A stretch of 64,000 nucleotides of DNA from the NCBI GenBank assembly GCA_031973235.1, contig DALYDM010000001.1, forward strand, positions 16,129-80,128, read 5' to 3'. This document shows, piece by piece, positions 1 through 64,000 of this stretch (within the stretch, counting starts at the first letter, position 1; each line of letters starts with the position of its first letter). The notes beneath the pieces were generated by a model. The model saw only the letters and a program-made list of their open reading frames with translations, was not told the DNA's origin and ran no database searches. This stretch comes from Minisyncoccota bacterium. Its GTDB lineage: Bacteria > Patescibacteriota > Minisyncoccia > Phycocordibacterales > UBA9973. The translations under genes and the position numbers were made by a program.

Positions 1-106
1 GCAAATCACGAACATGTCCGACTGATGCGCGGACAGTATATTTGCCATCGAGATATTTCTCGATGGTTTTTGCTTTTGATGGTGACTCGACGATGAGTAA
101 TTTCAT
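1..106 (-). CDS. topA: DNA topoisomerase I, N-terminal fragment (gene runs off window start)
   Basis: Reverse-strand translation from the ATG at 106 gives [35 protein letters not shown], the canonical TopA Toprim N-terminus; it lies downstream of dprA, the conserved dprA-topA arrangement. Confidence 0.85.
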
Positions 107-257
107 GATAGTAAAAAGTAATAAATGATTAGGAAATAGTGAAATAAATTTATGGCACGTGTGTATTTACAGTACCATATCGAACTGCAAATAATATGTG
201 AGTACTTGCAAGTAATACTATATATAGAATATTTTTGCAAATATCAGTTAAAGTTTA

Positions 258-1118
258 TTACATTATCTTTCTAATTTTTCCTAACGATTCAGAAATCAGC
301 CCTTTGATTTCAAGTAGGGAAATAATTGCATTTGCACTTGGTGCTGACATTTCCGACTGTGCAATAAGCTCATCTCGCGAAAGTGGTTCATCAAGAAGTG
401 AAAGAAGTTTCTTTTCATCCGGACTTGCATCTTCGAGTTCGGAAAATGTTTGCTGTGTTGGCACGAGTGGATCAATGAGTCCAAATGCATTCAATATATC
501 TTCCGCACAGGTGATAGGCGTAGCGCCAAGTTTGATAAATTTGTTCGTACCTTTTGATGTCTCAGAAAATATTGATCCCGGCACTGCAAATACATCACGA
601 TTGTAATCCACTGCCATACGTGCAGTGATGAGTGTGCCGGATTTCTCCTCAGCTTCGATGAGTATGACTGCTTGAGAAATTCCTGCCATGATTCTGTTTC
701 GCTGTGGAAAGCTCCATAGTGTTGCTCGAAAATCAGGTTCAAACTCAGAAATAAGACAACCACCTTTTCGCACTATCAAATCTGCAAGTCCGCGATTTGC
801 CGAGGGATAAAGCACTTTATCATCAAGTCCAGAACCTGGTATTGCGATTGTAGGAAGCCCTACTTCCATTGCAACCTTGTGAGCAATACTGTCTATGCCG
901 AGTGCGAGTCCGGATACAATACATATAGGATACCCTTTGAGTCCGCGAATTATCTTTTCGCACGCGTCTTTGCCGTAGCTCGTGTGTTTTCGTGAGCCAA
1001 CAACTGATACATATATATAGTCTTTTGGTGGGAGTTCGCCTCGAATATATAAATGGTCGGGAATTTGAGGAATTTCAAGAAGTGATTGAGGAAATTCATC
1101 GTGATGAAGAATACGCAT
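258..1118 (-). CDS. dprA: DNA processing protein DprA (Smf)
   Basis: 286 aa with a Rossmann-like DprA core (VVGSRKHTSYGKDA...GIDSIAHKVAMEVGLPTIAIPGSGLD...LISEFEPD) and a C-terminal winged-helix tail. Confidence 0.9.
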   Translation of the reverse strand: MRILHHDEFPQSLLEIPQIPDHLYIRGELPPKDYIYVSVVGSRKHTSYGKDACEKIIRGLKGYPICIVSGLALGIDSIAHKVAMEVGLPTIAIPGSGLDDKVLYPSANRGLADLIVRKGGCLISEFEPDFRATLWSFPQRNRIMAGISQAVILIEAEEKSGTLITARMAVDYNRDVFAVPGSIFSETSKGTNKFIKLGATPITCAEDILNAFGLIDPLVPTQQTFSELEDASPDEKKLLSLLDEPLSRDELIAQSEMSAPSANAIISLLEIKGLISESLGKIRKIM

Positions 1119-1249
1119 ATTTTAAGTGTATGACTCAAGTTTAAAAACAGAAAGTGGAAAGTTGATTAAAATTATTGTTGCTTTGAAAACAAGTATGAAT
1201 TTGCTACTATTGTTCTATTGCTAGTTACTAACTCCTAGCGCATACTTCC

Positions 1250-2515
1250 ATGTTGGACATAAAATTCATTCGAGAAAATAAAGAGATTATTGAAGCAGGT
1301 GCACAAAAAAAGCGCATGTCATTTGATGTTGCGAAGCTTATTGAAGTAGACGACAAACGAATGGGTCTTTTGAAAACTGTCGAAAATCTTCGTTTTGAGC
1401 AAAACAAAGCGTCGGTAGATCTTGGAGGTACTCTCACACCAGAAGCACGCGCAGCCTTAATTTCTGAAATGTCTGATCTTAAGGAAGATTTGAAAAAACT
1501 CGAAGAAGATCTTCGTGAGGTCATGCATGAATGGCAAGCGCTCATGCTTCAAGTTCCAAATGTTCCTGATATTTCTGTCCCAGAAGGTGAAAGTGATGAA
1601 GACAATCAAGAAGTGAAAACATGGGGAGAGAAGCCAGAATTTTCATTTGAACCAAAAGATCATGTTGAACTCATGACCGCACTAAAGATGGTGGACTTCG
1701 AACGTGGTACAAAAGTACACGGATTTCGCGGATATTTCTTGATGGGTGAAGGTGCACGTCTTTCAATGGCAATTTGGAATTACGCGATGGATTTTTGGTC
1801 ACAAAAAGGATTCACTCCAATTCTTCCTCCAATTCTTGATCGACGAGAAGCGTTTATGGGTTCAGGGTATCTTCCACAAGGAGAAGAAGATTTGTACGAA
1901 ACTCAAGATGGAGATTTTTTTGCTGGGACTGCTGAAGTTCCAATCATGGCATATCATTCAGATGAAGTAATGCCACTTTCTGATTTACCAAAAAAGTATC
2001 TTGGATTTTCTCCTTGCTATCGACGTGAAGCAGGAAGTCATTCAAAAGATGTCAAAGGTCTCATTCGCGTCCACGAATTCTACAAGCTCGAGCAAGTGGT
2101 ACTTTGCGAAGCATCACATACTGAAAGCGTGAAGCTCCATGAAGAAATAAACAGAAACACAGAGGAGTTTATTGAAAGTCTCGGTATTCCATATCATACA
2201 GTGGTGAACTGTGGTGGCGACCTCGGACTTGGACAGGTGAAAAAATACGATATAGAACTCTGGGTTCCAAAGGAAGGAAAGTATCGAGAAATTTCATCTG
2301 CGTCATATTTCCACGATTTCCAAACTCGTCGAAGTGGTATTCGCTACAAAGATGAAGAAGGAAAAATGCGTTTTGCTCACTCACTCAATTGTACAGCCAT
2401 TCCAACACCGCGAATTCTTGTGTCATTAGTTGAGAATTTCCAAAAGGAAGATGGTTCAATAGTAATTCCAGAAGTACTTCGTCCATATATGGGAGGAAAA
2501 GATTTGATTAAGTAA
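1250..2515 (+). CDS. serS: seryl-tRNA synthetase
   Basis: 421 aa with an N-terminal coiled-coil arm and class II aaRS core motifs (FxGYFLMGEGARL, CYRREAGSHSKD, GLIRVHEFYKLEQV). Confidence 0.93.
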   Translation: MLDIKFIRENKEIIEAGAQKKRMSFDVAKLIEVDDKRMGLLKTVENLRFEQNKASVDLGGTLTPEARAALISEMSDLKEDLKKLEEDLREVMHEWQALMLQVPNVPDISVPEGESDEDNQEVKTWGEKPEFSFEPKDHVELMTALKMVDFERGTKVHGFRGYFLMGEGARLSMAIWNYAMDFWSQKGFTPILPPILDRREAFMGSGYLPQGEEDLYETQDGDFFAGTAEVPIMAYHSDEVMPLSDLPKKYLGFSPCYRREAGSHSKDVKGLIRVHEFYKLEQVVLCEASHTESVKLHEEINRNTEEFIESLGIPYHTVVNCGGDLGLGQVKKYDIELWVPKEGKYREISSASYFHDFQTRRSGIRYKDEEGKMRFAHSLNCTAIPTPRILVSLVENFQKEDGSIVIPEVLRPYMGGKDLIK

Positions 2516-2581
2516 TTTCCATATTTGCTAGTATTGTTTTTGTGTCAGAAGTATACATTAAAAAATTAGTAGCTCATTTAT

Positions 2582-3472
2582 ATGCCTCCACAAGGAAGAA
2601 GACTTATGCGGGACGATCTTCGTCCGTCACATATCGTCCAAAGAAAACGCAAAAAAGCAAAGCGTGTGGCACTTGTTATTTCTTTGCTCGTGTGTCTTCT
2701 TGTGGGATCAATGGTATACATTTCCAGGCTTCAATCTCTCAAGATTTCTTCAGTAGAAGTTGTGGGAAATAAAGTTATAGATTCAGATGAAGTCAACGAT
2801 ATTGTCACCAAGACGTTGTCCGGAAATTATTTGTTCGTCTTCCCAAAAAACAATTTTCTAATTTATCCAAACAGAGAATTGCTTAATGTACTTGAAACAA
2901 CATTTCCACGTGCAGAGTACATCACAACAAGTTTGGAAAATCAGAAACTAATTATAGAAATGAAAGAACGCGGAGGAAGGTTTTTGTGGTGCGGAGAAAT
3001 CCCTACAGAAACACCAACCGAAGAAGAATGTTACTTTACTGATGGTAGAGGTTATATTTTTGATAAATCGCCGTATTTTTCTGACAATGTGTATTTGAAA
3101 ATATATGGAATAAGAGAATCAGGCAGTGAATCAATTGTCGGAAGTAAAATATTGTCTGAAGAAGCATTTTTGAAAGTAGTAAATCTTCGCGCAGTACTCT
3201 ATGAAAAAGGCGTACAATCCACCAGACTTTTTTTGAAACCAGACGGAGATTATGAATTTTATTTGGCGCACTCTTCTGATGAAGGAGTAACACGACCAAA
3301 GATTCTTTTTTCAAAAAATAGTGATTTTCTCACTATTGCCAACAATCTTATTTCAGCGCTTGAAAATGAACCACTCAAAACAGATTTCAAAGAAAAGTAT
3401 TCTTCGCTACTGTATCTTGATGCACGATTTGATAACAAAGTATTTTTTAAATTCAAAGAAACATCTCAATAA
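2582..3472 (+). CDS. cell division protein FtsQ/DivIB-like (POTRA domain)
   Basis: N-terminal TM anchor followed by a POTRA-like segment (ISSVEVVGNKVIDSDEV...LFVFPKNNFLIYPNRELLNVLETTFPRAEYITTSLENQKLIIEMKER). Confidence 0.55.
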   Translation: MPPQGRRLMRDDLRPSHIVQRKRKKAKRVALVISLLVCLLVGSMVYISRLQSLKISSVEVVGNKVIDSDEVNDIVTKTLSGNYLFVFPKNNFLIYPNRELLNVLETTFPRAEYITTSLENQKLIIEMKERGGRFLWCGEIPTETPTEEECYFTDGRGYIFDKSPYFSDNVYLKIYGIRESGSESIVGSKILSEEAFLKVVNLRAVLYEKGVQSTRLFLKPDGDYEFYLAHSSDEGVTRPKILFSKNSDFLTIANNLISALENEPLKTDFKEKYSSLLYLDARFDNKVFFKFKETSQ

Positions 3473-3477
3473 TATTC

Positions 3478-4563
3478 ATGTCTAATTTTTGGAAACAACT
3501 ACCAAAACCATTTTTTGCACTTGCACCGATGGCCGATGTCACAGACGCGGCTTTTCGACAAATCATCTGTAAATATTCTCGGCATGGACAAGAGGGTGGT
3601 GGCCCGGATGTGGTGTGGACAGAGTTTGTATCTGCGGATGGGCTAGTGTCACGTGGGCGAGAAGCGCTGATGAAAGATTTGATGTTTTCAGAAAATGAGA
3701 GACCAATTGTGGTACAACTTTTTTCTTCAAAGCCAGAAAATATGAAAGAAGCATCTCGAATATGTGCCGAGCTTGGATTTGATGGAATAGATATCAATAT
3801 GGGTTGCCCAGATCGTGCCATTGAGAAACAAGGTTGCGGTTCGGCGATGATCAAGACTCCTGAAGTTGCAGTGAAAATTATTCAAGCAGCAAAAGATGGC
3901 ATTGCTCTCGCAGGAAAAGATATTCCTGTGTCAGTGAAAACTCGTATTGGATACAATACAAATGAAATAGATACGTGGATTCCACTTTTACTTAAGCAAA
4001 ATATTTCAGCACTCACGATTCACGCACGAACGAGGAAGGAGATGTCAAAAGTTCCTGCACGATGGGAACATATTAAAGAGGTAGTTGATATCAGAAATAA
4101 ACTCGGTGTTGATACGGTGATTCTAGGCAATGGTGATGTGACTGATATTGGTGACGGACTTAAGAAAGCAAAAGAATCTGGTTGTGATGGTGTGATGATT
4201 GGACGAGCACTTTTCGGGAATCCATGGCTGTTTGATAGAAATAAAAGTGTGGTATCAAAGCCATCATCGTGGCATAGATTTATAACTTGGTTGCTACCAA
4301 AAGAATTGGCCAAGAAAATCGTGGGAGACAAACGTTATACTCAAATGGATGTCCCAATTCATGAAAGACTAAATGTTCTTGTGGAGCATTCCGAGCTTTT
4401 CGAAGAACTGCTTGGTGATGTGAAGCACTTTGCGATAATGAAAAAGCATTTCAAGGCGTATGTGCATGGATTTCGTGGATCAAAAGAACTTCGAGTCAAA
4501 TTGATGGAAGAGGGGAATACTGCCAGTGCAGTAAGGGGAATTGTGGAAAATGCAAAGGTTTAG
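3478..4563 (+). CDS. dus: tRNA-dihydrouridine synthase (Dus family)
   Basis: 361 aa with APMADVTDAAFRQI, VVQLFSSKPE and DGIDINMGCP motifs and TIM-barrel Dus catalytic residues. Confidence 0.9.
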   Translation: MSNFWKQLPKPFFALAPMADVTDAAFRQIICKYSRHGQEGGGPDVVWTEFVSADGLVSRGREALMKDLMFSENERPIVVQLFSSKPENMKEASRICAELGFDGIDINMGCPDRAIEKQGCGSAMIKTPEVAVKIIQAAKDGIALAGKDIPVSVKTRIGYNTNEIDTWIPLLLKQNISALTIHARTRKEMSKVPARWEHIKEVVDIRNKLGVDTVILGNGDVTDIGDGLKKAKESGCDGVMIGRALFGNPWLFDRNKSVVSKPSSWHRFITWLLPKELAKKIVGDKRYTQMDVPIHERLNVLVEHSELFEELLGDVKHFAIMKKHFKAYVHGFRGSKELRVKLMEEGNTASAVRGIVENAKV

Positions 4564-4581
4564 ATTTTAAATAATTTTTTT

Positions 4582-4674
4582 AATCCTCCGCATTTGGAAC
4601 ACGTATATTTGCCTGCTGGCAAATTACTATGCTCGGCTCGTCAGCCTTGCGCAATGTTCCAAATGCGGAGGATT
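4582..4674. repeat. 93-bp element with perfect 20-bp terminal inverted repeats (MITE-like or structured RNA)
   Basis: aatcctccgcatttggaaca (4582-4601) is exactly reverse-complemented at 4655-4674. The 53-nt loop holds two small hairpins (tttgcc-tgct-ggcaaa; ggct-cgtc-agcc). The tttggaacac(g/t)tatat motif recurs at 4695-4712. Confidence 0.5.
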
Positions 4675-4823
4675 CTGGTTTTTGGAAAACCACAAATAAA
4701 TTTAATCTTTCGTTTTGGAACACTTATATATTGTACTCAACGTTGAGCATGGTATACATTTGTGCGTTAGTGTGTTATGGTTAACCTGTTGGTCGCTTTT
4801 TTAAATTTTAAATTCAAACTACT

Positions 4824-4988
4824 ATGAACAATGACGATACAATCATCAAGACTGATGAAGCAACTGTAGAAGTACAAGCTACAGAAGAAGCGACAGTAAA
4901 AGCTGAAGAAGTTGCTGCAGAAGAAGCTGAAATGGCTTCTGAGGAAGCTACTACTGAAGGAGCAGAAGGGGAAGTTGAAGCTGAATAA
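4824..4988 (+). CDS. small highly acidic protein (54 aa; below ORF-track cutoff)
   Basis: ATG at 4824 gives MNNDDTIIKTDEATVEVQATEEATVKAEEVAAEEAEMASEEATTEGAEGEVEAE; a strong intrinsic terminator follows at 4999-5032. Confidence 0.4.
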   Translation: MNNDDTIIKTDEATVEVQATEEATVKAEEVAAEEAEMASEEATTEGAEGEVEAE

Positions 4989-4998
4989 GCTACAATTC

Positions 4999-5032
4999 AA
5001 AAGGGCGACGGCCATGGCCGTCGCCCTTTTGA
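4999..5032 (+). terminator. rho-independent terminator
   Basis: aaaagggcgacggcc-atg-gccgtcgccctttt: a perfect GC-rich hairpin followed by a T-run. Confidence 0.8.
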
Positions 5033-5074
5033 ATTTCTCATTTTCCAATATTTTCACTATGCTATAATGCACAC

Positions 5075-6112
5075 ATGTCAGAAATTTCACTCTATCGTAA
5101 ATATAGACCAAAGGATTTTGGAGAGGTTGTTGGACAAGATCATGTCGTATCAGTACTACAAGGTGCACTCAAGAAAGGTGCAGTAGGACATGCGTATCTT
5201 TTTGTAGGAACACGAGGAACAGGTAAGACTTCTGTCGCACGAATTTTCTCACGCGAACTCGGATGTGCACCAGAAGATATCTACGAACTCGATGCCGCTT
5301 CAAACAATGGAGTAGAAGATATTCGTGAACTCACCGAAGGTGTGCACTCGCTACCGTTTTCTTCAAAATACAAAGTGTATATTCTCGATGAAGTACACAT
5401 GCTTTCAAAGTCTGCTGCAAATGCATTTCTCAAAACTCTCGAAGAACCACCGAGGCATGTGATATTTATTCTCGCAACAACAGACCCAGAAAAACTCCCA
5501 GAGACAATCGTCTCACGCTGTCAGGTGTTTACATTCAAAAAGCCATCTGAAAATATTCTGAAAAATGTCGTGATAGATGTGGCAAAGAAAGAAGGCATTG
5601 CACTTGAGCCTGCGGGTGCAGAAATTGTGGCTATCGCTGGAGATGGATCATTTCGTGACACACTCGGTATTTTGCAAAAGGTACTCAATTATTCTACAGA
5701 CAAGAAAATTTCTGCTGATGAAATCGAGCGTGTGACAGGTGCGCCCAAGTCTACTTTGGTCAACGAATACATTCACGGACTTATATTGCGTGATTCTGAA
5801 AAATGTTTGAAAGCAGTACAAAGTGCAAAGAATGCTCAAGTCGACATGAAGCTTTATTTGAAACTCGTAATGCATACATTTCGCCAAGGTCTTCTCGTAC
5901 GATTTGCTCCAACGATGAAAAAAGAAATTGAAGAAGCACTTTCCGAAAGTGACAAAATTTTCCTTGAAGGAATAGCAAAAGAGAAGGAGGGTGTGCTCGC
6001 CTCAAAGACTCTTGTCACCATGCTTCGTGTGTATGAAGAATTCTCCGATGCATTCATCCCCACACTTCCACTCGAAATCCTTGCACTCAAAGTTGCAAAC
6101 AGAGAAGAATAA
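5075..6112 (+). CDS. dnaX: DNA polymerase III subunit gamma/tau (short form)
   Basis: 345 aa with YRPKDFGEVVGQDHV, Walker A GTRGTGKTS and the clamp-loader AAA+ core; truncated relative to E. coli tau. Confidence 0.9.
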   Translation: MSEISLYRKYRPKDFGEVVGQDHVVSVLQGALKKGAVGHAYLFVGTRGTGKTSVARIFSRELGCAPEDIYELDAASNNGVEDIRELTEGVHSLPFSSKYKVYILDEVHMLSKSAANAFLKTLEEPPRHVIFILATTDPEKLPETIVSRCQVFTFKKPSENILKNVVIDVAKKEGIALEPAGAEIVAIAGDGSFRDTLGILQKVLNYSTDKKISADEIERVTGAPKSTLVNEYIHGLILRDSEKCLKAVQSAKNAQVDMKLYLKLVMHTFRQGLLVRFAPTMKKEIEEALSESDKIFLEGIAKEKEGVLASKTLVTMLRVYEEFSDAFIPTLPLEILALKVANREE

Positions 6113-6113
6113 T

Positions 6114-6140
6114 AAAAGCCCGTATCCTCGGGCTTTTATT
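6114..6140 (+). terminator. rho-independent terminator
   Basis: aaaagcccg-tatcct-cgggctttt hairpin plus T-run directly after the dnaX stop. Confidence 0.75.
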
Positions 6141-6188
6141 TATGACTGGAAAAATTCCTAATTATTTGGTATAGTTTTCACGTGTTAT

Positions 6189-6259
6189 TGGGGTATCGTC
6201 TAATGGTAGGACAGAGGCCTTTGAAGCCTTTAATCGTGGTTCGAATCCATGTACCCCAG
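6189..6259 (+). tRNA. tRNA-Gln (anticodon TTG)
   Basis: tggggtatcgtctaatggtagg...gaggc-cTTTGaa-gcctt...ggttcgaatcc...taccccag gives a cloverleaf with a 7-nt anticodon loop reading UUG; the 5' end resembles bacterial tRNA-Gln; CCA is not encoded. Confidence 0.7.
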
Positions 6260-6377
6260 CAAAAATAAGAACTTGATTAAAAACTGTGTGTTTAGAATTT
6301 TAATTATTCCAGTACGACACTTTTAAATAGTAGACATAATGCTTGTTTTGTGATATAGTATTATAACAAATTTATAC

Positions 6378-7679
6378 ATGAAAAAGAAGTTTAAATTCGA
6401 TTCAATATCGTTTAGTAGTTTTCTCGCTGCAGCGGGATTTTTTATACTTTTTGAAATAATATTTTTCTATAAACTGGTTCAAATTTTTAATGTTGAGCAT
6501 TCAGGAATTGTAATTTCATATGTAATTTTATCTACCTTCTTTTTGCTTTCTCGACCAATTATCGCTCTTTTTTACAAAGACATACATAAAGGAATAGACA
6601 TAGAAGGCATAGAACTTCCTAAGGTTTCTTTTATAATTGCTGCCAAGAACGAGCAAGATTCTATCTATTCAACAATTAAAGCATGTATGGACTCAGAGTA
6701 TCCGGGTTCTTTTGAGTGTATTGTTGTAGATGATGGTTCAACTGATAATACTCTCTTGGAAATGAACAGAGCTAAGGCAGATTTTTCGACTCGCTCACAT
6801 CTGGTTAAGGTTATTTCATTTAAAGAAAACAAAGGAAAACGAGAGGGTATGACAGCAGGTTTTCTTGTTGCTAAAGGAGAAATTGTCGTGTTCGTTGATT
6901 CTGATAGTTTTGTTAAACCAAATGCACTCATGCATATAGTCGAACATTTTCTTGAAGATGCAACAATTGGGGCAATTTCTGGGAATACTCTTGTTGAAAA
7001 CCATGACACAAATATTCTCACAAAGATGCAATCAGCTCGATATGGTATTTCTTTTGATATTTTTAAATCATGTGAAAGTGTATTCGGTGCTGTTACTTGT
7101 TGCCCAGGATGTTTTTCTGCGTATCGTTATGATGTAGTTGCAGATATTTTGGAAGATTGGCGGAATCGAACAGTATTTGGAACAAAAAGTACTTTTGGTG
7201 ATGATCGAAGTCTTACAAATTTTGTACTTAAAAAGAAATGGAAGGTTCATTATTGTCGACACGCTCAAGCAACAACAATAGTTCCAGAAACATACAGCAA
7301 GTTTATTAAGCAGCAATTGCGATGGAAAAAATCTTGGATTCGAGAAGGGCTTTTTGGTGCAGCAGCGTTTATGTGGAGAAAACATCCACTTGCATCGATT
7401 GCATTCTATACAAATCTTATAATTCCTATTGTAGGTCCGTTTATTGTTTTGTATGGACTCTATGCAAAAATAATTCACGGTGAATGGATTGCGACACTGC
7501 TTTTTTGTCTTAGTGTTTCAATGATGAGTCTTGCGTATGGTTTGTATCACTACGCACAAACAAAGCACAAAGATTTCTTATACTCAATTCCGTTTACACT
7601 TTTCTATTCAGTAGTTTTAGTATGGCAAATGCCTTGGGCGATTATTAAACTTCGTGACAGTAAGTGGGGAACTCGTTAA
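6378..7679 (+). CDS. processive family-2 glycosyltransferase (PgaC/NodC/HasA-like polysaccharide synthase)
   Basis: 433 aa with N- and C-terminal TM helices, a GT2 core (VVDDGSTDNT, VFVDSDS) and the processive-synthase Q(Q)xRW motif (QQLRWKKSW). Confidence 0.8.
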   Translation: MKKKFKFDSISFSSFLAAAGFFILFEIIFFYKLVQIFNVEHSGIVISYVILSTFFLLSRPIIALFYKDIHKGIDIEGIELPKVSFIIAAKNEQDSIYSTIKACMDSEYPGSFECIVVDDGSTDNTLLEMNRAKADFSTRSHLVKVISFKENKGKREGMTAGFLVAKGEIVVFVDSDSFVKPNALMHIVEHFLEDATIGAISGNTLVENHDTNILTKMQSARYGISFDIFKSCESVFGAVTCCPGCFSAYRYDVVADILEDWRNRTVFGTKSTFGDDRSLTNFVLKKKWKVHYCRHAQATTIVPETYSKFIKQQLRWKKSWIREGLFGAAAFMWRKHPLASIAFYTNLIIPIVGPFIVLYGLYAKIIHGEWIATLLFCLSVSMMSLAYGLYHYAQTKHKDFLYSIPFTLFYSVVLVWQMPWAIIKLRDSKWGTR

Positions 7680-7696
7680 GATTTAGGACTATTTTT

Positions 7697-9223
7697 ATGA
7701 ATACAATTTTAAAATCTGTAATAATTACACTTATTGTCGTGAGTACTGGTTTGGGAATGTACTTTTTTTTCGGACAGAATGTAGCAAAAGAATTGGGTAA
7801 ATATCGTATCGGGTATGTAAATTATCGTATGCCTCAAAGCCTCGAACCTAAAGATGTGAGTATGCTCCCACCTGCCTCGTATGTACCGATACTTATGTAT
7901 CACGGTGTAATCAAAGTAAGTGATAATGATAATACTTCATATGGAAATTTTGTTGATGTGATGGAGTATTTAAAACGAGAGGGGTATCAAACTATATCAC
8001 TTGATGAGTACAATAAGTTTCGAATGGGAAATTTTGTGCTTCCACCAAAACCAATAATAATTACTTTTGATGATGGAAGAAAAGATAGTTATTATACAAC
8101 CGATGATGTATTTAATAAACTCGGATTTAAAGCAACAATTTTTGTTGCCACTGGACCAATGGTGGATGGCAATTCATTTTATTTAGACAAGAGCGAATTG
8201 AAGAAAATGTCCGAATCTGGTCGATGGGAAATAGAAGCGCATGGTCGGTATTCGCATAATAAAATAAAAATAAATAACTCGTCTACTTCTTCTGATTTAA
8301 ATGAAGGTAGATTTCTTACATCAAAGATGTATTTAGAAAATGAACAAAGATTAGAAACTGATGAAGAATTTATAAATAGAGTAAGAAATGACTATGTTGT
8401 TGGTAATCAAGATATAAAAAATATTATAGGTAAAGAGCCACGCTTTTTTGCAATTCCGCTTAATGACTACGGTGATTCGGATTTTGGTAATTTTCCTCAG
8501 GCGGTTGAAATAAATAACAATATTGCAAAAGAGTTATATAGCCTAGCGTTTATTCAAGGAAATGAATTTGATGATGTGACTGTTGTATTAGAATCACCAT
8601 ATAATGGTGTTGATACTGATCCGATGCGTATGCGAAGACTTGAAATGAAAAATATGTCATCAACGCAACTTGATAGCATTCTTACATCACGAATACCGTC
8701 TGAACCCGAGTTTGTACTTTCAGATATCACACTTAAACAAATTCCCAAAAAGCAAAGAATTTCGGGAGAGCTTACTACGCACGCTGAAGGATTTGAAATA
8801 AAGGCATCGGAACCAAATGGGAATGCATCATTTGAAGTAGGTGAACATTTTTGGAAGAATTATACTGTCTCAAGCACCTTTGATATTATCGAAGGTGACT
8901 CAGTCTATCTTTTTGCACGACATGAAAGTGAAAATTCATACTATGCGTGTGGTGTGTCTGGAAATACACTTTTTATAAGAAAGGTTATAAATGGTAATAC
9001 TTCATACCTTGCAACTGAGCATCTTGATTTTTCGATATATGAACAAAAGAATTTATTGTTAGATTTTGATTTGGTAGGTACAGATATTTCATGTATGCTG
9101 AATAATTCAATAACGGCGATTTCAAAAGATTCTGCAATCTCAATGGGTGATTCAGGTATGATTATATGGAGTGAGTCCAGTATTGCGCATAGTATTATTC
9201 ATGATTTTAGCGTAGTGAAATAG
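7697..9223 (+). CDS. membrane-anchored polysaccharide deacetylase (CE4/NodB) with an extra C-terminal beta-rich domain
   Basis: TM anchor, then a CE4 signature (VPILMYHGV...IITFDDGRKD...EIEAHG). The C-terminal ~150 aa are paralogous to the C-terminus of the next gene. Start is taken at the internal ATG 7697 (MNTILKSV), 18 nt after the upstream stop. Confidence 0.75.
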   Translation: MNTILKSVIITLIVVSTGLGMYFFFGQNVAKELGKYRIGYVNYRMPQSLEPKDVSMLPPASYVPILMYHGVIKVSDNDNTSYGNFVDVMEYLKREGYQTISLDEYNKFRMGNFVLPPKPIIITFDDGRKDSYYTTDDVFNKLGFKATIFVATGPMVDGNSFYLDKSELKKMSESGRWEIEAHGRYSHNKIKINNSSTSSDLNEGRFLTSKMYLENEQRLETDEEFINRVRNDYVVGNQDIKNIIGKEPRFFAIPLNDYGDSDFGNFPQAVEINNNIAKELYSLAFIQGNEFDDVTVVLESPYNGVDTDPMRMRRLEMKNMSSTQLDSILTSRIPSEPEFVLSDITLKQIPKKQRISGELTTHAEGFEIKASEPNGNASFEVGEHFWKNYTVSSTFDIIEGDSVYLFARHESENSYYACGVSGNTLFIRKVINGNTSYLATEHLDFSIYEQKNLLLDFDLVGTDISCMLNNSITAISKDSAISMGDSGMIIWSESSIAHSIIHDFSVVK

Positions 9224-9249
9224 TGGGAAATATATAGTACACTATAGGC

Positions 9250-10239
9250 ATGACAATTATAAAATCAATTGGAATTCTCGTAGCAGTTATAGTTGTGTTT
9301 CTTGTGGGCCAAAAAGCATTCGACGCATATTTTTCTTCAAGAAATCACAATAATGTTGTAGGAGTAATATCAGACAAAACAGGATCTCTTTCAGGTGATG
9401 ATGAGGGTGAGGGTGTATTCTTGAAAGGAAATTTCGGTGCTGAAATGGAAGATCTTTTGGCGGCTGTTTCTCGTTCAAGAAAAAATCAAACAAAAACTGG
9501 GACTAGTACAAAGGATTCATTTTCTACATCTCTAATCATAGATGAGTCAGGTTCAATTTCAGGAAGTACAAGTTCTCGATGGTGGGTTAATTCTGGTGGA
9601 CGATTTATAATTAATGGCTCAACAGCCAAGACAATTTTTGGTGATTTGCCCTCATCTGATAATTGGTACAAAGAGTATCTTTCTTCAAATCCACTAGATA
9701 CAGACAACGGTCTTCATCCTCAAAATATTTTTAGACTTGTTGAGCGTGAGTTTTGGAAAAATTTCTCACAGGAAGTGTATTTTAAAATAGTAAAATATAA
9801 TGTAAGTCAAAGTCCAAACAGGAATGCATCAAATGGAGTTTTGCTGTTTAATCGATATCAATCTGGTGATAGTCTTTACTATTCTGGAATTAGAGTTGAC
9901 GGAAACATTGTTGTTAAAAAGAAATTAAATGGAACATATTATACTCTTGGAACAATAAAACAATTTCCTGGAACATATTCAATTTCATCAAATCCAAATT
10001 TGCTCCCATTGAATCAATGGATAGGACTTAAAACTACAGTGAGAGATTTATCTGATGGCAGGATTGAAATAATTGTATATACCGATGTTACGAATTCAAA
10101 GCAGTGGGCAGAGTCACTTAAGGTATATGATGTTTCTGGTACAAACGGTTCAAATACCATTAGTACTCAGGGATATGCGGGAATACGAACAGATTTTATG
10201 GATGTTGAGTTTGACGATTACTCAATTTCATCACTTTAA
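9250..10239 (+). CDS. membrane-anchored secreted protein sharing a C-terminal domain with the upstream deacetylase
   Basis: N-terminal TM anchor; EFWKNFS / LYYSGIRVDGNIVVKKKLNGTYYTLG / AGIRTDFMDVEF align with HFWKNYT / SYYACGVSGNTLFIRKVINGNTSYLA / MIIWSESSIAHSIIHDF of the 7697-9223 ORF. Confidence 0.5.
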   Translation: MTIIKSIGILVAVIVVFLVGQKAFDAYFSSRNHNNVVGVISDKTGSLSGDDEGEGVFLKGNFGAEMEDLLAAVSRSRKNQTKTGTSTKDSFSTSLIIDESGSISGSTSSRWWVNSGGRFIINGSTAKTIFGDLPSSDNWYKEYLSSNPLDTDNGLHPQNIFRLVEREFWKNFSQEVYFKIVKYNVSQSPNRNASNGVLLFNRYQSGDSLYYSGIRVDGNIVVKKKLNGTYYTLGTIKQFPGTYSISSNPNLLPLNQWIGLKTTVRDLSDGRIEIIVYTDVTNSKQWAESLKVYDVSGTNGSNTISTQGYAGIRTDFMDVEFDDYSISSL

Positions 10240-10243
10240 TAAA

Positions 10244-10279
10244 AAACTCCTTAAGTGAAATTTCACTGAAGGAGTTTTG
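10244..10279. terminator. bidirectional rho-independent terminator
   Basis: aactccttaagtgaaa / tttcactgaaggagtt stem flanked by A-run and T-run, between convergent genes. Confidence 0.7.
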
Positions 10280-10284
10280 AGTGT

Positions 10285-10590
10285 TTAGATAAAGAACGTT
10301 AGTATCCAGCCGGTCGCGAGTATGGCAAGCGGTTCCAGTACAAACTTTACCAAGGCATTCTCAATGTTTTCAAGAAAACTTGCTGAATGATCAATCACCA
10401 CACTACCTCCACTTCTAGGCATGATTATTGCTATAATAAGCATCACACCTGATCCTGTTATTATTGTTAATTCAGGAAAGTGAAAAGTTGGGACAATGTA
10501 CCAATTCCAAAGTAAAGAGAAGATTTTTCCGTACCAGACTGTAGTTATCATTACATTGAGTAATGTTGCGATAATTGCTTTTGTTGACAT
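10285..10590 (-). CDS. small integral membrane protein (hypothetical)
   Basis: 101 aa with three predicted hydrophobic helices. Confidence 0.4.
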   Translation of the reverse strand: MSTKAIIATLLNVMITTVWYGKIFSLLWNWYIVPTFHFPELTIITGSGVMLIIAIIMPRSGGSVVIDHSASFLENIENALVKFVLEPLAILATGWILTFFI

Positions 10591-10765
10591 CGTTTAGGTT
10601 TTTAAATTTTTAAATATATTATCATAAAATAGAATTTTTGTCAAGTATGTTTATATCATAAAAAATACAGCGTTTTAGTTTCTCGCAAGTATGCATTATG
10701 ATCATCACGCGTGATAATCTACTTTTTCGCCAAAAGTCCCTATGTGTGGTACAGTGTGTTTCTAA

Positions 10766-12277
10766 ATGCAAAAGACAATCTCTGTCAAAAATATTGAATA
10801 CTCGGTCAATGAAAAGCCCATTTTGCAGGGCATTTCTTTTCGTTGTGCAGATGATGAGCGAATCTGTATATTCGGCGAAAACGGCGCAGGGAAGTCGACA
10901 CTCCTTAAGATTATTTGCGGTGAAGTAGAGCAAGATTCTGGAAGAATAGAAAAGCAAGGACATATCAGATTTGTATATGTACCACAAGAATTCGACCACT
11001 CATACTTCGAACTTTTGATAGAAGAATATATCAAAGAGAAAGCAGGTGAGACACTTTCAAAAAAAGTCCACAATATTGCAAAGGTTCTCGGATTTCATAT
11101 TGAAAAGCACAAAGATACAAAGTGTGGAAGACTCTCCGGAGGACAGCAAAAGATTCTTGCGCTCTCATGTGCGTTTGCGCTTGCACCGGACTTCTTGCTT
11201 CTCGACGAACCAGAAAACCATCTCGACATTGTAAGTCGTGTGGAACTCGTGCGACTTCTCGAAGAATTTCGTGGAGCGATTATTTTTATTTCTCACGATA
11301 GACTTCTCATTGATGGTGTTGCGACAAAAATTGGTGAAATAGTCCAAGGGAAAATTTATATTTCAGAAGGAGACTACGATGATTATATTCAGACTAAGGT
11401 TGAGCGAATTGCAGGACTACAACGTGAACATGATGTTCGTTCGAAGAGAATCAAGCAACTTTCTTCGGCGATTGTGATTCTCCAACAAAAAGCATTTCGA
11501 GGAAAAGAAGTCTCGGCATATAAGCGTGCAAAAGAAGAACTCGCACAACTCAAAAAAGAAGCAAAAGAAAACGGTAGACCAGACGAAGCACAAAACAAAA
11601 TTAAAATTGCGAGTACTGAGCAAGGTCTTCATGGAGGAAAATTGGTATTGAAAGTAGTAAAGGGAATGTTTGAATTTCCAGAACCAAAGAAAAGAATTTT
11701 TGATAATGTTGATTTGGAAATTCGCACAGGAGACAAAGTAGTACTACTTGGAAGAAATGGCTCAGGTAAATCTACATTTTTGAAGTGTCTCACAAGTGAA
11801 CTCACTCTCACGAAGGGCGAAGCGACTTTTGGAAACGGAATTACATACGCGTACTTTGATCAGCATGCACAATTTGACCCAGAATTAAGTGCGGTAGATA
11901 TTGTGTGTGAAAAACTCAACATGATAGACCAAGAAGCGCGTTCTGTTCTCGGTATGATGAAATTTGACACACCTCGGATGATTGCTCCTATTCGGAATCT
12001 CTCTGGTGGAGAGCGAATGAGACTTCGATTCGCGATTGTATTTGGTCAGCGACCAGACCTCATCATTCTCGATGAGCCTACAAACCATATCGATGAAGTA
12101 ACTTGGGAAATTCTCCTTGAAGCATGTAAGACGTCAAAAAGTACGATACTCCTCGTGAGTCACGACTATGAATTTATCGAAGCATTTGCTCCGAGTGTCT
12201 TTTGGGTGATTCACAATCAGGCTGTGGTGGCACGACACAAAGAACTCAACGAACTACTTGAAGAACTCAAATCATAG
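10766..12277 (+). CDS. ABC-F family ATPase (tandem ABC domains, no TMD)
   Basis: Two Walker A (GENGAGKST; GRNGSGKST), two ABC signatures (LSGGQQK; LSGGERMR) and two Walker B (LLLDEPENHLD; ILDEPTNHID) motifs, separated by a charged linker. Confidence 0.85.
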   Translation: MQKTISVKNIEYSVNEKPILQGISFRCADDERICIFGENGAGKSTLLKIICGEVEQDSGRIEKQGHIRFVYVPQEFDHSYFELLIEEYIKEKAGETLSKKVHNIAKVLGFHIEKHKDTKCGRLSGGQQKILALSCAFALAPDFLLLDEPENHLDIVSRVELVRLLEEFRGAIIFISHDRLLIDGVATKIGEIVQGKIYISEGDYDDYIQTKVERIAGLQREHDVRSKRIKQLSSAIVILQQKAFRGKEVSAYKRAKEELAQLKKEAKENGRPDEAQNKIKIASTEQGLHGGKLVLKVVKGMFEFPEPKKRIFDNVDLEIRTGDKVVLLGRNGSGKSTFLKCLTSELTLTKGEATFGNGITYAYFDQHAQFDPELSAVDIVCEKLNMIDQEARSVLGMMKFDTPRMIAPIRNLSGGERMRLRFAIVFGQRPDLIILDEPTNHIDEVTWEILLEACKTSKSTILLVSHDYEFIEAFAPSVFWVIHNQAVVARHKELNELLEELKS

Positions 12278-12316
12278 AAGATATGATGCATATCCACTTA
12301 GCTGTTTTGATATAAT

Positions 12317-12562
12317 TTGTGTATGTATTTTGTCTATATAGTGAAATGCAGTGATGACACACTTTATACTGGAATCACTACGAATCTAAAAAGGAGAATA
12401 ATGGAACACAACTCTCTCACAAAAGGAGCGAAATATACCAAAGCTCGCCAACCGGTGGTGCTTGTGTATTCAAAGAAATGCAAAAATCGTTCTGTTGCGT
12501 CGAAAGAAGAAGCAAGAATAAAAGGATTGAAGCGCTCGGAGAAGATGTCTATCTTTATATAA
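12317..12562 (+). CDS. GIY-YIG nuclease superfamily protein (UPF0213-like)
   Basis: 81 aa with FVYIVKCSDDTLYTGITTNLKRRIMEHN...KARQPVVLVYS, the GIY-YIG core. Confidence 0.75.
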   Translation: MCMYFVYIVKCSDDTLYTGITTNLKRRIMEHNSLTKGAKYTKARQPVVLVYSKKCKNRSVASKEEARIKGLKRSEKMSIFI

Positions 12563-12620
12563 ATGTATTCTTGCAAAAAAATGTACTGAGTGGAATAATT
12601 AAGGAAAACACTCATACTGT

Positions 12621-12998
12621 ATGGCTGCACCTCAGATTCTTACAGAAGAACATCACAGACGCCCGAAGTCTATAGGCGGGACAGATGCTCCTTCAAACAT
12701 CTCATTCGTTCCAGCAAAACTACATAAATGTTGGCACACGTTATTTGGTAATATGAATGCGTTTCAGATCAAAGATGAATTAAATCAATGGTTTGCTCCA
12801 AAAAGAAAAAGAGTTGTTTGTAAGTTTATAAATGGCTCTAAAGTTAGCATTCAAGGAGGTCAGCAAACAAAAAATAAGAACAAACGTCAAAAGGCGTTTG
12901 ATATGTTATTTAAAAACATGACTTTTTCTGAAGCGATCGATTATATCAATAGTGTGTGGCTCGATGGAAGTTATCACTTCTATATTCTGTCAAAATGA
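12621..12998 (+). CDS. HNH endonuclease-domain protein
   Basis: EEHHRRPKSIGGTDAPSNISFVPAKLHKCWH fits the HNH HH..P.S.GG.D..SN...H..H motif. Confidence 0.55.
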   Translation: MAAPQILTEEHHRRPKSIGGTDAPSNISFVPAKLHKCWHTLFGNMNAFQIKDELNQWFAPKRKRVVCKFINGSKVSIQGGQQTKNKNKRQKAFDMLFKNMTFSEAIDYINSVWLDGSYHFYILSK

Positions 12999-13110
12999 TT
13001 TTGTGGTTGGCATGTACATGTCAACCATTTTTTATTACCAATAGACTTGCTGGATAAATATTGAATTGTGTGCTATTATTTAGGCATTACCAAAAAGTAA
13101 AACATTAGAT

Positions 13111-13365
13111 ATGCCAACAGCAAACTCAGCATTTATGAAGCCAATGACTTTGAGTCCAGAACTCGAAGCAGTTATCGGAAAAGGGCCTATGCCACGAAGT
13201 GAAGTGGTCAAAGCGCTCTGGGTGTACATCAAGAAGCACAACCTTCAAGATCCAGCTAACAAGCGAAACATCAACGGTGATGAAGCGCTCACTAAAGTTT
13301 TCGGAGGAAAAAAGACTGTGACTATGTTCGAAATGACAAAACTCGTTTCAAAACATCTTTCATAA
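13111..13365 (+). CDS. SWIB/MDM2 domain protein
   Basis: 84 aa with LSPELEAVIGKGPMPRSEVVKALWVYIKKHNLQDPANKRNINGDEALTKVFG...TMFEMTKLVSKHL, the classic bacterial SWIB fold. Confidence 0.85.
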   Translation: MPTANSAFMKPMTLSPELEAVIGKGPMPRSEVVKALWVYIKKHNLQDPANKRNINGDEALTKVFGGKKTVTMFEMTKLVSKHLS

Positions 13366-13371
13366 ATAATA

Positions 13372-13402
13372 AAAAACGCACGACATGCTCGTGCGTTTTT
13401 TA
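13372..13402 (+). terminator. rho-independent terminator
   Basis: aaaaaacgcacgac-atg-ctcgtgcgtttttt. Confidence 0.8.
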
Positions 13403-13446
13403 TTTTCACATTTGTTTTTTGTAGTAATGAGTTACACTAAATATAT

Positions 13447-14472
13447 ATGAAGAAAATATTTTTTACTTTAATGCTCGTGTTCTTTCCATTCCTTCAGGCA
13501 TCTGCACATGTGAAGTGGTTTGTAGATAGTGATGCGATTGTTGAATCACAGCATGGAAGTACTGCGTTTTATTATCTTACAAGTAAGGAGGTTTTTGTGT
13601 GGTCGTTCATCACGATTGTTGTTGTAGGTATATTTGCCCTTATTGATAGACGCCTAAAAAGTCCACAATCTGTCGAACAATATGCAGCACGTCACAAAAA
13701 TACACTTGAAAGAATTGCTCAAGTAATGCTTGGTCTTTTCTTGGTAAGTGTAAGTCTCCTGTGGAAAATCGTTCTTATTCCTGAATTTCCAATTGATTCA
13801 CACTACATGCTTTTGCTGGGATCTGTGCAGATCATTGCAGGTACGTTGTTTATATTCAATCTTTATTCTCGACTTGGATCAATACTCCTTCTCGGACTTG
13901 TTGGATTGATGACATTTCATGTTGGATGGATTGCATTTTTTGAAAACATTATTTTGATTACACTCGCGATATTTTTCTACGTTCGTCATTCATCACCATC
14001 AAGCTTCGCATTTCGATTCAATGATCATGTACTGGAAATGGTAAGAATCGGAGTAGGTATATCATTGATCGTACTTGCGTTTACAGAAAAACTTATGTAT
14101 CCAGAGCTGAGCCTGTCGTTTCTTGATGTGCATCACTGGAATTTTATGCAACATTTTTTTGGTGTTGAATGGTTTTCAAATGAGCTTTTTGTTTTAAGTA
14201 CAGGATTTGCAGAAATGATTTTCGGGATACTGTTTATTTTTGGTTACATTACACGTATTACCACAGCATTAATCGCGTGTTTCTTTGCGATGTCAGTAGT
14301 AACAATGCTTGTACAGTTTAAACAATGGGAAGTGGAAGATTTGGTAGTGTATTCTGCGGCGGTGTTGCTTTTGTTTTTTGGAGCAGGTGCAACAAGATTC
14401 TTTCATAGAATTACAACAAAAGAATATATGAAGCAAAATGTTGGTGAATTATTTTTTAAGAAAGTATCGTAA
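13447..14472 (+). CDS. polytopic membrane protein with signal peptide (hypothetical)
   Basis: 341 aa with a signal-like N-terminus (MKKIFFTLMLVFFPFLQASA) and about 8 hydrophobic helices. Confidence 0.4.
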   Translation: MKKIFFTLMLVFFPFLQASAHVKWFVDSDAIVESQHGSTAFYYLTSKEVFVWSFITIVVVGIFALIDRRLKSPQSVEQYAARHKNTLERIAQVMLGLFLVSVSLLWKIVLIPEFPIDSHYMLLLGSVQIIAGTLFIFNLYSRLGSILLLGLVGLMTFHVGWIAFFENIILITLAIFFYVRHSSPSSFAFRFNDHVLEMVRIGVGISLIVLAFTEKLMYPELSLSFLDVHHWNFMQHFFGVEWFSNELFVLSTGFAEMIFGILFIFGYITRITTALIACFFAMSVVTMLVQFKQWEVEDLVVYSAAVLLLFFGAGATRFFHRITTKEYMKQNVGELFFKKVS

Positions 14473-14500
14473 TGTTTTGTAGCGTGATACACTTAACTTC

Positions 14501-15517
14501 ATGAAGGCAAAAGTAATTGAGAAAAATTTTTTCTACGCGTTTCTTGTACTCGTTTCAGTTATAGCTGGAATAATACTTTGGCCGTTTTTGTCAGTGATTG
14601 TTATCGGAGCATCTCTTGCGGTGGTATTTCACCCAGTGTATGTCCTTGTTGAAGAGAAAATCACACATGGTATACCGTGGCTTTCTGCACTCCTTACGAC
14701 ACTTCTTTTTCTTGTATTACTTGGAGTACCATTCTTTTTCATAGGTTCTTCAGTGTTTAGACAATCACAAGAAATGTATTCATCGATTACTTCAAATGGT
14801 GGGCCAAGTCCGTATATTGCACACATATCACAATCAATAAGTGAAGTATTACCCAACGGAATTTCTGTAGATGTTGCAAAAAAAATTGATGATATCGCAT
14901 CATTCTTGTCAGGTAGTGCATCAAAGATTTTTACATCTACGATTAGTACGTTGTTTTCCTTTTTGCTTGTTCTACTCTCACTATTCTATTTTCTCAAAGA
15001 TGGAAAACAGTGGAGAGATATGTTGATTGACTTGTCACCACTTCCAGATGAGTACGATGAAAAAATTCTTTACAAGCTTTCACGTGCAGTAAACGGAGTA
15101 ATGAAAGGGTACTTGCTGATCGCGCTTGTCCAAGGATTGTTGATGGGGATTGGGTTGTGGATTTTTGGTGTACCAAACCCAGCATTGTGGGGAGTGTTTG
15201 CCGGTGTTGCATCTATGGTGCCAAGTATCGGAACTGCACTTGTGGCAGTGCCCGCAATCCTCTATCTTCTTGTAACGGGTGACAGTACTGGAGCGGTTGG
15301 ATTTACAGCATGGGCGTTGATACTTGTTGGAACAATCGATAATTTTTTGAACCCAATCGTGGTCGCAAAGAATATTGATCTACATCCACTTATCATTTTG
15401 TTTGCAGTACTTGGTGGAATCTCGTTGATGGGAGCGGTGGGGATTCTCATTGGTCCACTTGTTGTATCACTTTTGTACACACTTCTTACTATTTATCGCG
15501 AACATTTCAAATCATAA
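14501..15517 (+). CDS. AI-2E family transporter (PerM/UPF0118)
   Basis: 338 aa with the family architecture and conserved C-terminal block (VQGLLMGIGLWIFGVPNPALWGV...NFLNPIVVAKNIDLHPL). Confidence 0.75.
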   Translation: MKAKVIEKNFFYAFLVLVSVIAGIILWPFLSVIVIGASLAVVFHPVYVLVEEKITHGIPWLSALLTTLLFLVLLGVPFFFIGSSVFRQSQEMYSSITSNGGPSPYIAHISQSISEVLPNGISVDVAKKIDDIASFLSGSASKIFTSTISTLFSFLLVLLSLFYFLKDGKQWRDMLIDLSPLPDEYDEKILYKLSRAVNGVMKGYLLIALVQGLLMGIGLWIFGVPNPALWGVFAGVASMVPSIGTALVAVPAILYLLVTGDSTGAVGFTAWALILVGTIDNFLNPIVVAKNIDLHPLIILFAVLGGISLMGAVGILIGPLVVSLLYTLLTIYREHFKS

Positions 15518-15518
15518 T

Positions 15519-15547
15519 AAAAACCTCGCATTTCATGCGAGGTTTTT
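15519..15547. terminator. bidirectional rho-independent terminator
   Basis: aaaaacctcgcatttcatgcgaggttttt between convergent genes. Confidence 0.8.
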
Positions 15548-15548
15548 A

Positions 15549-16025
15549 TTATGATTTTAGTGTACCTATTTTGTGAGAAGCGAGTTCTTTTTCTGGGCTT
15601 CGCTCTCCTCCGTGTTGGTCATCAAATGAGCTTGTGCCATCCTTTCCACAAAGTCGCTTTATTGCACCACTTCCGCCAGGGTGTTGATTTATAAATGAAG
15701 TGAGGTCGTATACATTACCACTTACGATTGTCCAACAGCTTGATGAAGAGTTGTGTGTTGCGACTTGTGCACTGGTGTATTCATTTGGGTTTGTTTTTGG
15801 TGGAGTTGAGGGTGTTGTTGGTTTTGGGGTTGTGGTAGGTGTGGTTTTTACTGGAGTGGTGGTTGTCGGTGAGGTTAATGTCTCTTTTGGTACAAGACTT
15901 GCAAGTGGTGGTTCATTCGCTACTGTCTTTTGTTCAGGTGCTTGTGAAGGTTGTTTGGTGGTTAGTAGGAATCCTGCATAAATAATAATAATGCTTATTG
16001 CTACAATTGGTACAATTTTTTTCAT
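15549..16025 (-). CDS. membrane-anchored cytochrome b5-like heme-binding domain protein with Thr/Pro-rich linker
   Basis: Signal-anchor, then a TTTPVKTTPTTTPKPTTPSTPPK linker, then a b5 core (CWTIVSGNVYDLTSFINQHPGG...FDDQHGGE) carrying both axial His positions. Confidence 0.65.
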   Translation of the reverse strand: MKKIVPIVAISIIIIYAGFLLTTKQPSQAPEQKTVANEPPLASLVPKETLTSPTTTTPVKTTPTTTPKPTTPSTPPKTNPNEYTSAQVATHNSSSSCWTIVSGNVYDLTSFINQHPGGSGAIKRLCGKDGTSSFDDQHGGERSPEKELASHKIGTLKS

Positions 16026-16123
16026 ATTGAAAGTATAGTACTTTTGAAAACTTAATCAAATGTGTGAGAATAATCGATTTTTGCACAGTCATATAGTCAA
16101 AAAGTTTTATATACTAGTAGTAT

Positions 16124-16780
16124 ATGGCGTTATCTAACACATTGAAACAATCACGACTCGATGAGCTCTCTGATGGAATTTTTGCAATTGTAATGACACT
16201 TCTCGTACTTGAGATAAGAATTCCGGAATTGCATGGAACACCAGACAATATTGACTTGATAGTTTCGCTTTTTCAAATAATTCCAAATTTGCTTAGTTAT
16301 CTACTTTCATTTGCGCTACTCTTTACATACTGGCGCGCACACCACTATGTGGTTTCTGTATATGCGAAAAATATCGATTCAAAACTTACAAATATCAATG
16401 CACTCTTCTTTTTCCTTATTGGATTAGTACCTTTTTCTAGTCAGTTGCTTGGACGTTATAGTGCTACTCAAGCTGCGGTAGTGTTGTTTGGGGTGCACAT
16501 GATATTGATTAGTTTGTGTATTTTGTGGATGAGGTCTTATGTGTTGAATGATCCCGCAATAAAAAATCCTCGCGTGAGTAAAAAGGAATTTCAAAATGGT
16601 ACACTCCGGACATTGTTGCCACTTTTTTCTGCGCTTGTTGCAATAGTGGTGAGTTTTTATAATATCAAAATATCACTAGCATTTTATACATTTGCAATAT
16701 TGTTTAATCTTTCACATACAAGTACTCATATTGTTCACACAGTGGTCGACAAGGCGCTTGGTCAAGAAGTTGAAAAATAA
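16124..16780 (+). CDS. DUF1211/TMEM175-like putative K+ channel
   Basis: RLDELSDGIFAIVMTLLVLEI matches the RxxxFSDGxxAxxxTLLVLE hallmark; 6 TM helices. Confidence 0.75.
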   Translation: MALSNTLKQSRLDELSDGIFAIVMTLLVLEIRIPELHGTPDNIDLIVSLFQIIPNLLSYLLSFALLFTYWRAHHYVVSVYAKNIDSKLTNINALFFFLIGLVPFSSQLLGRYSATQAAVVLFGVHMILISLCILWMRSYVLNDPAIKNPRVSKKEFQNGTLRTLLPLFSALVAIVVSFYNIKISLAFYTFAILFNLSHTSTHIVHTVVDKALGQEVEK

Positions 16781-16782
16781 TT

Positions 16783-17442
16783 ATGGATACTACACATTTT
16801 GATCTTTCAATAAAGTCATCTTCACTTAAAAATATCCCATTTGAGTTGTACCAAGTGTTTATGATTTTTGTTGTGCCGGTGACGTTGCTGTATTTTGGGA
16901 TTATACCCATAGAGTGGAGGTTTTTTGTACTTGCATTCTGTGCGCTTATGATTTATGGAATAATCCGAAAAGAAAAATGGAGTCTTGAGATGCTCGGTAT
17001 AAAAGAATTTCACACCGAAAAGGAACTCACTCCATATATCACTTTTGCATTGATGGGTATTTTTTTCATTATTGGCTTAGCAAAGATTCTTGGGATGCCT
17101 CCAAAGATTTCTACTGATAATGCACTTCACTTATTTTTACTTTTTATTCCTGTGTCTGCATTCCAACAATTTGCATATCAGGGTTTTCTTATGCCGATTC
17201 TCCACAGGGTGTATAGATCAAAGGTTAGAATTGTGTTTGTAAGTGCACTTTTGTTTACTTTTCTGCACATTATTTATCCAGACGCTGACGTAAATTTACC
17301 CTTGGCGTTTGTTGGTGGGATAGGTTTTTCGATGATGTATTTGCGTTACCCAAATCTCATTTTGATTTCAATTGTTCATGCGATATTTAATTTCACTGCG
17401 ATATTGTACGGTTTTTTTGTCATACCAAACTTATTAAAATAG
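16783..17442 (+). CDS. CPBP-family intramembrane protease-like (CAAX/Abi) membrane protein
   Basis: Polytopic, with FTFLH (FxxxH) and HAIFNF (HxxxN) motifs. The first EExxxR motif is degenerate (SAFQQFAYQGF), so catalytic competence is uncertain. Confidence 0.45.
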   Translation: MDTTHFDLSIKSSSLKNIPFELYQVFMIFVVPVTLLYFGIIPIEWRFFVLAFCALMIYGIIRKEKWSLEMLGIKEFHTEKELTPYITFALMGIFFIIGLAKILGMPPKISTDNALHLFLLFIPVSAFQQFAYQGFLMPILHRVYRSKVRIVFVSALLFTFLHIIYPDADVNLPLAFVGGIGFSMMYLRYPNLILISIVHAIFNFTAILYGFFVIPNLLK

Positions 17443-17459
17443 TATATACTTAACACATT

Positions 17460-17951
17460 ATGGGAATGGGAGAAATCGCACTATTGTTTGTTACATTTTT
17501 GCTTCTAGTTGGAAGTATGTTTATGACACTTATTCCAGCGCTTCCTGCGTTGCCGTTTATGTTTTTGATTGTGAGTGGGTATGCAATCGTGACAAAATTC
17601 ACCACTCTGTCAGCAGGGAACATGCTTATTCTTTTTGTCATAATGCTGGTCTCTTTATTGGTAGATATGCTTTCCGGAATTATTGGTGCAAAGTATGGTG
17701 GTGCAGGTAAAAAGTCATTGATATACGGATTTATTGGAATGCTTTTGGGTACAGTTATTATGCCGCCATTTGGTTCACTTTTTGGACTATTTGCAGGGGT
17801 GGTATTGTCGGAAATACTTGCATACAAGGACCACCACAAGGCTATTCGTGCCGCGACAGGTGCTGTGCTTGGAGTAGTGTTTGGAATCATGGTGAATTTT
17901 GCTCTCGCGTTTATTTTTATTGGAATGTTTGCATCGTTTCTTTATAAATAA
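17460..17951 (+). CDS. DUF456-like small membrane protein
   Basis: 163 aa, four helices, Gly-rich loops (GAKYGGAGKKS). Confidence 0.4.
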   Translation: MGMGEIALLFVTFLLLVGSMFMTLIPALPALPFMFLIVSGYAIVTKFTTLSAGNMLILFVIMLVSLLVDMLSGIIGAKYGGAGKKSLIYGFIGMLLGTVIMPPFGSLFGLFAGVVLSEILAYKDHHKAIRAATGAVLGVVFGIMVNFALAFIFIGMFASFLYK

Positions 17952-18006
17952 AAGTGGTGCATATGTGCTATACTATTAGTATTATTAGATACTAATCTAT
18001 ATTCTT

Positions 18007-18741
18007 ATGGAAACAGATACACGTTCGAAAGCATTGACGATATTCGGAATTATTCTTGGCGCAAGTATGATTGCAAGCGTGCTTATAGGAGCGGGTGTGT
18101 TCTATAAAATAAAATCATACGACAATGCTCTGTCTGTGACTGGTTCTGCAAAACGTGAAGTTACTTCAGATAAAGTGAAGTGGACTTCTAGTATTACTCG
18201 AACTGTTAAAATTTCTGGTCTAAAAAATGGCTACACACAAATGGCCAAAGACTTAGCTGATGTAAAAGCATTTTTTAAAGAAAAGGGAATTCCCGATGAG
18301 GCGATCACTATTTCTCCGGTGTTCATGAATGAAAACTGGCAACAATACGCAACCGCAGAAACAAAAGAATACAATCTTGTTCAAACATTTGAAATTCAGT
18401 CAGATGATGTTGTGAAGATTACTGATGTATCAAAGAATATTCAAACAGTTATCGACAAGGGAATAATTTTCCAAAGCAATTCTCCTGAATATTATTATTC
18501 AAAACTTCCAGAGATGCGTGTAGAGCTTTTGTCTGAAGCACTTGCTGATGCAAAGAATCGTGCAACAAAACTTGCTGAATCTACAGGAGGTAAGGTGGGT
18601 GCACTCAAATCTGCATCGTCGGGTGTGGTCCAAGTACTTACTCCAAACTCTACTGAAGTTTCGGATTATGGTTCATACGACACTTCAAAAATTCAAAAGG
18701 AAATCATGGTTACTGTCAAAGCATCATTTACTGTAAAATAA
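18007..18741 (+). CDS. SIMPL domain protein (DUF541, YggE-like)
   Basis: TM anchor then SVTGSAKREVTSDKV...ELLSEALADAKNRATKLAESTGGKVG, the SIMPL pattern. Confidence 0.7.
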   Translation: METDTRSKALTIFGIILGASMIASVLIGAGVFYKIKSYDNALSVTGSAKREVTSDKVKWTSSITRTVKISGLKNGYTQMAKDLADVKAFFKEKGIPDEAITISPVFMNENWQQYATAETKEYNLVQTFEIQSDDVVKITDVSKNIQTVIDKGIIFQSNSPEYYYSKLPEMRVELLSEALADAKNRATKLAESTGGKVGALKSASSGVVQVLTPNSTEVSDYGSYDTSKIQKEIMVTVKASFTVK

Positions 18742-18792
18742 TAATTCACACACCCGCACAACACTGTGCGGGTGTGGTGTTATAATTAACGT

Positions 18793-19677
18793 ATGAAAAA
18801 ATCACTAGTATTTATTTTAGCTGCATTGCTTTTCAGTGCTGGAACATTTGAAGTGCATGCAGATCAAGTTGGATTTCCAGAAAAATCGATTTGGTATTCA
18901 GACGATACATTTATAGTAGGTAATGTTGTCACTATTTATACACTTGTGGTGAATGGAGAATCTTCAACTCTTACTGGTACTGTGCGATTCTTCGATCGCG
19001 ATACTGTTTTGGGTGAAAAGAAAGTTACTATTGATAAAAATGATGCAAAAGTAGTATCTCTTGATTGGAAAGTGTCAGAAGGTGAACATCAATTTTCTGC
19101 GCAGTTTTCTCAGGTTTCCGCAATTGAAGCAGATGGAAAAAAGGTTAGCATTGTTCCAACTACACCAGCCACACAAAAAGATACAGTCTATGTGAAGAAA
19201 GCAATTGCAAAAGAAAACACATCCAATGCAAACGCACTCTCTGCACAAGCATCTTTGAATAAAGATTCAGTTGTTGGCGAAGTCTCTAAAGCAACGGATT
19301 TTATCAAAGAAAAGACACCGGATTCTGTAGAAGAGAAAATATCTTCGACAACAGCAAGTATTGAAACTTTGAGAGAGACATGGGAGGAGCAGTTTTTGGA
19401 AAAAAAGCAGAACGAACAAGACTCACTCAACGCATTAAATGAATTTTATGATGAGAGACTTAAGGCGAAAGAGGAAGCTGATCCAGACAATTTTGTGAAG
19501 CAATCATATGTAGATTCAAGTGGAGAAAATATTTTAAAAAAACCGATGCACTATGTACTAATATTTTTATATTCACTTATTGGATTTATTGTTGGGAATG
19601 CATTAATTTTCTACGGACTGCTGTTGTTGATTGTATTTTGGCTTGTCAGAGGGATTTGGCAAAAGATCAGAAATTAA
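18793..19677 (+). CDS. secreted protein with C-terminal TM anchor (hypothetical)
   Basis: Signal peptide MKKSLVFILAALLFSAGTFEVHA, a beta-rich N-domain, a charged coiled region and a C-terminal TM helix. Confidence 0.4.
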   Translation: MKKSLVFILAALLFSAGTFEVHADQVGFPEKSIWYSDDTFIVGNVVTIYTLVVNGESSTLTGTVRFFDRDTVLGEKKVTIDKNDAKVVSLDWKVSEGEHQFSAQFSQVSAIEADGKKVSIVPTTPATQKDTVYVKKAIAKENTSNANALSAQASLNKDSVVGEVSKATDFIKEKTPDSVEEKISSTTASIETLRETWEEQFLEKKQNEQDSLNALNEFYDERLKAKEEADPDNFVKQSYVDSSGENILKKPMHYVLIFLYSLIGFIVGNALIFYGLLLLIVFWLVRGIWQKIRN

Positions 19678-19709
19678 AAACGCCACCAGGTTGTCCTGGT
19701 GGCGTTTCT
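19676..19709. terminator. bidirectional rho-independent terminator
   Basis: aaaaacgccaccagg-ttgt-cctggtggcgtttct between convergent genes. Confidence 0.8.
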
Positions 19710-20572
19710 CATAAATGAGCTTTCAACATCGAACGTATACAACTACTTCGCAAACGTCTTACTGCCTTCTCTTTAATTTGCCTCACGCGTTCGGGTGTAA
19801 GTTTAATTTTTTCCCCGATTTCGTCGAGTGTCATAGGAGGATACTCGTTTAATCCGAAGAAATATCTTAACACTTCAGCTTCACGCTCGGTAAGTTTCTT
19901 CAGTGCTCTATTGATATCTGTTCTCCTGGATGCATTGACAAGATTGTATTCGGCTGGTGCTTCCGTATCATTCTGTAGAATATCGAGAAGTGTTGTTTCT
20001 TCGCCGTCAATTGTTGGCTTATCAAGAGAAACTGAGTTGTGGAATAATAGAATAATCGCGGATGCAATTTCACTGTTTGACAAGTTGGTCAATTCTTTAA
20101 GTTCCTCGAGTGTTGGCTCCCGTTCATATTTCTGTTCAATTTTCATCGATGCATTACTTATCTTGTTCATTGCACCTATTCGATTTTGAGGAATTTTTAC
20201 GATTCTTGCCTGTTCAGCAATAGCTTGCATGATTGATTGACGAATCCACCATACTGCGTACGAGATAAATTTGAATCCGCGTGTTTCGTCGAAGCGTTTC
20301 GCAGCTTTGATCAAGCCAAAATTTCCTTCATTGATTAAATCCGGTAGGCTCAATCCTTGATTTTGGTATTGCTTTGCAACCGATACCACAAATCTTAGAT
20401 TTGCACGTACGAGTTTCTCAAGTGCCTTTTGGTCCCCGTTACGAATACATACAGCAAGTCGAACTTCTTCTTCTGCTGAAATCAATTCTTCTTTTCCGAT
20501 ATCTTGTAAGTATCTTTCAAAACTTGCAGATTCTCGATTTGTAATCGATTTTGTTATTTTGAATTGTCTCAT
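19709..20572 (-). CDS. RNA polymerase sigma-70 family factor (compact RpoD-like, copy 1)
   Basis: 287 aa with regions 1.2-2 (RYLQDIGKEELISAEEE...[59 protein letters not shown]), region 3 and a region 4 HTH ([23 protein letters not shown]). Confidence 0.85.
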   Translation of the reverse strand: MRQFKITKSITNRESASFERYLQDIGKEELISAEEEVRLAVCIRNGDQKALEKLVRANLRFVVSVAKQYQNQGLSLPDLINEGNFGLIKAAKRFDETRGFKFISYAVWWIRQSIMQAIAEQARIVKIPQNRIGAMNKISNASMKIEQKYEREPTLEELKELTNLSNSEIASAIILLFHNSVSLDKPTIDGEETTLLDILQNDTEAPAEYNLVNASRRTDINRALKKLTEREAEVLRYFFGLNEYPPMTLDEIGEKIKLTPERVRQIKEKAVRRLRSSCIRSMLKAHL

Positions 20573-20665
20573 GTTTTTAGGTTCTATTTATTTCTAAAGT
20601 ACCATTATTTTATATTTTAGTCAAACACTGACTAAAATAAAGAATTTCGATTATAATAATGTGAT

Positions 20666-20947
20666 ATGACTTCACACTCAAAAAGAACACTTTCGACAAT
20701 TTTTCTTTTATTCTGTATATTTTTTCTATACTGGTATATTTATCTTGGATTAATTCTCATTGCGCTGTTTGTATTTAAAAAGTATTCAGAGGGAGTTTTG
20801 CTTGCGGTGGTGGCAGATCTATTATTTGGATACAAAGGAGGAAGTATTTTGGGATTTAGTTATTCAACAACTTTAATCGTAGGGAGTGTATTCGTGTTGA
20901 GCCTAGTGGTGCGAGATAAATTGCGATTTATTTATGATCATGCGTAG
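20666..20947 (+). CDS. small membrane protein upstream of PBP2 (possibly MreD-like)
   Basis: 93 aa, three helices. Placement before mrdA-like PBP2 is the only support for MreD. Confidence 0.3.
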   Translation: MTSHSKRTLSTIFLLFCIFFLYWYIYLGLILIALFVFKKYSEGVLLAVVADLLFGYKGGSILGFSYSTTLIVGSVFVLSLVVRDKLRFIYDHA

Positions 20948-22637
20948 GAGATTTAAAAAAAATAGATTTAATGCTGAGATCGAGCCAGACGAAATATTCA
21001 TGGACTCGCAAAATATTCCCGAATTCGATACTCAGCAATTTGAAGGTAGACTTGAAAAACCTATCGGTAAAGGTAGTGTTGTATTTTTAGGTGTTGTGTT
21101 TTTGATTATTGGTGTGGTGTTTACGTCTCGATTAATCGTACTTCAGCTCAACAAAGGAAAATTATACTTTGAGATTAGTGAGAAAAATAGTTTGAAATCA
21201 GAACCACTCTTTGCCGACCGGGGTGTGATTTATGACAGAAACGGAGTGGAGCTCGCATGGAATGTGATTCACGATAAGGGTGAGCAGTATTTGCTCAGAA
21301 GATACATTAATAGTCCAGGATTTGCGCACTTGCTTGGATATGTAAGTTATCCTGAGAAAGATAGTGATGGTCATTATTGGCAAAAAGAGTATATAGGTAA
21401 AGATGGTGTTGAAGATGAATACAATGACATTATTTCAGGTGTAAATGGTGCACGATTGTATGAGACAGATGCGCTCGGACACATAAAGACAGGTAGCGCA
21501 CTAAATTCACCAGTGCCTGGAACCAATCTAAATCTCACTGTGGATTCTCGAATTCAATCAAAGTTGTATGAAGCAATTGTCGGACTTGCCGAGCGAGCAG
21601 GATATAGAGGTGGTGCAGGTTTGATTATGGATATACAAACAGGAGAGTTGATTGCCATGACAAGTTATCCAGAATATGATCCAAATATTATCGCTGCAGG
21701 TGAGGACAAAGAGACAATTCAATCATATCTTTTAGATACAACAAAAAAACCATTTATAAACAGAGCGGTTTCTGGTGTGTATACTCCAGGGTCTATTGTT
21801 AAACCCTTTGTTGCAATTGGAGCGCTGCAAGAAGGAATTGTTGATCCAAATAAGAATTTTTATAGTTCTGGTGCGCTTGTTATTCCCAATCCATATCATC
21901 CTGAACTGAAGTCAGTATTTAAAGACTGGAAAGAAGGTGGGCATGGATATACTGACATGAGAAAAGGTCTTGCAGAGTCTGTTAACACATATTTTTACAT
22001 TATCAGTGGTGGATATCAGGATCAAAAAGGTATTGGAATTGCAAATATTGAAAAATATACTCGCATGTTTGGAATTGCATCAAAAACAGGAGTTGATGTT
22101 GAAGGTGAAAAAATTGGAAATATTCCAAGTGTTGAATGGAAGGCAAGCAAATTTCCGGGTGACCCGTGGAGACTTGGAGATACATATCATACAGCCATCG
22201 GTCAGTATGGATTTCAAGTTACACCAGTGCAAATGGTCCGCGCAGTCGCAGGAATAGCATCAAAAGGAAAGCTGGTCACCCCTCATGTTTACAAAGATGT
22301 CGATCCAGCAACTCTTTCTACTGAGACACTTTCAATAAACTCATCGAATTATGAAGTAATTCATGAAGGAATGCGCATGGTGGTCACATCTGGCACAGGA
22401 GGAGCATTAAATATTGGTGATGTTGAGATTGCTGCAAAGACTGGTACAGCACAGGTAGGACTGTCTAAGAGATCAATCAATTCATGGGTGATTGGATTCT
22501 TTCCGTATCAAAATCCACGATATGCATTCACTGTGTTGATGGAAAATTCACCGTCTTCAAATAAGGCTGGTGCTGCACAGGCGGTCGGTGAGCTTGCTCG
22601 CTGGATGGCTCTGTATACACCCGAATACTTCAAATAG
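20934..22637 (+). CDS. mrdA: penicillin-binding protein 2 (class B transpeptidase)
   Basis: 567 aa with a TM anchor, a PBP dimerisation domain, and SIVKP (SxxK), SVN (SxN) and KTGTAQ (KTG) active-site motifs. Confidence 0.85.
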   Translation: MIMRRRFKKNRFNAEIEPDEIFMDSQNIPEFDTQQFEGRLEKPIGKGSVVFLGVVFLIIGVVFTSRLIVLQLNKGKLYFEISEKNSLKSEPLFADRGVIYDRNGVELAWNVIHDKGEQYLLRRYINSPGFAHLLGYVSYPEKDSDGHYWQKEYIGKDGVEDEYNDIISGVNGARLYETDALGHIKTGSALNSPVPGTNLNLTVDSRIQSKLYEAIVGLAERAGYRGGAGLIMDIQTGELIAMTSYPEYDPNIIAAGEDKETIQSYLLDTTKKPFINRAVSGVYTPGSIVKPFVAIGALQEGIVDPNKNFYSSGALVIPNPYHPELKSVFKDWKEGGHGYTDMRKGLAESVNTYFYIISGGYQDQKGIGIANIEKYTRMFGIASKTGVDVEGEKIGNIPSVEWKASKFPGDPWRLGDTYHTAIGQYGFQVTPVQMVRAVAGIASKGKLVTPHVYKDVDPATLSTETLSINSSNYEVIHEGMRMVVTSGTGGALNIGDVEIAAKTGTAQVGLSKRSINSWVIGFFPYQNPRYAFTVLMENSPSSNKAGAAQAVGELARWMALYTPEYFK

Positions 22638-22678
22638 CTTCGTTGACCAGGGGTGTCAAATCGGGTATACTGTGGGTC

Positions 22679-23146
22679 ATGGATAAAGAAGCAACATACA
22701 TAACAGAAGAGAAGAAAATTGCCCTCGAACAGGAGCTTCTTGAACTCAAATCTGTAAAAAGAAAAGAAATCCTTGATGCACTCGAATATGCAAAATCACT
22801 CGGAGATTTGTCTGAAAACGCAGAATACCACCAAGCACGAGAAGAACAAGGAAAGCTCGAAGAACGAATTTCAAAGATTGAACACATCTTGAAACATTCA
22901 GTTGTAATGAAAAAACACCACAGTACAAATGTGGAAGTCGGATCGACTGTGAAAGTAAAGAAAGAAGGTTCAAAAGAAACACAGACATATCAAATCGTTG
23001 GACAAGAAGAAGCAGATACAGCAAACGGTAAAATTTCTCACAAGTCACCATTGGGTGAAGCACTCTTTGGTCACAAGAAAGGTGATACTGTTTCGTTTAC
23101 AACACCAAAAGCAACATTTAATTATACTATTATCGATATAGAATAA
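22679..23146 (+). CDS. greA: transcription elongation factor GreA
   Basis: ITEEKKIALEQELLELKSVKRKEILDALEYAKSLGDLSENAEYHQAREEQGKLEERI, then an FKBP-like C-domain; start at internal ATG 22679. Confidence 0.88.
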   Translation: MDKEATYITEEKKIALEQELLELKSVKRKEILDALEYAKSLGDLSENAEYHQAREEQGKLEERISKIEHILKHSVVMKKHHSTNVEVGSTVKVKKEGSKETQTYQIVGQEEADTANGKISHKSPLGEALFGHKKGDTVSFTTPKATFNYTIIDIE

Positions 23147-23223
23147 TTATTCGCAAAAGGTCTGCGCATCATGTGTAGGCCTTTTGACTTTCAACTTTTA
23201 TCTTTTTAATTTATACTTTTGTT

Positions 23224-24690
23224 ATGGCGTCACTAGAAGAACTTCGAGACATGCGTCTCAAGAAAATGAATTTATTAAAAGAGGCGGGTATGGAGGCATT
23301 TCCTTCATCTGTCCCAAAAACTCACTCACTTTCAGAAGTGAGAGGTTCATTCGAAAAATTAGAAAATGAGAAAACACAGATTTCTGTTGCGGGACGTATT
23401 ATGTCTGTGCGTGGGCAAGGAGCAATATTGTTTGTCCCACTGTATGACGGCACAGATACTTTTCAGCTTGTGTTTAAAAAGGATGATATGGATGAAAAAC
23501 TCTTTACTCTTTTTGTTGATGGAATAGATATCGGAGATTTTATTTCTGCAACAGGAACAGTGTTTGAGACTCAGCGTGGAGAAAAAAGCATACTCGTATC
23601 TACATGGATATTGGCTACGAAGTCACTCGCACCACTCCCAGAAAAGTGGCATGGAATCACTGATCCCGATGAACGCTTCAGAAAGAGATATCTTGATATA
23701 TTGATGAACCCAGAACTTCGAGAAATGTTTGAATTGAAAGCGAAATTTTGGGATGTTGTTCGGACATTCATGAAAGAAAAGGGGTTTACTGATGTAGAAA
23801 CTCCAACACTTGAAGTCACCACTGGCGGAGCTGAGGCAAGTCCTTTCAAGACACACCACAATGATTTTGATGTAGATGTGTTTTTGCGAATATCAGTCGG
23901 TGAGCTGTGGCAAAAGAGACTCATGGCAGCAGGTTTTGATAAAACATTTGAAATCGGAAGAGTGTATCGAAATGAAGGAACAAGTCCAGAGCATTTACAA
24001 GAATTCACCAACATGGAATTCTATTGGTCTTTTGCAAATTATGAAAATGGAATGGAGCTCGTAGAAGAACTCTATGAAAAGATTGCAAAAGAAGTATTTG
24101 GAAAAACAGAATTCACTACTCGAGGTCATACATTTGATTTTTCAAAGCGACCATGGCCGAGAGTTGACTATGTAGATGAGATAATCAAAATGACTGGAGT
24201 AGATGTGCTCACAGCGACAGAAGATGAGATGAAATCAAAACTCAAAGAGCTTGGTGTGGAATATTCAGGAGAAAATCGAGAAAGACTTACTGATACGCTT
24301 TGGAAGTATTGCCGAAAACATATTTCAGGTCCAGCATTTCTAGTGCATCATCCGGTGCTTGTGTCACCGCTTTCAAAAGTACTCAAATCAGATCCGCGAA
24401 AAACAGAGCGATTCCAGCCACTCATTGCAGGAAGTGAGGTGGGAAATGGATTCTCAGAGTTGAACGATCCAATCGATCAACGCGCACGATTTGAACTTCA
24501 ACAAAAGCTAATCGAACGAGGTGATGATGAAGCAATGATGCCCGAATGGGAATTTGTAGATATGCTTGAGCACGGAATGCCACCAACATGTGGATTTGGA
24601 TTTGGAGAAAGACTTTTTGCATTTCTTGTCGATAAACCACTTCGAGAAACACAACTCTTTCCACTCATGAGACCAAAACAAGAAGAATAA
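23224..24690 (+). CDS. lysS: lysyl-tRNA synthetase (class II)
   Basis: 488 aa with an OB anticodon-binding domain (GRIMSVRGQGAILFV) and class II motifs (FEIGRVYRNEGTSPEHLQEFTNMEFY; GFGFGERLF). Confidence 0.92.
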   Translation: MASLEELRDMRLKKMNLLKEAGMEAFPSSVPKTHSLSEVRGSFEKLENEKTQISVAGRIMSVRGQGAILFVPLYDGTDTFQLVFKKDDMDEKLFTLFVDGIDIGDFISATGTVFETQRGEKSILVSTWILATKSLAPLPEKWHGITDPDERFRKRYLDILMNPELREMFELKAKFWDVVRTFMKEKGFTDVETPTLEVTTGGAEASPFKTHHNDFDVDVFLRISVGELWQKRLMAAGFDKTFEIGRVYRNEGTSPEHLQEFTNMEFYWSFANYENGMELVEELYEKIAKEVFGKTEFTTRGHTFDFSKRPWPRVDYVDEIIKMTGVDVLTATEDEMKSKLKELGVEYSGENRERLTDTLWKYCRKHISGPAFLVHHPVLVSPLSKVLKSDPRKTERFQPLIAGSEVGNGFSELNDPIDQRARFELQQKLIERGDDEAMMPEWEFVDMLEHGMPPTCGFGFGERLFAFLVDKPLRETQLFPLMRPKQEE

Positions 24691-24720
24691 AAAATGCCCG
24701 CAATCGCGGGCTTTTTTTTG
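24689..24720 (+). terminator. rho-independent terminator
   Basis: aaaaaatgcccgc-aat-cgcgggcttttttttg. Confidence 0.8.
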
Positions 24721-24948
24721 TTACCATGCAGCAAAATTAGTATTTTTGAAACATGGAATGCCGTTTTCATCTAACGTGTAATTGAAATTGTTTTGAAAGT
24801 TTTCAATTTCCCTGTTCCGGGCTTCTCTTTCGGACTCATTTTGTGCTGTAAGTGACAAAGTGATTCCATTTGTTGTTGAAGGCTTTACAACCTCCCATTT
24901 CATCGCGTTAGGCAATAACAGTCCTGGTGGATACATTGTTTTTTTCAT
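24721..24948 (-). CDS. hypothetical small protein
   Basis: 75-aa ORF with no recognisable motifs. Confidence 0.25.
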   Translation of the reverse strand: MKKTMYPPGLLLPNAMKWEVVKPSTTNGITLSLTAQNESEREARNREIENFQNNFNYTLDENGIPCFKNTNFAAW

Positions 24949-25015
24949 GGGTTCGTTTTTCTATACAATACATCAAAAAAATAATAAGTAAAGCTTATAA
25001 AGATTTCCACAGTTA

Positions 25016-25082
25016 AAGTGGGATTTTTGTTTTGATTGTGGGATAAAGTGGGGTATACTTTATTCAAGTGGGATAAAGTGGT
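25016..25082 (+). promoter_or_regulatory. mraZ promoter with direct GTGGG repeats (candidate MraZ operator)
   Basis: GTGGG at 25018, 25038, 25048 and 25068, plus GTGG at 25078, with 10-bp periodicity (GTGGGATAAAGTGG twice). A TATACT -10 box lies at 25054-25059, about 50 bp upstream of mraZ. Confidence 0.6.
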
Positions 25083-25129
25083 AAATAAAAAATCTCACAA
25101 AAAACATTTATCAGATTACGGAATTCACT

Positions 25130-25564
25130 ATGCTTATCGGAGAGTACACACATACATTGGACGACAAAAATCGTTTGTCACTCCCGGCCAAATTTCGAAA
25201 AGAAATGGGGAAGACAGTTGTGGTGGCTCCAGGTCTTGATGGATGTATATCGATCTTTACAGAAAAAGAATGGCAACGTGTATCATCTAAGCTTTCTGAG
25301 TTTTCTACATTCAAGGCTGACAATCGAAGTTTTCAGCGCTTTATGTATGGACAAGCTACAGAAGTAGATGTTGATTCACTTGGACGAATCCTGGTTCCTG
25401 ATTTCTTGAAAGAACGCGCAAAGCTAACTTCAAAGACTGTGGTTATCGGAGTGCAAGATCATCTTGAAGTGTGGAACGACAAGATTTGGGCAAATTATAA
25501 AAAGTCAGTTGATAAAGAAGCAGACAGTTTGGCTGAAAAACTTGGTCATATTGGAGCAATGTAA
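25130..25564 (+). CDS. mraZ: transcriptional regulator MraZ
   Basis: 144 aa with duplicated MraZ/SpoVT-AbrB halves (LDDKNRLSLPAKFR...; VDSLGRILVPDFL...). Confidence 0.92.
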   Translation: MLIGEYTHTLDDKNRLSLPAKFRKEMGKTVVVAPGLDGCISIFTEKEWQRVSSKLSEFSTFKADNRSFQRFMYGQATEVDVDSLGRILVPDFLKERAKLTSKTVVIGVQDHLEVWNDKIWANYKKSVDKEADSLAEKLGHIGAM

Positions 25565-25567
25565 TAT

Positions 25568-26458
25568 ATGCATATTCCAGTATTACTTAAAGAAACAATT
25601 GATTTGCTTGATGTAAAACAAGGTGATGTCGTAGTGGATGCAACTCTTGGAGGTGGAGGACATAGTGAAGCATTGTGTTCACGATTTGGAAGAACAATCA
25701 CTCTTGTTGGAATCGACCGAGATGAAGATGCACTCGTGCGCTCAGAACCACGATTGATGTCGGCTGGATGTGATCCACATTTGGTTCACGGAAATTTCAA
25801 AGACGTAGAATCACTTTTCACTCGTATGCCGTTCACTCAGGCTGATAGAATCCTCTTTGATTTTGGCGTGAGTTCATTTCAAATCGATATATCAGAAAGA
25901 GGATTTTCATTTCAAAAGGATGAGCCATTGCTCATGACTATGAAAAAAAATCTCTCAGATGATGACGTGACTGCATATGATGTGGTGAACACATGGTCAC
26001 TCCAAAGCCTGACAGACATATTGAGAGGTTTTGGTGAAGAGAAGTACGCATATCGAATTGCAAAAGGAATTGTTGCACATCGTGATGAAAAGCCAATCAG
26101 GACAACCTTTGAACTTGTCGACATAATCAAGTCTTCAGTACCAAAAGCGTATGTTCATGGGAAAATTCATCCAGCGACACGAACTTTTCAGGCGATACGT
26201 ATTGCAGTCAACGGCGAGCTAGATGCAATCAAGGAAGGATTAGAAGGTGCATGGAATATTCTTTCATCACATGGACGAATCGCAGCCATCACATTTCATA
26301 GTCTTGAAGATAGAATTGTAAAGCACTATTTTCAGCATCTAGTCAAAGAACACAAAGCCATTCTCGTAAACAAAAAACCACTTATTCCAAGCGATGAGGA
26401 AATAAAATCAAATCCTCGCTCCCGAAGTTCAAAATTAAGAGTAATCGAAAAAGTATAA
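25568..26458 (+). CDS. rsmH: 16S rRNA (cytosine1402-N4)-methyltransferase RsmH (MraW)
   Basis: HIPVLLKETIDLL...VVDATLGGGGHSEAL...DFGVSSFQID motifs. Confidence 0.92.
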   Translation: MHIPVLLKETIDLLDVKQGDVVVDATLGGGGHSEALCSRFGRTITLVGIDRDEDALVRSEPRLMSAGCDPHLVHGNFKDVESLFTRMPFTQADRILFDFGVSSFQIDISERGFSFQKDEPLLMTMKKNLSDDDVTAYDVVNTWSLQSLTDILRGFGEEKYAYRIAKGIVAHRDEKPIRTTFELVDIIKSSVPKAYVHGKIHPATRTFQAIRIAVNGELDAIKEGLEGAWNILSSHGRIAAITFHSLEDRIVKHYFQHLVKEHKAILVNKKPLIPSDEEIKSNPRSRSSKLRVIEKV

Positions 26459-26462
26459 TCCA

Positions 26463-26801
26463 ATGTACACAACACATCCATCACAATCAAATATTTTTGG
26501 ACCAACACTCAACCAAAAGATTTTTAGAGTTGTGGTAGTTGTCTTTGCGTTACTTTGTGCACTGTATGCATATATTATCGGTACTATTACGTTCAACGTG
26601 GTCGCTAGAAACACCTTCACTGAAGAGAAAAACACCATCTCTTCTAAGATTGGAGAGCTTGAGGTTGAGTACCTTTCACTTTCCGGAAACGTGACCATGG
26701 ATGTCGCTCGAGCAGCGGGTTTTAGTGAGGCGTCAAATGTTCATTTTGTGAAGAAGGATACTGGTGTATCACGTGCAGCATTTTTGACAAATGAGCTCTA
26801 A
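26463..26801 (+). CDS. ftsL: cell division protein FtsL-like
   Basis: 112 aa, a single TM plus a coiled region, sitting between rsmH and ftsI. Confidence 0.55.
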   Translation: MYTTHPSQSNIFGPTLNQKIFRVVVVVFALLCALYAYIIGTITFNVVARNTFTEEKNTISSKIGELEVEYLSLSGNVTMDVARAAGFSEASNVHFVKKDTGVSRAAFLTNEL

Positions 26802-28506
26802 ATTTACATTTTCAAGAATCACAGGACTTTCGCTTTTACTGTGTCTTATTACAGGTTTGCTTGTGATAAGACTTTTTTATTTGCAGGTACTTAGAGGAGA
26901 TGAATATAGTGAAGAAGTAAGTAATAACTATTCTGTTGAGGAATTGTCAAAATTTGATCGAGGTACAATATATACAAAGAAGAAGGATGGTACACTCGTG
27001 AGTGCGGCTACAACTGTGTCAGGATACACTCTTGTTGTTGATAAAAATTCAATAAATCTCTCACCAGAGAAACTATTTGAAATTATTAAGTCAGCGATTC
27101 CCGATGCAGATAAGAATTTTTTCGATAAAAAGATGAATTCAAAAGGAAGATATATTGATGTGGCAAAGCATGTTACTCAGTCTCAATATGATATGCTAAA
27201 TGAGCAAAAGATTAACGGGATTGCATTTCGAAAGGATAAGTGGAGGTTTTATCCCGGATCAACTCTTGCAGCGCGTACAATTGGCTTTGTGGCATTCAAA
27301 GGGAATTCACTTGTGGGACGATATGGGGTGGAGAGATTTTACAACGAAACCCTAACGTTGAATAAAAATTCACTATACAGCAACTTTTTTACTGAGGTGT
27401 TTTCTACTTTGCATGATTCAGTATTCAAAGAAGACAGTATCGAAGGAGACATTGTCACGACAATCGAACCATCTGTTACTCAATATCTCGAATCTACACT
27501 TTCAAAAACAATTGATAAATACAGTGCAGATGGTGCAGGTGCAATAGTCATGAATCCAAAAACTGGCGAAATATATGCGATGTCGTATTTGCCAACGTTT
27601 GATTTGAATGATTTTTCTTCAGTACAAAATGTATCCACTTTCAATAATCCACTTGTCGAAAATGTGTATGAGTTTGGATCTATTGTGAAGCCGCTTGTGA
27701 TGGCAGCTGGGCTCGATATGAACGCAGTACGACCAGATACAACATATATAGACAAGGGTGAGCTTACAATCAATACTGAAAAGATTCACAACTTCGACAA
27801 AAAAGCTCGAGGAAAAGCAACAATGCAAGACGTGCTCAATCAATCTTTGAATACAGGTATGGTGTTTGTGATGCAACAAATGGGGAAAGATAATTTCAAG
27901 AAATACATGCTTGCGTATGGAATAGGAGAAAAAACTGGTATTGATTTGCCAGGTGAAGTTTCTGGAATCACTACGAACCTCAAAAGTACTCGTGAAATTG
28001 AATTCGCCAATGCGGCATTCGGTCAGGGTGTCGCTATGACGCCAGTGGAAATAATCCGAGCCTTTTCTACACTTGCAAATGGTGGTGTCCCTGTGACTCC
28101 ACGTGTGGGTTCAATGATCAAAACCAAAGATGGTGAGGAAGTAAAAATTGAACCAACATACGGCTCACAACTTATTGCACAAAAGACAGCAGATGATATA
28201 ACCAAAATGCTTGTGACCGTAGTTGACAAAGGTCTCGGAGCAGGACAATACAAGAACGAACATTATAGTGTAGCTGCGAAGACTGGGACTGCACAGATGG
28301 CAATGGAAAATGGGCGAGGGTACTACGAAGACAGATATCTTCACTCGCTCTTTGGCTACTATCCTGCGTACAATCCAAAGTTCTTGGTGTTGATGTATGT
28401 GGTAAATCCAAAAGGTGTACAATATGCAGCAACCACACTTGCAGAGCCATTTTTCGATCTTTCAAAGTACTTGCTTAGTTATTACGATGTTGCACCGGAT
28501 AGATAA
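26791..28506 (+). CDS. ftsI: penicillin-binding protein FtsI-like (class B PBP)
   Basis: 571 aa with a TM anchor and SIVKP, SLNTG and KTGTAQ motifs. Confidence 0.85.
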   Translation: MSSKFTFSRITGLSLLLCLITGLLVIRLFYLQVLRGDEYSEEVSNNYSVEELSKFDRGTIYTKKKDGTLVSAATTVSGYTLVVDKNSINLSPEKLFEIIKSAIPDADKNFFDKKMNSKGRYIDVAKHVTQSQYDMLNEQKINGIAFRKDKWRFYPGSTLAARTIGFVAFKGNSLVGRYGVERFYNETLTLNKNSLYSNFFTEVFSTLHDSVFKEDSIEGDIVTTIEPSVTQYLESTLSKTIDKYSADGAGAIVMNPKTGEIYAMSYLPTFDLNDFSSVQNVSTFNNPLVENVYEFGSIVKPLVMAAGLDMNAVRPDTTYIDKGELTINTEKIHNFDKKARGKATMQDVLNQSLNTGMVFVMQQMGKDNFKKYMLAYGIGEKTGIDLPGEVSGITTNLKSTREIEFANAAFGQGVAMTPVEIIRAFSTLANGGVPVTPRVGSMIKTKDGEEVKIEPTYGSQLIAQKTADDITKMLVTVVDKGLGAGQYKNEHYSVAAKTGTAQMAMENGRGYYEDRYLHSLFGYYPAYNPKFLVLMYVVNPKGVQYAATTLAEPFFDLSKYLLSYYDVAPDR

Positions 28507-29635
28507 AAATCAAATACGAAATACAAAAGCGATTATTTCTCTAGATGTTATTAAACAAAATGCATTACACATACGGAGAATATGTGGTGGATCTGTAAAA
28601 GTGTGTGCAATAATCAAAGCAAATGCATATGGACACGGAATGAAAGAAGTCGCGTTTGCACTAGAAAAAAGTGTGAACTATTTTGGTGTTGCATTGGTGT
28701 GTGAGGGGAGAATGTTGCGCGATTCGGGGATTGAAACACCAATTTTAGTATTGGGAGCTATTGGCTCAGATGAGATTGAAAGTGCGTTGCTTTCTGGACT
28801 CACTATTACAGTTCCTTCAATAGAAAAATTGAATGAAGTAAATCAAAAAGGAATTGCATTAGGAATACTTCCAAAGATTCACCTCAAGATTGATACAGGA
28901 ATGGGAAGAATCGGTGTGCAATGGAATCGAGTTGGTGAATTTTTAAGAACCACAAAAAGAATGAATGATGCAAAAACAATAAACAGTGAGGGAATATATT
29001 CTCATTTTGCGGACAGTATGGATGAGGAATATACAAAATTACAGTTTGAAAGATTTGAAAAAGTAATTGCTTCTGCAAAGGAAATAAATTTAAATTTTGA
29101 ATGTATACATATTAGCAGTTCGCGTTCAACATTTTTGTATCCAGAATATAGAATGACAATGGTTCGACCGGGTGTTGCATTGTATGGAATTGAGCCAGAG
29201 TCAACATCAAATATTCTTCCAAAAGAATTTATTCCTGCATTGAAGTGGGTAACACAAATCACATATTTTAAAGTATTAAAGTGCGGGGATTATGTTGGAT
29301 ACGGAAGAACATATCAAGTGAAAGAAGAATATGAACGAATAGTGACTCTTCCTGTCGGCTATGCAGACGGATTCCCAAGACGATTATCAAACAAAGGATT
29401 TGTGCTAATTCGGGGTAAGAAATATCCCGTAGTTGGAAGAGTGTGTATGGATCAATGTATGGTGTCGCTCGGCAAAGATGGCGAAGGGTATGTGGGTGAT
29501 GAAGTGGTATTGATTGGAAGTGATGGTGCTGCATCAATTTCAGTGGTTGATATTTCAAATTACATTGATACCACTCCACATGAGGTTACTGTGTGTATTT
29601 CCGAGAGAGTTCCGAGAGTGTTTGAGAATAAATAG
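28487..29635 (+). CDS. alr: alanine racemase
   Basis: PLP-lysine motif AIIKANAYGHG and a C-terminal beta domain. Start is taken at ATG 28487 (MLHRIDKN), overlapping the ftsI stop by 20 nt. Confidence 0.85.
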   Translation: MLHRIDKNQIRNTKAIISLDVIKQNALHIRRICGGSVKVCAIIKANAYGHGMKEVAFALEKSVNYFGVALVCEGRMLRDSGIETPILVLGAIGSDEIESALLSGLTITVPSIEKLNEVNQKGIALGILPKIHLKIDTGMGRIGVQWNRVGEFLRTTKRMNDAKTINSEGIYSHFADSMDEEYTKLQFERFEKVIASAKEINLNFECIHISSSRSTFLYPEYRMTMVRPGVALYGIEPESTSNILPKEFIPALKWVTQITYFKVLKCGDYVGYGRTYQVKEEYERIVTLPVGYADGFPRRLSNKGFVLIRGKKYPVVGRVCMDQCMVSLGKDGEGYVGDEVVLIGSDGAASISVVDISNYIDTTPHEVTVCISERVPRVFENK

Positions 29636-29730
29636 ATTAATGGGTGTAATTTATAATACTTTTGGTAATTGCAAAGTATTTCTTGAAAAAAAGTGATAAA
29701 TGATATATGGTGAGTACATCACTATATATT

Positions 29731-29805
29731 GGCCCTATCGTCTAACGGTTAGGACATCGCCTTCTCAAGGCGGTAATCAGGGTTCGATTCCCTGTAGGGT
29801 CACCA
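29731..29805 (+). tRNA. tRNA-Glu (anticodon CTC), CCA encoded
   Basis: ggccctatcgtctaacggttaggacatcgcc-tTCTCaa-ggcggtaatcagggttcgattccctgtagggtcacca parallels bacterial tRNA-Glu (gtcccct tcgtctagagg...ccgcc cTTTCac ggcgg...). Confidence 0.8.
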
Positions 29806-29831
29806 TCTCGTGCTAGCACGAGAAGCATACA

Positions 29832-29858
29832 AAAACAGCCCACTTTGGGCTGTTTTTG
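29832..29858 (+). terminator. rho-independent terminator after tRNA-Glu
   Basis: aaaaacagccc-actt-tgggctgttttt. Confidence 0.75.
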
Positions 29859-29873
29859 TGATAAAATCTAAAT

Positions 29874-30389
29874 ATGCAAGAAAAATTTCCTGAAATAAAA
29901 AAAGAATCAGTACAACATTATAGTATTGGACAAAAGATACGCTCTGAAAATCTAGACGGTTCGTTTTGCGAATCTGAAATAGTGAATATTATAGATTCAC
30001 AAAAAGTGATTACTGTATTAGGGTATAACTATGAAATTAAGTGTCCGATACCTATACTGATATTAGACAAGAAAATATCTGGAAATCTAGCAGCCTATCA
30101 CCCCGAGTTGAATGTTATATTTGCATACAATGACACCTCGCCAGAAGTCATGCACCATGAAATTATTCACTCACTAGAAATGACTAAACAGATTCCAGAA
30201 CAGCTCAATATTTTTTATAAAAAAGTACTAGAGGTATTACCTGATAATTCAAATTTGCAGCCAAATTTTAGAAAAAACATCCACGAATTCGTTGCAGATG
30301 CTTACTCAAAAAATGGGTTAATAGAGACCTTGAAAAACAAGGGCTTATACGATGAGTTTATAAATCTCACAAGATATATATTTCAATAG
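29874..30389 (+). CDS. hypothetical protein with HExxH motif (putative zinc metallopeptidase-like)
   Basis: 171 aa; MHHEIIHSLE is the only recognisable element. It is the first gene after tRNA-Glu. Confidence 0.3.
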   Translation: MQEKFPEIKKESVQHYSIGQKIRSENLDGSFCESEIVNIIDSQKVITVLGYNYEIKCPIPILILDKKISGNLAAYHPELNVIFAYNDTSPEVMHHEIIHSLEMTKQIPEQLNIFYKKVLEVLPDNSNLQPNFRKNIHEFVADAYSKNGLIETLKNKGLYDEFINLTRYIFQ

Positions 30390-30406
30390 TAAGTCAATTA
30401 CCCACT

Positions 30407-30482
30407 GCTCGAGAAGGGTCGTTGTGATATTATAAAAAAATATTAAATAACCTTACAGGGTAACGAATCGAAAAGTTCTATC
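30407..30482 (+). repeat. direct repeat copy A (~76 bp promoter-like element)
   Basis: gctcgagaagggtcgttgtgatattataaaaaaatattaaataaccttacagggtaacgaatcgaaaagttctatc is ~80% identical to copy B at 31755-31830. It contains a TGn-extended -10-like tgtgATATTAT. Extra ctcgagaa(c/g)g units sit at 30482 and 30510. Confidence 0.6.
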
Positions 30483-30564
30483 TCGAGAACGCTCACCTTT
30501 TAGAGAGCGCTCGAGAAGCGTTGAATAAAGTCTACGTTTGTTATGAAAATGTTATAATAAAATT

Positions 30565-31743
30565 ATGTCTGACGAAAACCCACAATCAACTACAGTAAAT
30601 CACGAACACTCGATTATTCCTTTTGAGTGGGCAATAAAGAAAGTTTTAGGACCAACTTTTGATAATCTTGGTCTTGATATTCGTGCTGGGTATGAAAAAA
30701 CAAAAGAGAAGATATTTAAATCAGCAGAAAAAAAACTTAAACCAAATCAAAATAGTGGTAAAGCAAACCTACGAATAGCTTGGGACATTGTCACGCAGGC
30801 GAGTTTTACAGAAAGTGAAATTGGAGCAGAATACTTTGGAGGAATTCTTGCTGCATCAAAAACAGAAGATGGACAAGATGATACTGGTATTTATTATTTA
30901 AACATCACAAAATCACTTTCATCAAAACAATTATATCTTCATTATCTTTTATATAAATCTTTAAATAATCTTTTTGTACGTACTGAATCACTACATAGCT
31001 TGAATGTAGGCATGGGTTCAGAAATAAGTGGTAAAAGAATTTATTTTTATACACTAGAACTTCTAGATCTTGGCGTTAACATTGATACTGATTTTACAGC
31101 TCTTTCAAATAAAGGTTTAATTGGTGATTTTTGGGAAGTAATAACAAAAAAGATAAAACACCCTCTCACAAATAAAGAAGTTGAAATTCCCTGTGCTGTA
31201 TTTACGCCTACAACCTTAGGAATTCAAATGCTCGCAATCGCACAAAATAAATTAAAAGAATATCGAGAATTTAGTAAATCAGATTTTGGTACAATCTTAG
31301 ATATAAAAATTCCTGAATTTTGTGCCTTTTCTGCCGAAGAATTGTTAAAGATTTCTATGACTTCTAATGTTCAAATAATTGAGATAGACAAACCAATCTC
31401 AGAAGTTTTTGAATTTACAATAAATCCTGATAATACTCCGAAATGGATTGAGAATATCGTAGAAGAGAAGGTAAACTCGTCTCCAATAACTGTGGGTACT
31501 GAGTATTCAAATACTAAGAACGGCATTGAATGGACTATTTACACTTGTACGAAATTTGAAAAAGATAAAAAGTTTGAACTTAAACAAAAAGACGATTTCT
31601 ATCACGTAGAGTATATTTATGAAAAAATTTCTGACACTCGAACAAAGCTAACTTATCATGAGTGGATGGAAAATGATTCTGTTCTTGTAGAGCCTTTCGA
31701 AATGAAAACGCTTGAAAGGCTTAAAAAAGTGCTTGAGGTCTAA
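30565..31743 (+). CDS. Abi-alpha (DUF4393)-like N-domain fused to an SRPBCC/AHSA1-like C-domain (candidate abortive-infection/defence protein)
   Basis: The N-terminus (KKVLGPTFDNLGLDIRAGYEKTKEKIF...LYLHYLLYKSL) resembles Abi_alpha. The C-terminus (ISEVFEFTINPDNTPKWIENIVEEKV...KLTYHEWMENDSVLVEPFEMKTLERLKKVLE) resembles the SRPBCC ligand-binding fold. Both assignments are by eye. Confidence 0.35.
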   Translation: MSDENPQSTTVNHEHSIIPFEWAIKKVLGPTFDNLGLDIRAGYEKTKEKIFKSAEKKLKPNQNSGKANLRIAWDIVTQASFTESEIGAEYFGGILAASKTEDGQDDTGIYYLNITKSLSSKQLYLHYLLYKSLNNLFVRTESLHSLNVGMGSEISGKRIYFYTLELLDLGVNIDTDFTALSNKGLIGDFWEVITKKIKHPLTNKEVEIPCAVFTPTTLGIQMLAIAQNKLKEYREFSKSDFGTILDIKIPEFCAFSAEELLKISMTSNVQIIEIDKPISEVFEFTINPDNTPKWIENIVEEKVNSSPITVGTEYSNTKNGIEWTIYTCTKFEKDKKFELKQKDDFYHVEYIYEKISDTRTKLTYHEWMENDSVLVEPFEMKTLERLKKVLEV

Positions 31744-31754
31744 AGTTTATAGAC

Positions 31755-31830
31755 GCTCGAGAAGGGTTGTGATGGTATAATAAAAAAGCCTTAAATAACC
31801 TTATGGGGTAATGAACCACGGGGTTCTATC
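31755..31830 (+). repeat. direct repeat copy B (~76 bp promoter-like element)
   Basis: gctcgagaagggttgtgatggtataataaaaaagccttaaataaccttatggggtaatgaaccacggggttctatc contains a TGG-TATAAT extended -10 and is followed by a ~300-nt ORF-free region. Confidence 0.6.
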
Positions 31831-32130
31831 ACAAAAAGGCTCACTAAGATAGAAAGTCCCACCTAAGTAGGATTTTCGAGTGCATGGTGAAGTCACAGAG
31901 ATTTTTTCCTGACTCTCGCCAAGAAAAAATGTGAGACGGGGTCGCAAGTGTTTACGCCCACAGAATATGCAATGCATATGAGTAGACTTTGTAACTTGTG
32001 ACCTCACAGAACAAGCATGCGAAGCATTCAGTAAATCAGTGAGGATAGTATTTGTGACCGATGGCGCAATAGCTTTTCTGATATACGGTCATAAGTAAAA
32101 AACCACTGGTTTATACCAGTGGCTAGATAA
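31831..32130. ncRNA. candidate structured non-coding RNA or gene remnant (ORF-free, relatively GC-enriched)
   Basis: No ORF longer than 68 aa; several internal complementary segments; preceded by promoter-like repeat B; ends at a bidirectional hairpin ccactggtttataccagtgg (32103-32122). Strand not determined. Confidence 0.3.
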
Positions 32131-32137
32131 TGTTTGT

Positions 32138-32488
32138 TTAAAATGAACTATTATCAACGCATCTTAAGTTCCTTACTAATTGTTCCAACTTACCCTTGTT
32201 GATTACTCCATTACAATACTGAACATTCAAAGTATCACCCAACTTTATTAAGTCTCTTTTGTCATCAATACGACCGATGTAAAGAATAGTTAGTTGAAAC
32301 AATTGTTTTGTCTCAGGATTATTAAATTCGTAATGTTCAAACTTGGCATCTTTTCTGTAACCAACCAAAATGGCTTTGGCGTCTTTAGGATTTCTACATT
32401 CTTTAGCCTTGTTGATTACTGAAACAAATTCTACTAGCAACGCAACACATATGATAGTTGCTACTACTACTTCTGTAACTTTTTTCAT
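32138..32488 (-). CDS. small secreted/anchored protein (hypothetical)
   Basis: 116 aa, N-terminal hydrophobic segment, Cys-containing; terminator hairpin at 32103-32122 followed by T-run on the minus strand. Confidence 0.35.
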   Translation of the reverse strand: MKKVTEVVVATIICVALLVEFVSVINKAKECRNPKDAKAILVGYRKDAKFEHYEFNNPETKQLFQLTILYIGRIDDKRDLIKLGDTLNVQYCNGVINKGKLEQLVRNLRCVDNSSF

Positions 32489-32606
32489 TTTATGTAAGTT
32501 AGTGTTTAATATAATATATCATACTAATCACAAAAGTCAAGTATCAAATTTAAATAAAATTACAAGGCAATCAAACACAAAGTTTTATCTCTAGAAGGCT
32601 CACATG

Positions 32607-32640
32607 GATCTATAAATTCCACTTCTGTGGGATTTATAGA
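32607..32640. promoter_or_regulatory. 34-bp near-perfect palindrome (candidate operator) in divergent intergenic region
   Basis: ATCTATAAATTCCAC-ttct-GTGGGATTTATAGAT. A consensus-like sigma-70 promoter TTGACA-N16-TATAAT follows at about 32721-32748. Confidence 0.45.
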
Positions 32641-32774
32641 TTAGGAGATGTGAAGTCAAAAGTATATTTTTTTACAGATACCTTAGCTCATGTTCCATTG
32701 ATACTTCCTCCGTATATAAGTTGACAAATAATATATATAGTATATAATGTATTAAACCTAAAAAATCTAAAATC

Positions 32775-33050
32775 ATGGTAATAGTTCTAATGCGCATTCT
32801 TGAACTCGCCTATGTAGTATTTGTTACTGCATTGAAAGCGACAGGCTTCATTCTTTGGACATTATTTTTTTTCGAATTGAATTGGAAAATAATGTACTTT
32901 AAAGAAAAAATCTATACGGCCACTAATTTAGAAAATGCACGCGTCGGTTATACTAAGTACTACTTAAATGGAATCGATTGGATAAATGAAAAAGAGATTC
33001 CAGAATCTAGAAAAGAATTCGAAGAGGAATTAGATTTTCCATTAAAGTGA
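32775..33050 (+). CDS. small membrane protein (hypothetical)
   Basis: 91 aa with two hydrophobic helices; strong terminator at 33056-33086 (aaaaaaaccgctg-taattc-agcggttttta). Confidence 0.35.
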   Translation: MVIVLMRILELAYVVFVTALKATGFILWTLFFFELNWKIMYFKEKIYTATNLENARVGYTKYYLNGIDWINEKEIPESRKEFEEELDFPLK

Positions 33051-33215
33051 GTCAGTAAAAAAACCGCTGTAATTCAGCGGTTTTTATTATTCAAAATAAT
33101 AATGAATTAATGTTTGCTATTTCCGGAATCCAAGTCTTTGGCTCAGGATTCAATAAAACCACACCTGTGGGACTTTTTTGGTTCTGTGTGATATTGTGTA
33201 GAAAAATCTACAAAA

Positions 33216-33644
33216 ATGAAAAAACATAAATATGACCCCGCACTGGTAGAGCGAATACTTGCGGATGATGATTATGTTCTTCATTTGTTCGTAGTTCACT
33301 ACCTCAAAACACACGACAAATTATATTTGCCTAAAAGACGCAAAAATGGCGACTATACTATGAAGTGCATACTTCATAAAGAAAGAACACCATCGTTTAG
33401 ATACTCGAGTAAAAGAGGCATATTTAAATGTTTTGGGTGTGGAAGTGGAGGTAACATTCTCACTCTAATCGGGAAGTACTTTGAGCTATCATTTATAGGT
33501 AGTATTAAAAGAGCATTGCAAATGAAGAGTGTCCCTAACCACATCGAAAGTGGAAATAGTCACAAAGTCGAGACAGGTCAATTAAAAATAATTTACCCGC
33601 CACATGCTGATCCATTGAGCGGTGACTACAATCTTCCATTTTAA
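33216..33644 (+). CDS. stand-alone DnaG/phage-primase CHC2 zinc-finger domain protein (primase fragment)
   Basis: CILHKERTPSFRYSSKRGIFKCFGCGSGGNILTLIGKY is the zf-CHC2 signature. No TOPRIM or helicase domain follows; terminator 33650-33686. Confidence 0.7.
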   Translation: MKKHKYDPALVERILADDDYVLHLFVVHYLKTHDKLYLPKRRKNGDYTMKCILHKERTPSFRYSSKRGIFKCFGCGSGGNILTLIGKYFELSFIGSIKRALQMKSVPNHIESGNSHKVETGQLKIIYPPHADPLSGDYNLPF

Positions 33645-33792
33645 ACACAAAAAAAGCCGGACTGTGCAATGCACGGGCCGGCTTTATAAATACTGCGAAT
33701 CTCTCAAAATGAGAGAACAGTACCAGAAGTATACTTTTCTGTGAGAAAAATACAACTTTATTTTCCTTTGAGTTTAGTGATACAATCTTAGT

Positions 33793-34626
33793 ATGTCTAT
33801 ATCTATTATCAAATCAACAGGAGAAGAGCAGTCGTTTAGTAAAAAGAAATTGTGCATGTCTCTCGAGCACGCTGGTGCACCAAAGAAGCTCGCAGATACG
33901 ATTTGTAAGCGAGTGGAAGAGCATATCAATCCTGGAGCATCCACAAGTAAGATTTATCGAGAAGCACTTCGATATTTGATCAAAGAGAATCGCGAGCTTG
34001 CAGCTCGATATAGTATTCGTCGTGGTGTAGCGGCTCTAGGTCCTGCTGGGTTTGTGTTTGAGCAATACGTCGAGGCAATCTTGCAAGCATATGGATTCAC
34101 CACAAAGAGAAATGTCATGATGAAAGGTGAATGTGTGACGCATGAAGTCGATGTGATGGCAATGAAAGACGGTGTGCATTATTTTCTTGAAATGAAATAC
34201 CACAATCAAGTGGGAATCCGTACACATATAAATACTGTGATGTATGCGTATGCTCGATTGCTTGATATTTCTGCTGGTCTTGCAAAAAAAGAAAAGGATA
34301 CACATGAACACAAAATGTGGCTTATCACAAATACCAAATTCACTGATACTTCAATCAAGTATGCAAATTGTAAAGATGTAATTTTGACCGGATGGGATTA
34401 TCCAGAAGGGAATAGTCTTGAAGATATGATTGCATACAAAAAGCTCTATCCTGTGACAGTGCTCCCTTCGATATCTGGCGCAATGCTTGAAGAACTCGCA
34501 AGAAAAAATATTATTCTCGCACAAGATTTGCTCCCATATACTCCCCACGCACTTTCGAAACTCCTTATGATAGATGAGTATCGTGCTCAGAAAATTGCTC
34601 GAGATGTGGTAATGCTTATGAAATAG
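33793..34626 (+). CDS. ATP-cone domain fused to Mrr-like (PD-(D/E)xK) restriction endonuclease domain
   Basis: N-terminal ATP-cone (IIKSTGEEQSFSKKKLCMSLEHAG...ADTICKRVEEHI...ASTSKIYREALRYLIKENRELAARY). C-terminal Mrr_cat-like core (FEQYVEAILQAYGF...HEVDVMAMKDGVHYFLEMKYH, with D...E.K). Confidence 0.65.
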   Translation: MSISIIKSTGEEQSFSKKKLCMSLEHAGAPKKLADTICKRVEEHINPGASTSKIYREALRYLIKENRELAARYSIRRGVAALGPAGFVFEQYVEAILQAYGFTTKRNVMMKGECVTHEVDVMAMKDGVHYFLEMKYHNQVGIRTHINTVMYAYARLLDISAGLAKKEKDTHEHKMWLITNTKFTDTSIKYANCKDVILTGWDYPEGNSLEDMIAYKKLYPVTVLPSISGAMLEELARKNIILAQDLLPYTPHALSKLLMIDEYRAQKIARDVVMLMK

Positions 34627-34687
34627 AGGTCGATTGACCTCTATTTTGTTTTGTTGTATTCTGTGGTCAAACTAAAACGAACCTTAT

Positions 34688-35278
34688 ATGACACAGAACA
34701 ATAAAATTAGAATAATTTCATTTCCTGAAATGATCGAAATGGAATCACTCATGGATCCCTCGCTGCTGCTTCTGGGTCCAGTGCTCGGATCAAATATGGA
34801 TATTCTCGAGTATGTGAAAACACATATTGAGAATACTTTGTCAGATATTAGGTTTCCAGAGAATAAGAAACTTAATATTGTCACTACTCGTTATCTTGGA
34901 GAAAATTTCAACGATATCAATGAAGCTGAGTACAACGAGTGGGTTACTACAATGATAGATGTGCATGTAAAGCGTGATCCCGGAAGAGTTGTCCTGGTTA
35001 TGATACCAAGAGGTGATGGAACTGTAGTAAATCCGATTCGTGGATATGCACGTCACACATCGTTTGAGCTTGGGTATCTCCTTGGTGTGAATGCGCGATT
35101 ATCGGTGTATATCGAGAATGGCTTTTGTGAATACAAATACTATTACCATACAATTATGGGTATTAAGCCAGGCTTACCGATTTGGGCTGATCCGCTCCAG
35201 GCAATTCAAGATGCCCTTATGATGGTATTAAAAACAGACAGGGTATCGGAAAATAGTGGCAACACTGTTACATTCTAA
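34688..35278 (+). CDS. nucleoside 2-deoxyribosyltransferase / DNPH1(Rcl)-like (SLOG-type Rossmannoid) protein
   Basis: N-terminal beta strand KIRIISFP. C-terminal TSFELGYLLGVNARLSVY matches the [GS]x(x)E[LM]GYA catalytic-Glu motif (GMELGYALSQGK in NDT; GVGYELGRAVA in DNPH1). Lies 62 bp downstream of the ATP-cone/Mrr gene on the same strand; terminator 35285-35311. Confidence 0.5.
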   Translation: MTQNNKIRIISFPEMIEMESLMDPSLLLLGPVLGSNMDILEYVKTHIENTLSDIRFPENKKLNIVTTRYLGENFNDINEAEYNEWVTTMIDVHVKRDPGRVVLVMIPRGDGTVVNPIRGYARHTSFELGYLLGVNARLSVYIENGFCEYKYYYHTIMGIKPGLPIWADPLQAIQDALMMVLKTDRVSENSGNTVTF

Positions 35279-35370
35279 TTATTGAATCCCCGCGTAACAT
35301 GCGGGGATTTTGTTTGACTCATTCTTAAAATGTGTTATTATGTATACAAACGTTCAAAATAAAGAAAAAA

Positions 35371-36234
35371 ATGCGTCAATTGAAAATTACCAACCAGTTC
35401 ACAATTAGAGAATCTGATTCACTTACAAAGTATCTGAGTGACATATCTAAAGAGCCGTTACTTACTGTCGAGAGAGAAATTGAACTCACTGTCCGTATCA
35501 AGCTAGGCGATAAACGCGCACTTAATGAACTTGTAAAATCAAATTTAAGATTTGTGGTTTCTGTGGCTAAGCAGTATCAAAATCAGGGCTTGATGCTCGG
35601 TGATTTGATAAACGAAGGGAATCTCGGACTCATAAAGGCTGCAAGTCGTTTCGACGAAACTCGTGGATTTAAATTCATTTCATACGCTGTGTGGTGGATA
35701 CGTCAATGTATTTTGCAAGCACTCGCCGAACAGTCACGAATTGTAAGGCTTCCGTTAAATCAAATCGGAATGATTAACAAGATCAATAAAGCTTTTAGTC
35801 GTTTGGAGCAAGAGTTCGAACGAGAGCCAACAGATGACGAACTTGCATCTTGTTTGGATGTGTCCATTGATGATATTAGCTCAATGTCAAATCAATCAGG
35901 ACGAATTGTGTCACTTGACAGTTCTTATGAGCCGGGCGGTGAAGCTATTATTGAAAGCATTGCTTGTCCTGATGCGGGCCCTTCTCATCCGAGTAATAAT
36001 CTTATTCATGAATCACTTCAACATGAGATCAGACGTTTGCTTGGGTCGTTGACTCCGAGACAGGCAGGTGTGATTAATTTGTACTTCGGGCTCGATGGTA
36101 AACCTCTCACATTAGAAGAAATTGGTGAACGATACGAACTCACCCGTGAGCGAGTGCGTCAAATAAAAGAAACAGCACTTAAAAAACTCAAGAGTGATAG
36201 TCGTTCGAGAGTACTCAAAGCATTTATGAATTAG
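35371..36234 (+). CDS. RNA polymerase sigma-70 family factor (compact RpoD-like, copy 2)
   Basis: Start at internal ATG 35371 ([22 protein letters not shown]...), parallel to copy 1 (MRQFKITKSITNRESASFERYL...). Region 2 is nearly identical ([50 protein letters not shown]); regions 3 and 4 diverge. Confidence 0.85.
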
Positions 36235-36250
36235 ACGTAAAAATGGTATC

Positions 36251-36277
36251 AAAACCCCCGCATTTGCGGGGGTTTTT
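36251..36277. terminator. bidirectional rho-independent terminator
   Basis: aaaacccccgc-attt-gcgggggttttt. Confidence 0.85.
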
Positions 36278-37331
36278 ATTCTTCATCTTGACTTGGTTTG
36301 TCTATCGAAAGTACTGTGAGTTCTGGTGATGCACCTGTGATCCTCATAACATCTTTGTCTATTTTTTTGAGCTCTTTATTTGCAAGGTTGTATTGATTGA
36401 CTGTGGTTCCGAGTGCATTGCCGAGTTTTGTATTGTATTCTTCGTATGCTTTAACATGTTTTCCGAGTTCTTCAACACGCTTCACGATTTCTTTCGCTGA
36501 CTCTTCAATTTGCATTGCTTTTAATCCTTGAAGTACAGTTTGAAGATATGCCAGAAATGAAGTAGGAGAGACGATGATGACTTTGTATTTGCCCGCAGCA
36601 CGCTGGATGAGGTTGTCTGTATCTTCAGTGATTGCACCGACTTTACCAATGAGGAGATCATAATATATCGCTTCGTGTGGAATAAACATAAATGCAAAAT
36701 CCATTGTATTTTCCGATGGTCTAATATACTTTGAAGTTTCGACGATACGATTCTTCAAGTCGTTTACAAAAAGTTTTTCTAAACGATCTTTTTCTGTTGG
36801 ATCAGTTGTTTCTGAGAGTCTGTTGTAGTTTTCCAAAGAAAATTTTGAATCAATTGGAATTATCTTGTCTTTTACGAACACTACCGCATCAACAATTTCG
36901 TTGTTTGAAAATGTGTATTGCATTTGAAATTGTCCAGGAGGAAGAACATTTTTGAGGAGTGTTTCAAGATAATATTCTCCTAGAATTCCACGCTGTTTTG
37001 GATTTTTCAAAATGTCTTGGAGGTTTTTGAGTTGATCAGCAAAAGACACAACTTGCTTGTTGGTCTCATCGAGTCGTACGAGTTTCTCGGTGATATCCCG
37101 AATAATTTTTTGTGATTCGCCAGATTGATAGCGAATAGATTCGTTGACTTGTTTGTGGGATTCACCAAGTTTTTGGTCGACGGTGCGAGTGAGAGTGTCG
37201 AATTGTTGCAAGAGAAGCTGCATTGCGCGGTCGTCTTGCACAACAGGCTTATTTTTACGAGAAATTACGACAATAAGTCCGATGCCAAGTCCAAGTACAA
37301 CGATAGATAGAATTATAAGTGCGATTTGCAT
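36276..37331 (-). CDS. rmuC: DNA recombination protein RmuC
   Basis: 351 aa with an N-terminal TM, a long coiled-coil and the RmuC C-domain (FMFIPHEAIYYDLL...VIIVSPTSFLAYLQTV). Confidence 0.8.
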   Translation of the reverse strand: MQIALIILSIVVLGLGIGLIVVISRKNKPVVQDDRAMQLLLQQFDTLTRTVDQKLGESHKQVNESIRYQSGESQKIIRDITEKLVRLDETNKQVVSFADQLKNLQDILKNPKQRGILGEYYLETLLKNVLPPGQFQMQYTFSNNEIVDAVVFVKDKIIPIDSKFSLENYNRLSETTDPTEKDRLEKLFVNDLKNRIVETSKYIRPSENTMDFAFMFIPHEAIYYDLLIGKVGAITEDTDNLIQRAAGKYKVIIVSPTSFLAYLQTVLQGLKAMQIEESAKEIVKRVEELGKHVKAYEEYNTKLGNALGTTVNQYNLANKELKKIDKDVMRITGASPELTVLSIDKPSQDEE

Positions 37332-37335
37332 AAGA

Positions 37336-38061
37336 TTATTGCTTTCCTAAATAATATTTTAACGTATAAATCCAATCTTCTTCGTCTGCCTCATTTTGCA
37401 TTTTTTGTTTGAGAAGCCAATCAAGATATCCTGAATCGATCTTCGCTACTTCTGAGACTTTTTTTCCAGTATGTTTTCCAAAGGTAAACATACTCATTAG
37501 TGACGGGCGTGAAGAAATCTCGAGCATTTGATTTAAAAGTTGATCTTCGTCATCTGTACCGAGTTCTTTTTTGAGTGCATCTTTGAGTCTCGGGAAAAGT
37601 TGTTCGAGTACAAGTACGTCACCAAGTGCGTCGTGAGCCTGTGCCTCAATTTCAATTTCTAAGTAATAACGGAGGTATTGGAGATTGTATCGAGGAATCT
37701 TGTCTTCCTTATCGAGATGTCGAGCAAGACGAAGTGTGCAAATAACATTTTTTGGTACTATTCTTTCTTTTTCAAACATACCCACATCAAATCGTGCATT
37801 GTGTGCGATAAAGATTGAATCTTCGTCTTCAAGAAGTTTTTTGACTGATGTGTATTCTGCACTTTCTTTGAATACTGGTTTGTCTGCAACCATTTTGTTG
37901 GTGATGTGAGTCACAGCACTTGCTTCTGGCGGAATCTTCTTTCCTGGATTGTAGAGTGCTTCAAAAACCGCATCATCGTATTTGTACGCAATTTGGCATA
38001 GTACATCATCGGGTCCATTGCCGGTAGTTTCGGTATCAATAAAAATAAATCTCTTGCTCAT
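37336..38061 (-). CDS. DnaQ-like 3'-5' exonuclease fused to C-terminal DUF3820-like domain
   Basis: Exo motif I FIFIDTETTG, then HNARFDVGMF and HDALGD (DEDDh). C-terminal FGKHTGKKVSEVAKIDSGYLDWLL. Start at ATG 38061 (MSKRFIFID). Confidence 0.7.
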   Translation of the reverse strand: MSKRFIFIDTETTGNGPDDVLCQIAYKYDDAVFEALYNPGKKIPPEASAVTHITNKMVADKPVFKESAEYTSVKKLLEDEDSIFIAHNARFDVGMFEKERIVPKNVICTLRLARHLDKEDKIPRYNLQYLRYYLEIEIEAQAHDALGDVLVLEQLFPRLKDALKKELGTDDEDQLLNQMLEISSRPSLMSMFTFGKHTGKKVSEVAKIDSGYLDWLLKQKMQNEADEEDWIYTLKYYLGKQ

Positions 38062-38137
38062 ATATATGAAGTATATAGTATTTTTATAAATAATGTACTG
38101 TTTAATTTTATTGAATCTAATGGTATAATCCTCGTAT

Positions 38138-38596
38138 ATGAACAATCTTCAAGACTCAATTTCACAGCAAATTAAGGATGCAATGATGGCAAAGGATCAA
38201 GTTCGACTTGATACACTTCGAAGTGTGAAGTCTGCCTTCACTAATGAACTCGTCGCAAAAGGTCGTAAACCCACAGAATCACTTTCTGATGAGGAATGTA
38301 TAGCGGTTATTACAAGGCTTGCAAAGCAACGAAAGGATTCAATTGAGCAATTCACAAACGGCGGACGACCAGAACTTGCAGCAGAAGAGAAGGCCCAGCT
38401 TGATGTTCTTTCGGCATTTCTTCCTCAGATGATGTCAAAAGAAGATGTGATGAATATCGCAATCGCAAAAAAATCAGAACTTGGCATTGAAGACAAATCT
38501 AAAGCAGGAATTCTTATGTCTAATCTGATGAAAGACCTCAAAGGTAAGGCTGACGGTACATTAGTAAAAGAAGTTGTTGATTCTCTATTTTCATAA
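38138..38596 (+). CDS. GatB/YqeY domain protein
   Basis: 152 aa; IKDAMMAKDQVRLDTLRSVKSAFTNE...LAKQRKDSIEQF pattern. Confidence 0.75.
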   Translation: MNNLQDSISQQIKDAMMAKDQVRLDTLRSVKSAFTNELVAKGRKPTESLSDEECIAVITRLAKQRKDSIEQFTNGGRPELAAEEKAQLDVLSAFLPQMMSKEDVMNIAIAKKSELGIEDKSKAGILMSNLMKDLKGKADGTLVKEVVDSLFS

Positions 38597-38599
38597 ACT

Positions 38600-38914
38600 A
38601 TGTTTGAAAAATTTTCACCTGAAGAAAATAATGATGATATTCAATTAAAGATTGACACGAACTCTGCTCAGCTTGAGTATGTTCAGAAAAGGCTTCTTGA
38701 GCGTGAAGAAGATGATCAAGAGCAGTCAAATCTCAATGATGAACAACGAGAAGCGTTGCGTAAGCTGCTTCTTGAAACTGGCCAAAAATTAAGTATGTAC
38801 AAACAATTTCAAGATTCAATAAACTCAAAATCACAAGAAGCAAAAGTGATAGAGATGAAACCTGATGAAGATATTGAAGACGAAGATCAAAATCGATTTA
38901 GAAAAGCAATCTAA
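38600..38914 (+). CDS. acidic coiled-coil protein (hypothetical)
   Basis: 104 aa, rich in D, E and Q. Confidence 0.3.
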   Translation: MFEKFSPEENNDDIQLKIDTNSAQLEYVQKRLLEREEDDQEQSNLNDEQREALRKLLLETGQKLSMYKQFQDSINSKSQEAKVIEMKPDEDIEDEDQNRFRKAI

Positions 38915-38938
38915 TTTATTATTAGCTTTTTAATTATT

Positions 38939-39283
38939 ATGAAAATTATTTTACATTGGCTCATTATCACAGGTGCAGTCCTCGCAACACCGTATGTGGT
39001 GGACGGCATTAGTGTGACATCTTTTGTTACCGCGCTTATTGTGGCGGCGATTTTGGGATTTATTAATACTATTATTAAACCAATTATTTCAATTCTCACA
39101 CTTCCACTCAATCTTCTAACGCTTGGGTTGTTTTCACTTGTCTTGAACGGACTTTTCTTTTGGCTTGTTGCAAGTGTGATCACAGGATTTAATGTGGATG
39201 GTTTCAAAGCTGCATTCCTCGGTGCAATCGTGGTGTCTGTTATCAACTGGCTGGGATCAAAGATTCTCAAAAAAGACGACTAA
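38939..39283 (+). CDS. DUF360 / phage-holin-4-like small membrane protein
   Basis: 114 aa, four helices, FWLVASVITGFNVDGF matches the DUF360 core. Confidence 0.55.
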   Translation: MKIILHWLIITGAVLATPYVVDGISVTSFVTALIVAAILGFINTIIKPIISILTLPLNLLTLGLFSLVLNGLFFWLVASVITGFNVDGFKAAFLGAIVVSVINWLGSKILKKDD

Positions 39284-40185
39284 TGTTTGGATTTAAAAAA
39301 AAGACAATTGCTGTTCATGATGGAGGCTTTCATACTGATGATGTATTTGCGTGTGCGACATTGGCACTTTATTTCGATATCAATGGAATTTCATACAGAA
39401 TAATCCGAACACGAGATGAGAAGATTATTAACGAGGGTGATATTGTTGTTGATGTCGGAAGTGTGTATGACCCAAAGAATGGTAGATTTGACCATCATCA
39501 AAAAGAAGGAGCCGGAATTCGAGAAAATGGAATTCCATTTGCATCATTTGGACTTGTGTGGATGGAGTATGGAAAGAAAATTGTAACTTCAAATGAAGCA
39601 TGGAAAAGAATTGATGAAAAACTCGTGCAACCAATCGATGCAGGAGACAATGGTGTGTCTACGTTTGAACTCACTTCATTTGGTGTGAGACCATATTTAA
39701 TTTCTGATGTGATCGGATTATTTACATCGAACTTCAATGAACCAGAAGAAATCAATGAGATAAATTTTCTCGAGATGGTGAATTTTGCAAAAAAAGTTCT
39801 TGCACGGGAAATTAAGAATACTACTGAATTTTTCGAATCAATATCAAAGGTTGAAAAAATATACCAAGATACATCTGATAAAAGAATTATTGTGATGTCT
39901 GAAAGTTTGCCGTGGAAAGAAGTCATGCAATCACACATTGAGCCAATTTTTGTAGTATATCCACGTAGTGATGGAAATTGGGGTATCCATGGAGTAAAAA
40001 AAGAAAAAGTTGGCTTTGAAATACGAAAAGAATTTCCAAAAGAATGGTCAGGATTGCGTGATGAAGAACTTTCAAAAATTTCAGGCATTAGTGACGCAGT
40101 GTTTTGTCATAAAGCATGTTTTCTTTGTGTGGTTAAATCAAAAGAATCTGCAATTAAAATTGCTCAAATTGCATTAGCTCAATAA
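39283..40185 (+). CDS. MYG1/UPF0160 family metal-dependent hydrolase
   Basis: HDGGFHTDDVFACATL...DIVVDVGSVYDPKNGRFDHHQ. Confidence 0.7.
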   Translation: MFGFKKKTIAVHDGGFHTDDVFACATLALYFDINGISYRIIRTRDEKIINEGDIVVDVGSVYDPKNGRFDHHQKEGAGIRENGIPFASFGLVWMEYGKKIVTSNEAWKRIDEKLVQPIDAGDNGVSTFELTSFGVRPYLISDVIGLFTSNFNEPEEINEINFLEMVNFAKKVLAREIKNTTEFFESISKVEKIYQDTSDKRIIVMSESLPWKEVMQSHIEPIFVVYPRSDGNWGIHGVKKEKVGFEIRKEFPKEWSGLRDEELSKISGISDAVFCHKACFLCVVKSKESAIKIAQIALAQ

Positions 40186-40257
40186 TTTACATAATAGGAA
40201 AAAGTGTTTTAATGTGCTAGTATTCAATAACTTAATTAATATTTAAATACTAAATTC

Positions 40258-41271
40258 ATGGCTTTCGTAGACGAACTAACTATATATGCAGAAGCAGGCG
40301 CTGGGGGAAACGGCGTTGTTCGTTGGCGTCAGGAAAAATTTATACCAAAAGGAGGGCCAGCTGGAGGAAACGGTGGCCGAGGAGGGGATGTGTTTGTGGA
40401 AGCAGTTCGGGATATTTATATTCTTGCCAAGTACAAAGGTAACAACAAATTTCATGCAGAACGTGGTGAAGACGGACGTGGATCAAGTGAGCATGGAGCA
40501 AATGGTGACGATGTGGTAATTCAGCTACCAATAGGTTCTGTGATTACAAACAAGGAAACAGGTCGTGTCGTGCGACTCGACAACGAAGGCGAGAAAATAC
40601 AGATTCTTCGCGGAGGTTCTGGTGGATATGGAAATGAACATTTCAAGTCTTCAATCAATGTCTCACCTCAAGAGCAAAAAGATGGAAGAGAGGGAGATAA
40701 AGGTGAATTTAGAGTTGAGCTTGAACTTTTTGCTGATGTAGGACTCGTGGGGCTACCAAATGCAGGGAAGTCATCACTGCTCAATTCGCTTACAAATGCT
40801 AAGGCGAAAGTCGGCGACTATGCCTTTACCACACTTGATCCAAACCTTGGAGCATTTTATGGATATGTGATTGCAGACATTCCGGGAATTATTGAAGGTG
40901 CATCAGAAGGCAAAGGACTTGGAACAAAATTCCTTCGTCATATCAAACGCACAAAAATGCTCGCTCATCTTATTTCGTTTGAAAATGAAGACATGCTAGG
41001 TATGTACAAACAAATTCGTAAAGAACTCAAAAACTATGGAAATGGTTTGGATGAAAAAGATGAAGTGATTGTTCTCACAAAAACAGATGTTACTGAGGAG
41101 AAAAATATCTCGAAAGTTAAAAAAGAATTTGAAAAATTGGGCAAGCCAGTTTTCACACTCTCGCTTTTTGATGATCAATCTATCAAATCTTTCCAAGACG
41201 AACTTGTCAAAATTCTAAGAGAAAAAGAAGAAAAGGAAAAAGCAGAAAAAGAAAATACCGAAGCTGAATAA
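40258..41271 (+). CDS. obg: GTPase Obg/CgtA
   Basis: Gly-rich Obg fold (GGNGGRGGDV...GGSGGYGN) plus GTPase motifs G1 GLPNAGKSS, DIPG and TKTD. Confidence 0.92.
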   Translation: MAFVDELTIYAEAGAGGNGVVRWRQEKFIPKGGPAGGNGGRGGDVFVEAVRDIYILAKYKGNNKFHAERGEDGRGSSEHGANGDDVVIQLPIGSVITNKETGRVVRLDNEGEKIQILRGGSGGYGNEHFKSSINVSPQEQKDGREGDKGEFRVELELFADVGLVGLPNAGKSSLLNSLTNAKAKVGDYAFTTLDPNLGAFYGYVIADIPGIIEGASEGKGLGTKFLRHIKRTKMLAHLISFENEDMLGMYKQIRKELKNYGNGLDEKDEVIVLTKTDVTEEKNISKVKKEFEKLGKPVFTLSLFDDQSIKSFQDELVKILREKEEKEKAEKENTEAE

Positions 41272-41292
41272 TCAGCTTCGGTGGGGTTAAAT

Positions 41293-41673
41293 TTATCGCT
41301 TATGGAAGCGTGGTTTTGTTACTATGAAATTTACCCATCCTTTTGAAACATTAAGTTCGTAAGTGGATATCACTTTCGTTATGGATTCGTTGAAGTGAAG
41401 TTTGGATTGTGATCGGATGCAGTGTCGGTCAATTGTGTACAGTTCGTTGTAAAAATCAGTAATTTGACCCTTGTTTCGAAGTGTAGTGAGAGCTTCTGCA
41501 ATTATAGGATATCCCAGCACTGTGGTTTCTCGTATGAGCGATCCATTTTTCTCGCATGTATACTTTTTAAGTAAAAGTGACAATGCGCTATTGGGTTTTG
41601 TTTTTCTGATTTTACCCAAATAGTCTCGGTATGTGTACTGTGTCACATCATGTGCAATATTTATTTTTTTCAT
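41293..41673 (-). CDS. hypothetical protein
   Basis: 126-aa ORF with no motifs. Confidence 0.3.
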   Translation of the reverse strand: MKKINIAHDVTQYTYRDYLGKIRKTKPNSALSLLLKKYTCEKNGSLIRETTVLGYPIIAEALTTLRNKGQITDFYNELYTIDRHCIRSQSKLHFNESITKVISTYELNVSKGWVNFIVTKPRFHKR

Positions 41674-41727
41674 AGTAATAGTTTTTTACACCTTACTATT
41701 TCACTAAGTTGCTGTCAAATATCAAAA

Positions 41728-41759
41728 ATAGAGAGCCGGTGAAGGCTCTCTCTGTGTTT
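41728..41759 (-). terminator. rho-independent terminator (minus strand)
   Basis: agagagcc-ggtgaa-ggctctct; its reverse complement is followed by a T-run. Confidence 0.65.
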
Positions 41760-41763
41760 TATT

Positions 41764-42096
41764 TCAAGGGCATATTTGCCTAGAAATATTTTTTGATAGT
41801 ACGGTTGGGATAACAGCAAAAATTGCAGTTAGATATATTACTGAAACTATTTTTATCACCAGTTCGATACTCCACTTATCAAATTGATGTGGGTTCAAAT
41901 TTAGAAGATAAGTGAATGCAATAGTAACTATTGCAAAAGAGAATGTTGCCGTTCTTTTATCACTTCCGCTGAGGTTGATGAGTGATGAAAGAATTAACAT
42001 TGCACCAGGCACGAACGATTCGATCTGGTTGTCGATAATGGATATGGCAATAATTGCCACTCCGGCTACTGCGAGTAATACAAGGATGTTTTTCAT
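41764..42096 (-). CDS. small membrane protein (hypothetical)
   Basis: 110 aa, three helices. Confidence 0.35.
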   Translation of the reverse strand: MKNILVLLAVAGVAIIAISIIDNQIESFVPGAMLILSSLINLSGSDKRTATFSFAIVTIAFTYLLNLNPHQFDKWSIELVIKIVSVIYLTAIFAVIPTVLSKNISRQICP

Positions 42097-42189
42097 ATGA
42101 AGACCTTTTGATTTAAAAATATAATATCATAAATTTAACTATTAGTCAAGAATAGAAAAAAGCCTTAATTTGCTATACTCAAACCATTC

Positions 42190-43605
42190 ATGGAAAATAA
42201 ATACTATCCAACAATCGGCCTTGAAGTCCACGCAGAAATGAGCACTCGCTCAAAGATGTTTTGTGGATGTAAGAATGACCCAAACGAAGAGCGACCAAAC
42301 GTAAATATTTGTCCTGTGTGTATGGCACATCCAGGAACTCTTCCTGTGATCAATAAGCAGGCAGTTGAAAACGTCATCAAGGTAGGGCTTTCTTTTGGTG
42401 CGAATATTGCAACAGACTTCACAGAATTTGATAGAAAAAATTATTTCTATCCAGATATTCCAAAAGGGTATCAGATTTCTCAATACAAATTTCCAATCGT
42501 CTCAGGTGGTACACTCGCGGGAGTTGATATCACACGAGTACACCTCGAAGAAGATACTGGGAATAGCAAGCATGACCGTGGAAATTATTCGCTCGTGGAT
42601 TACAACCGTGCAGGTGTGCCACTCATGGAGCTTGTGACCGAACCTGTGATTCATAGTGCAGAGCAGGCGGCGCGTTTTGGACGAGAACTTCAACTTCTTC
42701 TTCAGTATCTTGGTGTGTCAGAAGCAAACATGGAAAAAGGTGAAATGCGCGTGGAAGCAAATATTTCTTTGTCTGATAATCCAGATAAATTTGGAACAAA
42801 AGTAGAAGTCAAAAACCTCAATTCATTTCGAAGTGTTGAGCGTGCAATAAAATACGAACTCGCTCGAATGCAAGACTTGTATGAAGCAGGACGTCAAAAT
42901 GAAATTGTCCAGGAAACTCGCGGATGGGATGAATCAAAGCAGGTTACATTTTCACAAAGAAAAAAAGAAGATAGTCATGACTATCGATATTTCCCAGATC
43001 CAGATTTGCCAAAGCTAGTTCTCAAAGAAGTGTTTGATATTGAGAAATTAAGAAGTGAACTCCCTGAGCTACCTGAAGCAAAGCGAGCAAGATATGCAAA
43101 TGAATTTGGAATCAAAGCAGAGGATATCGAGACTTTTGTAAATGATGTAATACTCGGAAAATGGTTTGAGCAAGTTGCAGAAATTCTCGGTGATAAAGAG
43201 AAGATTAAAATCGCATCAAATTACACAACTTCAGACTTATTGGGGTTGATGAAAAATGATACAGAAGCAAAAATTCCAAATGAAAATGCATTTGCGGAAC
43301 TGATTTCAATGCTCGCTGATGGCACTATGTCGTCACGTGGTGCAAAAGATATTCTTGCCGTGCTCACTAAAGAAGACATCTCACCTTTGAAGTATGCAGA
43401 AGAACACGACATGCTTCAGAAAAACGACGAAGGAGCACTCAAAGAAATAGCGCAAAAGATTATTGATGCAAATCCTGCAGTTGTGGCTACCTATAAGAGC
43501 GGAAAAGAAAATGCACTTATGTCGCTTGTCGGACAGATAATGAAAGAGACGAAGGGAAGTGCGAATCCTCAAATTGTGCAAAAGATATTGAAAGAATTGA
43601 TATAA
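42190..43605 (+). CDS. gatB: Asp/Glu-tRNA amidotransferase subunit B
   Basis: YPTIGLEVHAEMST.SKMFCGC...NICPVCMAHPGTLP and a GatB/YqeY C-terminus. Confidence 0.92.
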   Translation: MENKYYPTIGLEVHAEMSTRSKMFCGCKNDPNEERPNVNICPVCMAHPGTLPVINKQAVENVIKVGLSFGANIATDFTEFDRKNYFYPDIPKGYQISQYKFPIVSGGTLAGVDITRVHLEEDTGNSKHDRGNYSLVDYNRAGVPLMELVTEPVIHSAEQAARFGRELQLLLQYLGVSEANMEKGEMRVEANISLSDNPDKFGTKVEVKNLNSFRSVERAIKYELARMQDLYEAGRQNEIVQETRGWDESKQVTFSQRKKEDSHDYRYFPDPDLPKLVLKEVFDIEKLRSELPELPEAKRARYANEFGIKAEDIETFVNDVILGKWFEQVAEILGDKEKIKIASNYTTSDLLGLMKNDTEAKIPNENAFAELISMLADGTMSSRGAKDILAVLTKEDISPLKYAEEHDMLQKNDEGALKEIAQKIIDANPAVVATYKSGKENALMSLVGQIMKETKGSANPQIVQKILKELI

Positions 43606-43658
43606 ATAAAAAGCCCCTATTTTGGGCGCTTTTTATTATTTTGCTACAATATATTCAT

Positions 43659-44723
43659 ATGAAAACAATCAAAGTAGCAATCAATGGATTTGGTCGAATA
43701 GGAAGAGCGTTTTTAAAAATTGCGTGGGAACGTCCAGAAATTGAAATTGTAGCAATCAATGACCTTGGCTCTATCGAAAGCCTCGCATATCTTTTGCGTC
43801 ATGACACTGTATATCGAAATTGGCATCACAAAGTAGAGGTACATGGTGCATCAACAGATCCAAGCAATCCAGAAAGTGCAGAGCACTATCTCGTTATTGA
43901 TGGGAAAAAAGTACGTTTTGTTTCTGAAAAAGATTCTACAAAGCTTCCATGGAAAGCACTTGATATTGATGTGGTAGTAGAATCAACTGGACTCTTCACT
44001 GCATTTGATAAGGCAAAGTTTCATCTTGATCAGGGTGCGAAGAAGGTGGTGATTTCTGCACCAGCAAAGGGAAGTGACGGAAGTGTGGCTGGTGAGACAA
44101 TTCTTCTTGGTGTAAATGAAGACAAGTTTGGTACTTGTGACATCACTTCAAATGCATCATGTACAACAAATGCTGCATCACCACTGATTGCGATTCTACA
44201 TGAAGCTCTTGGAATCGAAAAAGCTATTTTGAATACTGTACACGGATACACTGCATCTCAAGCACTTGTTGATGGTCCAAGTAAAAAGGATTTGAGAGAA
44301 GGTCGTGCTGCTGCACAAAACATTGTGCCATCTTCAACAGGTGCAGCGATTGCTGTGACGAAAGCATTTCCGGAACTCACGGGACTATTTGATGGAATTT
44401 CAATTCGTGTTCCTGTTCCTGCTGGTTCGATTGTCGATATCACTTTTATTTCAAAGCGTGCAACTACTGCCGAAGAAGTGAATGCAATTTTGCGTACTGC
44501 AGCCAAGAATCCTCGATGGGAAAAGCTGTTCGCTGTCACAGATGAACCTCTTGTATCAAGCGACATACTCGGCAACTCTCATGCATCAATTGCTGATCTT
44601 GAAATGACTCGTGTCGTGGGTGGGAATTTGGTGAAAGTTATGGGTTGGTATGATAATGAAATGGGGTATACGTATACACTAGTAGACCACGTAATAAAAA
44701 CTGGAAGAAAAATTAATAATTAA
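43659..44723 (+). CDS. gapA: glyceraldehyde-3-phosphate dehydrogenase
   Basis: NAD-binding INGFGRIGR and catalytic SNASCTTN; start at ATG 43659 (MKTIKVAINGFGRIGR). Confidence 0.92.
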   Translation: MKTIKVAINGFGRIGRAFLKIAWERPEIEIVAINDLGSIESLAYLLRHDTVYRNWHHKVEVHGASTDPSNPESAEHYLVIDGKKVRFVSEKDSTKLPWKALDIDVVVESTGLFTAFDKAKFHLDQGAKKVVISAPAKGSDGSVAGETILLGVNEDKFGTCDITSNASCTTNAASPLIAILHEALGIEKAILNTVHGYTASQALVDGPSKKDLREGRAAAQNIVPSSTGAAIAVTKAFPELTGLFDGISIRVPVPAGSIVDITFISKRATTAEEVNAILRTAAKNPRWEKLFAVTDEPLVSSDILGNSHASIADLEMTRVVGGNLVKVMGWYDNEMGYTYTLVDHVIKTGRKINN

Positions 44724-44736
44724 TTTACTAACCACT

Positions 44737-44910
44737 ATGACTCTCATTGTAAAAGTTTTATCAACTATAGGCGCACTAGTATTCGTCATTGCAGGTGTCA
44801 CAGGGAAAATGCTACCATTTGGAGATTTTCTCCAGCATGGTGCATTGTTGAGAATCTTTGAAGTATTACTAGGCATGGTATTACTTTATAATGTTTCAAG
44901 ATTAAAATGA
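44737..44910 (+). CDS. small membrane protein (57 aa; below ORF-track cutoff)
   Basis: MTLIVKVLSTIGALVFVIAGVTGKMLPFGDFLQHGALLRIFEVLLGMVLLYNVSRLK lies between gapA and its duplicated 3' end. Confidence 0.3.
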   Translation: MTLIVKVLSTIGALVFVIAGVTGKMLPFGDFLQHGALLRIFEVLLGMVLLYNVSRLK

Positions 44911-44921
44911 CATGATATCGC

Positions 44922-44987
44922 AGTGAGAAAGGGTATACGTATACACTCGTGGATCATATGATTAAGACAGGGAACACAGTTAGGTAA
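44922..44987 (+). pseudogene. duplicated fragment of the gapA 3' end
   Basis: gggtatacgtatacactcgtggatcatatgattaagac... (GYTYTLVDHMIKTG) matches gggtatacgtatacactagtagaccacgtaataaaaac (GYTYTLVDHVIKTG) at the end of gapA, ~230 bp upstream. Confidence 0.6.
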
Positions 44988-45159
44988 CAAAACCAAATAT
45001 TTCGAGAAAAAGCTCTAAATTTAGGGCTTTTTATATTACTATTGACATTTATGCAAAAAGTTTTAGAATAAACATAAATAGTCCTTTCGAAATTTTTGAT
45101 TGGTGACCGGAGATTCAATACAATAATGGAATTTGTGGTAACCAATTAAAACAAAAAAA

Positions 45160-45498
45160 ATGAAAAATATAAATGAAATCCTCAAAATCATGAAAGGATT
45201 TGAGGCACTAAGTAATTTTAGCTTGAAAAAGGAAGTTACTTTTGAACAGGGTAATGGATCAATAAAGAATATACCGGTCATTGTTAGTCCTGGTGCGGTA
45301 TTTCGTGAAATCTTTGAAGACAGAACCCATGAATCATTTTCTTTCACTCCTTATGGAATAATCTCTCCTGGCGAGAAAATTATTTTATCAAAGGAAGAAA
45401 TCATATATTTGTTGAACAAAGAGCAGATAAAAATTATATCTTTTGATACAAACGGCATCCTGCTACATGGGTGCTGCTTTTTTATTTTTACTCGTTGA
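45160..45498 (+). CDS. hypothetical small protein
   Basis: 112 aa, no motifs. Confidence 0.3.
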   Translation: MKNINEILKIMKGFEALSNFSLKKEVTFEQGNGSIKNIPVIVSPGAVFREIFEDRTHESFSFTPYGIISPGEKIILSKEEIIYLLNKEQIKIISFDTNGILLHGCCFFIFTR

Positions 45499-45601
45499 TA
45501 TATAAACCTCTTCTTGGTAGACTAAAGGTAGGTGAGCCTACGTATCTTTATGTAGAATCTTGGAGTTTTAGTGAATTAGCAAATTAATAAATAAAATTTT
45601 T

Positions 45602-45952
45602 ATGGACAGCATGAATGAATCCAAAATCGATACCAACTTGAGACAAGCAGAGAATTCACCTAGTTTCTGGGAAGCATGGAAAGGAACAGCAGAAGGAGCT
45701 CTGGCTCATCTGGCAGAAGATATCTATGCCTATGAAGCAGAAAACAATGCATTCGGAAAAGGTATTGCGATAAATTATGGTGATAAAAATTTCTGGTATT
45801 CTCCAAGTGAAAAAGCATTATTTAATTCTGGAAACACTCGAATAACTTCTGAAGATATGAGAAGTATCGGGGATACTGTAATGCCAGAACAAATCAATCG
45901 ATTAATAGAACAAGCGTTACGCAATCTGGAGAAAAATGATGTAGTATCATAA
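45602..45952 (+). CDS. hypothetical small protein
   Basis: 116 aa, no motifs. Confidence 0.3.
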   Translation: MDSMNESKIDTNLRQAENSPSFWEAWKGTAEGALAHLAEDIYAYEAENNAFGKGIAINYGDKNFWYSPSEKALFNSGNTRITSEDMRSIGDTVMPEQINRLIEQALRNLEKNDVVS

Positions 45953-45977
45953 CTAATCAGCGTATACGTATGTACTT

Positions 45978-46268
45978 TTGGATTATGTTGTAAAAATAGA
46001 AATACAATTTAGTGCTATGGAAAACAACAATTTAATTGAAAATCAAATTGCATGGAATGTAACTGCCCAGAATATTTGGAATGAGTTTATTGGTGGAGGT
46101 AATGCACAACCGCTAGAAAATCAAGATGAAAGCCAGTATGTTGTAGAGAAACTCACATATCTTATGGAGCACAACGCAGAAAAGTACAGAGATATAGAAG
46201 GAATTGAAATCTATAAAAATATTACGAACTATATTCAAGACTTAAAAAATCTTCACAATCTCTCATAA
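45978..46268 (+). CDS. hypothetical small protein
   Basis: 96 aa, no motifs. Confidence 0.3.
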   Translation: MDYVVKIEIQFSAMENNNLIENQIAWNVTAQNIWNEFIGGGNAQPLENQDESQYVVEKLTYLMEHNAEKYRDIEGIEIYKNITNYIQDLKNLHNLS

Positions 46269-46311
46269 ATGCTAATTTTGGGAGATTTTTGTTTTGGGGT
46301 AGAATATACAC

Positions 46312-46575
46312 ATGGAACAAATGCCTCCAAATGAAAAACCTCGAAAAAGAAACGGATATGAATATACAGATTTTGATCTTGAAGAGTTCAAGAACCTAAA
46401 AACTGGATTGCAGATTGAGTTCATACGAGATGGTCATGTATTGAATGGAATAATTACTGATATTATCTCAATAAATGATATCAAGGTTTCAACCGGAGAA
46501 ACAAACGAAACGTATTCGTATGGAGTTACAACAACTCTGGCATTCGAAGATATTAAATATATAGGAAAGGAATAA
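46312..46575 (+). CDS. hypothetical small protein
   Basis: 87 aa, no motifs; stop abuts the rpiB start. Confidence 0.3.
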   Translation: MEQMPPNEKPRKRNGYEYTDFDLEEFKNLKTGLQIEFIRDGHVLNGIITDIISINDIKVSTGETNETYSYGVTTTLAFEDIKYIGKE

Positions 46576-46577
46576 TT

Positions 46578-47018
46578 ATGAAAATTTATCTCGGTACAGA
46601 TCATGCAGGTTTTGACCTCAAAGAAAAAGTAAAAGACCAACTCATTCTCGATGGATATGAGGTTGTTGATCTTGGTGCGAGTACTCTTGATATGGATGAT
46701 GATTATCCCGATTTTATTCGTCCAGTAGCTGAAGCAGTGTCAGGAGATTTTGAAGCGAAAGGAATTATTTTTGGAGCAAGTGGGCAAGGAGAAGCAATTG
46801 TCGCGAACCGTGTGGCAAAAGTCCGAGCGGTAGTTTACTATGGAGGAAATATCGACATCATCCGTCTTTCACGCGAACACAATGATGCAAATATTCTTTC
46901 TCTTGGCGCACGCATGATGCCCGAAGATGAAGCACTTTACTCAATCAAAATGTGGCTCGAGACTCCGTTCACAGAAGAAGAACGACATGTTCGCAGACTT
47001 GGAAAGATTGATATGTAA
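46578..47018 (+). CDS. rpiB: ribose-5-phosphate isomerase B
   Basis: KIYLGTDHAGFDLKE...GIIFGASGQGEAIVANRV...LGAR. Confidence 0.9.
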   Translation: MKIYLGTDHAGFDLKEKVKDQLILDGYEVVDLGASTLDMDDDYPDFIRPVAEAVSGDFEAKGIIFGASGQGEAIVANRVAKVRAVVYYGGNIDIIRLSREHNDANILSLGARMMPEDEALYSIKMWLETPFTEEERHVRRLGKIDM

Positions 47019-47046
47019 TCAACACCCCGTTAATTTGAATAACACA

Positions 47047-47727
47047 ATGGAAATCATACCAGCAATAATGCCACAATCACTATACGAAATAGAGCAAAAA
47101 GTCACACCAATGGTGGGGCGGGTTGATACTATTCAGCTTGATATTATGGATGGTGTATTTACGAAGCGTTCTACTTGGCCGTACATTGCAGAGGATGCAT
47201 CATTTGATGCGATAGAAAACGAAGAAGAAGGAATGCCATTTTGGGACAAGGTAAATTATGAGCTTGATCTCATGATTTCAAATCCTGAAGAAAAGTTTCT
47301 CCGCCTCGTACAGATTGGTCCTTCAAGAATCATTTTTCATATTGAATCACTTTCAAATCCTGTCGCTTTTTTTGAATCCCTTGATCAATACTACAAAGAT
47401 ACAATTGAGTTTGGTATCGCACTCAATACTACAACAGACATAAGTAGTGTATTTCCGCTCATTGACGCAGGTCATGTGAAATTTGTTCAATGTATGGGAA
47501 TTGAAAAAATAGGTTATCAAGGGAATCCTTTTGACGAAAGAGTGTTTGATTATATTTCTGCACTTAGAGAAAAATACAAAGAACTTACAATCTCTGTCGA
47601 TGGATCAGTAAATCAAGATACCGCATGGAGACTTCTTGATGCAGGAGTGGATAGACTCGTCATTGGTTCAGCAATTTACAATTCTGATAATCCGATTGGT
47701 GAACTTGATTTCTTCAAATCACTTTAG
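47047..47727 (+). CDS. rpe: ribulose-phosphate 3-epimerase
   Basis: IIPAIMP...LDIMDGVFT...FHIES...VDGSVN...VIGSAIY; start at internal ATG 47047. Confidence 0.85.
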   Translation: MEIIPAIMPQSLYEIEQKVTPMVGRVDTIQLDIMDGVFTKRSTWPYIAEDASFDAIENEEEGMPFWDKVNYELDLMISNPEEKFLRLVQIGPSRIIFHIESLSNPVAFFESLDQYYKDTIEFGIALNTTTDISSVFPLIDAGHVKFVQCMGIEKIGYQGNPFDERVFDYISALREKYKELTISVDGSVNQDTAWRLLDAGVDRLVIGSAIYNSDNPIGELDFFKSL

Positions 47728-47762
47728 ATTTTTTTAAAGTGTGCGATAATAATTATATAGTT

Positions 47763-48632
47763 ATGTCGACACTTACAGATTCAAAAATAATTGAACTTCG
47801 AAAAACTGCGAATGATATTCGTGAGTCTATTATTTCTATGCTTGTAGAAGCGGGAAGTGGTCATACTGCTGGCCCACTAGGTATGGCTGACATATTTGCG
47901 TTGCTTTATTTTCATATTCTTCGCCATGATCCAAAGAATCCTACATGGGCAGAACGCGATCGACTAGTACTTTCAAATGGACATATTTGTCCTGTGATGT
48001 ATGCGACCATGGCCCATGCAGGATATATTCCGATTGAAGAATTAAAGACATTAAGAAAATTTGGTTCACGACTTCAAGGTCATCCACATAGAGAATTCAT
48101 GACATGGCTTGAGACAAGCTCAGGACCACTTGGTTCAGGACTTTCACAGGCAGTAGGAATGGCACTTGCAATACGTATAGATGAAGGTCTTCAGTCTGAC
48201 AAGTATGTGTACTGTATGCTTGGTGACGGAGAGCTTGATGAAGGAAACAATTGGGAAGCGATCATGCTGGGAGGTAAAGAAAAACTGCGAAATGTCATCG
48301 CAATCATTGATAGAAATAATATTCAAATCGATGGCTATACCGAAAACATAATGCCACTCGAGTCACTCAAAGAAAAATGGGAAGCATTCAACTGGCATGT
48401 ACAGGAAGTAGATGGACACAACTTTGAAGCAGTGAATACCGCGATAATGCAAGCAAAGGCAGTTTTTGAAAAGCCGTCAGTGATTATCGCCCGAACAATT
48501 CCCGGAAAAGGCGTGAGAGAATTTGAAAGAGATTATACATGGCACGGAAAGCCTCCAAACAAAGAGGAAGCCGAAATGGCACTTAAAGAATTAAGAACTT
48601 TAGGCGGACAGATTATTAGTGAACATCAATAA
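47763..48632 (+). CDS. tkt: transketolase, N-terminal (TPP-binding) subunit
   Basis: GSGHTAGPLGMADIF...SNGHICPVMYA...GPLGSGLSQAVGMA...GDGELDEGNNWEA. Confidence 0.88.
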   Translation: MSTLTDSKIIELRKTANDIRESIISMLVEAGSGHTAGPLGMADIFALLYFHILRHDPKNPTWAERDRLVLSNGHICPVMYATMAHAGYIPIEELKTLRKFGSRLQGHPHREFMTWLETSSGPLGSGLSQAVGMALAIRIDEGLQSDKYVYCMLGDGELDEGNNWEAIMLGGKEKLRNVIAIIDRNNIQIDGYTENIMPLESLKEKWEAFNWHVQEVDGHNFEAVNTAIMQAKAVFEKPSVIIARTIPGKGVREFERDYTWHGKPPNKEEAEMALKELRTLGGQIISEHQ

Positions 48633-48639
48633 CAATTTT

Positions 48640-48864
48640 ATGGAAATTAAAAAGGGAATTTATAAGCACTCAAAAACAGGTAATTTATACAAAGTGCATT
48701 TTGTCGCAAAACATTCAGAGACTCTTGAGGACATGGTTGTGTACGAGTGTCTCTATGAAAATGAAAAATCAAAGTTTTGGGTACGCCCAGTTTCAATGTT
48801 TTTGGAATTAGTAACAATAAATGAAGTTGAAGTTCCACGCTTTCAATTTCAAAGTGAAGAATAA
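48640..48864 (+). CDS. DUF1653 domain protein
   Basis: GIYKHSKTGNLYKVHFVAKHSETLEDMVVYECLYENEKSKFWVRPVSMF; sits between the tkt N- and C-subunit genes. Confidence 0.6.
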   Translation: MEIKKGIYKHSKTGNLYKVHFVAKHSETLEDMVVYECLYENEKSKFWVRPVSMFLELVTINEVEVPRFQFQSEE

Positions 48865-48866
48865 TT

Positions 48867-49061
48867 ATGAAAAGTTTTGTTGTAACAATATTAATACTCG
48901 CAATCGTTGCAGGGCTATATTATTTCATTCAATCTGCAAAGAATGATGTTGTTGATGCTGATATGCAATTTGCATGCAACGAAAAACTTGCAACAATGCG
49001 TTTTGCGAGTGAAGAAGCACGAGATACATTTTATCAAAATTGTTTGAAAGGAATTAACTAA
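48867..49061 (+). CDS. small membrane-anchored protein (hypothetical)
   Basis: 64 aa, N-terminal TM. Confidence 0.3.
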   Translation: MKSFVVTILILAIVAGLYYFIQSAKNDVVDADMQFACNEKLATMRFASEEARDTFYQNCLKGIN

Positions 49062-49067
49062 GTCTTC

Positions 49068-50069
49068 ATGCTCAACCCCGAACTTAAACTCAATACTCAA
49101 GTATTCAACACAGATGTTGAACAAGTACCCATTCGAAAAGGTTTCGGACAAGGGCTTTTGAAGGCGGGTGAACAAGACAAAGGTATTGTCGCACTATGTG
49201 CTGACCTTACTGAATCTACACAAATGCATTTTTTTAAAGAGAGGTTTCCGGAGCGATTTATCGAAATTGGTGTTGCTGAGCAAAACCTCGTGACAGTCGC
49301 AAGTGGAATGGCTGCAATGGGTAAGTATCCATTTGTTTCGTCGTATGCAATGTTTTCTCCAGGAAGAAACTGGGAGCAAATCCGTACGACTATTTGTTAC
49401 AACGATAGAGGTGTGGTAATCGTAGGCAGTCATGCTGGAATATCTGTGGGGCCAGACGGTGGAACGCACCAGGCAATCGAAGATATCGCACTTATGCGAG
49501 TGCTTCCAAATATGATTGTGCTTTCGCCATGCGACGCCATAGAAGCAAAGAAGGCTACACTCGCGCTTGCTCAAATAAAAAAGCCTGCCTACCTACGACT
49601 TGCCCGCGAGAAAACTCCAATCATCACCACTGAAGAAACTCCGTTTGAAATTGGAAAAGGAAATATTGTATGGCAACCAGAACATGGAATCGCACAGGTC
49701 GGAATCATTGTTACTGGCGCGTTAACACACAAAGCTTTACTTGTTGCAAAAGAAATCGAAGCGAATGGAATTAAAATAAAAATTTTAAATATTCATACAA
49801 TAAAGCCACTTGATAAAGATGCAGTAGAAAAACTCGCACGCGAAACACATGCACTTGTCACGGTAGAAGAACATCAAATCATAGGCGGACTTGGAAGTGC
49901 TGTTGCGGAACATCTTGCAAGTGTATATCCTGTGCCGATTGAATTTGTCGGAGTGAAAGATAAGTTTGGACAATCAGGAACACCTGGCGAACTAATAGAG
50001 TATTACGAGATGGGAGAGAAAAACATTAAGGAAGCTATTGAAAAGGTTTTGAAAAGGAAAGTAAATTAA
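49068..50069 (+). CDS. tkt: transketolase, C-terminal subunit
   Basis: FIEIGVAEQNLV...HAGISVGPDGGTHQAIEDIALMRVLPNM. Confidence 0.88.
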   Translation: MLNPELKLNTQVFNTDVEQVPIRKGFGQGLLKAGEQDKGIVALCADLTESTQMHFFKERFPERFIEIGVAEQNLVTVASGMAAMGKYPFVSSYAMFSPGRNWEQIRTTICYNDRGVVIVGSHAGISVGPDGGTHQAIEDIALMRVLPNMIVLSPCDAIEAKKATLALAQIKKPAYLRLAREKTPIITTEETPFEIGKGNIVWQPEHGIAQVGIIVTGALTHKALLVAKEIEANGIKIKILNIHTIKPLDKDAVEKLARETHALVTVEEHQIIGGLGSAVAEHLASVYPVPIEFVGVKDKFGQSGTPGELIEYYEMGEKNIKEAIEKVLKRKVN

Positions 50070-50088
50070 TTAATTCTCAATACATTTG

Positions 50089-50118
50089 ACTACCACAAGT
50101 AAGTGGTAGTTTTGACAT
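50089..50118 (+). terminator. rho-independent terminator
   Basis: ctaccac-aagtaa-gtggtag followed by ttttgacatttt. Confidence 0.7.
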
Positions 50119-50157
50119 TTTGAAATAATACATGTATTATTTCAAAAAAAACGTAAC

Positions 50158-50793
50158 ATGACACAAGAAAATGCCCACACAGAAAATCAGTTTGAAGTTG
50201 AGAAAAAACTTCAACTAACCATGATTCAGTCAGTAAAACTTATTGAAAGTTTCGATTTGATTAAGCAAATCCAATTATCAGATACGTACTGGAAAGATAG
50301 CGGACTACATCTTCCACTGCGTGATCGGTGGCTTAGAAAAAGAGGAGATAACTGGGAACTGAAGAACCCAGTATCAAGTTTTGACGCAACCACAAGAACC
50401 ACTGATAAGTATAATGAAATTACCGACACTGAAGATATCAAGCAAATCCTTGGTGTGATGGGTGTTTCAGGTGATTTTGAGCAAGATTTAAGAGAGTTTG
50501 AATATTCTCCTTGGTTTACAATTTCTTCTGTAAGAAACATCTGCAACTCGAAAAGATTTCCAGGTATTACAATTGTTCACGATGTAACAGATTTTGACTA
50601 TGTTATCTGGGAAGTTGAAAAATGCGTAGAGAAGCAGGAAGATGTGTCTGCTGCTGAAGATGAAATTATCAAATTTATTTCCAATAAAGGAATCACACTT
50701 CAGGGATATGTTCGCGGGAAGGTCCATGAGTACTTGTATCGATATAAAAACGAAGAATTTCAAGAACTTGCACGTGCAGGTATTATGAAATAA
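50158..50793 (+). CDS. CYTH-domain protein (class IV adenylyl cyclase / triphosphatase fold)
   Basis: N-terminal FEVEKK is the ExExK CYTH signature; 211 aa; terminator 50796-50824 (aaaacgccggtactgccggcgtttttt). Confidence 0.5.
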   Translation: MTQENAHTENQFEVEKKLQLTMIQSVKLIESFDLIKQIQLSDTYWKDSGLHLPLRDRWLRKRGDNWELKNPVSSFDATTRTTDKYNEITDTEDIKQILGVMGVSGDFEQDLREFEYSPWFTISSVRNICNSKRFPGITIVHDVTDFDYVIWEVEKCVEKQEDVSAAEDEIIKFISNKGITLQGYVRGKVHEYLYRYKNEEFQELARAGIMK

Positions 50794-50820
50794 GCAAAAC
50801 GCCGGTACTGCCGGCGTTTT

Positions 50821-51273
50821 TTAATTTTCTCGAGGGGATTCACTCAAAATAATTTTTCTCTCCAATTTTTCATTTGAATCAAGCAGCTGACTTCTTAGGT
50901 AGTGAATTTCATTGTAATGATCAATATAACTTTGGTCGTTTTTTCTGTCTGAACGTTCTGCAAAAGCTAATTTTTCATCTAGATTGTCTCTGTTGTGTCC
51001 ATATTGATTTATTAATTCTGATTCAATCTCTGAAATTCTTCTATTGTTGAGTTCTATATTTTGTCTGATTTTGATTTTATTAAATTCTGAAATTCCTTCC
51101 ATTTGTCCTGCTTGGGCAGAATTCTTGTTGTCCTCATTTATAAGTGCAGCGTTAAATTTTGCATTTTCACGTTCAATTTCATTGTATGCAAAACCAGCAT
51201 TAATATTATCTTTAAAAATTTTCTCTTCTTCATTTTCTGATGCTGGTTTTGGAATAAATTCAGGTGTTAACAT
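50821..51273 (-). CDS. hypothetical protein
   Basis: Start chosen at MLTPEF to avoid overlap with the downstream pfkB-family gene; no motifs. Confidence 0.3.
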   Translation of the reverse strand: MLTPEFIPKPASENEEEKIFKDNINAGFAYNEIERENAKFNAALINEDNKNSAQAGQMEGISEFNKIKIRQNIELNNRRISEIESELINQYGHNRDNLDEKLAFAERSDRKNDQSYIDHYNEIHYLRSQLLDSNEKLERKIILSESPREN

Positions 51274-51280
51274 ATATGTA

Positions 51281-52297
51281 TTATGCGAGTTGCTTAATCT
51301 TATAATTTTCAGGCGCTTTTGAAAGAAATTCTTCAAGTTTTGCGCGAGGTAAAAGTCCTTTTTGTGCTCCTACGTATTGCACGACAGACATCGAATTGAT
51401 CGGTGCCCAACGTAGGGCTTCCTCAAGTGATTTTCCAAGTGCAAGTGCAGATACTATTGTTGACGCATATGCGTCTCCTGCGCCTGTGCGCTCAAAAGGT
51501 GTATGTGGGTAGACAGGCATAAACCACGCATGTACTCCATCATGAGCATATGCGCCATTGATACCATCAGTGAGTACTACTTTTTTTGGACCAAGTGCCA
51601 TAAGTGCTTTCATGAGTTCAAGTGGTTCACGTGATTCAACTTTCAAAATTCTTTGCGCTTCTTCAACATTGCAGAAAAATATTTCTGTACATTCATAAAC
51701 AGGCTTAAGTGCATCGACTCCAAGCTTCATTTGAAAAGTTCCTGGCTGAAATGCGAGTTTTGTTTCTGGGTGAGCTTTGACGAAGTCTGCAATCACTTTA
51801 TGAAAATCTTTTGAGTTTTCTCCCATCGAGGTAAGATAAATCCATTTTGGTGCAACAAAGTTTTTTGGAAGAGAATAGGGAAATGGTGCATGTTTGACCA
51901 AAATTGTACGCTCAACATCATACCAAAGTACATAGTGATAGTTTGTTGGATAGTCATTGTTTGTTGACATGTAGTCGATTGAAACATTGTTCTTTGCAAG
52001 TTCATCTAGACATTCTTTACCGTTTTGATCATTTCCAACAGTAGAGAGAAGTGCTGAAGAAAGACCAAGACGAGACGCGCTCACGGCTGCATTTGCACAA
52101 TTTCCAACTGCTTTGACTACCTCAACTGATTCGAAAGGAACTTTATCTCCAAATCGAACACAAAGCTCGCAATCTTCTTGATTGATTTTGCAGTGAACAT
52201 TTGCATCTTTGAGTTTGATAAATGCATCTGTGACAATATCACCGATGGCAACCATGTCATATTTTTTGTTTGAAGAAAATAAATTAAATAGACTCAT
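51281..52297 (-). CDS. PfkB-family carbohydrate/nucleoside kinase
   Basis: N-terminal VAIGDIVTD, an NxxE region and the C-terminal TGAGDAYAST PfkB signature. Confidence 0.8.
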   Translation of the reverse strand: MSLFNLFSSNKKYDMVAIGDIVTDAFIKLKDANVHCKINQEDCELCVRFGDKVPFESVEVVKAVGNCANAAVSASRLGLSSALLSTVGNDQNGKECLDELAKNNVSIDYMSTNNDYPTNYHYVLWYDVERTILVKHAPFPYSLPKNFVAPKWIYLTSMGENSKDFHKVIADFVKAHPETKLAFQPGTFQMKLGVDALKPVYECTEIFFCNVEEAQRILKVESREPLELMKALMALGPKKVVLTDGINGAYAHDGVHAWFMPVYPHTPFERTGAGDAYASTIVSALALGKSLEEALRWAPINSMSVVQYVGAQKGLLPRAKLEEFLSKAPENYKIKQLA

Positions 52298-52397
52298 AGA
52301 AAGTGATTATCTTGACTAAGTGCTCGAAAAGTTTCGAGACGAAAAACTCACATGTTTTTCACATTGATTGTACCATAGTTTGATATACTAAAACTAT

Positions 52398-53267
52398 ATG
52401 AAAACATTGAGAGATTATATTTCAGATTTTGGTAAAGATGGACGAGCGATTGGGCATTTTAATATTTCTAGCCTTGATGCACTGTGGGGAATTTTTAATG
52501 CAGCACGGAGTTTTGACTTGCCTGTGATCATTGGCGTATCTGAAGGTGAAGAGGATTTTGTGGGAACTGAACAAGCAGTGGCATTGGTCAGAAGTCTAAG
52601 AGAAACATACAACTATCCTATTTTCTTGAACGCTGATCATCACTACAGTTTTGAGCGAGTTAAAAAGGCGATTGATGCAGGATTCGATGCGGTTATTGTT
52701 GACGCGGTCAAGCTTCCGTTGGATGAGAATATTGCACTTACAAAAAAGTGTGTAGAGTATGCTCGTGAAGTTTCAAAAAATACTGGACGAGATATTTTGG
52801 TTGAAGCAGAACTTGGATTCATAGGTCAGTCGTCAAAAATTCTCGATGAAATTCCTGATGGTGTTAGTGAAGAGAGCATGACAACTCCAGAGGATGCAAA
52901 AGCTTTTGTAGAAGCAACAGGTGTAGATTTACTCGCGCCATCGGTTGGTAATGTTCACGGAATGGTTCGTGGTGGCAACCCAAGACTTCACCCAGAGAGG
53001 GTCAAAGCTATTCGCGATGCGTGTGGGGTACCTCTTGTGCTTCATGGTGGATCAGGAACAATGAATGAAGATTTTGTTGAATGTATTAAAAATGGTATTG
53101 ATATCGTGCACATTAATACTGAAATCCGTGTTGCGTACCGCGACGCAGTGAAGAAATCATTTATAGAAAATCCGGATGAAGTTGCACCGTATAAATTTCT
53201 CAAACCTGGAATGCTTGCAGTGCAGAAGGTTGTTGAAGAAAGAATTAAATTATTTGCACGTAATTAA
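52398..53267 (+). CDS. fba: class II fructose-bisphosphate aldolase
   Basis: AIGHFN...DHH...EAELGFIGQ...GNVHG...LHGGSG. Confidence 0.88.
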   Translation: MKTLRDYISDFGKDGRAIGHFNISSLDALWGIFNAARSFDLPVIIGVSEGEEDFVGTEQAVALVRSLRETYNYPIFLNADHHYSFERVKKAIDAGFDAVIVDAVKLPLDENIALTKKCVEYAREVSKNTGRDILVEAELGFIGQSSKILDEIPDGVSEESMTTPEDAKAFVEATGVDLLAPSVGNVHGMVRGGNPRLHPERVKAIRDACGVPLVLHGGSGTMNEDFVECIKNGIDIVHINTEIRVAYRDAVKKSFIENPDEVAPYKFLKPGMLAVQKVVEERIKLFARN

Positions 53268-53286
53268 TTAATATAATTCCAATTTC

Positions 53287-55026
53287 ATGATTGATTTCAA
53301 AAAAGACCTTTCGTTTATAAAAGGTGAAGTGGATGTATCCTCGGCAACAAAAGATGCGTATTCACATGACGCAAGTGTTTTTGAAATCCGACCACAAGTA
53401 GTAGTGTTCCCAAAAGACAAAGAAGATATCTCAAATCTCGTAAAATGGGTCAATGATCACAAAAAAGAAGATCCAACTCTTTCAATCACAATGCGAGCAG
53501 CAGGTACATGTATGTCTGGTGGATCGATCAATGATTCAATCATTGTCGACACGACAAAGTTTATGAATCAGGTTGTATCAATTCGTAAATCTTTACCGTT
53601 CACTATTCTTCCGCATTTTTATGGTGCAAAAGAAGTGGTGTGTACAGGTGAGGCGATAGTACAGCCTGGTGTGATGTATCGTGATTTTGAAAAACAAGCA
53701 GAACAAGCCGGTCTTCTTTTGCCATGTTATACCGCATCAAAATCCATCAATGCGCTCGGTGGAATGGTAGGAAATAATTCTGGTGGAGAGCTCACACTTC
53801 GATATGGAAAAATGGAAGATTATGTCACTGAGTTAAAAGTGATATTGAAAGATGGTCATGAATATACAGTGAGACCACTTACTCGTCGTGAACTTTATTC
53901 AAAGATTGCACAAGTTGATTTTGAAGGTCAGCTATATAAAACTATTTATAATTTGATTAAAGATAATGAGTCACTAATACGTGCTGCAAAACCAAGAGTT
54001 TCAAAAAATGCCGCAGGGTATAATCTTTGGAATGCACTTAAAATGGACGCACAAGGTGAGGATGTGTTTGATCTCTCTCAAATACTCATTGGTGCTCAAG
54101 GCACCCTCGGACTTGTAACAGAGATGAAGCTCGCGCTCGTCGAACCAAGAAAAGCTTCGTCGCTTGTTGTAATCATGATGAACTCACTCGACAATCTTGG
54201 TGAGCTGGTTCATGAAATCTCGAAGACACATCCAGAAAGTATTGAATCATATGATGACAAGACTTTTAAACTCGCGATGAAATTTTTTAAAGATTTCGTA
54301 AAGTCAAAAGGATTTTGGGGGACATTCAAATTTGCAACACAGTTTGTACCAGAATTTTTCATGATGATTACAGGGGGAGTTCCAAAACTCATACTTCTTG
54401 TTGAATACTGGGCAGATTCAGAAATCAATGCGAAAAGGCGAAGTGCTGAATTACTTCCACTCATAAATAAATTCGGCCATACAGTGCGAGTAACCGAAGA
54501 TGAAACCGAGGCAAAAAAATATTGGGATATGCGTCGAGATAGTTTTGCACTTCTTCGCAAGCATGTACAAGGCAAACGTACTGCGCCATTTATTGATGAT
54601 ATTATTGTTCGCCCAGAATTTCTTCCTGAGTTTTTACCAAAGCTCAATGAATTGTTCAAAGAGTATCCAGAGCTTATTTATACGATTGCTGGACATGCTG
54701 GAAATGGAAATTTCCACATAATTCCACTAATGGATTTCAACAATCCAAAAACATCAGAAATAATTTTGGATCTCTCAGAAAAAGTATACGATTTGGTAAT
54801 TAAATACGAAGGTTCAATAGACGCAGAGCATAATGACGGGATTATCCGCACACCGTTTTTGACACAAATGTTTGGTGAGCAGGTGGTAGAACTTTTCAAG
54901 ATTACAAAACAAACATTTGACCCACAAAATATTTTTAATCCAAAAAAGAAAGTCGGTGCGACAAAAGAAGATATTAAGAAATATCTCATAAAGCCGGATC
55001 ATCCGAGCCAAGTTCACTCAAGTTAG
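53287..55026 (+). CDS. FAD-binding oxidoreductase (FAD_binding_4; GlcD/AGPS-like)
   Basis: 579 aa with an N-terminal FAD-binding PCMH domain (RAAGTCMSGGSINDSIIVD) and a C-terminal FAD-oxidase domain. Confidence 0.65.
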   Translation: MIDFKKDLSFIKGEVDVSSATKDAYSHDASVFEIRPQVVVFPKDKEDISNLVKWVNDHKKEDPTLSITMRAAGTCMSGGSINDSIIVDTTKFMNQVVSIRKSLPFTILPHFYGAKEVVCTGEAIVQPGVMYRDFEKQAEQAGLLLPCYTASKSINALGGMVGNNSGGELTLRYGKMEDYVTELKVILKDGHEYTVRPLTRRELYSKIAQVDFEGQLYKTIYNLIKDNESLIRAAKPRVSKNAAGYNLWNALKMDAQGEDVFDLSQILIGAQGTLGLVTEMKLALVEPRKASSLVVIMMNSLDNLGELVHEISKTHPESIESYDDKTFKLAMKFFKDFVKSKGFWGTFKFATQFVPEFFMMITGGVPKLILLVEYWADSEINAKRRSAELLPLINKFGHTVRVTEDETEAKKYWDMRRDSFALLRKHVQGKRTAPFIDDIIVRPEFLPEFLPKLNELFKEYPELIYTIAGHAGNGNFHIIPLMDFNNPKTSEIILDLSEKVYDLVIKYEGSIDAEHNDGIIRTPFLTQMFGEQVVELFKITKQTFDPQNIFNPKKKVGATKEDIKKYLIKPDHPSQVHSS

Positions 55027-55119
55027 GCATTTTAACTGTAGGGATGTACTTAATCACGTAAGTGAAATATTGCTACTTGACTTTTTTGCATTTATTGCTA
55101 TAATATTAAAAAATAGAAT

Positions 55120-55380
55120 ATGAGAAAACTGTGTTTAATATTGATTGTAGCGCTATTGGGGTCTTGCACTGAGAATAAACGCGCTAAATACTATGGAGGA
55201 AATGCAAAAATTAGTCTTCCAAAAGGAAAAAAATTAGTAAATATTACATGGAAAGATGAACAGTTGTGGTACTTAACTCGAACAATGCTAAGCACTGAGC
55301 AACCTGATACACTCTACTTTCAAGTGGAAAGCAGCTTAGGTTTGGTTGAAGGGACTGTTATTCTATATGAAAGTAAATAG
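55120..55380 (+). CDS. small lipoprotein
   Basis: Signal peptide with lipobox LLGSC; 86 aa; terminator 55391-55417. Confidence 0.5.
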   Translation: MRKLCLILIVALLGSCTENKRAKYYGGNAKISLPKGKKLVNITWKDEQLWYLTRTMLSTEQPDTLYFQVESSLGLVEGTVILYESK

Positions 55381-55433
55381 TTTGTGATTCAAAGAGGCTT
55401 TACAAAGCCTCTTTTTTGTATATAATGTTGTTT

Positions 55434-56075
55434 ATGTTTACACTAAATGCAGAAAAACGAGAGAAGAACGAATCTCTCCAAAATATTCGAAAAACAGGGA
55501 AGATTCCGGCGGTTTTTTATGGTAACAACAAACCTACGACTTCCATCTCTGTTCCAAGTAAAGAATTTATTAAAATATGGAATGAAGCAGGAGAATCTTC
55601 GACAATAAGTCTTAAAACTTCTGAAGGTGTGCTCGATGTTCTTATTCAAGAAATTCAAAAGGATCCAGTAACAGGAGTACCTGTACATGCAGACTTTATT
55701 GTAGTTGACATGAACAAAGAAATCGAAGTTTCAGTAGGACTGGAATTCACAGGTGAATCACCTGCAGAAAAAGGTGGACGTGGTGTGCTTGTAAAAGCAC
55801 TTCATGAAGTGCACGTAAAAGCGCTTCCAAAAGACCTTCCTCACACTATTGAAGTCGATTTGTCATCACTTGAAAATGTTGATGATCACATTACTCTCAA
55901 GGACATCAAACTTCCAAAAGGAGTTGTACTTGTAGGAGAAATGGATGAAGTTGTCGCATCTGTGACACACATCAAAGAAGAAAAAGAAGAAGAAACACCT
56001 GCAGTTGACCTCTCATCAATCGAAGTTGAAAAGAAAGGTAAACAAGAAGAAGAATCAGCAGAAGCAGCAGAGTAG
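55434..56075 (+). CDS. rplY: 50S ribosomal protein L25 (Ctc form)
   Basis: LNAEKREKNESLQNIRKTGKIPAVFYG... plus an acidic C-terminal extension. Confidence 0.85.
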   Translation: MFTLNAEKREKNESLQNIRKTGKIPAVFYGNNKPTTSISVPSKEFIKIWNEAGESSTISLKTSEGVLDVLIQEIQKDPVTGVPVHADFIVVDMNKEIEVSVGLEFTGESPAEKGGRGVLVKALHEVHVKALPKDLPHTIEVDLSSLENVDDHITLKDIKLPKGVVLVGEMDEVVASVTHIKEEKEEETPAVDLSSIEVEKKGKQEEESAEAAE

Positions 56076-56139
56076 GCAACTACTCTGTTTTTCTTTTGGT
56101 GGAATATGTGGTCACAGATACTTTTGATTTGCGTTATAT

Positions 56140-57519
56140 TTGATACAATACAAATATATGGCCATTTCAATTATGACCCGATTTAAGTATTTTATACTTC
56201 CGATAATTGTGCTCTCTTTCATTCTTCCAAGTGTGTTTCTTCATGCACAAGAAAGTCCTGAAGAAAGACGCTCGAGACTTGAAGCTGAACTTGCACAGTA
56301 TGAAAAGGAAATTGCTGAGAAAGAAAAAATTCTCGCAGAACAAAAACAACAAACCGGCTCACTTCAAAGAGACGTGAGTATTCTCACAAATCAAATTGAA
56401 CAAGCAAAACTCAAAATAAAAGCGCGTACAATTTCAATAACCAAGATTAATTCAGAAATTGGCAAAAAGAATCAAAAGATTGAAACACTTGAAGAAAGAA
56501 TGACTCGTCAAAAGGAGTCACTTGCGCAACTTATTCGTAAAACTGATGAAATAGATGATTCGAATGTTGTACATCTAATACTATCAAGTGAAGAAATTTC
56601 AGAATTTTATGGCGATGTGGATACGTTTGCGTCAATTAAGCAATCAGTCAAATCTTCTGTTGATGAAATCAAAACTGTAAAGACAGAAACTCTTGAAGAA
56701 AAGAAAGGATTAGAGAAAAAGCAAGATGAAGAACTTGATGCTAAAGCAGAGCTCGAATCCGCAAAAAAGAAAGTAGAAGTAAGTGAAGCAGAAAAGAAGA
56801 AACTTGTTTCAGTGAGTAAGGGTAAAGAAAAGGAGTACGAGCAAATATTGAAAGAGCGACGAGCGAAAGCAGCTCAAATCCGTGCAGCGCTCTTCTCTGT
56901 GCGTGACTCTGCGGCGATTCCTTTCGGTAAGGCACTTGAGTATGCACTTGAAGCAGAGCAAAAAACTGGAGTGCGACCTGCATTTTTGCTTGCAATTTTG
57001 ACTCAAGAGTCTAATCTCGGGCAAAATACTGGTTCATGTTATCTATCAGATCCAGTGACAGGTGCTGGAACTTCTGTGAGGTCTGGGAATGCTCTAGCTA
57101 AGGTAATGAAGCCAGATCGTGACGTGGCACACTTTCTTTCAATAACCAAAGCAGTAGGGCGCGATCCATACAAGACACTTATTTCTTGTCCGCAATCAAT
57201 CGGCTGGGGAGGGGCTATGGGACCTGCTCAGTTCATCCCTTCAACATGGATGCTCTACAACACTAGACTCAAGGCATCGCTTGGTACATCGGCACCAGAC
57301 CCTTGGAATCCTGAACACGCCTTCATGGCATCTGCGACGTATCTAGCTGATCTTGGTGCGAATGCAAAAACATTTACTGCAGAGAGAACTGCAGCATGTC
57401 GATACTACTCTGGAAAGGCATGTACCGCACTGGCTCAAGCGATGACATACGGAAACTCAGTAATGGGTAAGGCAAAGAACATCCAAGAGAATCAAATTGA
57501 CCCTCTTGAAGGCCTATAA
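56140..57519 (+). CDS. secreted coiled-coil protein with C-terminal lytic transglycosylase-like (SLT_2/MltB-like) domain
   Basis: Signal peptide, a ~250-aa coiled-coil, then AILTQESNLGQ...GAMGPAQFIPSTW; the start could be one of several in-frame ATGs. Confidence 0.55.
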   Translation: MIQYKYMAISIMTRFKYFILPIIVLSFILPSVFLHAQESPEERRSRLEAELAQYEKEIAEKEKILAEQKQQTGSLQRDVSILTNQIEQAKLKIKARTISITKINSEIGKKNQKIETLEERMTRQKESLAQLIRKTDEIDDSNVVHLILSSEEISEFYGDVDTFASIKQSVKSSVDEIKTVKTETLEEKKGLEKKQDEELDAKAELESAKKKVEVSEAEKKKLVSVSKGKEKEYEQILKERRAKAAQIRAALFSVRDSAAIPFGKALEYALEAEQKTGVRPAFLLAILTQESNLGQNTGSCYLSDPVTGAGTSVRSGNALAKVMKPDRDVAHFLSITKAVGRDPYKTLISCPQSIGWGGAMGPAQFIPSTWMLYNTRLKASLGTSAPDPWNPEHAFMASATYLADLGANAKTFTAERTAACRYYSGKACTALAQAMTYGNSVMGKAKNIQENQIDPLEGL

Positions 57520-57589
57520 AATATAGAGAAATTAACGCAATTTTGTACTTGCATATAGGCTGAAAATGTAGTATTATAACCTCACAATT

Positions 57590-57808
57590 ATGAAAAAAGA
57601 CATTCACCCAACTTATAATATTAAATCAGAAGCCGCATGTGCATGTGGTCAGAAATTTGCTGTTGGATCAACAAAAGATACTCTCTCTGTTGAAATCTGC
57701 AGTCAATGTCATCCGTTTTATACAGGAAACGACAAAGTACTTGATAATGCAGGACGTGTAGAACGATTCAAAAGATTGTCATCTTCAGCAAAAAAGACAA
57801 AGAAGTAA
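57590..57808 (+). CDS. rpmE: 50S ribosomal protein L31
   Basis: MKKDIHPTY...CACG...[10 protein letters not shown]. Confidence 0.92.
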
Positions 57809-57865
57809 ATTCAAGATCACTCTGTATGATTCTCTAAGAAATTTGGAGATAGTACAGGGTGATTT

Positions 57866-58867
57866 TTGTTTGGTATACTAGTGACACATAATCATATGAT
57901 TGATATTCAAGAATTAAAAAAGAATCATAAGACATCATATCTCGCGGAAATGTACGAGCGACTTTGTGCTTCTGAAGAAGAAACATTGAAAATGATTGAA
58001 ATAGATCCTGCCATGAAGGAACTTGCTGAAGAAGAGCTTTCATCGACAAGAATACAAAAAGAAGCTATTGAAAAACAAATCAATGACATATTAAACGCAG
58101 AAAAAGAAGAAGAGGAGTTTCCAAATGAAGTGGTTCTTGAAGTTCGAGCTGGTGCAGGTGGCGATGAAGCGTCATTGTTTGCATGGCAACTTGCTGAAAT
58201 GTACAGAATGTATTCAGAGCAAAAAGGATGGGTGTGTTCAACTATCCATGAATCACTTTCTGAAGTTGGAGGATACAAAGAAGTTGCAATCGAAATTCGA
58301 GGAAGAGATGTGTACAAGGAACTTCGTTTTGAAACAGGTGTGCACAGAGTTCAGCGAGTTCCAGCAACAGAAAAAAATGGAAGAATTCATACCTCAACTG
58401 CTTCAGTCGCAGTACTTCCAATAAGAAAAAAATCAAAAATTGAAATTAATCCTGCTGACTTGGAAATGGAGTATTCAAGGTCAGGTGGCGCTGGAGGTCA
58501 AAACGTGAATAAAGTTGAAACAGCAGTACGCTTGATTCACAAGCCAACAGGTATAGATGTTCGTTCAACATCAGAGAGAACACAGCTTAAAAATCGTGAG
58601 AAAGCGATGTCGATTTTGATTTCTAAGCTTGAACAGTTGAAAGAAGAGGAAGAAGCAAAAAAGTACTCAGGAGACAGAAAAGCACAGATTGGAACAGCGG
58701 ACCGTTCGGAGAAAATTCGTACATATAACTTTCCGCAAGACCGTGTGACCGACCACAGAATACGACAATCATGGTCAAATTTGCCGGGAATTCTCGCTGG
58801 GAATATAGGTAAAATCATAGAGAGAATTATGACGGGTGAAGTGGGCGATGAGGCAGACGAAGACTAG
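57866..58867 (+). CDS. prfA: peptide chain release factor 1
   Basis: PAT tripeptide (RVPATE), GGQ motif ([25 protein letters not shown]) and domain 3/4 architecture. Confidence 0.9.
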
Positions 58868-59001
58868 TGTTGCTAATTAGTAACAACTGTGCCATACTGT
58901 GCATGTAGTTACCAAACGTTCTCGTATCTCGCGTGTGTGTGGATACTGTGCGGTGTGGGATTACACTTATAAGTTACGCCGTATAGGCATTCACACGAGT
59001 T

Positions 59002-59262
59002 ATGTCAACAAAGCTCTATGTAGGGGGATTCCCTTACTCAACAACAGAAGAAGACCTCAAGTCTCACTTCTCATCTATTGGATCAGTAGATTCAGTAGCT
59101 ATTATCAAGGACAAGATGACAGGCCGATCAAAAGGTTTTGGATTCGTAGAAATGACTGATGAAGCAGCAGCAAATGATGCTATCAATCAATTCAATGGTA
59201 AAGATTTCGGTGGACGAACACTTACAGTGAACGTTGCACGACCTCTCGAACCACGACGATAG
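59002..59262 (+). CDS. RRM-type RNA-binding protein
   Basis: RNP-2 LYVGGF and RNP-1 KGFGFVEM; terminator 59273-59299. Confidence 0.85.
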   Translation: MSTKLYVGGFPYSTTEEDLKSHFSSIGSVDSVAIIKDKMTGRSKGFGFVEMTDEAAANDAINQFNGKDFGGRTLTVNVARPLEPRR

Positions 59263-59448
59263 TCCTCGTAGAGAAAGCCCGCGAAAGCGGGTTTTTTCTA
59301 TGGATTTTTTTATAATAATATGGTAAAGTCAAATTTGTTACATTTGTAGCAAACGCACGAATAACCGAACTCCCTTTGAGTACAAAGGATAAAGTCCGAG
59401 CATTCGTAGAAAAAGTGTGCAGTGGCAAATGTAATGACAAAACAATAT

Positions 59449-59521
59449 GCGCGCATAGCTCAGCTGGTAGAGCATTCGACTGATACTCGAAAGGTCCTAG
59501 GTTCGACCCCTAGTGCGCGCA
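59449..59521 (+). tRNA. tRNA-Ile (anticodon GAT)
   Basis: gcgcgca-ta-gctcagctggtagagc-a-ttcga-cTGATAc-tcgaa-aggtc-ctaggttcgacccctag-tgcgcgc-a, with a perfectly paired acceptor stem; terminator 59530-59557. Confidence 0.8.
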
Positions 59522-59558
59522 CAAATAAGAAAACCACCTTACGGGGTGGTTTTTTGGA

Positions 59559-59912
59559 TCATGCAACATTTGTGTAAGAAATTATACTACCGGTGCGTGA
59601 TCGTGAATCAAAATATAACTGACAGGCTGAATCAAAAGAGTTATCATTTGAATTAAATGTGTACCCATTGATTAGCCAACGCTCGTGTGAGCCGTCTTCA
59701 GTTGTAATTCCTTGTGTTGTGAACGGAAAGCATATTTCGCGTCCATCCTCACATTTTACCTTGAATTCAATTCTTTCTCCTTTTTTGAACAGTGAGTTCA
59801 TTAGGTCGAATTTGGAAGGACCCGCAATAATCGCAAGACCACTTCTGAATGGGTAAAATCCTTTGTTTGCCATAACGACAGTATTTAGTTTTTTAAAGAA
59901 TCTTGAGAACAT
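59559..59912 (-). CDS. hypothetical protein
   Basis: 117 aa, no motifs; lies directly after tRNA-Ile on the opposite strand. Confidence 0.3.
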   Translation of the reverse strand: MFSRFFKKLNTVVMANKGFYPFRSGLAIIAGPSKFDLMNSLFKKGERIEFKVKCEDGREICFPFTTQGITTEDGSHERWLINGYTFNSNDNSFDSACQLYFDSRSRTGSIISYTNVA

Positions 59913-60023
59913 ACGATTTCTCGGGTACGTTGCTGGAATAACTCCAAACTTGATTATATATTAGCATACATTATATATTTTGTCAATACTGACTTAAAAC
60001 CATAATTTTCATATAGTACACAC

Positions 60024-60914
60024 ATGCAAAATGAATATCTCATACTTCTTTTTTATAAATACACGCACATCGAAAATCCGGCAGAAGAAATGGCGGTACA
60101 GAAATCTGTATGTGAGGTACTAGGATTGAAAGGGCGCACTATTGTGGCAAAGGAGGGTATCAATGTCACTCTTGAAGGCACAAAAGAAAATGCCGAGAAA
60201 TATGTAGAGTGGATGAAGTCACGAAGGCAATTCAAAAATATTCATTGGAAGAAAAGTGTAGGTACAGGAAATGCGTTTCCTCGTCTGTCGGTAAAAGTTC
60301 GAAAAGAAATTGTATCACTTCATCTTGGTGATGAAGAGGACATAAATCCAAACGAACTCACAGGTGTACACCTTGCTCCAGACCAGCTTCGCAAATGGTA
60401 TGAAGAAGGAAAAGAATTTCACATTGTGGATATGAGAAATGACTACGAACTTGAAGTAGGTAAATTTGAAAATACCATTTTTCCTGGACTTGAAAATTTT
60501 CGCGACTTACGTGAGAAAGTAAAAGAGCTTGATCACTTGAAAGACAAGCCGGTACTTACTGTATGTACCGGCGGAGTACGCTGTGAGAAAGCGTCTGGAT
60601 TTTTGAAAAAAGAAGGATTCAAAGATGTGTATCAACTTGACGGTGGGATTGTTTCGTACATGGAAAAATATCCCGGAAAAGACTTCAAAGGAAGTTTATA
60701 TGTGTTTGATGGAAGGGTGGTGATGAATTTCGACGATCCAGATAAACACGAAATAATAGGGAAGTGTTATCGATGTTCTGTGCCTTCTGAGCGATATGTG
60801 AACTGTCAAAATCTCGCGTGTCATAAACACGTAATTTTGTGTGAAGGTTGTGAAGCGAAGGATGGACATTTTTGTAGTGAAAATTGTATGCACAGTTTTA
60901 CTTGTGCAAAATAA
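60024..60914 (+). CDS. trhO: rhodanese-domain tRNA U34 hydroxylase TrhO (UPF0176/YceA)
   Basis: UPF0176 N-domain, rhodanese Cys loop CTGGVRCEK and a Cys-rich C-terminus. Confidence 0.8.
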   Translation: MQNEYLILLFYKYTHIENPAEEMAVQKSVCEVLGLKGRTIVAKEGINVTLEGTKENAEKYVEWMKSRRQFKNIHWKKSVGTGNAFPRLSVKVRKEIVSLHLGDEEDINPNELTGVHLAPDQLRKWYEEGKEFHIVDMRNDYELEVGKFENTIFPGLENFRDLREKVKELDHLKDKPVLTVCTGGVRCEKASGFLKKEGFKDVYQLDGGIVSYMEKYPGKDFKGSLYVFDGRVVMNFDDPDKHEIIGKCYRCSVPSERYVNCQNLACHKHVILCEGCEAKDGHFCSENCMHSFTCAK

Positions 60915-60945
60915 TATATTAGGTGTACACTTTGGGTAAATCAAA

Positions 60946-61482
60946 ATGTCCTTCGTTATGGAAAAGAAATCAAAGCAGGAATTCCCGCACCAAGAACTTC
61001 ACGAGTTTTTAAATCTCTTATTTAGTTGTGAGCTAAATAAGCCTAAAGATTACTACTATGATTTTGATGAATCACCTTCGCTTTACTTGAGCTTAAATTC
61101 AAGAAATTACACAAACGAGAATGAGAAAAATGACTACTCGCAACAACTGAGAAGACTCTATCTAAATACAATAGAAGGAGACTTGAAGTATTCATTGCGA
61201 GGTTTGCATGTATGTTGTAATCCTAAGCTAAATAAGTATGTATTTTTGCATACATCGCATATATCTCACGGAATCGAGCGCAGGGTGGAGTGTATATATT
61301 CTGAATTTGGTGTTGATTCTTATTTTCAATACTATTTACCTGAGGAAAGAGCACATGAGGTCCTTTTTCAAAGAGACAGAAAGTACATTGATACGTTTAA
61401 CTTTTTTTCTACTAACGTACACAATGATTTCTTACTTGATATACCATTTTTCGCAATTAAAGGAATCATCGTTTCAAAATAA
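60946..61482 (+). CDS. hypothetical protein
   Basis: 178 aa; terminator 61485-61514. Confidence 0.3.
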   Translation: MSFVMEKKSKQEFPHQELHEFLNLLFSCELNKPKDYYYDFDESPSLYLSLNSRNYTNENEKNDYSQQLRRLYLNTIEGDLKYSLRGLHVCCNPKLNKYVFLHTSHISHGIERRVECIYSEFGVDSYFQYYLPEERAHEVLFQRDRKYIDTFNFFSTNVHNDFLLDIPFFAIKGIIVSK

Positions 61483-61532
61483 TGAATACCCGCTTTTTTG
61501 CGGGTTTTTTATTTGTCTAAAACACGAAAATA

Positions 61533-62234
61533 ATGCATACTCACGATATGAATACGCACGGAACTCTCTATGTCCTCGCAACACCGATAGGAAATCTCGG
61601 TGATATTACTCTTCGTGCTATTGAGACATTGAAAAAGGCTGATATTGTGCTTTGTGAGGATACTCGAGTTACGGGCAAGCTTCTTTCTCATCTTGGAATA
61701 AAAAAGCCAATGAAAAGCTATACCTCTCATTCAAGTGAAAAACTTCACACTGAGATCGTGGAGTCACTGAAACATGAGCTAAATGTCGTACTTGTTTCAG
61801 ATGCTGGAACACCATGCATTTCGGACCCTGGTGTGCTTTTGGTCAGAAAAGTTCGTGAAGAAGCACCAGAGGTGTCTATTGTCGCAATTCCGGGTCCCAG
61901 TGCCTTGGTATCAGCACTTTCTATTTCAGGAATTTCTGCCTCAGAATTTACGTTTTTGGGCTTTTTACCACACAAGAAGGGTCGGGAGACAGCACTTCGG
62001 AATCTTGCAGAAATAGCTCACCCTGTGGTGATGTATGAATCTACGCATAGAATAGTCAAATTGCTAGGTGAACTCGATAAGTGGGTTGGGAATCGAAAAA
62101 TCGGCATAGCAAAAGAAATCACAAAAATGCATGAAGGATATTTTTATGGTACACCCGAAGAGCTGCTTTCTTTTTTTAACGATCACAAAGACAAAACGAA
62201 AGGTGAGTTTGTTGTTATTGTAGATAGTAAGTAA
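61533..62234 (+). CDS. rsmI: 16S rRNA 2'-O-ribose C1402 methyltransferase RsmI
   Basis: LYVLATPIGNLGDITLRAIETLKKADIVLCEDTR... of the tetrapyrrole-methylase fold. Confidence 0.88.
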   Translation: MHTHDMNTHGTLYVLATPIGNLGDITLRAIETLKKADIVLCEDTRVTGKLLSHLGIKKPMKSYTSHSSEKLHTEIVESLKHELNVVLVSDAGTPCISDPGVLLVRKVREEAPEVSIVAIPGPSALVSALSISGISASEFTFLGFLPHKKGRETALRNLAEIAHPVVMYESTHRIVKLLGELDKWVGNRKIGIAKEITKMHEGYFYGTPEELLSFFNDHKDKTKGEFVVIVDSK

Positions 62235-62327
62235 TTCACATTTTAGAAATTTGCTTTAAAATGTGATAAAATTACTGCAATTGAGTAATGTGAGATTTTA
62301 ACCACTAATGTATACTATTATCTATTT

Positions 62328-62819
62328 ATGATGAAAGAAAAAACACTTTTTGTTCTGGGAATATGGATATTTTGTTTGCCATATTTAGGGTTTCCAGTAT
62401 TTTGGAAAAATCTTCTCTTTGTTGTAACAGGACTCTTTGTGTGTATGATTGCGTATTTGATGTATCGACACAAAAAAGTGTTGCTGAAAATTATAGAAGG
62501 AGGTGATGACGACATCAATCCAAGTTCAAATTCAGACAAAAACTCACATTCAACAGGTCACACCTTTGAAGAAACTCAAGAGAAAATTGTATTCAAATCA
62601 GAATATAATCCAGCTGAAGATGCTGAGACTCCCAAGGTTTCTCCATACTCTGCCTCACAATCACACTTTAAAACTTTTTATGAAGAAAAATCTGGTCCTC
62701 TAATTCATCGAGTTGGTTCTGTTGACCAAGTGGATACAGTTCGTCCACGCATTCGTGCCGTACGAAAGAAAAAGAGCACATCAAGTGAGACAATTTCTAC
62801 TGGGTCATTTTCTGAATAA
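62328..62819 (+). CDS. membrane protein with disordered C-terminus (hypothetical)
   Basis: Two N-terminal helices and a Ser/Lys-rich tail. Confidence 0.3.
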   Translation: MMKEKTLFVLGIWIFCLPYLGFPVFWKNLLFVVTGLFVCMIAYLMYRHKKVLLKIIEGGDDDINPSSNSDKNSHSTGHTFEETQEKIVFKSEYNPAEDAETPKVSPYSASQSHFKTFYEEKSGPLIHRVGSVDQVDTVRPRIRAVRKKKSTSSETISTGSFSE

Positions 62820-62825
62820 AATACT

Positions 62826-64000
62826 ATGAAAACCCTTATCACATTTATTGCAATTCCTCTTGTTGTGGTACTGGGTTATTTTGCATTATCGCACATCACA
62901 GAGGAGTCATATTCTGCTTCTGATGCACAATCCGCACAAGTACTCGGGGGTGTAGAAGAAAATAATCTTCCTGAGATTGTGCCCGAGGAACAAGAGCCAG
63001 AATTTGTGGTAACTCACATAAAAACACCAGAGCCAGTGAAGGCTCTGTATATGACAAGCTGGGTAGCAAGTACTCCTTCTATGGCAAAGAAGGTTATTGA
63101 TTTGGTTGATACAACTGAAGCAAATGCACTTGTGATTGATATAAAGGATTACACTGGGAATGTCTCATTTGTTAGCGGTGATGAAAGACTTACAGAGACA
63201 GGAGTAGAGGTAAACAGAATTAAAAATATTAAGCAATTTATAGATGAATTGCACAAAAAGAATATTTATGTCATTGGAAGAATTGCAGTTTTCCAAGACC
63301 CACATTTGGTAAAACACCGTCCGGAACTTGCAGTGAAGACTGCCTCAAACAAGGATGTGGTATGGAAGGATAGAAAGGGTATTACCTGGCTTGATGCCGG
63401 TTCGGAGGAAGTGTGGAAATACGCAGTCCTTATTGGTGAGATCTCATATTCAGTTGGTTTTGATGAGATCAATTATGATTATATTCGTTTTCCATCTGAT
63501 GGAAATATGAAGGATATATATTTTCCTGTGAGTGATGGAAAACCAAAACCTGAAGTTTTAAAATCTTTCTTTTCATATCTTAATGACACTATTCGCAAAG
63601 AAGGTATTCCTATCTCTGCAGACTTGTTTGGAATGGTTACTACAAATACCGATGATTTGAATATTGGTCAAGTACTCGAGAATACACTTCCGTATGTTGA
63701 TTTTGTATCACCAATGGTGTATCCGTCACATTTTCCTCCTACATGGAATGGTCTCAAGAATCCCGCTGCAAATCCGTACGATGTGATTCATTATTCGATG
63801 GGTAAGGCAGTCGAAAGAGCAAAAGCTATGGGAGAAAATCCACTCAAGCTTAGACCATGGCTGCAAGACTTTAACCTAGGAGCAACTTATACAAAAGAAA
63901 TGGTGCGAGATCAAATTAAGGCTACATATGATGTTGGTCTGACATCATGGATGATGTGGGATCCTGCAAATACATACACAGCAGGCAGTCTATTGAGCGA
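62826..64000 (+). CDS. DUF4015-like putative glycoside hydrolase (TIM-barrel), 3'-partial (no stop in window; not in ORF track)
   Basis: ATG at 62826 opens a frame with no stop to the window end. It has a signal/TM N-terminus and VGFDEINYDYIRFP, a GHL-family signature. Confidence 0.55.
   Translation, partial: MKTLITFIAIPLVVVLGYFALSHITEESYSASDAQSAQVLGGVEENNLPEIVPEEQEPEFVVTHIKTPEPVKALYMTSWVASTPSMAKKVIDLVDTTEANALVIDIKDYTGNVSFVSGDERLTETGVEVNRIKNIKQFIDELHKKNIYVIGRIAVFQDPHLVKHRPELAVKTASNKDVVWKDRKGITWLDAGSEEVWKYAVLIGEISYSVGFDEINYDYIRFPSDGNMKDIYFPVSDGKPKPEVLKSFFSYLNDTIRKEGIPISADLFGMVTTNTDDLNIGQVLENTLPYVDFVSPMVYPSHFPPTWNGLKNPAANPYDVIHYSMGKAVERAKAMGENPLKLRPWLQDFNLGATYTKEMVRDQIKATYDVGLTSWMMWDPANTYTAGSLLS

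Follow-up and report, generated by a model that had tools for sequence, protein, structure and literature searches.

The spacer between dus and dnaX in the window, by which we mean the whole 64,000-nt stretch of DNA analysed here, carries a palindrome that folds into a branched structure, has relatives in other genomes and occupies different positions among them. Our preferred reading, to which we assign a probability of about 0.45, is that this element (4569-4693) is a mobile non-coding palindrome of low copy number, similar to ERIC and MITEs and probably transcribed. It is a member of a family not described so far, as searched in Rfam and in the literature. Patescibacteria (CPR) have highly streamlined genomes of about 1 Mb, and to our knowledge hardly anything is known about their non-coding and mobile DNA. 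The family matters in this setting for its textbook covariation and a core common to distant lineages, yet its site shifts among near-identical genomes. The initial annotation had joined the palindrome and a neighbouring acidic ORF in one finding, but these are two unrelated things.

The gene order around the element is dprA (minus strand) / serS, a 296-aa gene, dus, the element with the acidic ORF, dnaX and tRNA-Gln. A Dus protein (PF01207) is encoded upstream and a DnaX-type AAA+/DNA_pol3_delta2 protein downstream, in agreement with the dus-dnaX spacer named in the initial annotation, and the element begins 18 nt 3' of the dus stop codon. The window comes from a Patescibacteria genome of the Paceibacteria type. 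The 6.1 kb around element and ORF are identical to contig DALYEF010000003.1 of GCA_031972675.1, and the closest relatives by DnaX and DprA are labelled, among others, Candidatus Paceibacterota, Parcubacteria and Minisyncoccia. The relatives and metagenome contigs compared below are given L numbers. Because GC skew is uniformly positive over the window, the region is not an origin or terminus; skew is uniform in the relative L048 as well, and a replication origin or terminus element was ruled out on these grounds. The features of the spacer are as follows:

4569..4581, plus strand: AT-rich box (AAATAAT) and T-run just 5' of the palindrome; travels with the element between sites
4582..4601, plus strand: P1 5' arm, 20-bp perfect inverted repeat (inverted-repeat search, folding)
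4603..4627, plus strand: P2, A/U-rich hairpin (GUAUAUUUGCC UGCU GGCAAAUUAC) with one bulged U (folding)
4631..4650, plus strand: P3 core hairpin, GCUC GGCU CGUC AGCC UUGC (20-mer common to distant copies)
4655..4674, plus strand: P1 3' arm (inverted-repeat search, folding)
4675..4693, plus strand: P4, small hairpin directly 3' of P1, UGGUUUU UGG AAAACCA (inverted repeat)
4701..4733, plus strand: truncated second copy that covers the left end of the element, comprising flank, 5' arm and the start of P2 (alignment against 4578-4611; direct-repeat families)
4824..4988, plus strand: gene for a 54-aa acidic orphan protein (ORF call, orthologues, dN/dS)
4994..5043 (palindrome 4994-5035), plus strand: intrinsic terminator of the acidic ORF, a 21-bp perfect palindrome with a T-rich tail (terminator scan)

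The two arms of P1 (4582-4601 and 4655-4674) are each 20 nt long, 100% complementary and 53 nt apart, just as had been described. Both strands fold into a long stem with two mini-hairpins in the core, another feature that had been proposed, with energies of -50.2 and -52.7 kcal/mol. The corresponding z values are -9 and -10, and none of 200 shuffled sequences was as stable. A partial direct copy of the arm had also been reported downstream. It is real and longer than claimed: the segment 4701-4733 is identical to 4578-4611 at 27 of 33 positions, a score that 0 of 500 shuffles reached, and TTTGGAACACNTATAT is repeated 121 nt downstream, counted from start to start. The AT-rich box upstream of the palindrome is present in this truncated copy too.

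A search for further copies, as the initial annotation had proposed, yielded a family of 11 full copies and one truncated copy; the window of 64 kb itself contains a single full one. These copies come from close relatives and from five unrelated metagenome contigs. For the relatives, the orthologous loci were retrieved via DnaX and DprA. For the metagenomes, we scanned the 20-nt core GCTCGGCTCGTCAGCCTTGC against 241 million records and obtained eight matching contigs, of which three were high-GC chance matches and five had the same architecture; the taxonomy of these five contigs is presumed, from gene content and base composition only. All copies share one plan, in which the long stem P1 bears two hairpins, the A/U-rich P2 and the conserved P3. 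The five metagenome copies have an A/U-rich P2, the core P3 and short junctions, and they are closed by a stem of 17-28 bp (longer in L043) with unrelated sequence. The P1 arms are alike only within the window clade and are unrelated in L042, L043, L044, L045 and L047, whereas the centre is conserved.

The stems are maintained by compensated changes. In L030 and L038, which have the element at the same site as the window, the changes in P1 are compensated, and P2 exists in three rewritten versions among these three sequences (UUUGCC/GGCAAA, AAAUUC/GAAUUU and AUUUUUC/GAAAAAU). In a hand-trimmed alignment, 22 of 31 pairs had changed on both sides. We built a covariance model from this alignment and used it to realign the 11 copies. 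In the resulting alignment 93.7% of the cells pair and 25 of 28 pairs have changed on both sides, including 12/12 modelled pairs of P1 across the 11 copies and 9/10 pairs of P2. None of 500 shuffles reached this covariation, controls in which the alignment was slid paired at 32-53%, and the covariance model found no match in 250 kb of control DNA. From this covariation and the empty control scan it follows that the structure of the element is under selection; it is the strongest single result of the analysis. The Y-shaped structured element suggested at the outset is therefore strongly supported by P1 and P2 across the 11 copies, and the prospect of a single copy without covariation, named at the outset as one that would speak against the element, does not apply.

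The P3 hairpin behaves differently from the arms. The window, L030, L038 and the five unrelated metagenome contigs all have the same 20-mer there, across organisms of 28-44% GC. In the nearest relatives L031 and L056, P3 is rewritten from GGCU CGUC AGCC to GCGC CGCC GCGC with a stem that still pairs, and the loop in L048 is CGCC. Since the metagenome copies were found by the exact 20-mer, the apparently invariant core is partly an ascertainment effect. A search of Rfam 15 (4227 models) with thresholds relaxed to E <= 10 or <= 1 gave no relevant match, either for the window or for six further loci. The core was absent from the viral contigs and phage records searched, and the acidic ORF from viral contigs; a phage origin was ruled out on this basis. 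A peptide encoded in the core was also rejected, for the start codon and frame are inconsistent among the copies and ORFs across the element are not conserved. Resemblances to a hammerhead, group II domain V, boxB, a K-turn, attC and parS, seen by eye on one strand or the other, were dropped after comparison with the sequences of other copies, because the resembling bases vary. A T-box leader of thrS in L045 scored 25.8 bits against a cut-off of 93 and was dismissed, and a tandem second copy in L030 and L038 was not significant.

The acidic ORF has a separate history. A 54-aa ORF at 4824-4988 (+), beginning MNNDDTIIK, is indeed present and is followed by the strong terminator that had been noted, with its 21-bp perfect palindrome (4994-5035) and T-rich tail. 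Its composition had been overstated: D and E make up 19 of the 54 residues (35%), not 27, K and R only 2, the pI is 4.05 and the net charge about -17. Nor is it without annotation, as a public call of the exact 54-aa product exists on DALYEF010000003.1 of GCA_031972675.1. Orthologues occur in L030, L038, L039, L048, L050 and L057, at odds with the possibility, raised initially, that the small ORF might not be conserved in relatives. In seven orthologues the frame is intact over the first ~42 codons, and dN/dS for codons 1-42 is 0.04-0.39. The variable columns are distributed over the three codon positions as 6/2/12, that is, 12 of 20 at third positions. The length of the C-terminal tail varies (49-54 aa), the stop codon is lost in L039 (a low-coverage contig), and the terminator is invariant in four of four aligned relatives. 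The proposed micro-protein thus holds up as a real gene that is independent of the palindrome, because each occurs without the other: the ORF without the element in L048, L050 and L057, the element without the ORF in L031 and L056. Judging by these substitution patterns, it is a genuine clade-restricted orphan gene under purifying selection, with its own terminator, and adds one more well-supported orphan small gene in Patescibacteria.

The ORF has no Pfam domain, and no homologue was found outside the clade in 5.8 billion clustered sequences, 1.84 billion representative proteins or viral contigs. A single-sequence AlphaFold model gave one long helix with modest confidence (pLDDT 74), and the protein is probably helical or disordered. 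A match to CsrC over ORF and terminator stayed below threshold (40 bits against a cut-off of 61) and is best explained by 12-nt purine-rich repeats together with the terminator.

Among relatives with 86-93% identical DnaX or DprA, the element changes its place. The window, L030 and L038 have it between dus and the acidic ORF. In L048 it lies in the serS-dprA spacer pointing towards serS, in L031, L032 and L056 in the same spacer pointing towards dprA, and in L055 at a second position in that spacer, 42 nt from the dprA start. It is absent from 19.6 kb of L050 and 6 kb of L057. The dus-dnaX spacer measures 18 bp in L031 and L056, and 59 and 17 bp in the more distant L034 and L036. Within one genus-level clade there are thus at least four different intergenic sites, or absence, and for this reason the element is not a fixed housekeeping RNA. 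The unrelated copies lie in other surroundings again: directly 3' of the rplJ stop codon and ahead of rplL in L044, a contig from Hainich groundwater, between a stop codon and a terminator in L047, between thrS and rpmF in L045, and next to rmuC in two different organisms (upstream of it in L042, downstream in L043). In four of eight independent contexts the element stands just 3' of a co-oriented gene.

The initial annotation had likened the element to a MITE and had proposed a search for target-site duplications. Exact 6-bp direct repeats flank the L044 copy (AAAGAT, P = 0.015) and the L047 copy (TCGCTC, P = 0.003), but no flanking duplication was found in the window, L048, L056, L042, L043 or L045, that is, in six of the eight independent copies. 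In the window clade, homology between sites starts ~7-25 nt 5' of P1 (blastn, alignment) and runs ~20-25 nt downstream through P4. As far as these boundaries indicate, the moving unit is larger than the palindrome and looks more like a small gene moving than like a transposon defined by terminal inverted repeats. The MITE label is only partly apt: the sites that differ or are empty in relatives and the 6-bp repeats of two copies speak for mobility; the single copy in 64 kb, the variable arms, the conserved centre and the larger moving unit speak against a classic MITE.

Copy number appears to be about one in the stretches covered. One full copy was found in the 64-kb window, with filters off and every position scored with the full model, and one copy in 20.8 kb of L048. 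A scan of 185,579 species-representative genomes for the arm 18-mer returned only 28 single-arm chance matches, which ruled out a high-copy MITE. The long assemblies, and likewise the L056 contig, continue across the element without a break, which argues against many near-identical copies. The Logan contigs L031, L032 and L055 end at or inside it; we discarded these ends as a sign of a repeat, given the read-through just mentioned, and strain heterogeneity is the more likely cause. No transposase or recombinase was linked to the element. Another small inverted-repeat element of the clade exists in exact copies of 48 nt at several loci, two of them within L050; small mobile repeats therefore do circulate in the clade.

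The structure, the membership of a family and the variable position are demonstrated by these comparisons; the mechanism that follows is inferred. Under the preferred reading of a mobile palindrome, the P2-P3 tip would be the part recognised by a trans-acting protein (a transposase, a recombinase or a host factor). The long P1 would need only to pair, as DNA or on both strands, which would explain why its sequence drifts. Movement would proceed by cutting or copying and insertion into AT-rich intergenic DNA, sometimes with a 6-bp duplication. An inserted copy would be transcribed together with its neighbours or from the AT-rich box that it carries, giving a stable RNA hairpin that may influence mRNA processing.

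A possible but less probable reading is that the element encodes a small trans-acting structured RNA of ~110-140 nt on the plus strand, is transcribed from the AT-rich -10-like box and has been shuffled as an accessory gene among plastic spacers. P1 would then shield the RNA or be a stalk for processing by RNase III, and a protein or a second RNA would bind to the P3/P2 tip. Functional RNAs are usually recognised by just this combination of a conserved hairpin, here of 20 nt, and covarying stems. The box at 4569..4581 may be a candidate -10 box plus leader, a promoter function suggested by its sequence (TATAAT in L056, TATAAA in L038, AATAAT in the window) and by its travelling along at a similar distance; a consensus scan, on the other hand, flagged no sigma-70 site there. 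P1 is followed by the further hairpin P4 and a U-run, and P4 also covaries between sites (CUGGUUU/AAACCAG in L030, CUGUAUU/AAUACAG in L056, UGUUUU/AAAACA in L048), but there is no canonical terminator, the consensus scan having flagged only 4994-5035. The number of about one copy per contig suits such a gene, as does the orientation in the window clade, where the plus strand always points the same way as the following gene (acidic ORF, serS or dprA). Several observations do not: the change of site or absence among relatives at ~90% protein identity, the heavy rewriting of P3 in L031 and L056 while P1 and P2 are nearly unchanged, and the position of the L044 copy inside the rplJ-rplL operon. 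Moreover, the 241 million metagenome records yielded only 5 true exact-core matches, fewer than would be expected of a universal Patescibacteria RNA whose core is invariant.

The kind of base changes also bears on a role as RNA. Among 303 aligned pair cells, we found no one-sided (G.U) change; all changes lead from one Watson-Crick pair to another or to a mismatch. Folding of the full elements gave 386 Watson-Crick pairs and 7 G.U pairs (393 in total), and A.C-type mismatches were about as frequent as G.U on either strand. This symmetry fits a palindrome that pairs as DNA or on both strands, and it is unusual for an RNA made from one strand. The element has the covariation of a structured RNA but neither an Rfam match nor a one-strand G.U signature. 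The ordinary terminators of this genome are also perfect Watson-Crick palindromes, and for this reason the absence of G.U pairs alone cannot exclude a function at the RNA level. An attempt to assign the strand from G.U versus A.C mismatches gave contradictory results, with the A.C type on the plus strand in the window clade and the G.U type on the plus strand elsewhere.

We rate it as rather unlikely that the element is a functional, hitherto undescribed three-way-junction RNA of Patescibacteria carried on a mobile, self-contained cassette of AT-rich promoter box, leader, P1-P3 and P4. If so, the gene for this RNA would itself be mobile; the RNA might, for instance, act as guide or recognition RNA in a recombination, defence or addiction system not yet recognised, or belong to a new class of ribozymes. 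A mobile small-RNA gene would be the alternative outcome to a mobile palindrome, and either would be useful.

Improbable, in our view, is a local cis-acting RNA, either at the dus 3' end (a complex terminator, an attenuator, or an RNase III or stability element) or as 5' leader to the acidic ORF. The short distance of 18 nt from the dus stop codon, the very stable stem (-50 kcal/mol) with a U5 run 4 nt later and the location just downstream of a co-oriented gene in four of eight independent contexts would all suit such a local RNA, but that U-run, which lies inside P4, does not directly adjoin the stem, and in the terminator scan the element was not flagged, only 4994-5035. Copies in divergent promoter spacers (serS/dprA, thrS/rpmF, upstream of rmuC) terminate nothing, termination does not need a conserved three-way tip, and a leader function is contradicted by the ORF occurring without the element and the element without the ORF.

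In Bacillus, the gene for SRP (4.5S/scRNA) RNA is found directly upstream of dnaX. That the element is a divergent form of a known housekeeping RNA, with SRP RNA as the obvious candidate, is nonetheless highly implausible. Only its location ahead of dnaX and its general shape of a long hairpin speak for it. No SRP (RF00169, RF01854), 6S, tmRNA or RNase P model matched on either strand at E <= 10 or in six other copies; on neither strand could a helix 8 with a GNRA cap and AGCA/AGG loops be read, and the element is not syntenic with dnaX in relatives.

We compared the preferred reading of a mobile palindrome with known systems. The inverted terminal repeats of parvoviruses offer an analogy of shape only, with a long stem, two small internal palindromes and perfect Watson-Crick arms; they are the ends of viral genomes with a role in replication, whereas the element is internal to a chromosome and has neither a Rep gene nor a viral match. 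With REPIN/RAYT systems and attC sites the element shares a hairpin that drifts in sequence but stays paired through compensated, essentially Watson-Crick changes, and recognition by a trans-acting recombinase is plausible here as well. As read from the sequence, however, it lacks a GTAG-type REP head, and no RAYT gene was seen nearby. It also lacks the R''/R' boxes (RYYYAAC/GTTRRRY) of attC at the stem base, which reads AATCCTCC/GGAGGATT in a perfect stem, and no integrase was seen among the surrounding ORFs. Moreover, insertion of REPINs and attC sites leaves no 6-bp duplication.

MITEs such as the Correia elements (CREE) of Neisseria and RUP are closer. They are non-coding, ~100-150 bp long and intergenic, with terminal inverted repeats and insertion polymorphism, sometimes with a short target duplication, and they form RNase III-type hairpins when transcribed. 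The element is likewise non-coding and 93-144 nt long, with inverted arms of 17-28 bp or more, and filled and empty sites are found in relatives. The terminal repeats of MITEs, however, are conserved and transposase-bound, and MITEs are present in many copies. In the element it is the centre that is conserved and the arms that differ between lineages; a duplication was found at two of eight copies, and the 64 kb contain one full copy.

ERIC/IRU and YPAL of enterobacteria resemble the element in being imperfect or perfect palindromes of ~100-130 nt in transcribed intergenic DNA, with sequence conserved across genera and with presence or absence varying at orthologous spacers. They form RNA hairpins when co-transcribed and have no known dedicated transposase. 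ERIC differs in having tens to hundreds of copies that are conserved over the full length, while the element has about one copy per 20-64 kb sampled, its stem is rewritten in each lineage and the branched tip alone is conserved. If it is a mobile palindrome, it would represent a new type in which the tip rather than the ends is conserved, implying recognition based on structure.

Some relatives also carry another small inverted-repeat element, GTCATCCTG...CAGGATC, whose 48-nt copies are exact and lie at several distinct loci:

L050 6173-6220, exact copy of the 48-nt inverted-repeat element
L050 15923-15970, exact copy
L048 9876-9923, exact copy
L039 6-53, exact copy
L057 301-348, exact copy

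Two copies thus lie inside a single 20-kb locus (L050), where one of them adjoins a 105-aa GIY-YIG gene, and the window itself holds none. The element folds as a hairpin (z = -3.7). In L050, L039 and L057 it occupies the spacer between dus and the acidic ORF, the place taken in the window by the Y-shaped element. Both small elements are found in the serS-dprA spacer of L048 (9329-10000). This spacer measures 672 bp and holds a further ~295 nt of other sequence, with neither ORF conservation nor an Rfam match; its counterpart in the window, like that in L050, is about 130 bp long. A 94-aa GIY-YIG gene between dprA and topA, present in some relatives and absent from others, is a further presence/absence polymorphism of the same neighbourhood:

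L050 10972-11256, 94-aa GIY-YIG gene in the dprA-topA interval
L057 5077-5361, the same gene in the same interval
L048 10862-11327, comparison locus, without the gene

L050 also carries a LOOT RNA (RF03000) at 19479-19600, with a score of 81 bits (cut-off 46). The gene for a 565-aa large serine recombinase lies less than 1 kb away, and Rfam calls a tRNA as well, inside the recombinase gene. The region is probably an integrated element.

Three Logan contigs stop, at position 1, at or in the Y-shaped element: L031 and L032 end 10 nt past its modelled core and 2 nt past the outer arm, and L055 ends within it, after P2. The element is read through in L056 and in long assemblies, and strain heterogeneity at this site is the likely cause of the contig ends.

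Intergenic terminators in this genome are long palindromes, as at these window positions:

15509-15557, long perfect palindrome
13368-13404, long perfect palindrome
29829-29859, long perfect palindrome
36248-36279, near-perfect palindrome
10243-10278, near-perfect palindrome

Their 14-23 bp arms include the A- and T-tracts, and the terminators therefore look bidirectional.

Upstream of dnaX (window 5060-5077), TGcTATAAT forms an extended -10 box whose end lies 6 nt from the ATG, with TGATATACT at the matching position in relatives. No Shine-Dalgarno (SD) sequence precedes dnaX, nor serS, dus or the acidic ORF, and most of the genome appears to be leaderless or SD-independent. The interval from the acidic-ORF terminator to dnaX is about 100 bp longer in L030 (3880-4000) and L039 (350-470), the addition containing a (C)TTATACTAAC-like repeat in 4-5 copies, which appear to reiterate the dnaX -10 region.

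The acidic ORF is itself repetitive: six copies of AGAAGAAGCNNC (window 4871-4989) give it a 12-nt, four-codon periodicity, which accounts for the spurious sub-threshold match to CsrC.

Follow-up and report, generated by a model that had tools for sequence, protein, structure and literature searches.

Three genes lie in series on the forward strand of the 64-kb window (the whole stretch of DNA analysed here), at exactly the three ORF positions of the original prediction. They encode a processive membrane GT2 synthase (6378..7679, 433 aa), a membrane-anchored two-domain deacetylase (7664..9223, 519 aa as the longest ORF, from GTG 7664) and a third protein (9250..10239, 329 aa) that we call P3. 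Neighbouring genes in the ORF list overlap or are 26 nt apart, so there is no space for an extra ORF. Pfam matches gene 1 to GT2/Chitin_synth_2 and gene 2 to Polysacc_deac_1, and finds no match for gene 3. Hydrophobic-segment analysis gives each of the three proteins an N-terminal anchor. A consensus scan places a promoter-like site (TAGACA-17-TATAGT, extended TG) on the forward strand at 6331..6359, between tRNA-Gln (6189-6260) and the synthase ATG at 6378, ending 19 nt 5' of that start codon; because shuffles of the region yield no fewer promoter-like matches, this call is based on position only. Directly 3' of the P3 stop codon on the same strand, RNA folding finds a terminator-like hairpin with UUUU (10243..10278, −18.1 kcal/mol, z = −4.9), and 0 of 200 shuffles are as stable. 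Judging from the overlapping or close genes, the promoter-like site and the terminator hairpin, the three ORFs are one predicted operon. With a processive GT2 and an anchored CE4 in an operon structure, the locus agrees with the synthase-dependent exopolysaccharide operon originally proposed, and its three products are probably responsible for synthesis, modification and retention of a polysaccharide at the cell surface.

The synthase, identified by Pfam, PDB match and motif alignment, has hydrophobic segments at both ends, two at the N-terminus and at least two at the C-terminus. Its motifs are DDGS at 118, DSDS at 174, GDDR at 274, QQLRW at 312 and WGTR at 430-433, the very C-terminus. The original prediction had picked out QQLRW as the mark of a processive GT2, and the residues at 312 are accompanied by the complete processive set; a check of that signature aligns the D, DxD, GDDR/GEDR and QxxRW motifs with CvHAS, HasA and NodC, and WGTR with CvHAS W454-R457 and the C-terminus of HasA. 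The definitions of the hyaluronan synthase (HAS) motifs GDDR, QxxRW and WGTR, the last with its function in the gating loop, follow PMC11750622.

The original prediction also called this synthase PgaC-like, a label that its diagnostic features do not support. The NodC model TIGR04242 scores 164.4 bits over full length (model positions 9-394 of 395), against 141.1 bits for the PgaC_IcaA model TIGR03937 over model positions 36-325 of 407 only, and both scores are far below the curated equivalog cut-offs of 550 and 422.3 bits, respectively. In the PDB, the synthase scores well against hyaluronan synthases, with CvHAS at E = 6.6 × 10−33 across aa 147-433, and tblastn ranks NodC (152 bits) and HasA (141) above PgaC (about 110). 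In the motif alignment, GDDR, QQxRW(K/R)S and a C-terminal WGTR are common to the window synthase, Bacillus anthracis HasA and NodC. At the positions of GDDR and QQLRWKKSWIRE in the window synthase, E. coli PgaC reads TEDI and QRLRWAQGGAEV; PgaC carries TED and RWAQGG and no WGTR, whereas the window synthase has neither TED nor RWAQGG. Because of these scores and the diagnostic motifs, we assign gene 1, on its sequence, to the class I hyaluronan-synthase/NodC/chitin-synthase branch of GT2 and not to the PgaC branch. Since the HasA/NodC motifs are present and the PgaC motifs are missing, a β-1,4 "chitosan-like" product is favoured over PNAG. In the plasmid collection, the annotated relative closest to the window synthase comes from Paenibacillus, at 41.5% identity.

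The deacetylase ORF has an alternative start at ATG 7697, giving 508 aa. Its orthologues are 503-517 aa long and align across 95-100% of their length, and because 508 aa agrees with these lengths, ATG 7697 is the more likely start codon. A hydrophobic anchor occupies aa 9-37. The domain at aa 60-339 (7841..8680, forward strand) is a CE4 de-N-acetylase domain of the PgaB/IcaB type by Pfam (PF01522, 54.3 bits; cut-off 23.1), by its top PDB match (BpsB/PgaB 5bu6, E = 1.7 × 10−11) and by alignment to PgaB. Residues H80, D136, D137, H193 and H198 align to E. coli PgaB H55, D114, D115, H184 and H189, which we take to be the catalytic base, the catalytic acid and the three metal ligands, and they are invariant or nearly so among 66 orthologues. 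The membrane-anchored CE4 deacetylase originally described is thus seen with its anchor and all five of these residues intact, and such conservation suggests that it is catalytically competent, presumably on the product of the synthase. Its closest relatives act on β-1,6 PNAG, an observation that speaks against a chitin-like product. The PgaB equivalog TIGR03938 matches the N-terminal domain only, at 72.2 bits against a cut-off of 321.9, and the C-terminal GH153 hydrolase domain of PgaB is absent; the last 180 aa (aa 340-519; 8681..9220, forward strand) form instead a concanavalin-A-like, CBM66-like module.

This C-terminal module and P3 were originally said to share a domain that could not be assigned to a known family. 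The relationship itself is recovered, as is the anchoring of the third protein. BLASTP aligns the deacetylase C-terminus to P3 at 31% identity over 90 aa (E = 3 × 10−5), spanning the FWKN, YY.G and NG blocks, and in a six-frame translation of the window P3 is its only non-self match (E = 2.7 × 10−4). An HMM of the deacetylase module, searched against 120 sequences, matches many members of the P3 family in the same register with E from 10−4 to 10−6; the reverse search from P3 is marginal, and profile-profile comparison of the two domains is weak, at 2-10% probability. Predicted structures have pLDDT above 94 over both domains, and the lists of top PDB neighbours are almost identical. Hence, as judged from sequence and models, the two domains have a common fold and probably a common remote ancestor, and are not close paralogues.

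The fold can be assigned after all. Both predicted copies are β-sandwiches of the concanavalin-A-like kind that superpose on CBM66, their best structural match, so the accompanying guess of a ConA-like lectin or CBM was a good one. The nearest structural neighbours of P3 are non-catalytic lectin or CBM domains. In sequence, the deacetylase-module profile reaches the B. subtilis levanase CBM66 at E = 0.0015 over 65 residues, and the P3 profile has no match to CBM66. PF06439 (DUF1080, 3-keto-disaccharide hydrolase) was tried and rejected: scores are below gathering, the window's own sequences have no match, and weak matches occur in 7 of 38 deacetylase modules (best E = 0.0012) and 1 of 95 P3 proteins (E = 0.029).

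P3 begins with a signal-anchor helix (aa 1-29; 9250..9336, forward strand), containing a hydrophobic 19-mer of KD 2.73 and modeled as helical over residues 3-29. A poorly conserved flexible linker follows (aa 30-84; 9337..9501, forward strand), with pLDDT of 42-55 at residues 31-80 and alignment columns that have no consensus. The rest is the P3 domain proper (9502..10236, forward strand), a concanavalin-A-like fold with an N-terminal elaboration. The shared domain had been put at about 150 aa, and although the sharing stands, that size does not: in gene 3, the conserved globular region spans about 245 aa (residues 85-329). Its blocks are WWVNSGG, DTDNGxHPQNIFRL, SPNRNASNG, LYYTGxRVDG, KKK and GYAGIRTDFMDVEFDDY. 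By sequence, P3 is the founder of a 245-aa family that has no annotation and comprises 744 cluster representatives (at 50% identity). Of the cassette proteins, P3 is also the one conserved most strongly (median identity 50.5%, against 38.2% for the synthase): about 30 positions are invariant and another 40 nearly so, and many of these are charged; the invariant polar residues include H156, Q158, N159, R162, R191, Y210, Y211, R215, D217, K223-225, Y230 and R313.

Elsewhere, the P3 domain occurs as tandem copies, is fused to GH5, GH6, heparinase II/III-like lyase and CE4 catalytic domains, and is joined to peptidoglycan-binding, PKD, fn3, FG-GAP, BACON and discoidin modules. This pattern of fusion to a deacetylase, glycoside hydrolases, a lyase, peptidoglycan-binding and adhesin modules is what would be expected of a carbohydrate-binding module, a function that we infer for P3 from domain architecture only. 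In some proteins a peptidoglycan-binding domain replaces the membrane anchor, again implying tethering to the envelope. Single polypeptides containing CE4, the CBM66-like module and the P3 domain (P0346, P0372 and P0374) suggest that genes 2 and 3 are functionally coupled.

The original prediction had suggested looking for co-occurrence of the domain with GT2 synthases. Among 80 P3 loci from different species, synthase and deacetylase are both found within 7 kb in 46, with GT2, CE4 and P3 in that order in 38 and both genes nearby in 8 more. Most loci with neither gene have incomplete flanks; eight with full flanks have P3 and no synthase nearby. The synteny of P3 and synthase extends over Patescibacteria, DPANN archaea and a gammaproteobacterium, and the cassette is present in the cultured Methylocaldum sp. 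GT1BB. Flanking genes beyond the cassette vary between loci. When ORFs of 120 aa and above are clustered, the recurrent families are P3 (75), GT2 (59), CE4 (55) and a nucleotide-sugar dehydrogenase (18), and no other family in that size range recurs among the 80 loci. The dehydrogenase adjoins the synthase in these 18 loci, about a quarter, and is closer to UDP-ManNAc/UDP-GlcNAc dehydrogenases than to UDP-glucose dehydrogenases, so the ancestral polymer may be acidic and not chitosan-like. No dehydrogenase is found within the 64-kb window, or adjoining the 11 synthases of the window's clade. The literature searched contains no description of the cassette.

On balance, we think that this is a self-contained synthase-dependent surface-polysaccharide operon in which P3 is a non-catalytic subunit that binds and retains the polymer. 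The GT2 would polymerise a UDP-GlcNAc-derived sugar and extrude the chain via its own transmembrane region, a step for which the enzyme family is shown and the chemistry is proposed. The product is most likely a β-1,4-linked, chitin-like chain, and the operon of the Paenibacillus relative, which has a similar CE4 and a GH18 (chitinase family) protein, is supporting context; in related lineages, the polymer may also contain N-acetyl-hexosaminuronic acid. The linkage, β-1,4 or other, is not readable from sequence, and β-1,4 is what we infer. Outside the membrane, the anchored CE4 would remove some N-acetyl groups, presumably from this chain, while its CBM66-like module holds it. P3, on its flexible tether of about 55 residues, would then capture the polymer and retain it at the cell surface. 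For a monoderm ultra-small bacterium, the outcome would be an adhesive layer or a capsule bound to the cell; that it takes part in attachment between cells is speculation.

The strongest alternative is that P3 is itself a jelly-roll enzyme, a glycoside hydrolase, lyase or transglycosylase that trims, releases or cross-links the polymer, as the counterpart of BcsZ, the PgaB C-terminal domain, PelA, AlgL or fungal Crh. We consider this possible, while tending to doubt it. P3 is more conserved than the synthase, with many invariant polar residues, reminiscent of the Arg/Gln/His/Tyr sets in jelly-roll lyases; such conservation and so many charged invariant positions fit an enzyme better than a lectin. 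The third gene of the Paenibacillus counterpart operon encodes a GH18 protein, and the loci with a linked dehydrogenase point to a polymer of uronic acid, which is what a lyase would need as its substrate. Against this, the top structural matches of P3 are non-catalytic modules, tandem repeats and fusions to unrelated catalytic domains and adhesin modules are traits of binding modules, and some of the fusions already hold a heparinase-like lyase, GH5 or GH6 as the obvious catalytic part. GH16 has the motif ExDxxE, and PL7 has RxELR, QIH and YFKAGxYxQ; P3 has no profile match to any GH or PL family. The N-terminal 75-residue elaboration of P3 has no CBM66 counterpart, an observation that sits uneasily with a plain binding module.

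A PNAG (β-1,6-GlcNAc) system, with a synthase like PgaC/IcaA and a deacetylase like PgaB/IcaB, is improbable. The deacetylase does have PgaB, BpsB and IcaB as its best relatives, with the same five catalytic residues, and the synthase does match the PgaC_IcaA model at 141 bits, but that match covers the GT domain only and is far below cut-off. GDDR, QQLRWKKS and the C-terminal WGTR are as in HasA/NodC, with no TED or RWAQGG, and tblastn puts NodC and HasA above PgaC. Moreover, the deacetylase has no GH153 domain and the ORF list has no PgaD/IcaD-like small gene in the operon. It is very unlikely indeed that P3 serves as an adhesin or targeting module directed at a foreign glycan, for example material of a host cell wall, and lies beside the synthase operon for regulatory reasons, since the fusions to GH5/GH6 cellulase-type, peptidoglycan-binding and many adhesin-type repeats and the eight full-flank loci that might suggest it are set against strong P3-synthase synteny across distant groups and direct fusion of P3 to the cassette's own deacetylase.

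Patescibacteria and DPANN archaea account for much of the diversity of microbes, their way of life is attachment to other cells, and to our knowledge very little is known of their surface polymers. Being compact and recurrent, and uniting a HAS/chitin-synthase-type enzyme, a PgaB-type deacetylase and P3, the cassette offers a concrete candidate for a polymer that is conserved and serves as surface or attachment material. Since hydrolases, a lyase and wall-binding proteins carry the P3 domain too, the ligand of this domain is probably a glycan that matters to these organisms in general. Tentatively, and as a reading we hold to be rather unlikely, ultra-small symbionts may widely share a synthase-dependent system that has gone unrecognised so far, present in Patescibacteria and DPANN archaea as well as a few free-living bacteria, and making a glycosaminoglycan-like polymer of GlcNAc and N-acetyl-hexosaminuronic acid, zwitterionic via partial de-N-acetylation. 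P3 would then be a new CBM family for that polymer or a new family of jelly-roll lyases/hydrolases, and the most constrained part because it governs polymer display for host attachment. Should the polymer prove to be ordinary chitosan or PNAG, and P3 to do no more than bind, the result is a new family of CBM-like modules and a variant operon, useful and unsurprising. Experiments should be feasible without symbiont cultivation, because cultured Methylocaldum sp. GT1BB (with P3) and Paenibacillus cellulositrophicus (with GH18 instead) hold homologous cassettes.

Among known systems, class I HAS (CvHAS, HasA) and NodC belong to the same GT2 branch, and alignment to them runs through the C-terminal membrane region. 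B. anthracis HasA ends at WGTR exactly as the window synthase does, whereas CvHAS continues into transmembrane helices after the gating loop that the window synthase does not have. Identity to HAS/NodC is only about 28%, and in place of a hasB/hasC or nodA/nodB context the window locus has a PgaB-type deacetylase and P3. PgaABCD and IcaADBC follow the same logic, a processive GT2 and then an extracytoplasmic CE4 de-N-acetylase, and PgaB/IcaB share their catalytic domain type and five residues with the window deacetylase. However, PgaC-type motifs are absent from the window synthase, PgaB has a GH153 domain where the window deacetylase has its CBM66-like module, P3 has no counterpart in the Pga/Ica systems, and the PgaA porin has none in the window locus, as expected for a monoderm.

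Sequence identity to CBM66, as in the C-terminal module of B. subtilis levanase SacC and the xanthan-binding CsCBM66, amounts to 12-19%. P3 exceeds CBM66 in length by about 80 residues, is conserved far more strongly and is a stand-alone membrane-anchored protein of a biosynthetic operon, whereas CBM66 is carried on a degradative enzyme. The other operon for comparison is an uncharacterised one on a plasmid of P. cellulositrophicus, encoding CE4, a dehydrogenase-like stretch, PilZ-GT2, CE4 and GH18. Its synthase, the 41.5% relative, differs in an N-terminal PilZ domain, its second CE4 has substituted metal and catalytic positions, and its third gene is GH18 where the window has P3. Nevertheless, that synthase ends at a C-terminal WGTR like the window's, and the order is similar: synthase, CE4 with a C-terminal extension and then a membrane-anchored carbohydrate-active protein.

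The synthase, the deacetylase and P3, the anchored third protein, are encoded by three co-directional open reading frames at exactly the positions of the original prediction: the synthase at 6378..7679 (+, 433 aa), the deacetylase at 7664..9223 (+, 519 aa in its longest form), and P3 at 9250..10239 (+, 329 aa). They look like a single transcription unit, because the synthase and deacetylase genes overlap by 16 nt when the latter is started at GTG 7664, the other gap is only 26 nt, and the group is bounded by signals on both sides. Upstream is a DNA polymerase III gamma/tau-like gene with its own terminator, then tRNA-Gln (anticodon TTG, 6189-6260, +), and then a promoter-like site at 6331-6359 (+); directly 3' of the third stop codon is a strong hairpin with a U-run at 10243-10278 (+; −18.1 kcal/mol, z = −4.9). 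The deacetylase start is ambiguous between GTG 7664 (519 aa) and ATG 7697 (508 aa), of which the ATG is the better fit to orthologue lengths. At 494 aa, the publicly annotated protein (P0121) seems too short, with a start that would fall in the membrane anchor. The genes flanking the unit in the window are housekeeping genes, and the G+C of the region, 0.335-0.348, is slightly below the window average. A 101-aa hydrophobic protein without a Pfam match (10285-10590, −) converges on the operon terminator, and is not conserved beside the cassette in other loci. The window has two other tRNAs, Glu at 29731-29805 and Ile at 59449-59522.

The processive signature on which the original prediction had staked its GT2 is present in the synthase, and the question is which branch of processive enzymes it joins. 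Pfam finds GT2 and Chitin_synth_2. In NCBIfam, the NodC model is matched along its whole length at 164 bits, and PgaC/IcaA at 141 bits in the glycosyltransferase domain alone; both scores are far under the equivalog cut-offs. Among solved structures, hyaluronan synthases come out on top, with CvHAS at E = 6.6 × 10−33 over aa 147-433, followed at lower ranks by chitin synthases near 10−11 and cellulose synthase near 10−7. A tblastn search against plasmids has as its top match an uncharacterized Paenibacillus GT2 at 41.5% identity, then NodC at 152 bits, Bacillus anthracis HasA at 141 and PgaC at about 110. Direct alignment recovers the motifs GDDR, QQLRWKKSWIRE, and a C-terminal WGTR, which are shared with HasA, NodC, and the Paenibacillus GT2, whereas E. 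coli PgaC carries TED and RWAQGG and lacks WGTR. In hyaluronan synthases, GDDR, QxxRW, and the WGTR gating loop are conserved functional motifs (PMC11750622). Scores and motifs alike put the synthase in the HAS/NodC/chitin-synthase branch and not in the PgaC branch, so that the PgaC-like assignment is not borne out; judged by its sequence, it is the equivalog of no named enzyme.

The deacetylase itself does resemble PgaB in its N-terminal part. This is a CE4 domain (PF01522, 54 bits) with PgaB, BpsB, and IcaB as closest relatives. H55, D114, D115, H184, and H189 of E. coli PgaB, its catalytic and metal-binding residues, align with deacetylase H80, D136, D137, H193, and H198, and these are invariant or nearly so among 66 orthologues. 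It took the full-length protein to find these orthologues; a search with just the C-terminal 189 aa had matched nothing, its own source protein included.

Neither the P3 sequence by itself nor a profile of its family matches anything in Pfam, NCBIfam, or the sequences of the PDB. Over residues 85-329 it has upwards of 1167 homologues, about 50% identical to it, and a large library contains 744 representatives of clusters made at 50% identity. When 95 members are aligned, 30 columns are invariant and 41 nearly so; the invariant residues include E99, D152, H156, Q158, N159, R162, R191, Y210, Y211, R215, D217, K223-225, Y230, D294, and R313. The C-terminal CBM66-like module of the deacetylase matches P3 in pairwise BLASTP at E = 3 × 10−5 over 90 residues, and when that module is searched against all six reading frames of the window, P3 is the only non-self match. 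An HMM of the module matches many P3 proteins in register, and both domain types are found side by side within single proteins. Close paralogy was dropped as an explanation, the profile-profile comparison of the module with the P3 family being poor at 2-10% probability. We take the two to be separate families that belong to one fold group and are at most remote homologues. Hence, the "novel shared domain" that had been proposed survives in part: P3 is a new protein family, its fold is a familiar one, and at 245 aa the domain is longer than first drawn.

What P3 might do is indicated by the company it keeps. P3 domains can be repeated in tandem, inside one protein or in neighboring genes. In P0346, P0372, and P0374, P3 is fused in a single chain to the cassette's own deacetylase, with its CE4 domain and CBM66-like module. 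Two large secreted proteins, P0258 and P0260 (1163 and 1372 aa), combine a heparinase II/III-like lyase with CE4 and P3; three others, P0257, P0262, and P0293, also large and secreted, combine P3 with GH6 and a peptidoglycan-binding domain; and P0242 is a fusion of P3 to GH5. Fusions to PG_binding_1, PKD, fn3, FG-GAP, BACON, and discoidin modules are found as well. In locus L005, a GH6 gene (9734-11632) is 2 genes downstream of P3. Taken across these architectures, fusion to several unrelated catalytic domains and to adhesin repeats is the behavior of a carbohydrate-binding module. CBM66 modules can differ widely in specificity (PMC11002231).

A serious rival is that P3 is itself an enzyme, a hydrolase, lyase, or transglycosylase, a possibility supported by its unusually high conservation and many invariant charged residues, both of which count against a binding role. 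Because of the domain architectures and the structural neighbors, a non-catalytic, polymer-binding role is favored for P3 in our model. With its membrane anchor and a tether of about 55 residues, the polymer-binding P3 of the window would then act to retain the polymer once it is secreted.

The distribution of the cassette was surveyed with one genome per species, which gave 263 loci, and 80 of them were examined. These are mostly from Patescibacteria, with some labeled as DPANN archaea, and one from the cultured Methylocaldum sp. GT1BB. The order GT2, CE4, P3 as in the window is seen in 38 of the 80, and a further 8 have both GT2 and CE4 in another arrangement. Just one of the two is present in 12, and neither in 22; in 14 of these 22 the locus includes less than 4.5 kb upstream, and in the other 8 the flanks are longer. 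When all open reading frames of the 80 loci are clustered, the only ones to recur are P3 (in 75 loci), GT2 (in 59), CE4 (in 55), and, in 18, a nucleotide-sugar dehydrogenase; the genes flanking the cassette vary from locus to locus. P3 is the most conserved component: its median identity is 50.5%, that of GT2 38.2%, and that of the CE4 domain 36.2%. Nine of the 80 loci have small histidine kinases (HisKA plus HATPase_c) close to the cassette, frequently as a pair, for example at L058 7065-8084 (−); these may be a regulatory link.

The DPANN-labeled loci have a deacetylase of a different type, DUF2334/CE4-like, and a reading of them as having no deacetylase proved wrong. Five loci labeled Woesearchaeota, Nanoarchaeota, or Pacearchaeota (L043, L070, L072, L074, and L077) carry P3, synthase, and dehydrogenase along with this deacetylase. 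Either such cassettes have passed between ultra-small symbionts across domains, or the bins are mislabeled. Several records labeled Gammaproteobacteria, Bdellovibrionales, or "delta proteobacterium" may be mis-binned Patescibacteria. The Methylocaldum locus (L085, NZ_CP194902.1 2226134-2240841) comes from a cultured gammaproteobacterium, in the order synthase (truncated by the end of the locus), 664-aa CE4, 1352-aa TPR-plus-CE4, and 311-aa P3 homolog. A giant TPR-CE4 protein is what export in a diderm would lead one to expect, and the strain is a possible experimental model. The record bears the title "plasmid" despite its 5.3 Mb length.

The dehydrogenase directly adjoins the synthase in several clades (for example at L007/L008 2681-3895 and L052 2681-3931), DPANN loci among them, and in Paenibacillus. 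This suggests that the polymer of these lineages may be acidic and glycosaminoglycan-like. It is closer to UDP-ManNAc and UDP-GlcNAc 6-dehydrogenases than to UDP-glucose dehydrogenases. There is no dehydrogenase in the window, nor in any of the 11 loci of its synthase clade. A true hyaluronan system was not adopted for the window, since no dehydrogenase is nearby and the related loci carry one that does not belong to the UDP-glucose type.

Open-access papers and bioRxiv yielded no description of the cassette in Patescibacteria, the nearest match being chitin degradation by other bacteria; this silence is weak evidence of absence. The operon is not a Pga or Ica system, because the defining features of those systems were tested for and not found in it. 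It does follow the same logic as known synthase-dependent exopolysaccharide systems, with a processive GT2 and an extracytoplasmic deacetylase, and its three parts are not known to occur together: the synthase is of the HAS/NodC type, the deacetylase is of the PgaB type and bears a CBM66-like module, and the third is P3. Among annotated proteins, the nearest relative of the window synthase is on a Paenibacillus cellulositrophicus plasmid (L089, NZ_CP045296.1 264669-269475), and differs in having an N-terminal PilZ domain, which suggests control by c-di-GMP. A stretch similar to the dehydrogenase is within an unannotated gap of that operon (7082-8122 of L089). After the synthase, the Paenibacillus operon encodes a CE4 protein with a C-terminal extension, in which the metal and catalytic positions are substituted (FEDG, with histidines missing), and then, in the third position, a membrane-anchored GH18.

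Follow-up and report, generated by a model that had tools for sequence, protein, structure and literature searches.

A tRNA-Glu locus of a Patescibacteria genome holds a tandem array of small gene cassettes that close in a conserved ~95-nt element

Organization of the tRNA-Glu locus

The accessory region adjoining tRNA-Glu in the 64-kb window (the whole stretch of DNA analysed) extends from 29806 to about 33215, perhaps 33700, and is a tandem array of three to four small cassettes, each closing in a conserved element of ~95 nt. From the tRNA 3′ end (29805) to about 33.2 kb the array probably consists of mobile cassettes assembled by site-specific recombination. The cassettes recur in other orders and in other species, and the locus is therefore one at which genes are swapped in and out, not a single decayed island. 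The first-pass annotation had drawn one longer island (29874–36285) and pointed to the tRNA 3′ end as an integration site; accessory, horizontally exchanged DNA is indeed found there, but the right third of that island (33793–36234) is syntenic core. The features of the locus are as follows.

29731–29805, plus strand: tRNA-Glu(CTC), the array anchor (ARAGORN; Rfam tRNA, 61.8 bits).
29806–29859, plus strand: 5′ end of cassette 1, with a right-half box TCTCGTGCTAGCACGAGAAGCATAC (29806–29830) and then a hairpin and T-run (about 29830–29859).
29874–30389, plus strand: cassette 1 gene, 171-aa HExxH protein (motif HEIIH).
30402–30497, plus strand: element copy 1, closing cassette 1 (nhmmer E=3e-24; direct repeat D2).
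30498–31743, plus strand: cassette 2, with a box at about 30501–30527 (weak element-start match) and a 392-aa ORF (30565–31743).
31746–31845, plus strand: element copy 2, closing cassette 2 (nhmmer E=8e-23; repeat families D1 and D2).
31846–32100, no strand assigned: non-coding part of cassette 3, about 255 nt without ORF and with strong predicted folding.
32138–32488, minus strand: cassette 3 gene, 116-aa protein with an N-terminal hydrophobic helix (ORF list).
32552–32604, plus strand: element copy 3, partial, 3′ half only (nhmmer E=9e-7, profile positions 51–103; pattern with one mismatch).
32605–33215, plus strand: terminal segment (cassette 4), with a hairpin (about 32609–32640), a promoter, a 91-aa ORF, and a hairpin and T-run.
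33216–33644, plus strand: 142-aa ORF with a DnaG CHC2 zinc ribbon only (PF01807, E=7e-16; PHROG DNA primase families).
33793–34626: nuclease with ATP-cone, Mrr_cat and AF1548_C domains (Pfam).
35371–36234: RpoD-like second sigma factor (paralogue at 19709–20572).

The segment 29806–33700 has a GC content of 0.333 (versus 0.375 for the whole window), the lowest among all windows of the same size, and the largest tetranucleotide distance (0.252; maximum elsewhere 0.231). The anomaly ends at about 33.2 kb, and the GC content of 33793–36234 is 0.397. The intergenic spacers of the block from 29.8 to 36.3 kb had been described as longer and more AT-rich; composition is atypical in the left part of the block but not in the genes at 33793–36234.

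Judged by comparison with relatives, these right-hand genes (the ATP-cone/Mrr nuclease, a 196-aa gene and the sigma factor) are a conserved syntenic core. The block of nuclease, ~200-aa gene and RmuC gene is syntenic in loci L154 and L160, and the sigma factor is also present in L154, where RmuC is 88% and the nuclease 74% identical in amino acid sequence to those of the window; full-length orthologues of the nuclease number in the hundreds in Paceibacteria. Conserved synteny, which had been named as the observation that would speak against an island, thus holds for the nuclease, ~200-aa gene and RmuC part. The nuclease and sigma factor themselves were correctly recognized, the latter as an extra copy. 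The nuclease had been paired with an NDT protein as an island module, but the core synteny removes it from the island and the 196-aa ORF has no support as an NDT in Pfam, NCBIfam, PHROGs or PDB sequences.

The window's arrangement is recovered in independent assemblies at 99.5–100% identity. The order of cassettes 1 to 4 followed by the core genes is found at 99.99–100% identity in the independent runs SRR4000971 and SRR6410602, and assembly GCA_031972675.1 spans the junction from Alr through tRNA-Glu to cassette 1. That repeats have chimerically joined unrelated contigs is thus hardly credible, even with a metagenomic source and many contigs that break at the tRNA or at an element end, and arrays of the same design occur in dozens of unrelated contigs.

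Contents of the cassettes

Cassette 1 encodes a small ATLF/PPEP-like putative zinc metallopeptidase, in keeping with the HExxH protein noted earlier. Its 5′ box is of a type that also lies 3′ of tRNA-Glu in L140 and 3′ of elements in L081 and L142. The left crossover point would fall within TCACCA at the tRNA 3′ end (29800–29805), as suggested by homology with L081 that begins at 29795 and by junction alignments.

The 392-aa protein of cassette 2 has a weakly SRPBCC-like C-terminal domain (Polyketide_cyc2, Pfam E=3e-4), and its N-terminal 242 aa are 43% identical to a cassette protein of L132, which in turn has an Abi_alpha match (E=3e-5) that falls short of the Pfam threshold. The N-terminal domain may therefore be distantly Abi_alpha-like; the Abi-like fusion proposed earlier keeps this indirect link through the L132 homologue and has no direct match in Pfam or PADLOC.

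The non-coding part of cassette 3 has a predicted fold with z = −4.39 (31785–32130) and contains no ORF of at least 50 aa other than a 68-aa minus-strand GTG ORF; the interval 31740–32140 has no match in Rfam. The 116-aa ORF, which is followed by a minus-strand terminator at 32101–32124 (terminator scan), yields no family match in searches that included Pfam, PADLOC and PHROGs. Cassette 4 is the stretch of lowest GC content (0.308) and contains a predicted promoter matching the consensus at 12 of 12 positions (32721–32748), the 91-aa ORF (32775–33050), and the hairpin and T-run at about 33056–33090. It lacks a closing element, and neither the pattern scan nor nhmmer finds a further copy across the 64-kb window.

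The CHC2 ORF, identified earlier as a primase zinc-finger fragment, is an uncertain member of the array. Its GC content (0.381) is genome-like, it is recovered only from the same population, in an unchanged context, and it is missing at this position in L154 and L160, which have a minus-strand tRNA-Glu there. The defence-like character ascribed to the cassettes of the window finds weak support, with no significant PADLOC match among them; related units from other genomes carry clear defence cargo (Thoeris, SMODS).

The cassette-end element

The window contains three copies of the element, all on the plus strand. They include the repeats that had been described as duplicated and promoter-like, namely a direct repeat of 90 nt, at 30407 and 31755, with a partial third copy at 32550. 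Copy 1 consists of box A (GCTCGAGAAGGGTCG), an extended −10 motif (TGATATTAT), a tRNA-like 3′ part and a GCTCACC end (30491–30497). Copy 2 has a perfect extended −10 motif (TGGTATAAT) and GCTCAC at 31839–31844. Copy 3 retains GCTCAC at 32598–32603, and in place of its 5′ half stands the promoter region of the 116-aa ORF, with promoter-like sites on the minus strand from 32547 to 32511.

A pattern scan found 60 metagenome loci, about 50 of them with a full element, and 66 distinct copies align with a mean column identity of 74%; copies differ from each other by 20–25%. The motif TGnTAnnnT, of the extended −10 type, stands at a fixed place in 32 of the 66 copies, compared with 4% in shuffles, and would act as an outward-facing promoter. 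Of 79 right flanks, 28 have a YNCGAG box at a fixed offset (background 5%), and identical box classes occur 3′ of the tRNA and 3′ of elements.

In its last ~33 nt the element mimics the tRNA-Glu T-arm and acceptor end, closing in GCTCAC(C). The similarity is modest: the 33 nt match the tRNA-Glu 3′ end at ~70–75% identity, or about 25 positions in 33, and do not form an exact repeat, and the nhmmer profile of the element matches no tRNA at all. Aligned with the 3′ 31 nt of ten tRNA-Glu genes they give z values of 2.0–4.4 (3.1–4.4 in seven), whereas the Gln, Ile, Val, Ser, Arg and Pro tRNAs remain below 2. The search for a second copy of the tRNA 3′ end had come up empty, and a partial attR had been suggested as a target; all three repeats (30402–30497, 31746–31845 and the partial 32552–32604) are att-like in this sense, ending in GCTCAC(C) and aligning over their last ~33 nt to the tRNA-Glu 3′ end.

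The tRNA-like T-loop and ACCA-like end, the internal promoter-like motif and the frequent hairpin and terminator 3′ of the element raise the question of whether the element is primarily a small tRNA-Glu-like RNA gene (a possible ~100-nt RNA) or a processing or termination signal, with arrays arising by duplication and recombination being secondary. One base pair also changes from C-G to U-A, in 10 sequences. We consider this reading quite unlikely. The elements have no RNAalifold consensus fold (−0.03 kcal/mol, no compensatory pairs), no covariation support and no Rfam match, on most measures helices drawn by hand do not outperform shuffles, the tRNA T-stem is destroyed, and the precise exchange junctions described below are left unexplained. 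As a recombination site, the preferred reading, the element is much longer and more conserved than a serine integrase requires, and a subset carries an extra 5′ palindrome and tandem TGTCAC repeats, which points to additional regulatory or RNA roles.

Arrays and cassette exchange in other genomes

The 33 element-to-element intervals have a median length of 934 bp and mostly hold one ORF per unit, in the same orientation as the element; the longest ORF is co-oriented in 29 of 31 intervals, and the 116-aa ORF of cassette 3 is one of the two exceptions. A co-oriented tRNA-Glu (CTC or TTC) lies upstream in L097, L101, L111, L130, L132, L139, L140, L142 and L154 as well as in the window. No truly empty tRNA-Glu site, which had been proposed as a check, was found among relatives; in L154 and L160 the same locus is filled with other cassettes and inverted in orientation.

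Cassettes have moved between species. The HExxH cassette (window 29795–30519) is 97.5% identical in L081, where the PBP gene reaches only 65–67% nucleotide and 54% amino acid identity. On its right side it has five different neighbours in five contigs, diverging directly after GCTCAC(C), and on its left two (the tRNA or another element), converging at TCACCA. A 222-aa cassette common to L087 and L132 (94.8% identity over 923 nt) has the same boundaries in both. Across the three cassette or unit families mapped, every breakpoint is at TCAC^C, and in every shared cassette the element accompanies the gene upstream of it, never the one downstream.

These patterns bear on two alternatives. In the first, there is no dedicated recombinase, the elements are promoter or regulatory regions, and cassettes are shuffled by ordinary homologous recombination. 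The fixed TGnTAnnnT motif, operator-like palindromes upstream in a subset of elements and a window without recombinase would suit it, but all mapped breakpoints lie in one 5-nt stretch where the element or tRNA ends rather than along the element, copies diverging by 20–25% are poor substrates, the tRNA serves as left junction with only about 25 of 33 nt in common with the element, and the element is always found with the upstream gene; we regard it as unlikely. The second is the model of the first-pass annotation, a single ~6.4-kb tyrosine-integrase island at tRNA-Glu, probably degraded, that has since lost its integrase and distal att repeat. The tRNA 3′ location, low GC content and orphan genes agree with it, and no integrase is present. 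However, no tyrosine integrase is among the 25 most frequent Pfam families near such arrays, three internal att-like elements subdivide what remains once the syntenic core at 33793–36234 is set aside, and individual cassettes occur separately and in other orders elsewhere. The synteny in L154 and L160 and the independent distribution of the cassettes largely refute this model, which we consider very improbable.

A candidate recombinase

In the reading we favour, a cassette would consist of a 5′ box (YNCGAGAAG-type), often then a terminator, usually one co-oriented gene, and the ~95-nt element at the 3′ end, and would be inserted or exchanged by a crossover inside TCAC^C; the exact crossover dinucleotide is deduced from the junctions. 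TCAC^C occurs where the true tRNA ends and likewise closes each resident element, so that new units could stack behind the tRNA and swap between genomes.

The most likely catalyst is a large serine recombinase (Resolvase, Recombinase and Zn_ribbon_recom domains), which is the sole recurrent recombinase near the arrays and the top Pfam family among 150 neighbouring ORFs; no tyrosine integrase is among the 25 most frequent families. In all nine loci that carry it, the gene lies on the opposite strand, upstream of an element and proximal to the tRNA; these are larger units (3–10 kb) from other genomes that share the cassette design. Among solved structures, SPbeta SprA and the TP901-1 integrase are closest to it. 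No homologue is found in the 64-kb window and no recombinase of any kind is annotated between 24 and 42 kb; the local array may therefore be frozen. The recombinase of larger units would act in trans on units that lack one, such as those of the window. Among the fetched loci, no contig has the terminal overlap of a circular or excised form. Serine integrases of the canonical type act on attP and attB and on no other pair of sites; repeated insertion at hybrid sites would need a relaxed, Ccr-like specificity, as this reading assumes.

We tentatively propose, as a possibility that falls short of probable, that Patescibacteria have an integron-like cassette system run by this serine recombinase, with tRNA-Glu as the dock, the element as recombination site (and in about half of the copies also an outward promoter), and a cassette-borne recombinase mobilising in trans, within and between species, the single-gene cassettes that lack one. 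If true, such a cassette system would be previously undescribed and one of the principal ways in which minimal Patescibacteria genomes acquire genes.

Relationship to known systems

Integrons (IntI, attI and attC) likewise have ~1-kb, mostly single-gene, co-oriented cassettes with the recombination site at the 3′ end, a crossover at its very end that leaves the site attached to the upstream gene, cassettes common to several species and one fixed chromosomal anchor. Here, however, a tRNA replaces attI, no IntI-type tyrosine recombinase is found beside the array (24–42 kb) or among the 25 top Pfam families, the site is conserved in sequence and forms no attC-like folded palindrome, many elements carry the promoter-like motif, and the candidate recombinase is cassette-borne.

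The array resembles islands of the Islander type in starting at the TCACCA of tRNA-Glu and in having units with tRNA-like ends. The integrase expected inside such an island beside att is absent from the window's array; the larger related units elsewhere carry serine recombinases. Tycheposons of Prochlorococcus, in the parts of the source drawn on here, are similarly stacked at one tRNA, where successive integrations push older ones inward and leave islands with remnants, partial tRNA copies, and defence and niche cargo (Hackl et al., 10.1101/2020.12.28.424599). They differ in being larger, often with replication modules, and in their tyrosine recombinases (910 of 937 elements), and those parts describe no conserved long cassette-end element.

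SCC and SCCmec elements at rlmH share serine recombinases (Ccr), insertion into a conserved gene at its 3′ end, tandem arrays, short direct repeats, pseudo-SCC units without recombinase, and defence cargo (PMC11470126, PMC3146451). Their target is a protein gene, the elements measure tens of kb with att repeats of about 15–20 bp, and they have no conserved 95-nt element or outward promoter; a Ccr-like relaxed specificity is assumed here.

The closest parallels are these SCC elements and the ssrA islands of Dehalococcoides (McMurdie et al. 2011, PMC3146451); the latter lie in tandem directly downstream of the t(m)RNA gene in a low-GC, strain-variable locus, each bounded by the gene 3′ end or a direct repeat with conservation beyond the repeat (about 85 bp). 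A CcrB-like large serine recombinase is encoded on the reverse strand beside attL, and some islands without an integration module are presumed to be mobilised in cis or in trans. All of these traits have counterparts here: tandem, repeat-bounded units at one RNA gene, a low-GC locus with content that varies between strains, a reverse-strand, tRNA-proximal serine recombinase (in the nine related loci, not in the window) and units without one. The ssrA islands differ in their tmRNA target and host, in their size (10 kb or more, against mostly ~1-kb single-gene cassettes here), in having a 20-bp target copy in place of our ~95-nt element, which includes a conserved 5′ box and a promoter-like motif, and in a second small serine recombinase (DsiA/CcrA-like), of which none is seen here. 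A system of this build has already been published; the cassettes of the Patescibacteria arrays have an integron-like size.

Organization of the tRNA-Glu locus

The stretch directly downstream of tRNA-Glu(CTC) is a multi-cassette array with recognizable att-like elements, rather than the single degraded island (29874–36285) proposed in the first-pass annotation, although most of the factual observations made there hold. The window has a low GC content of 0.375 and is of the Patescibacteria/Paceibacteria genome type. The mraZ, rsmH, ftsL, PBP and alr genes are all located upstream of tRNA-Glu.

Features of the tRNA-Glu locus, with the sigma factor paralogue located elsewhere in the window
19709–20572, minus strand: sigma factor paralogue
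29731–29805, plus strand: tRNA-Glu(CTC)
29874–30389: 171-aa HExxH protein
30565–31743: 392-aa protein
31744–32137: ~390 nt without a convincing ORF
32138–32488, minus strand: 116-aa ORF
32775–33050: 91-aa ORF
33216–33644: ORF containing only a DnaG CHC2 zinc ribbon
33793–34626: nuclease-like protein with ATP-cone, Mrr_cat and AF1548_C domains
34688–35278: 196-aa ORF with no family
35371–36234: RpoD-like sigma factor
36276–37331, minus strand: rmuC

Composition divides the 29.8–36.3 kb interval into an atypical left part and a right part that is not. The GC content of 29806–33700 is 0.333, the lowest among same-size windows of the 64 kb, and this segment has the greatest tetranucleotide distance to the whole window, whereas 33793–36234 has a GC content of 0.397.

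PADLOC, NCBIfam and PHROGs searches with the window cassette proteins gave nothing significant apart from the DnaG zinc ribbon, and the label 'defense island' was dropped for the window on these grounds; an exact-protein look-up with the zinc-ribbon ORF returned only the same context. The 392-aa protein has a weakly SRPBCC-like C-terminal domain and an N-terminal domain in common with a cassette protein of the metagenome contig L132 that is itself a weak Abi_alpha match, such that its description as 'Abi-like' has indirect but no direct support. The designation 'NDT' for the 196-aa ORF finds no support, as this protein has neither a family nor a PDB sequence match.

The non-coding part of cassette 3, the unit containing the 116-aa gene (31846–32100, ~255 nt), has no ORF and a relatively high GC content, and when folded as 31785–32130 has a z-score of −4.39, with 0 of 100 shuffles equally stable. 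It may represent a non-coding RNA or a junction that has decayed. Rfam searches of 28–38 kb, and of 31740–32140 with lax filters, matched tRNA alone, and a search of this part for inverted tRNA or element remnants gave nothing beyond two short minus-strand GGTCACAA motifs (~32002 and ~32058), which are not significant.

An alanine racemase gene (28484–29635) lies between the PBP gene and tRNA-Glu and is missing at that position in the related contig L154. Its best species-level match (59% identity) is in a Candidatus Nomurabacteria MAG, followed by matches of 45–46% in Saprospiraceae, Dojkabacteria and other Patescibacteria, and of ~40% in Chloroflexi; it may be a lineage-specific acquisition. 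The species representative with the 59%-identical protein has no synteny here, and no tRNA-Glu at that place.

A conserved element resembling the 3′ end of tRNA-Glu

The duplicated promoter-like repeats noticed at first pass are real. They form a 90-nt direct repeat (30407–30496 and 31755–31844, 77% identity) with a partial copy at 32550–32603, and correspond to a widespread conserved element. A metagenome scan with a degenerate pattern of 22 nt, taken from the 3′ part of the element, yielded 60 contigs. The complete element is present in ~50 of them, and a handful are GC-rich matches that arose by chance; the profile derived from these contigs identifies 113 copies across the collected loci. 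The profile matches three copies only in the window, all on the plus strand and within the low-GC region. The consensus of 66 distinct copies (74% mean column identity) is GC[T/A]CGAGAAGGGTCGTTnTGATAnnnTAAAA…AATAAGCCTTACnGGG[T/C]AATGAA…GGTTCTATCTCGAGAAGGCTCAC[C/A]A, and an extended −10 motif (TGnTAnnnT) is present at one fixed position in 32 of the 66, compared to 4% of shuffles. A scan of viral contigs gave no match to the element, and so no grounds for regarding the units as catalogued phages.

The final ~33 nt of the element can be aligned with the final ~31 nt of tRNA-Glu (AATCAAAAGGTTCTATCTCGAGAAGGCTCACCA against AATC--AGGGTTCGATTCCCTGTAGGGTCACCA). The z-scores are 2.0–4.4 over ten tRNA-Glu genes (3.1–4.4 in seven), and six other tRNA species score below 2. 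The window thus contains three diverged copies of the tRNA 3′ end, where a second copy had previously been reported missing. An nhmmer search of tRNAs with the element profile gave no matches and the pairwise significance is limited to the 3′ part, and we therefore dropped the term 'full-length pseudo-tRNA' for '3′-end mimic'. A structured-RNA reading was also set aside: RNAalifold gives no consensus fold, there is no Rfam match, and a hand-drawn acceptor-like helix and hairpin has only one covarying pair, with most measures not above shuffles.

An additional conserved 5′ extension, consisting of a palindrome (GTTACA-N6-8-TGTAAC) followed by a tandem TGTCACTTT-TGTCACTTTTT, is found in ~21 of 72 element copies (e.g. 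L111 ~400–470, L113 ~9370–9440, L115, L129 and L132 ~3020–3090). This putative operator-like or extra recombinase-binding module is missing from the window copies. An element that is last in line, or tRNA-Glu itself in that position, is followed by a terminator hairpin whose stem takes in its 3′ end (…G[G/C]TCACAA…hairpin…TTGTGA[C/G]C; L113 9538–9590, L153, L150, L137, L130 4137–4190, L089 670–720, L128 and L154 8340–8400), and which looks like the native flank of an unoccupied site. Elsewhere in the window, a tRNA-Gln (6189–6260) is followed by ~4 kb of low-GC DNA (0.33–0.36) encoding a chitin-synthase-like GT2 glycosyltransferase, a polysaccharide deacetylase and an unannotated 329-aa protein; the element is absent from 6189–10239.

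Arrays anchored at tRNA-Glu

Many loci contain two to five co-oriented element copies, with copy-to-copy intervals ranging from 83 to 7003 bp (n = 33, median 934 bp), and of the 31 intervals that include an ORF of ≥60 aa, 29 have their longest ORF in the same orientation as the elements. A co-oriented tRNA-Glu (CTC or TTC) is located upstream in the window and in L097, L101, L111, L130, L132, L139, L140, L142 and L154; most remaining loci end before any tRNA could be reached. The sequences following tRNA-Glu and those following the elements fall into the same few classes, such as (A/T)CTCGTGCTAGCACGAGAAGCATAC followed by a terminator. Of 79 distinct right flanks, 28 have a YNCGAG box at a fixed offset (background 5%), and two palindromic hexamers, CTCGAG on the left and CNCGAG on the right, are roughly symmetrical about the position TCAC^C, a layout that would fit a dimer-bound site of ~40 bp. 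Two contigs (L115 387–675 and L149 4179–4467) have three head-to-tail element copies 8–17 nt apart with no gene, which suggests that an element and spacer can act as a minimal cassette.

Most of 29 inter-element proteins searched against Pfam have no family. Those assigned are small enzymes (two HD proteins, a histidine phosphatase, an LMW phosphatase, and NUDIX, UbiA, LCM and DnaJ-domain proteins); one further protein is Abi_alpha-like and there are a few PADLOC candidates (PD-T7-1, PD-T7-5). Contig L081 has a 7-kb inter-element unit (11639–18741) with a fatty-acid/polyketide-like set of genes (KAS III, an AMP-binding enzyme, an epimerase, SRPBCC and an AurF-like oxygenase), and its fourth element directly adjoins rlmH, a SPOUT methyltransferase gene that is the SCC target in staphylococci.

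Cassette exchange at a precise junction

The exact 171-aa HExxH protein is encoded on 12 contigs. L081 and the window have only 29795–30519 in common, with 97.5% identity over 726 nt, although their PBP genes share 65–67% nucleotide and 54% amino-acid identity, which indicates inter-species transfer of the cassette. At its left junction the cassette is preceded by the true tRNA in the window and by a different element in L081, and the two converge at TCACCA. On the right, five unrelated sequences (window, L081/L085, L087, L088 and L089) follow the element of the cassette itself, parting directly after GCTCAC(C). A 222-aa cassette common to L087 and L132 (94.8% over 923 nt) has the same boundaries in both, beginning with TTTTAGAG directly after …ACC and ending at its own …GCTCAC. 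Larger units in L081 and L105 have near-identical terminal elements and different sequences directly after GCTCACCA.

These junctions place the element at the 3′ end of the cassette of its upstream gene and the crossover within ~5 nt (TCAC^C). Homologous recombination between the 75–80%-identical repeats would not give such precise junctions. Site-specific insertion and exchange at TCAC^C is thus well supported by the sequence comparisons.

A 62%-identical HExxH homologue in L161 (9410–10000) is located just after a tRNA gene split by a group I intron (RF00028, 70.8 bits), and ~200 nt beyond lies a direct repeat of 15 nt (CCCTACCTCCCGAGC) matching the 3′ end of this tRNA. Here too the first gene to follow a tRNA att-like repeat belongs to the HExxH family, but the tRNA is a different one.

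A candidate large serine recombinase

All-versus-all clustering of ORFs in the loci reveals one recurrent recombinase (~425–485 aa), with the Resolvase, Recombinase and Zn_ribbon_recom domains of a large serine recombinase and with SPbeta SprA/YokA and TP901-1 integrase as its nearest solved relatives. It is present in nine loci (the L132 and L140 copies are at 244–1515, minus strand, and 7443–8897), and in all nine it is situated at the tRNA-proximal end of a 3–10-kb unit, on the strand opposite the elements; all nine units end with an element, which has the 5′ extension in five. The units also contain an N6/N4 DNA methylase, an S24 (LexA/CI-like) protein and an HTH/terS-like protein, with cargo including Thoeris (ThsA-macro, ThsB-TIR) and SMODS nucleotidyltransferases. 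When 150 ORFs located no more than 7 kb from an element were assigned to Pfam families, the most frequent were Resolvase (6), N6_N4_Mtase (5), Recombinase (5), Zn_ribbon_recom (5) and Peptidase_S24 (4), and the list of 25 families includes no tyrosine integrase. The best-supported candidate for catalyzing the exchange is this large serine recombinase. No homologue is encoded in the 64-kb window, so the window cassettes are either mobilized in trans or currently immobile. No circular contigs were found among the collected loci.

Relationship to other systems

Patescibacteria (CPR) have tiny genomes with few recognized mobile elements, and little is understood of the way in which they acquire accessory and defense genes. 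A concrete, testable mechanism would be supplied by a conserved docking locus, at which kb-sized single-gene cassettes are exchanged at a precise point, some being 95–98% identical between species with ~67% identical core genes. The ~95-nt element profile offers a simple handle for cataloguing the flexible gene pool of this uncultured group directly from metagenomes. Should the associated large serine recombinases recognize both tRNA-Glu and the element junctions and be relaxed in their choice of partner, they would enlarge the small set of Ccr-like integrases and possibly interest genome engineers.

The design of the array matches that of SCC elements at rlmH and of the serine-recombinase tandem islands at the Dehalococcoides tmRNA gene. 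The latter are bounded by ssrA or its 20-bp repeat, with a CcrB-like integrase on the reverse strand beside attL, extra conservation around the repeat, and some islands without integration modules (PMC3146451). Tycheposon arrays are alike in 'push-in' stacking at a tRNA. The array resembles integrons in unit size, orientation and the logic of a site at the 3′ end, but lacks both defining features, the IntI recombinase and folded attC sites. A literature search of limited extent returned no account of the element or of such arrays in Patescibacteria, which does not prove novelty.

The right boundary of the accessory locus

The accessory locus at tRNA-Glu spans 29806 to ~33215, possibly 33700, correcting the annotated island boundary. 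The nuclease gene (33793–34626) has 361 homologues at E ≤ 1e-10, and the best 120 of these are nearly all full-length with 50–97% identity, the pattern expected of a vertically inherited Paceibacteria gene. L154, with a 74%-identical nuclease orthologue, is collinear with the window across ~20 kb. Its upstream side contains the sigma paralogue, PBP, GreA, aminoacyl-tRNA synthetase, MraZ, RsmH, FtsL and PBP genes followed by a short variable stretch, and its downstream side the nuclease, a 206-aa gene, sigma, RmuC (88% aa identity), ExoX, YqeY, a holin-like gene, Obg and GatB (88%). L160 (nuclease 73% identical) has the nuclease, a 194-aa gene and RmuC. This synteny is decisive and places 33793–36234, with the nuclease, the 196-aa gene and the second sigma factor, in the core and not in the cargo. 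The 196-aa protein has weak but significant homology to the L160 194-aa protein (E=6e-8) and no significant similarity to the 206-aa protein at the same place in L154. It is only 26% identical to its L160 counterpart, its position being conserved and its evolution very fast.

No empty tRNA-Glu site was found in relatives. In both L154 and L160, the nuclease gene is directly preceded by tRNA-Glu on the minus strand, and in L154 another 1.3-kb cassette and one element copy lie between tRNA-Glu and the PBP gene; the same locus thus holds different DNA, inverted relative to the window. In these two closest relatives the inversion, relative to the core genes on either side, involves the tRNA-Glu with its cassettes (window 29731–33700; L154 8399–9907, L160 1–30). 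The downstream flank of the metagenome contig L089, tried as a marker of the right end of the array, has no match in the window. The PBP stop codon in L154 is directly adjoined by an inverted GGTCACCA-like sequence, located at the far end of the array.

The two RpoD-like sigma factors (19709–20572, minus strand; 35371–36234, plus strand) are ~287 aa each. L160 has no sigma copy between its ~195-aa gene and rmuC. Both have orthologues in L154 (3–485 and 11617–12477), and the duplication is therefore old.
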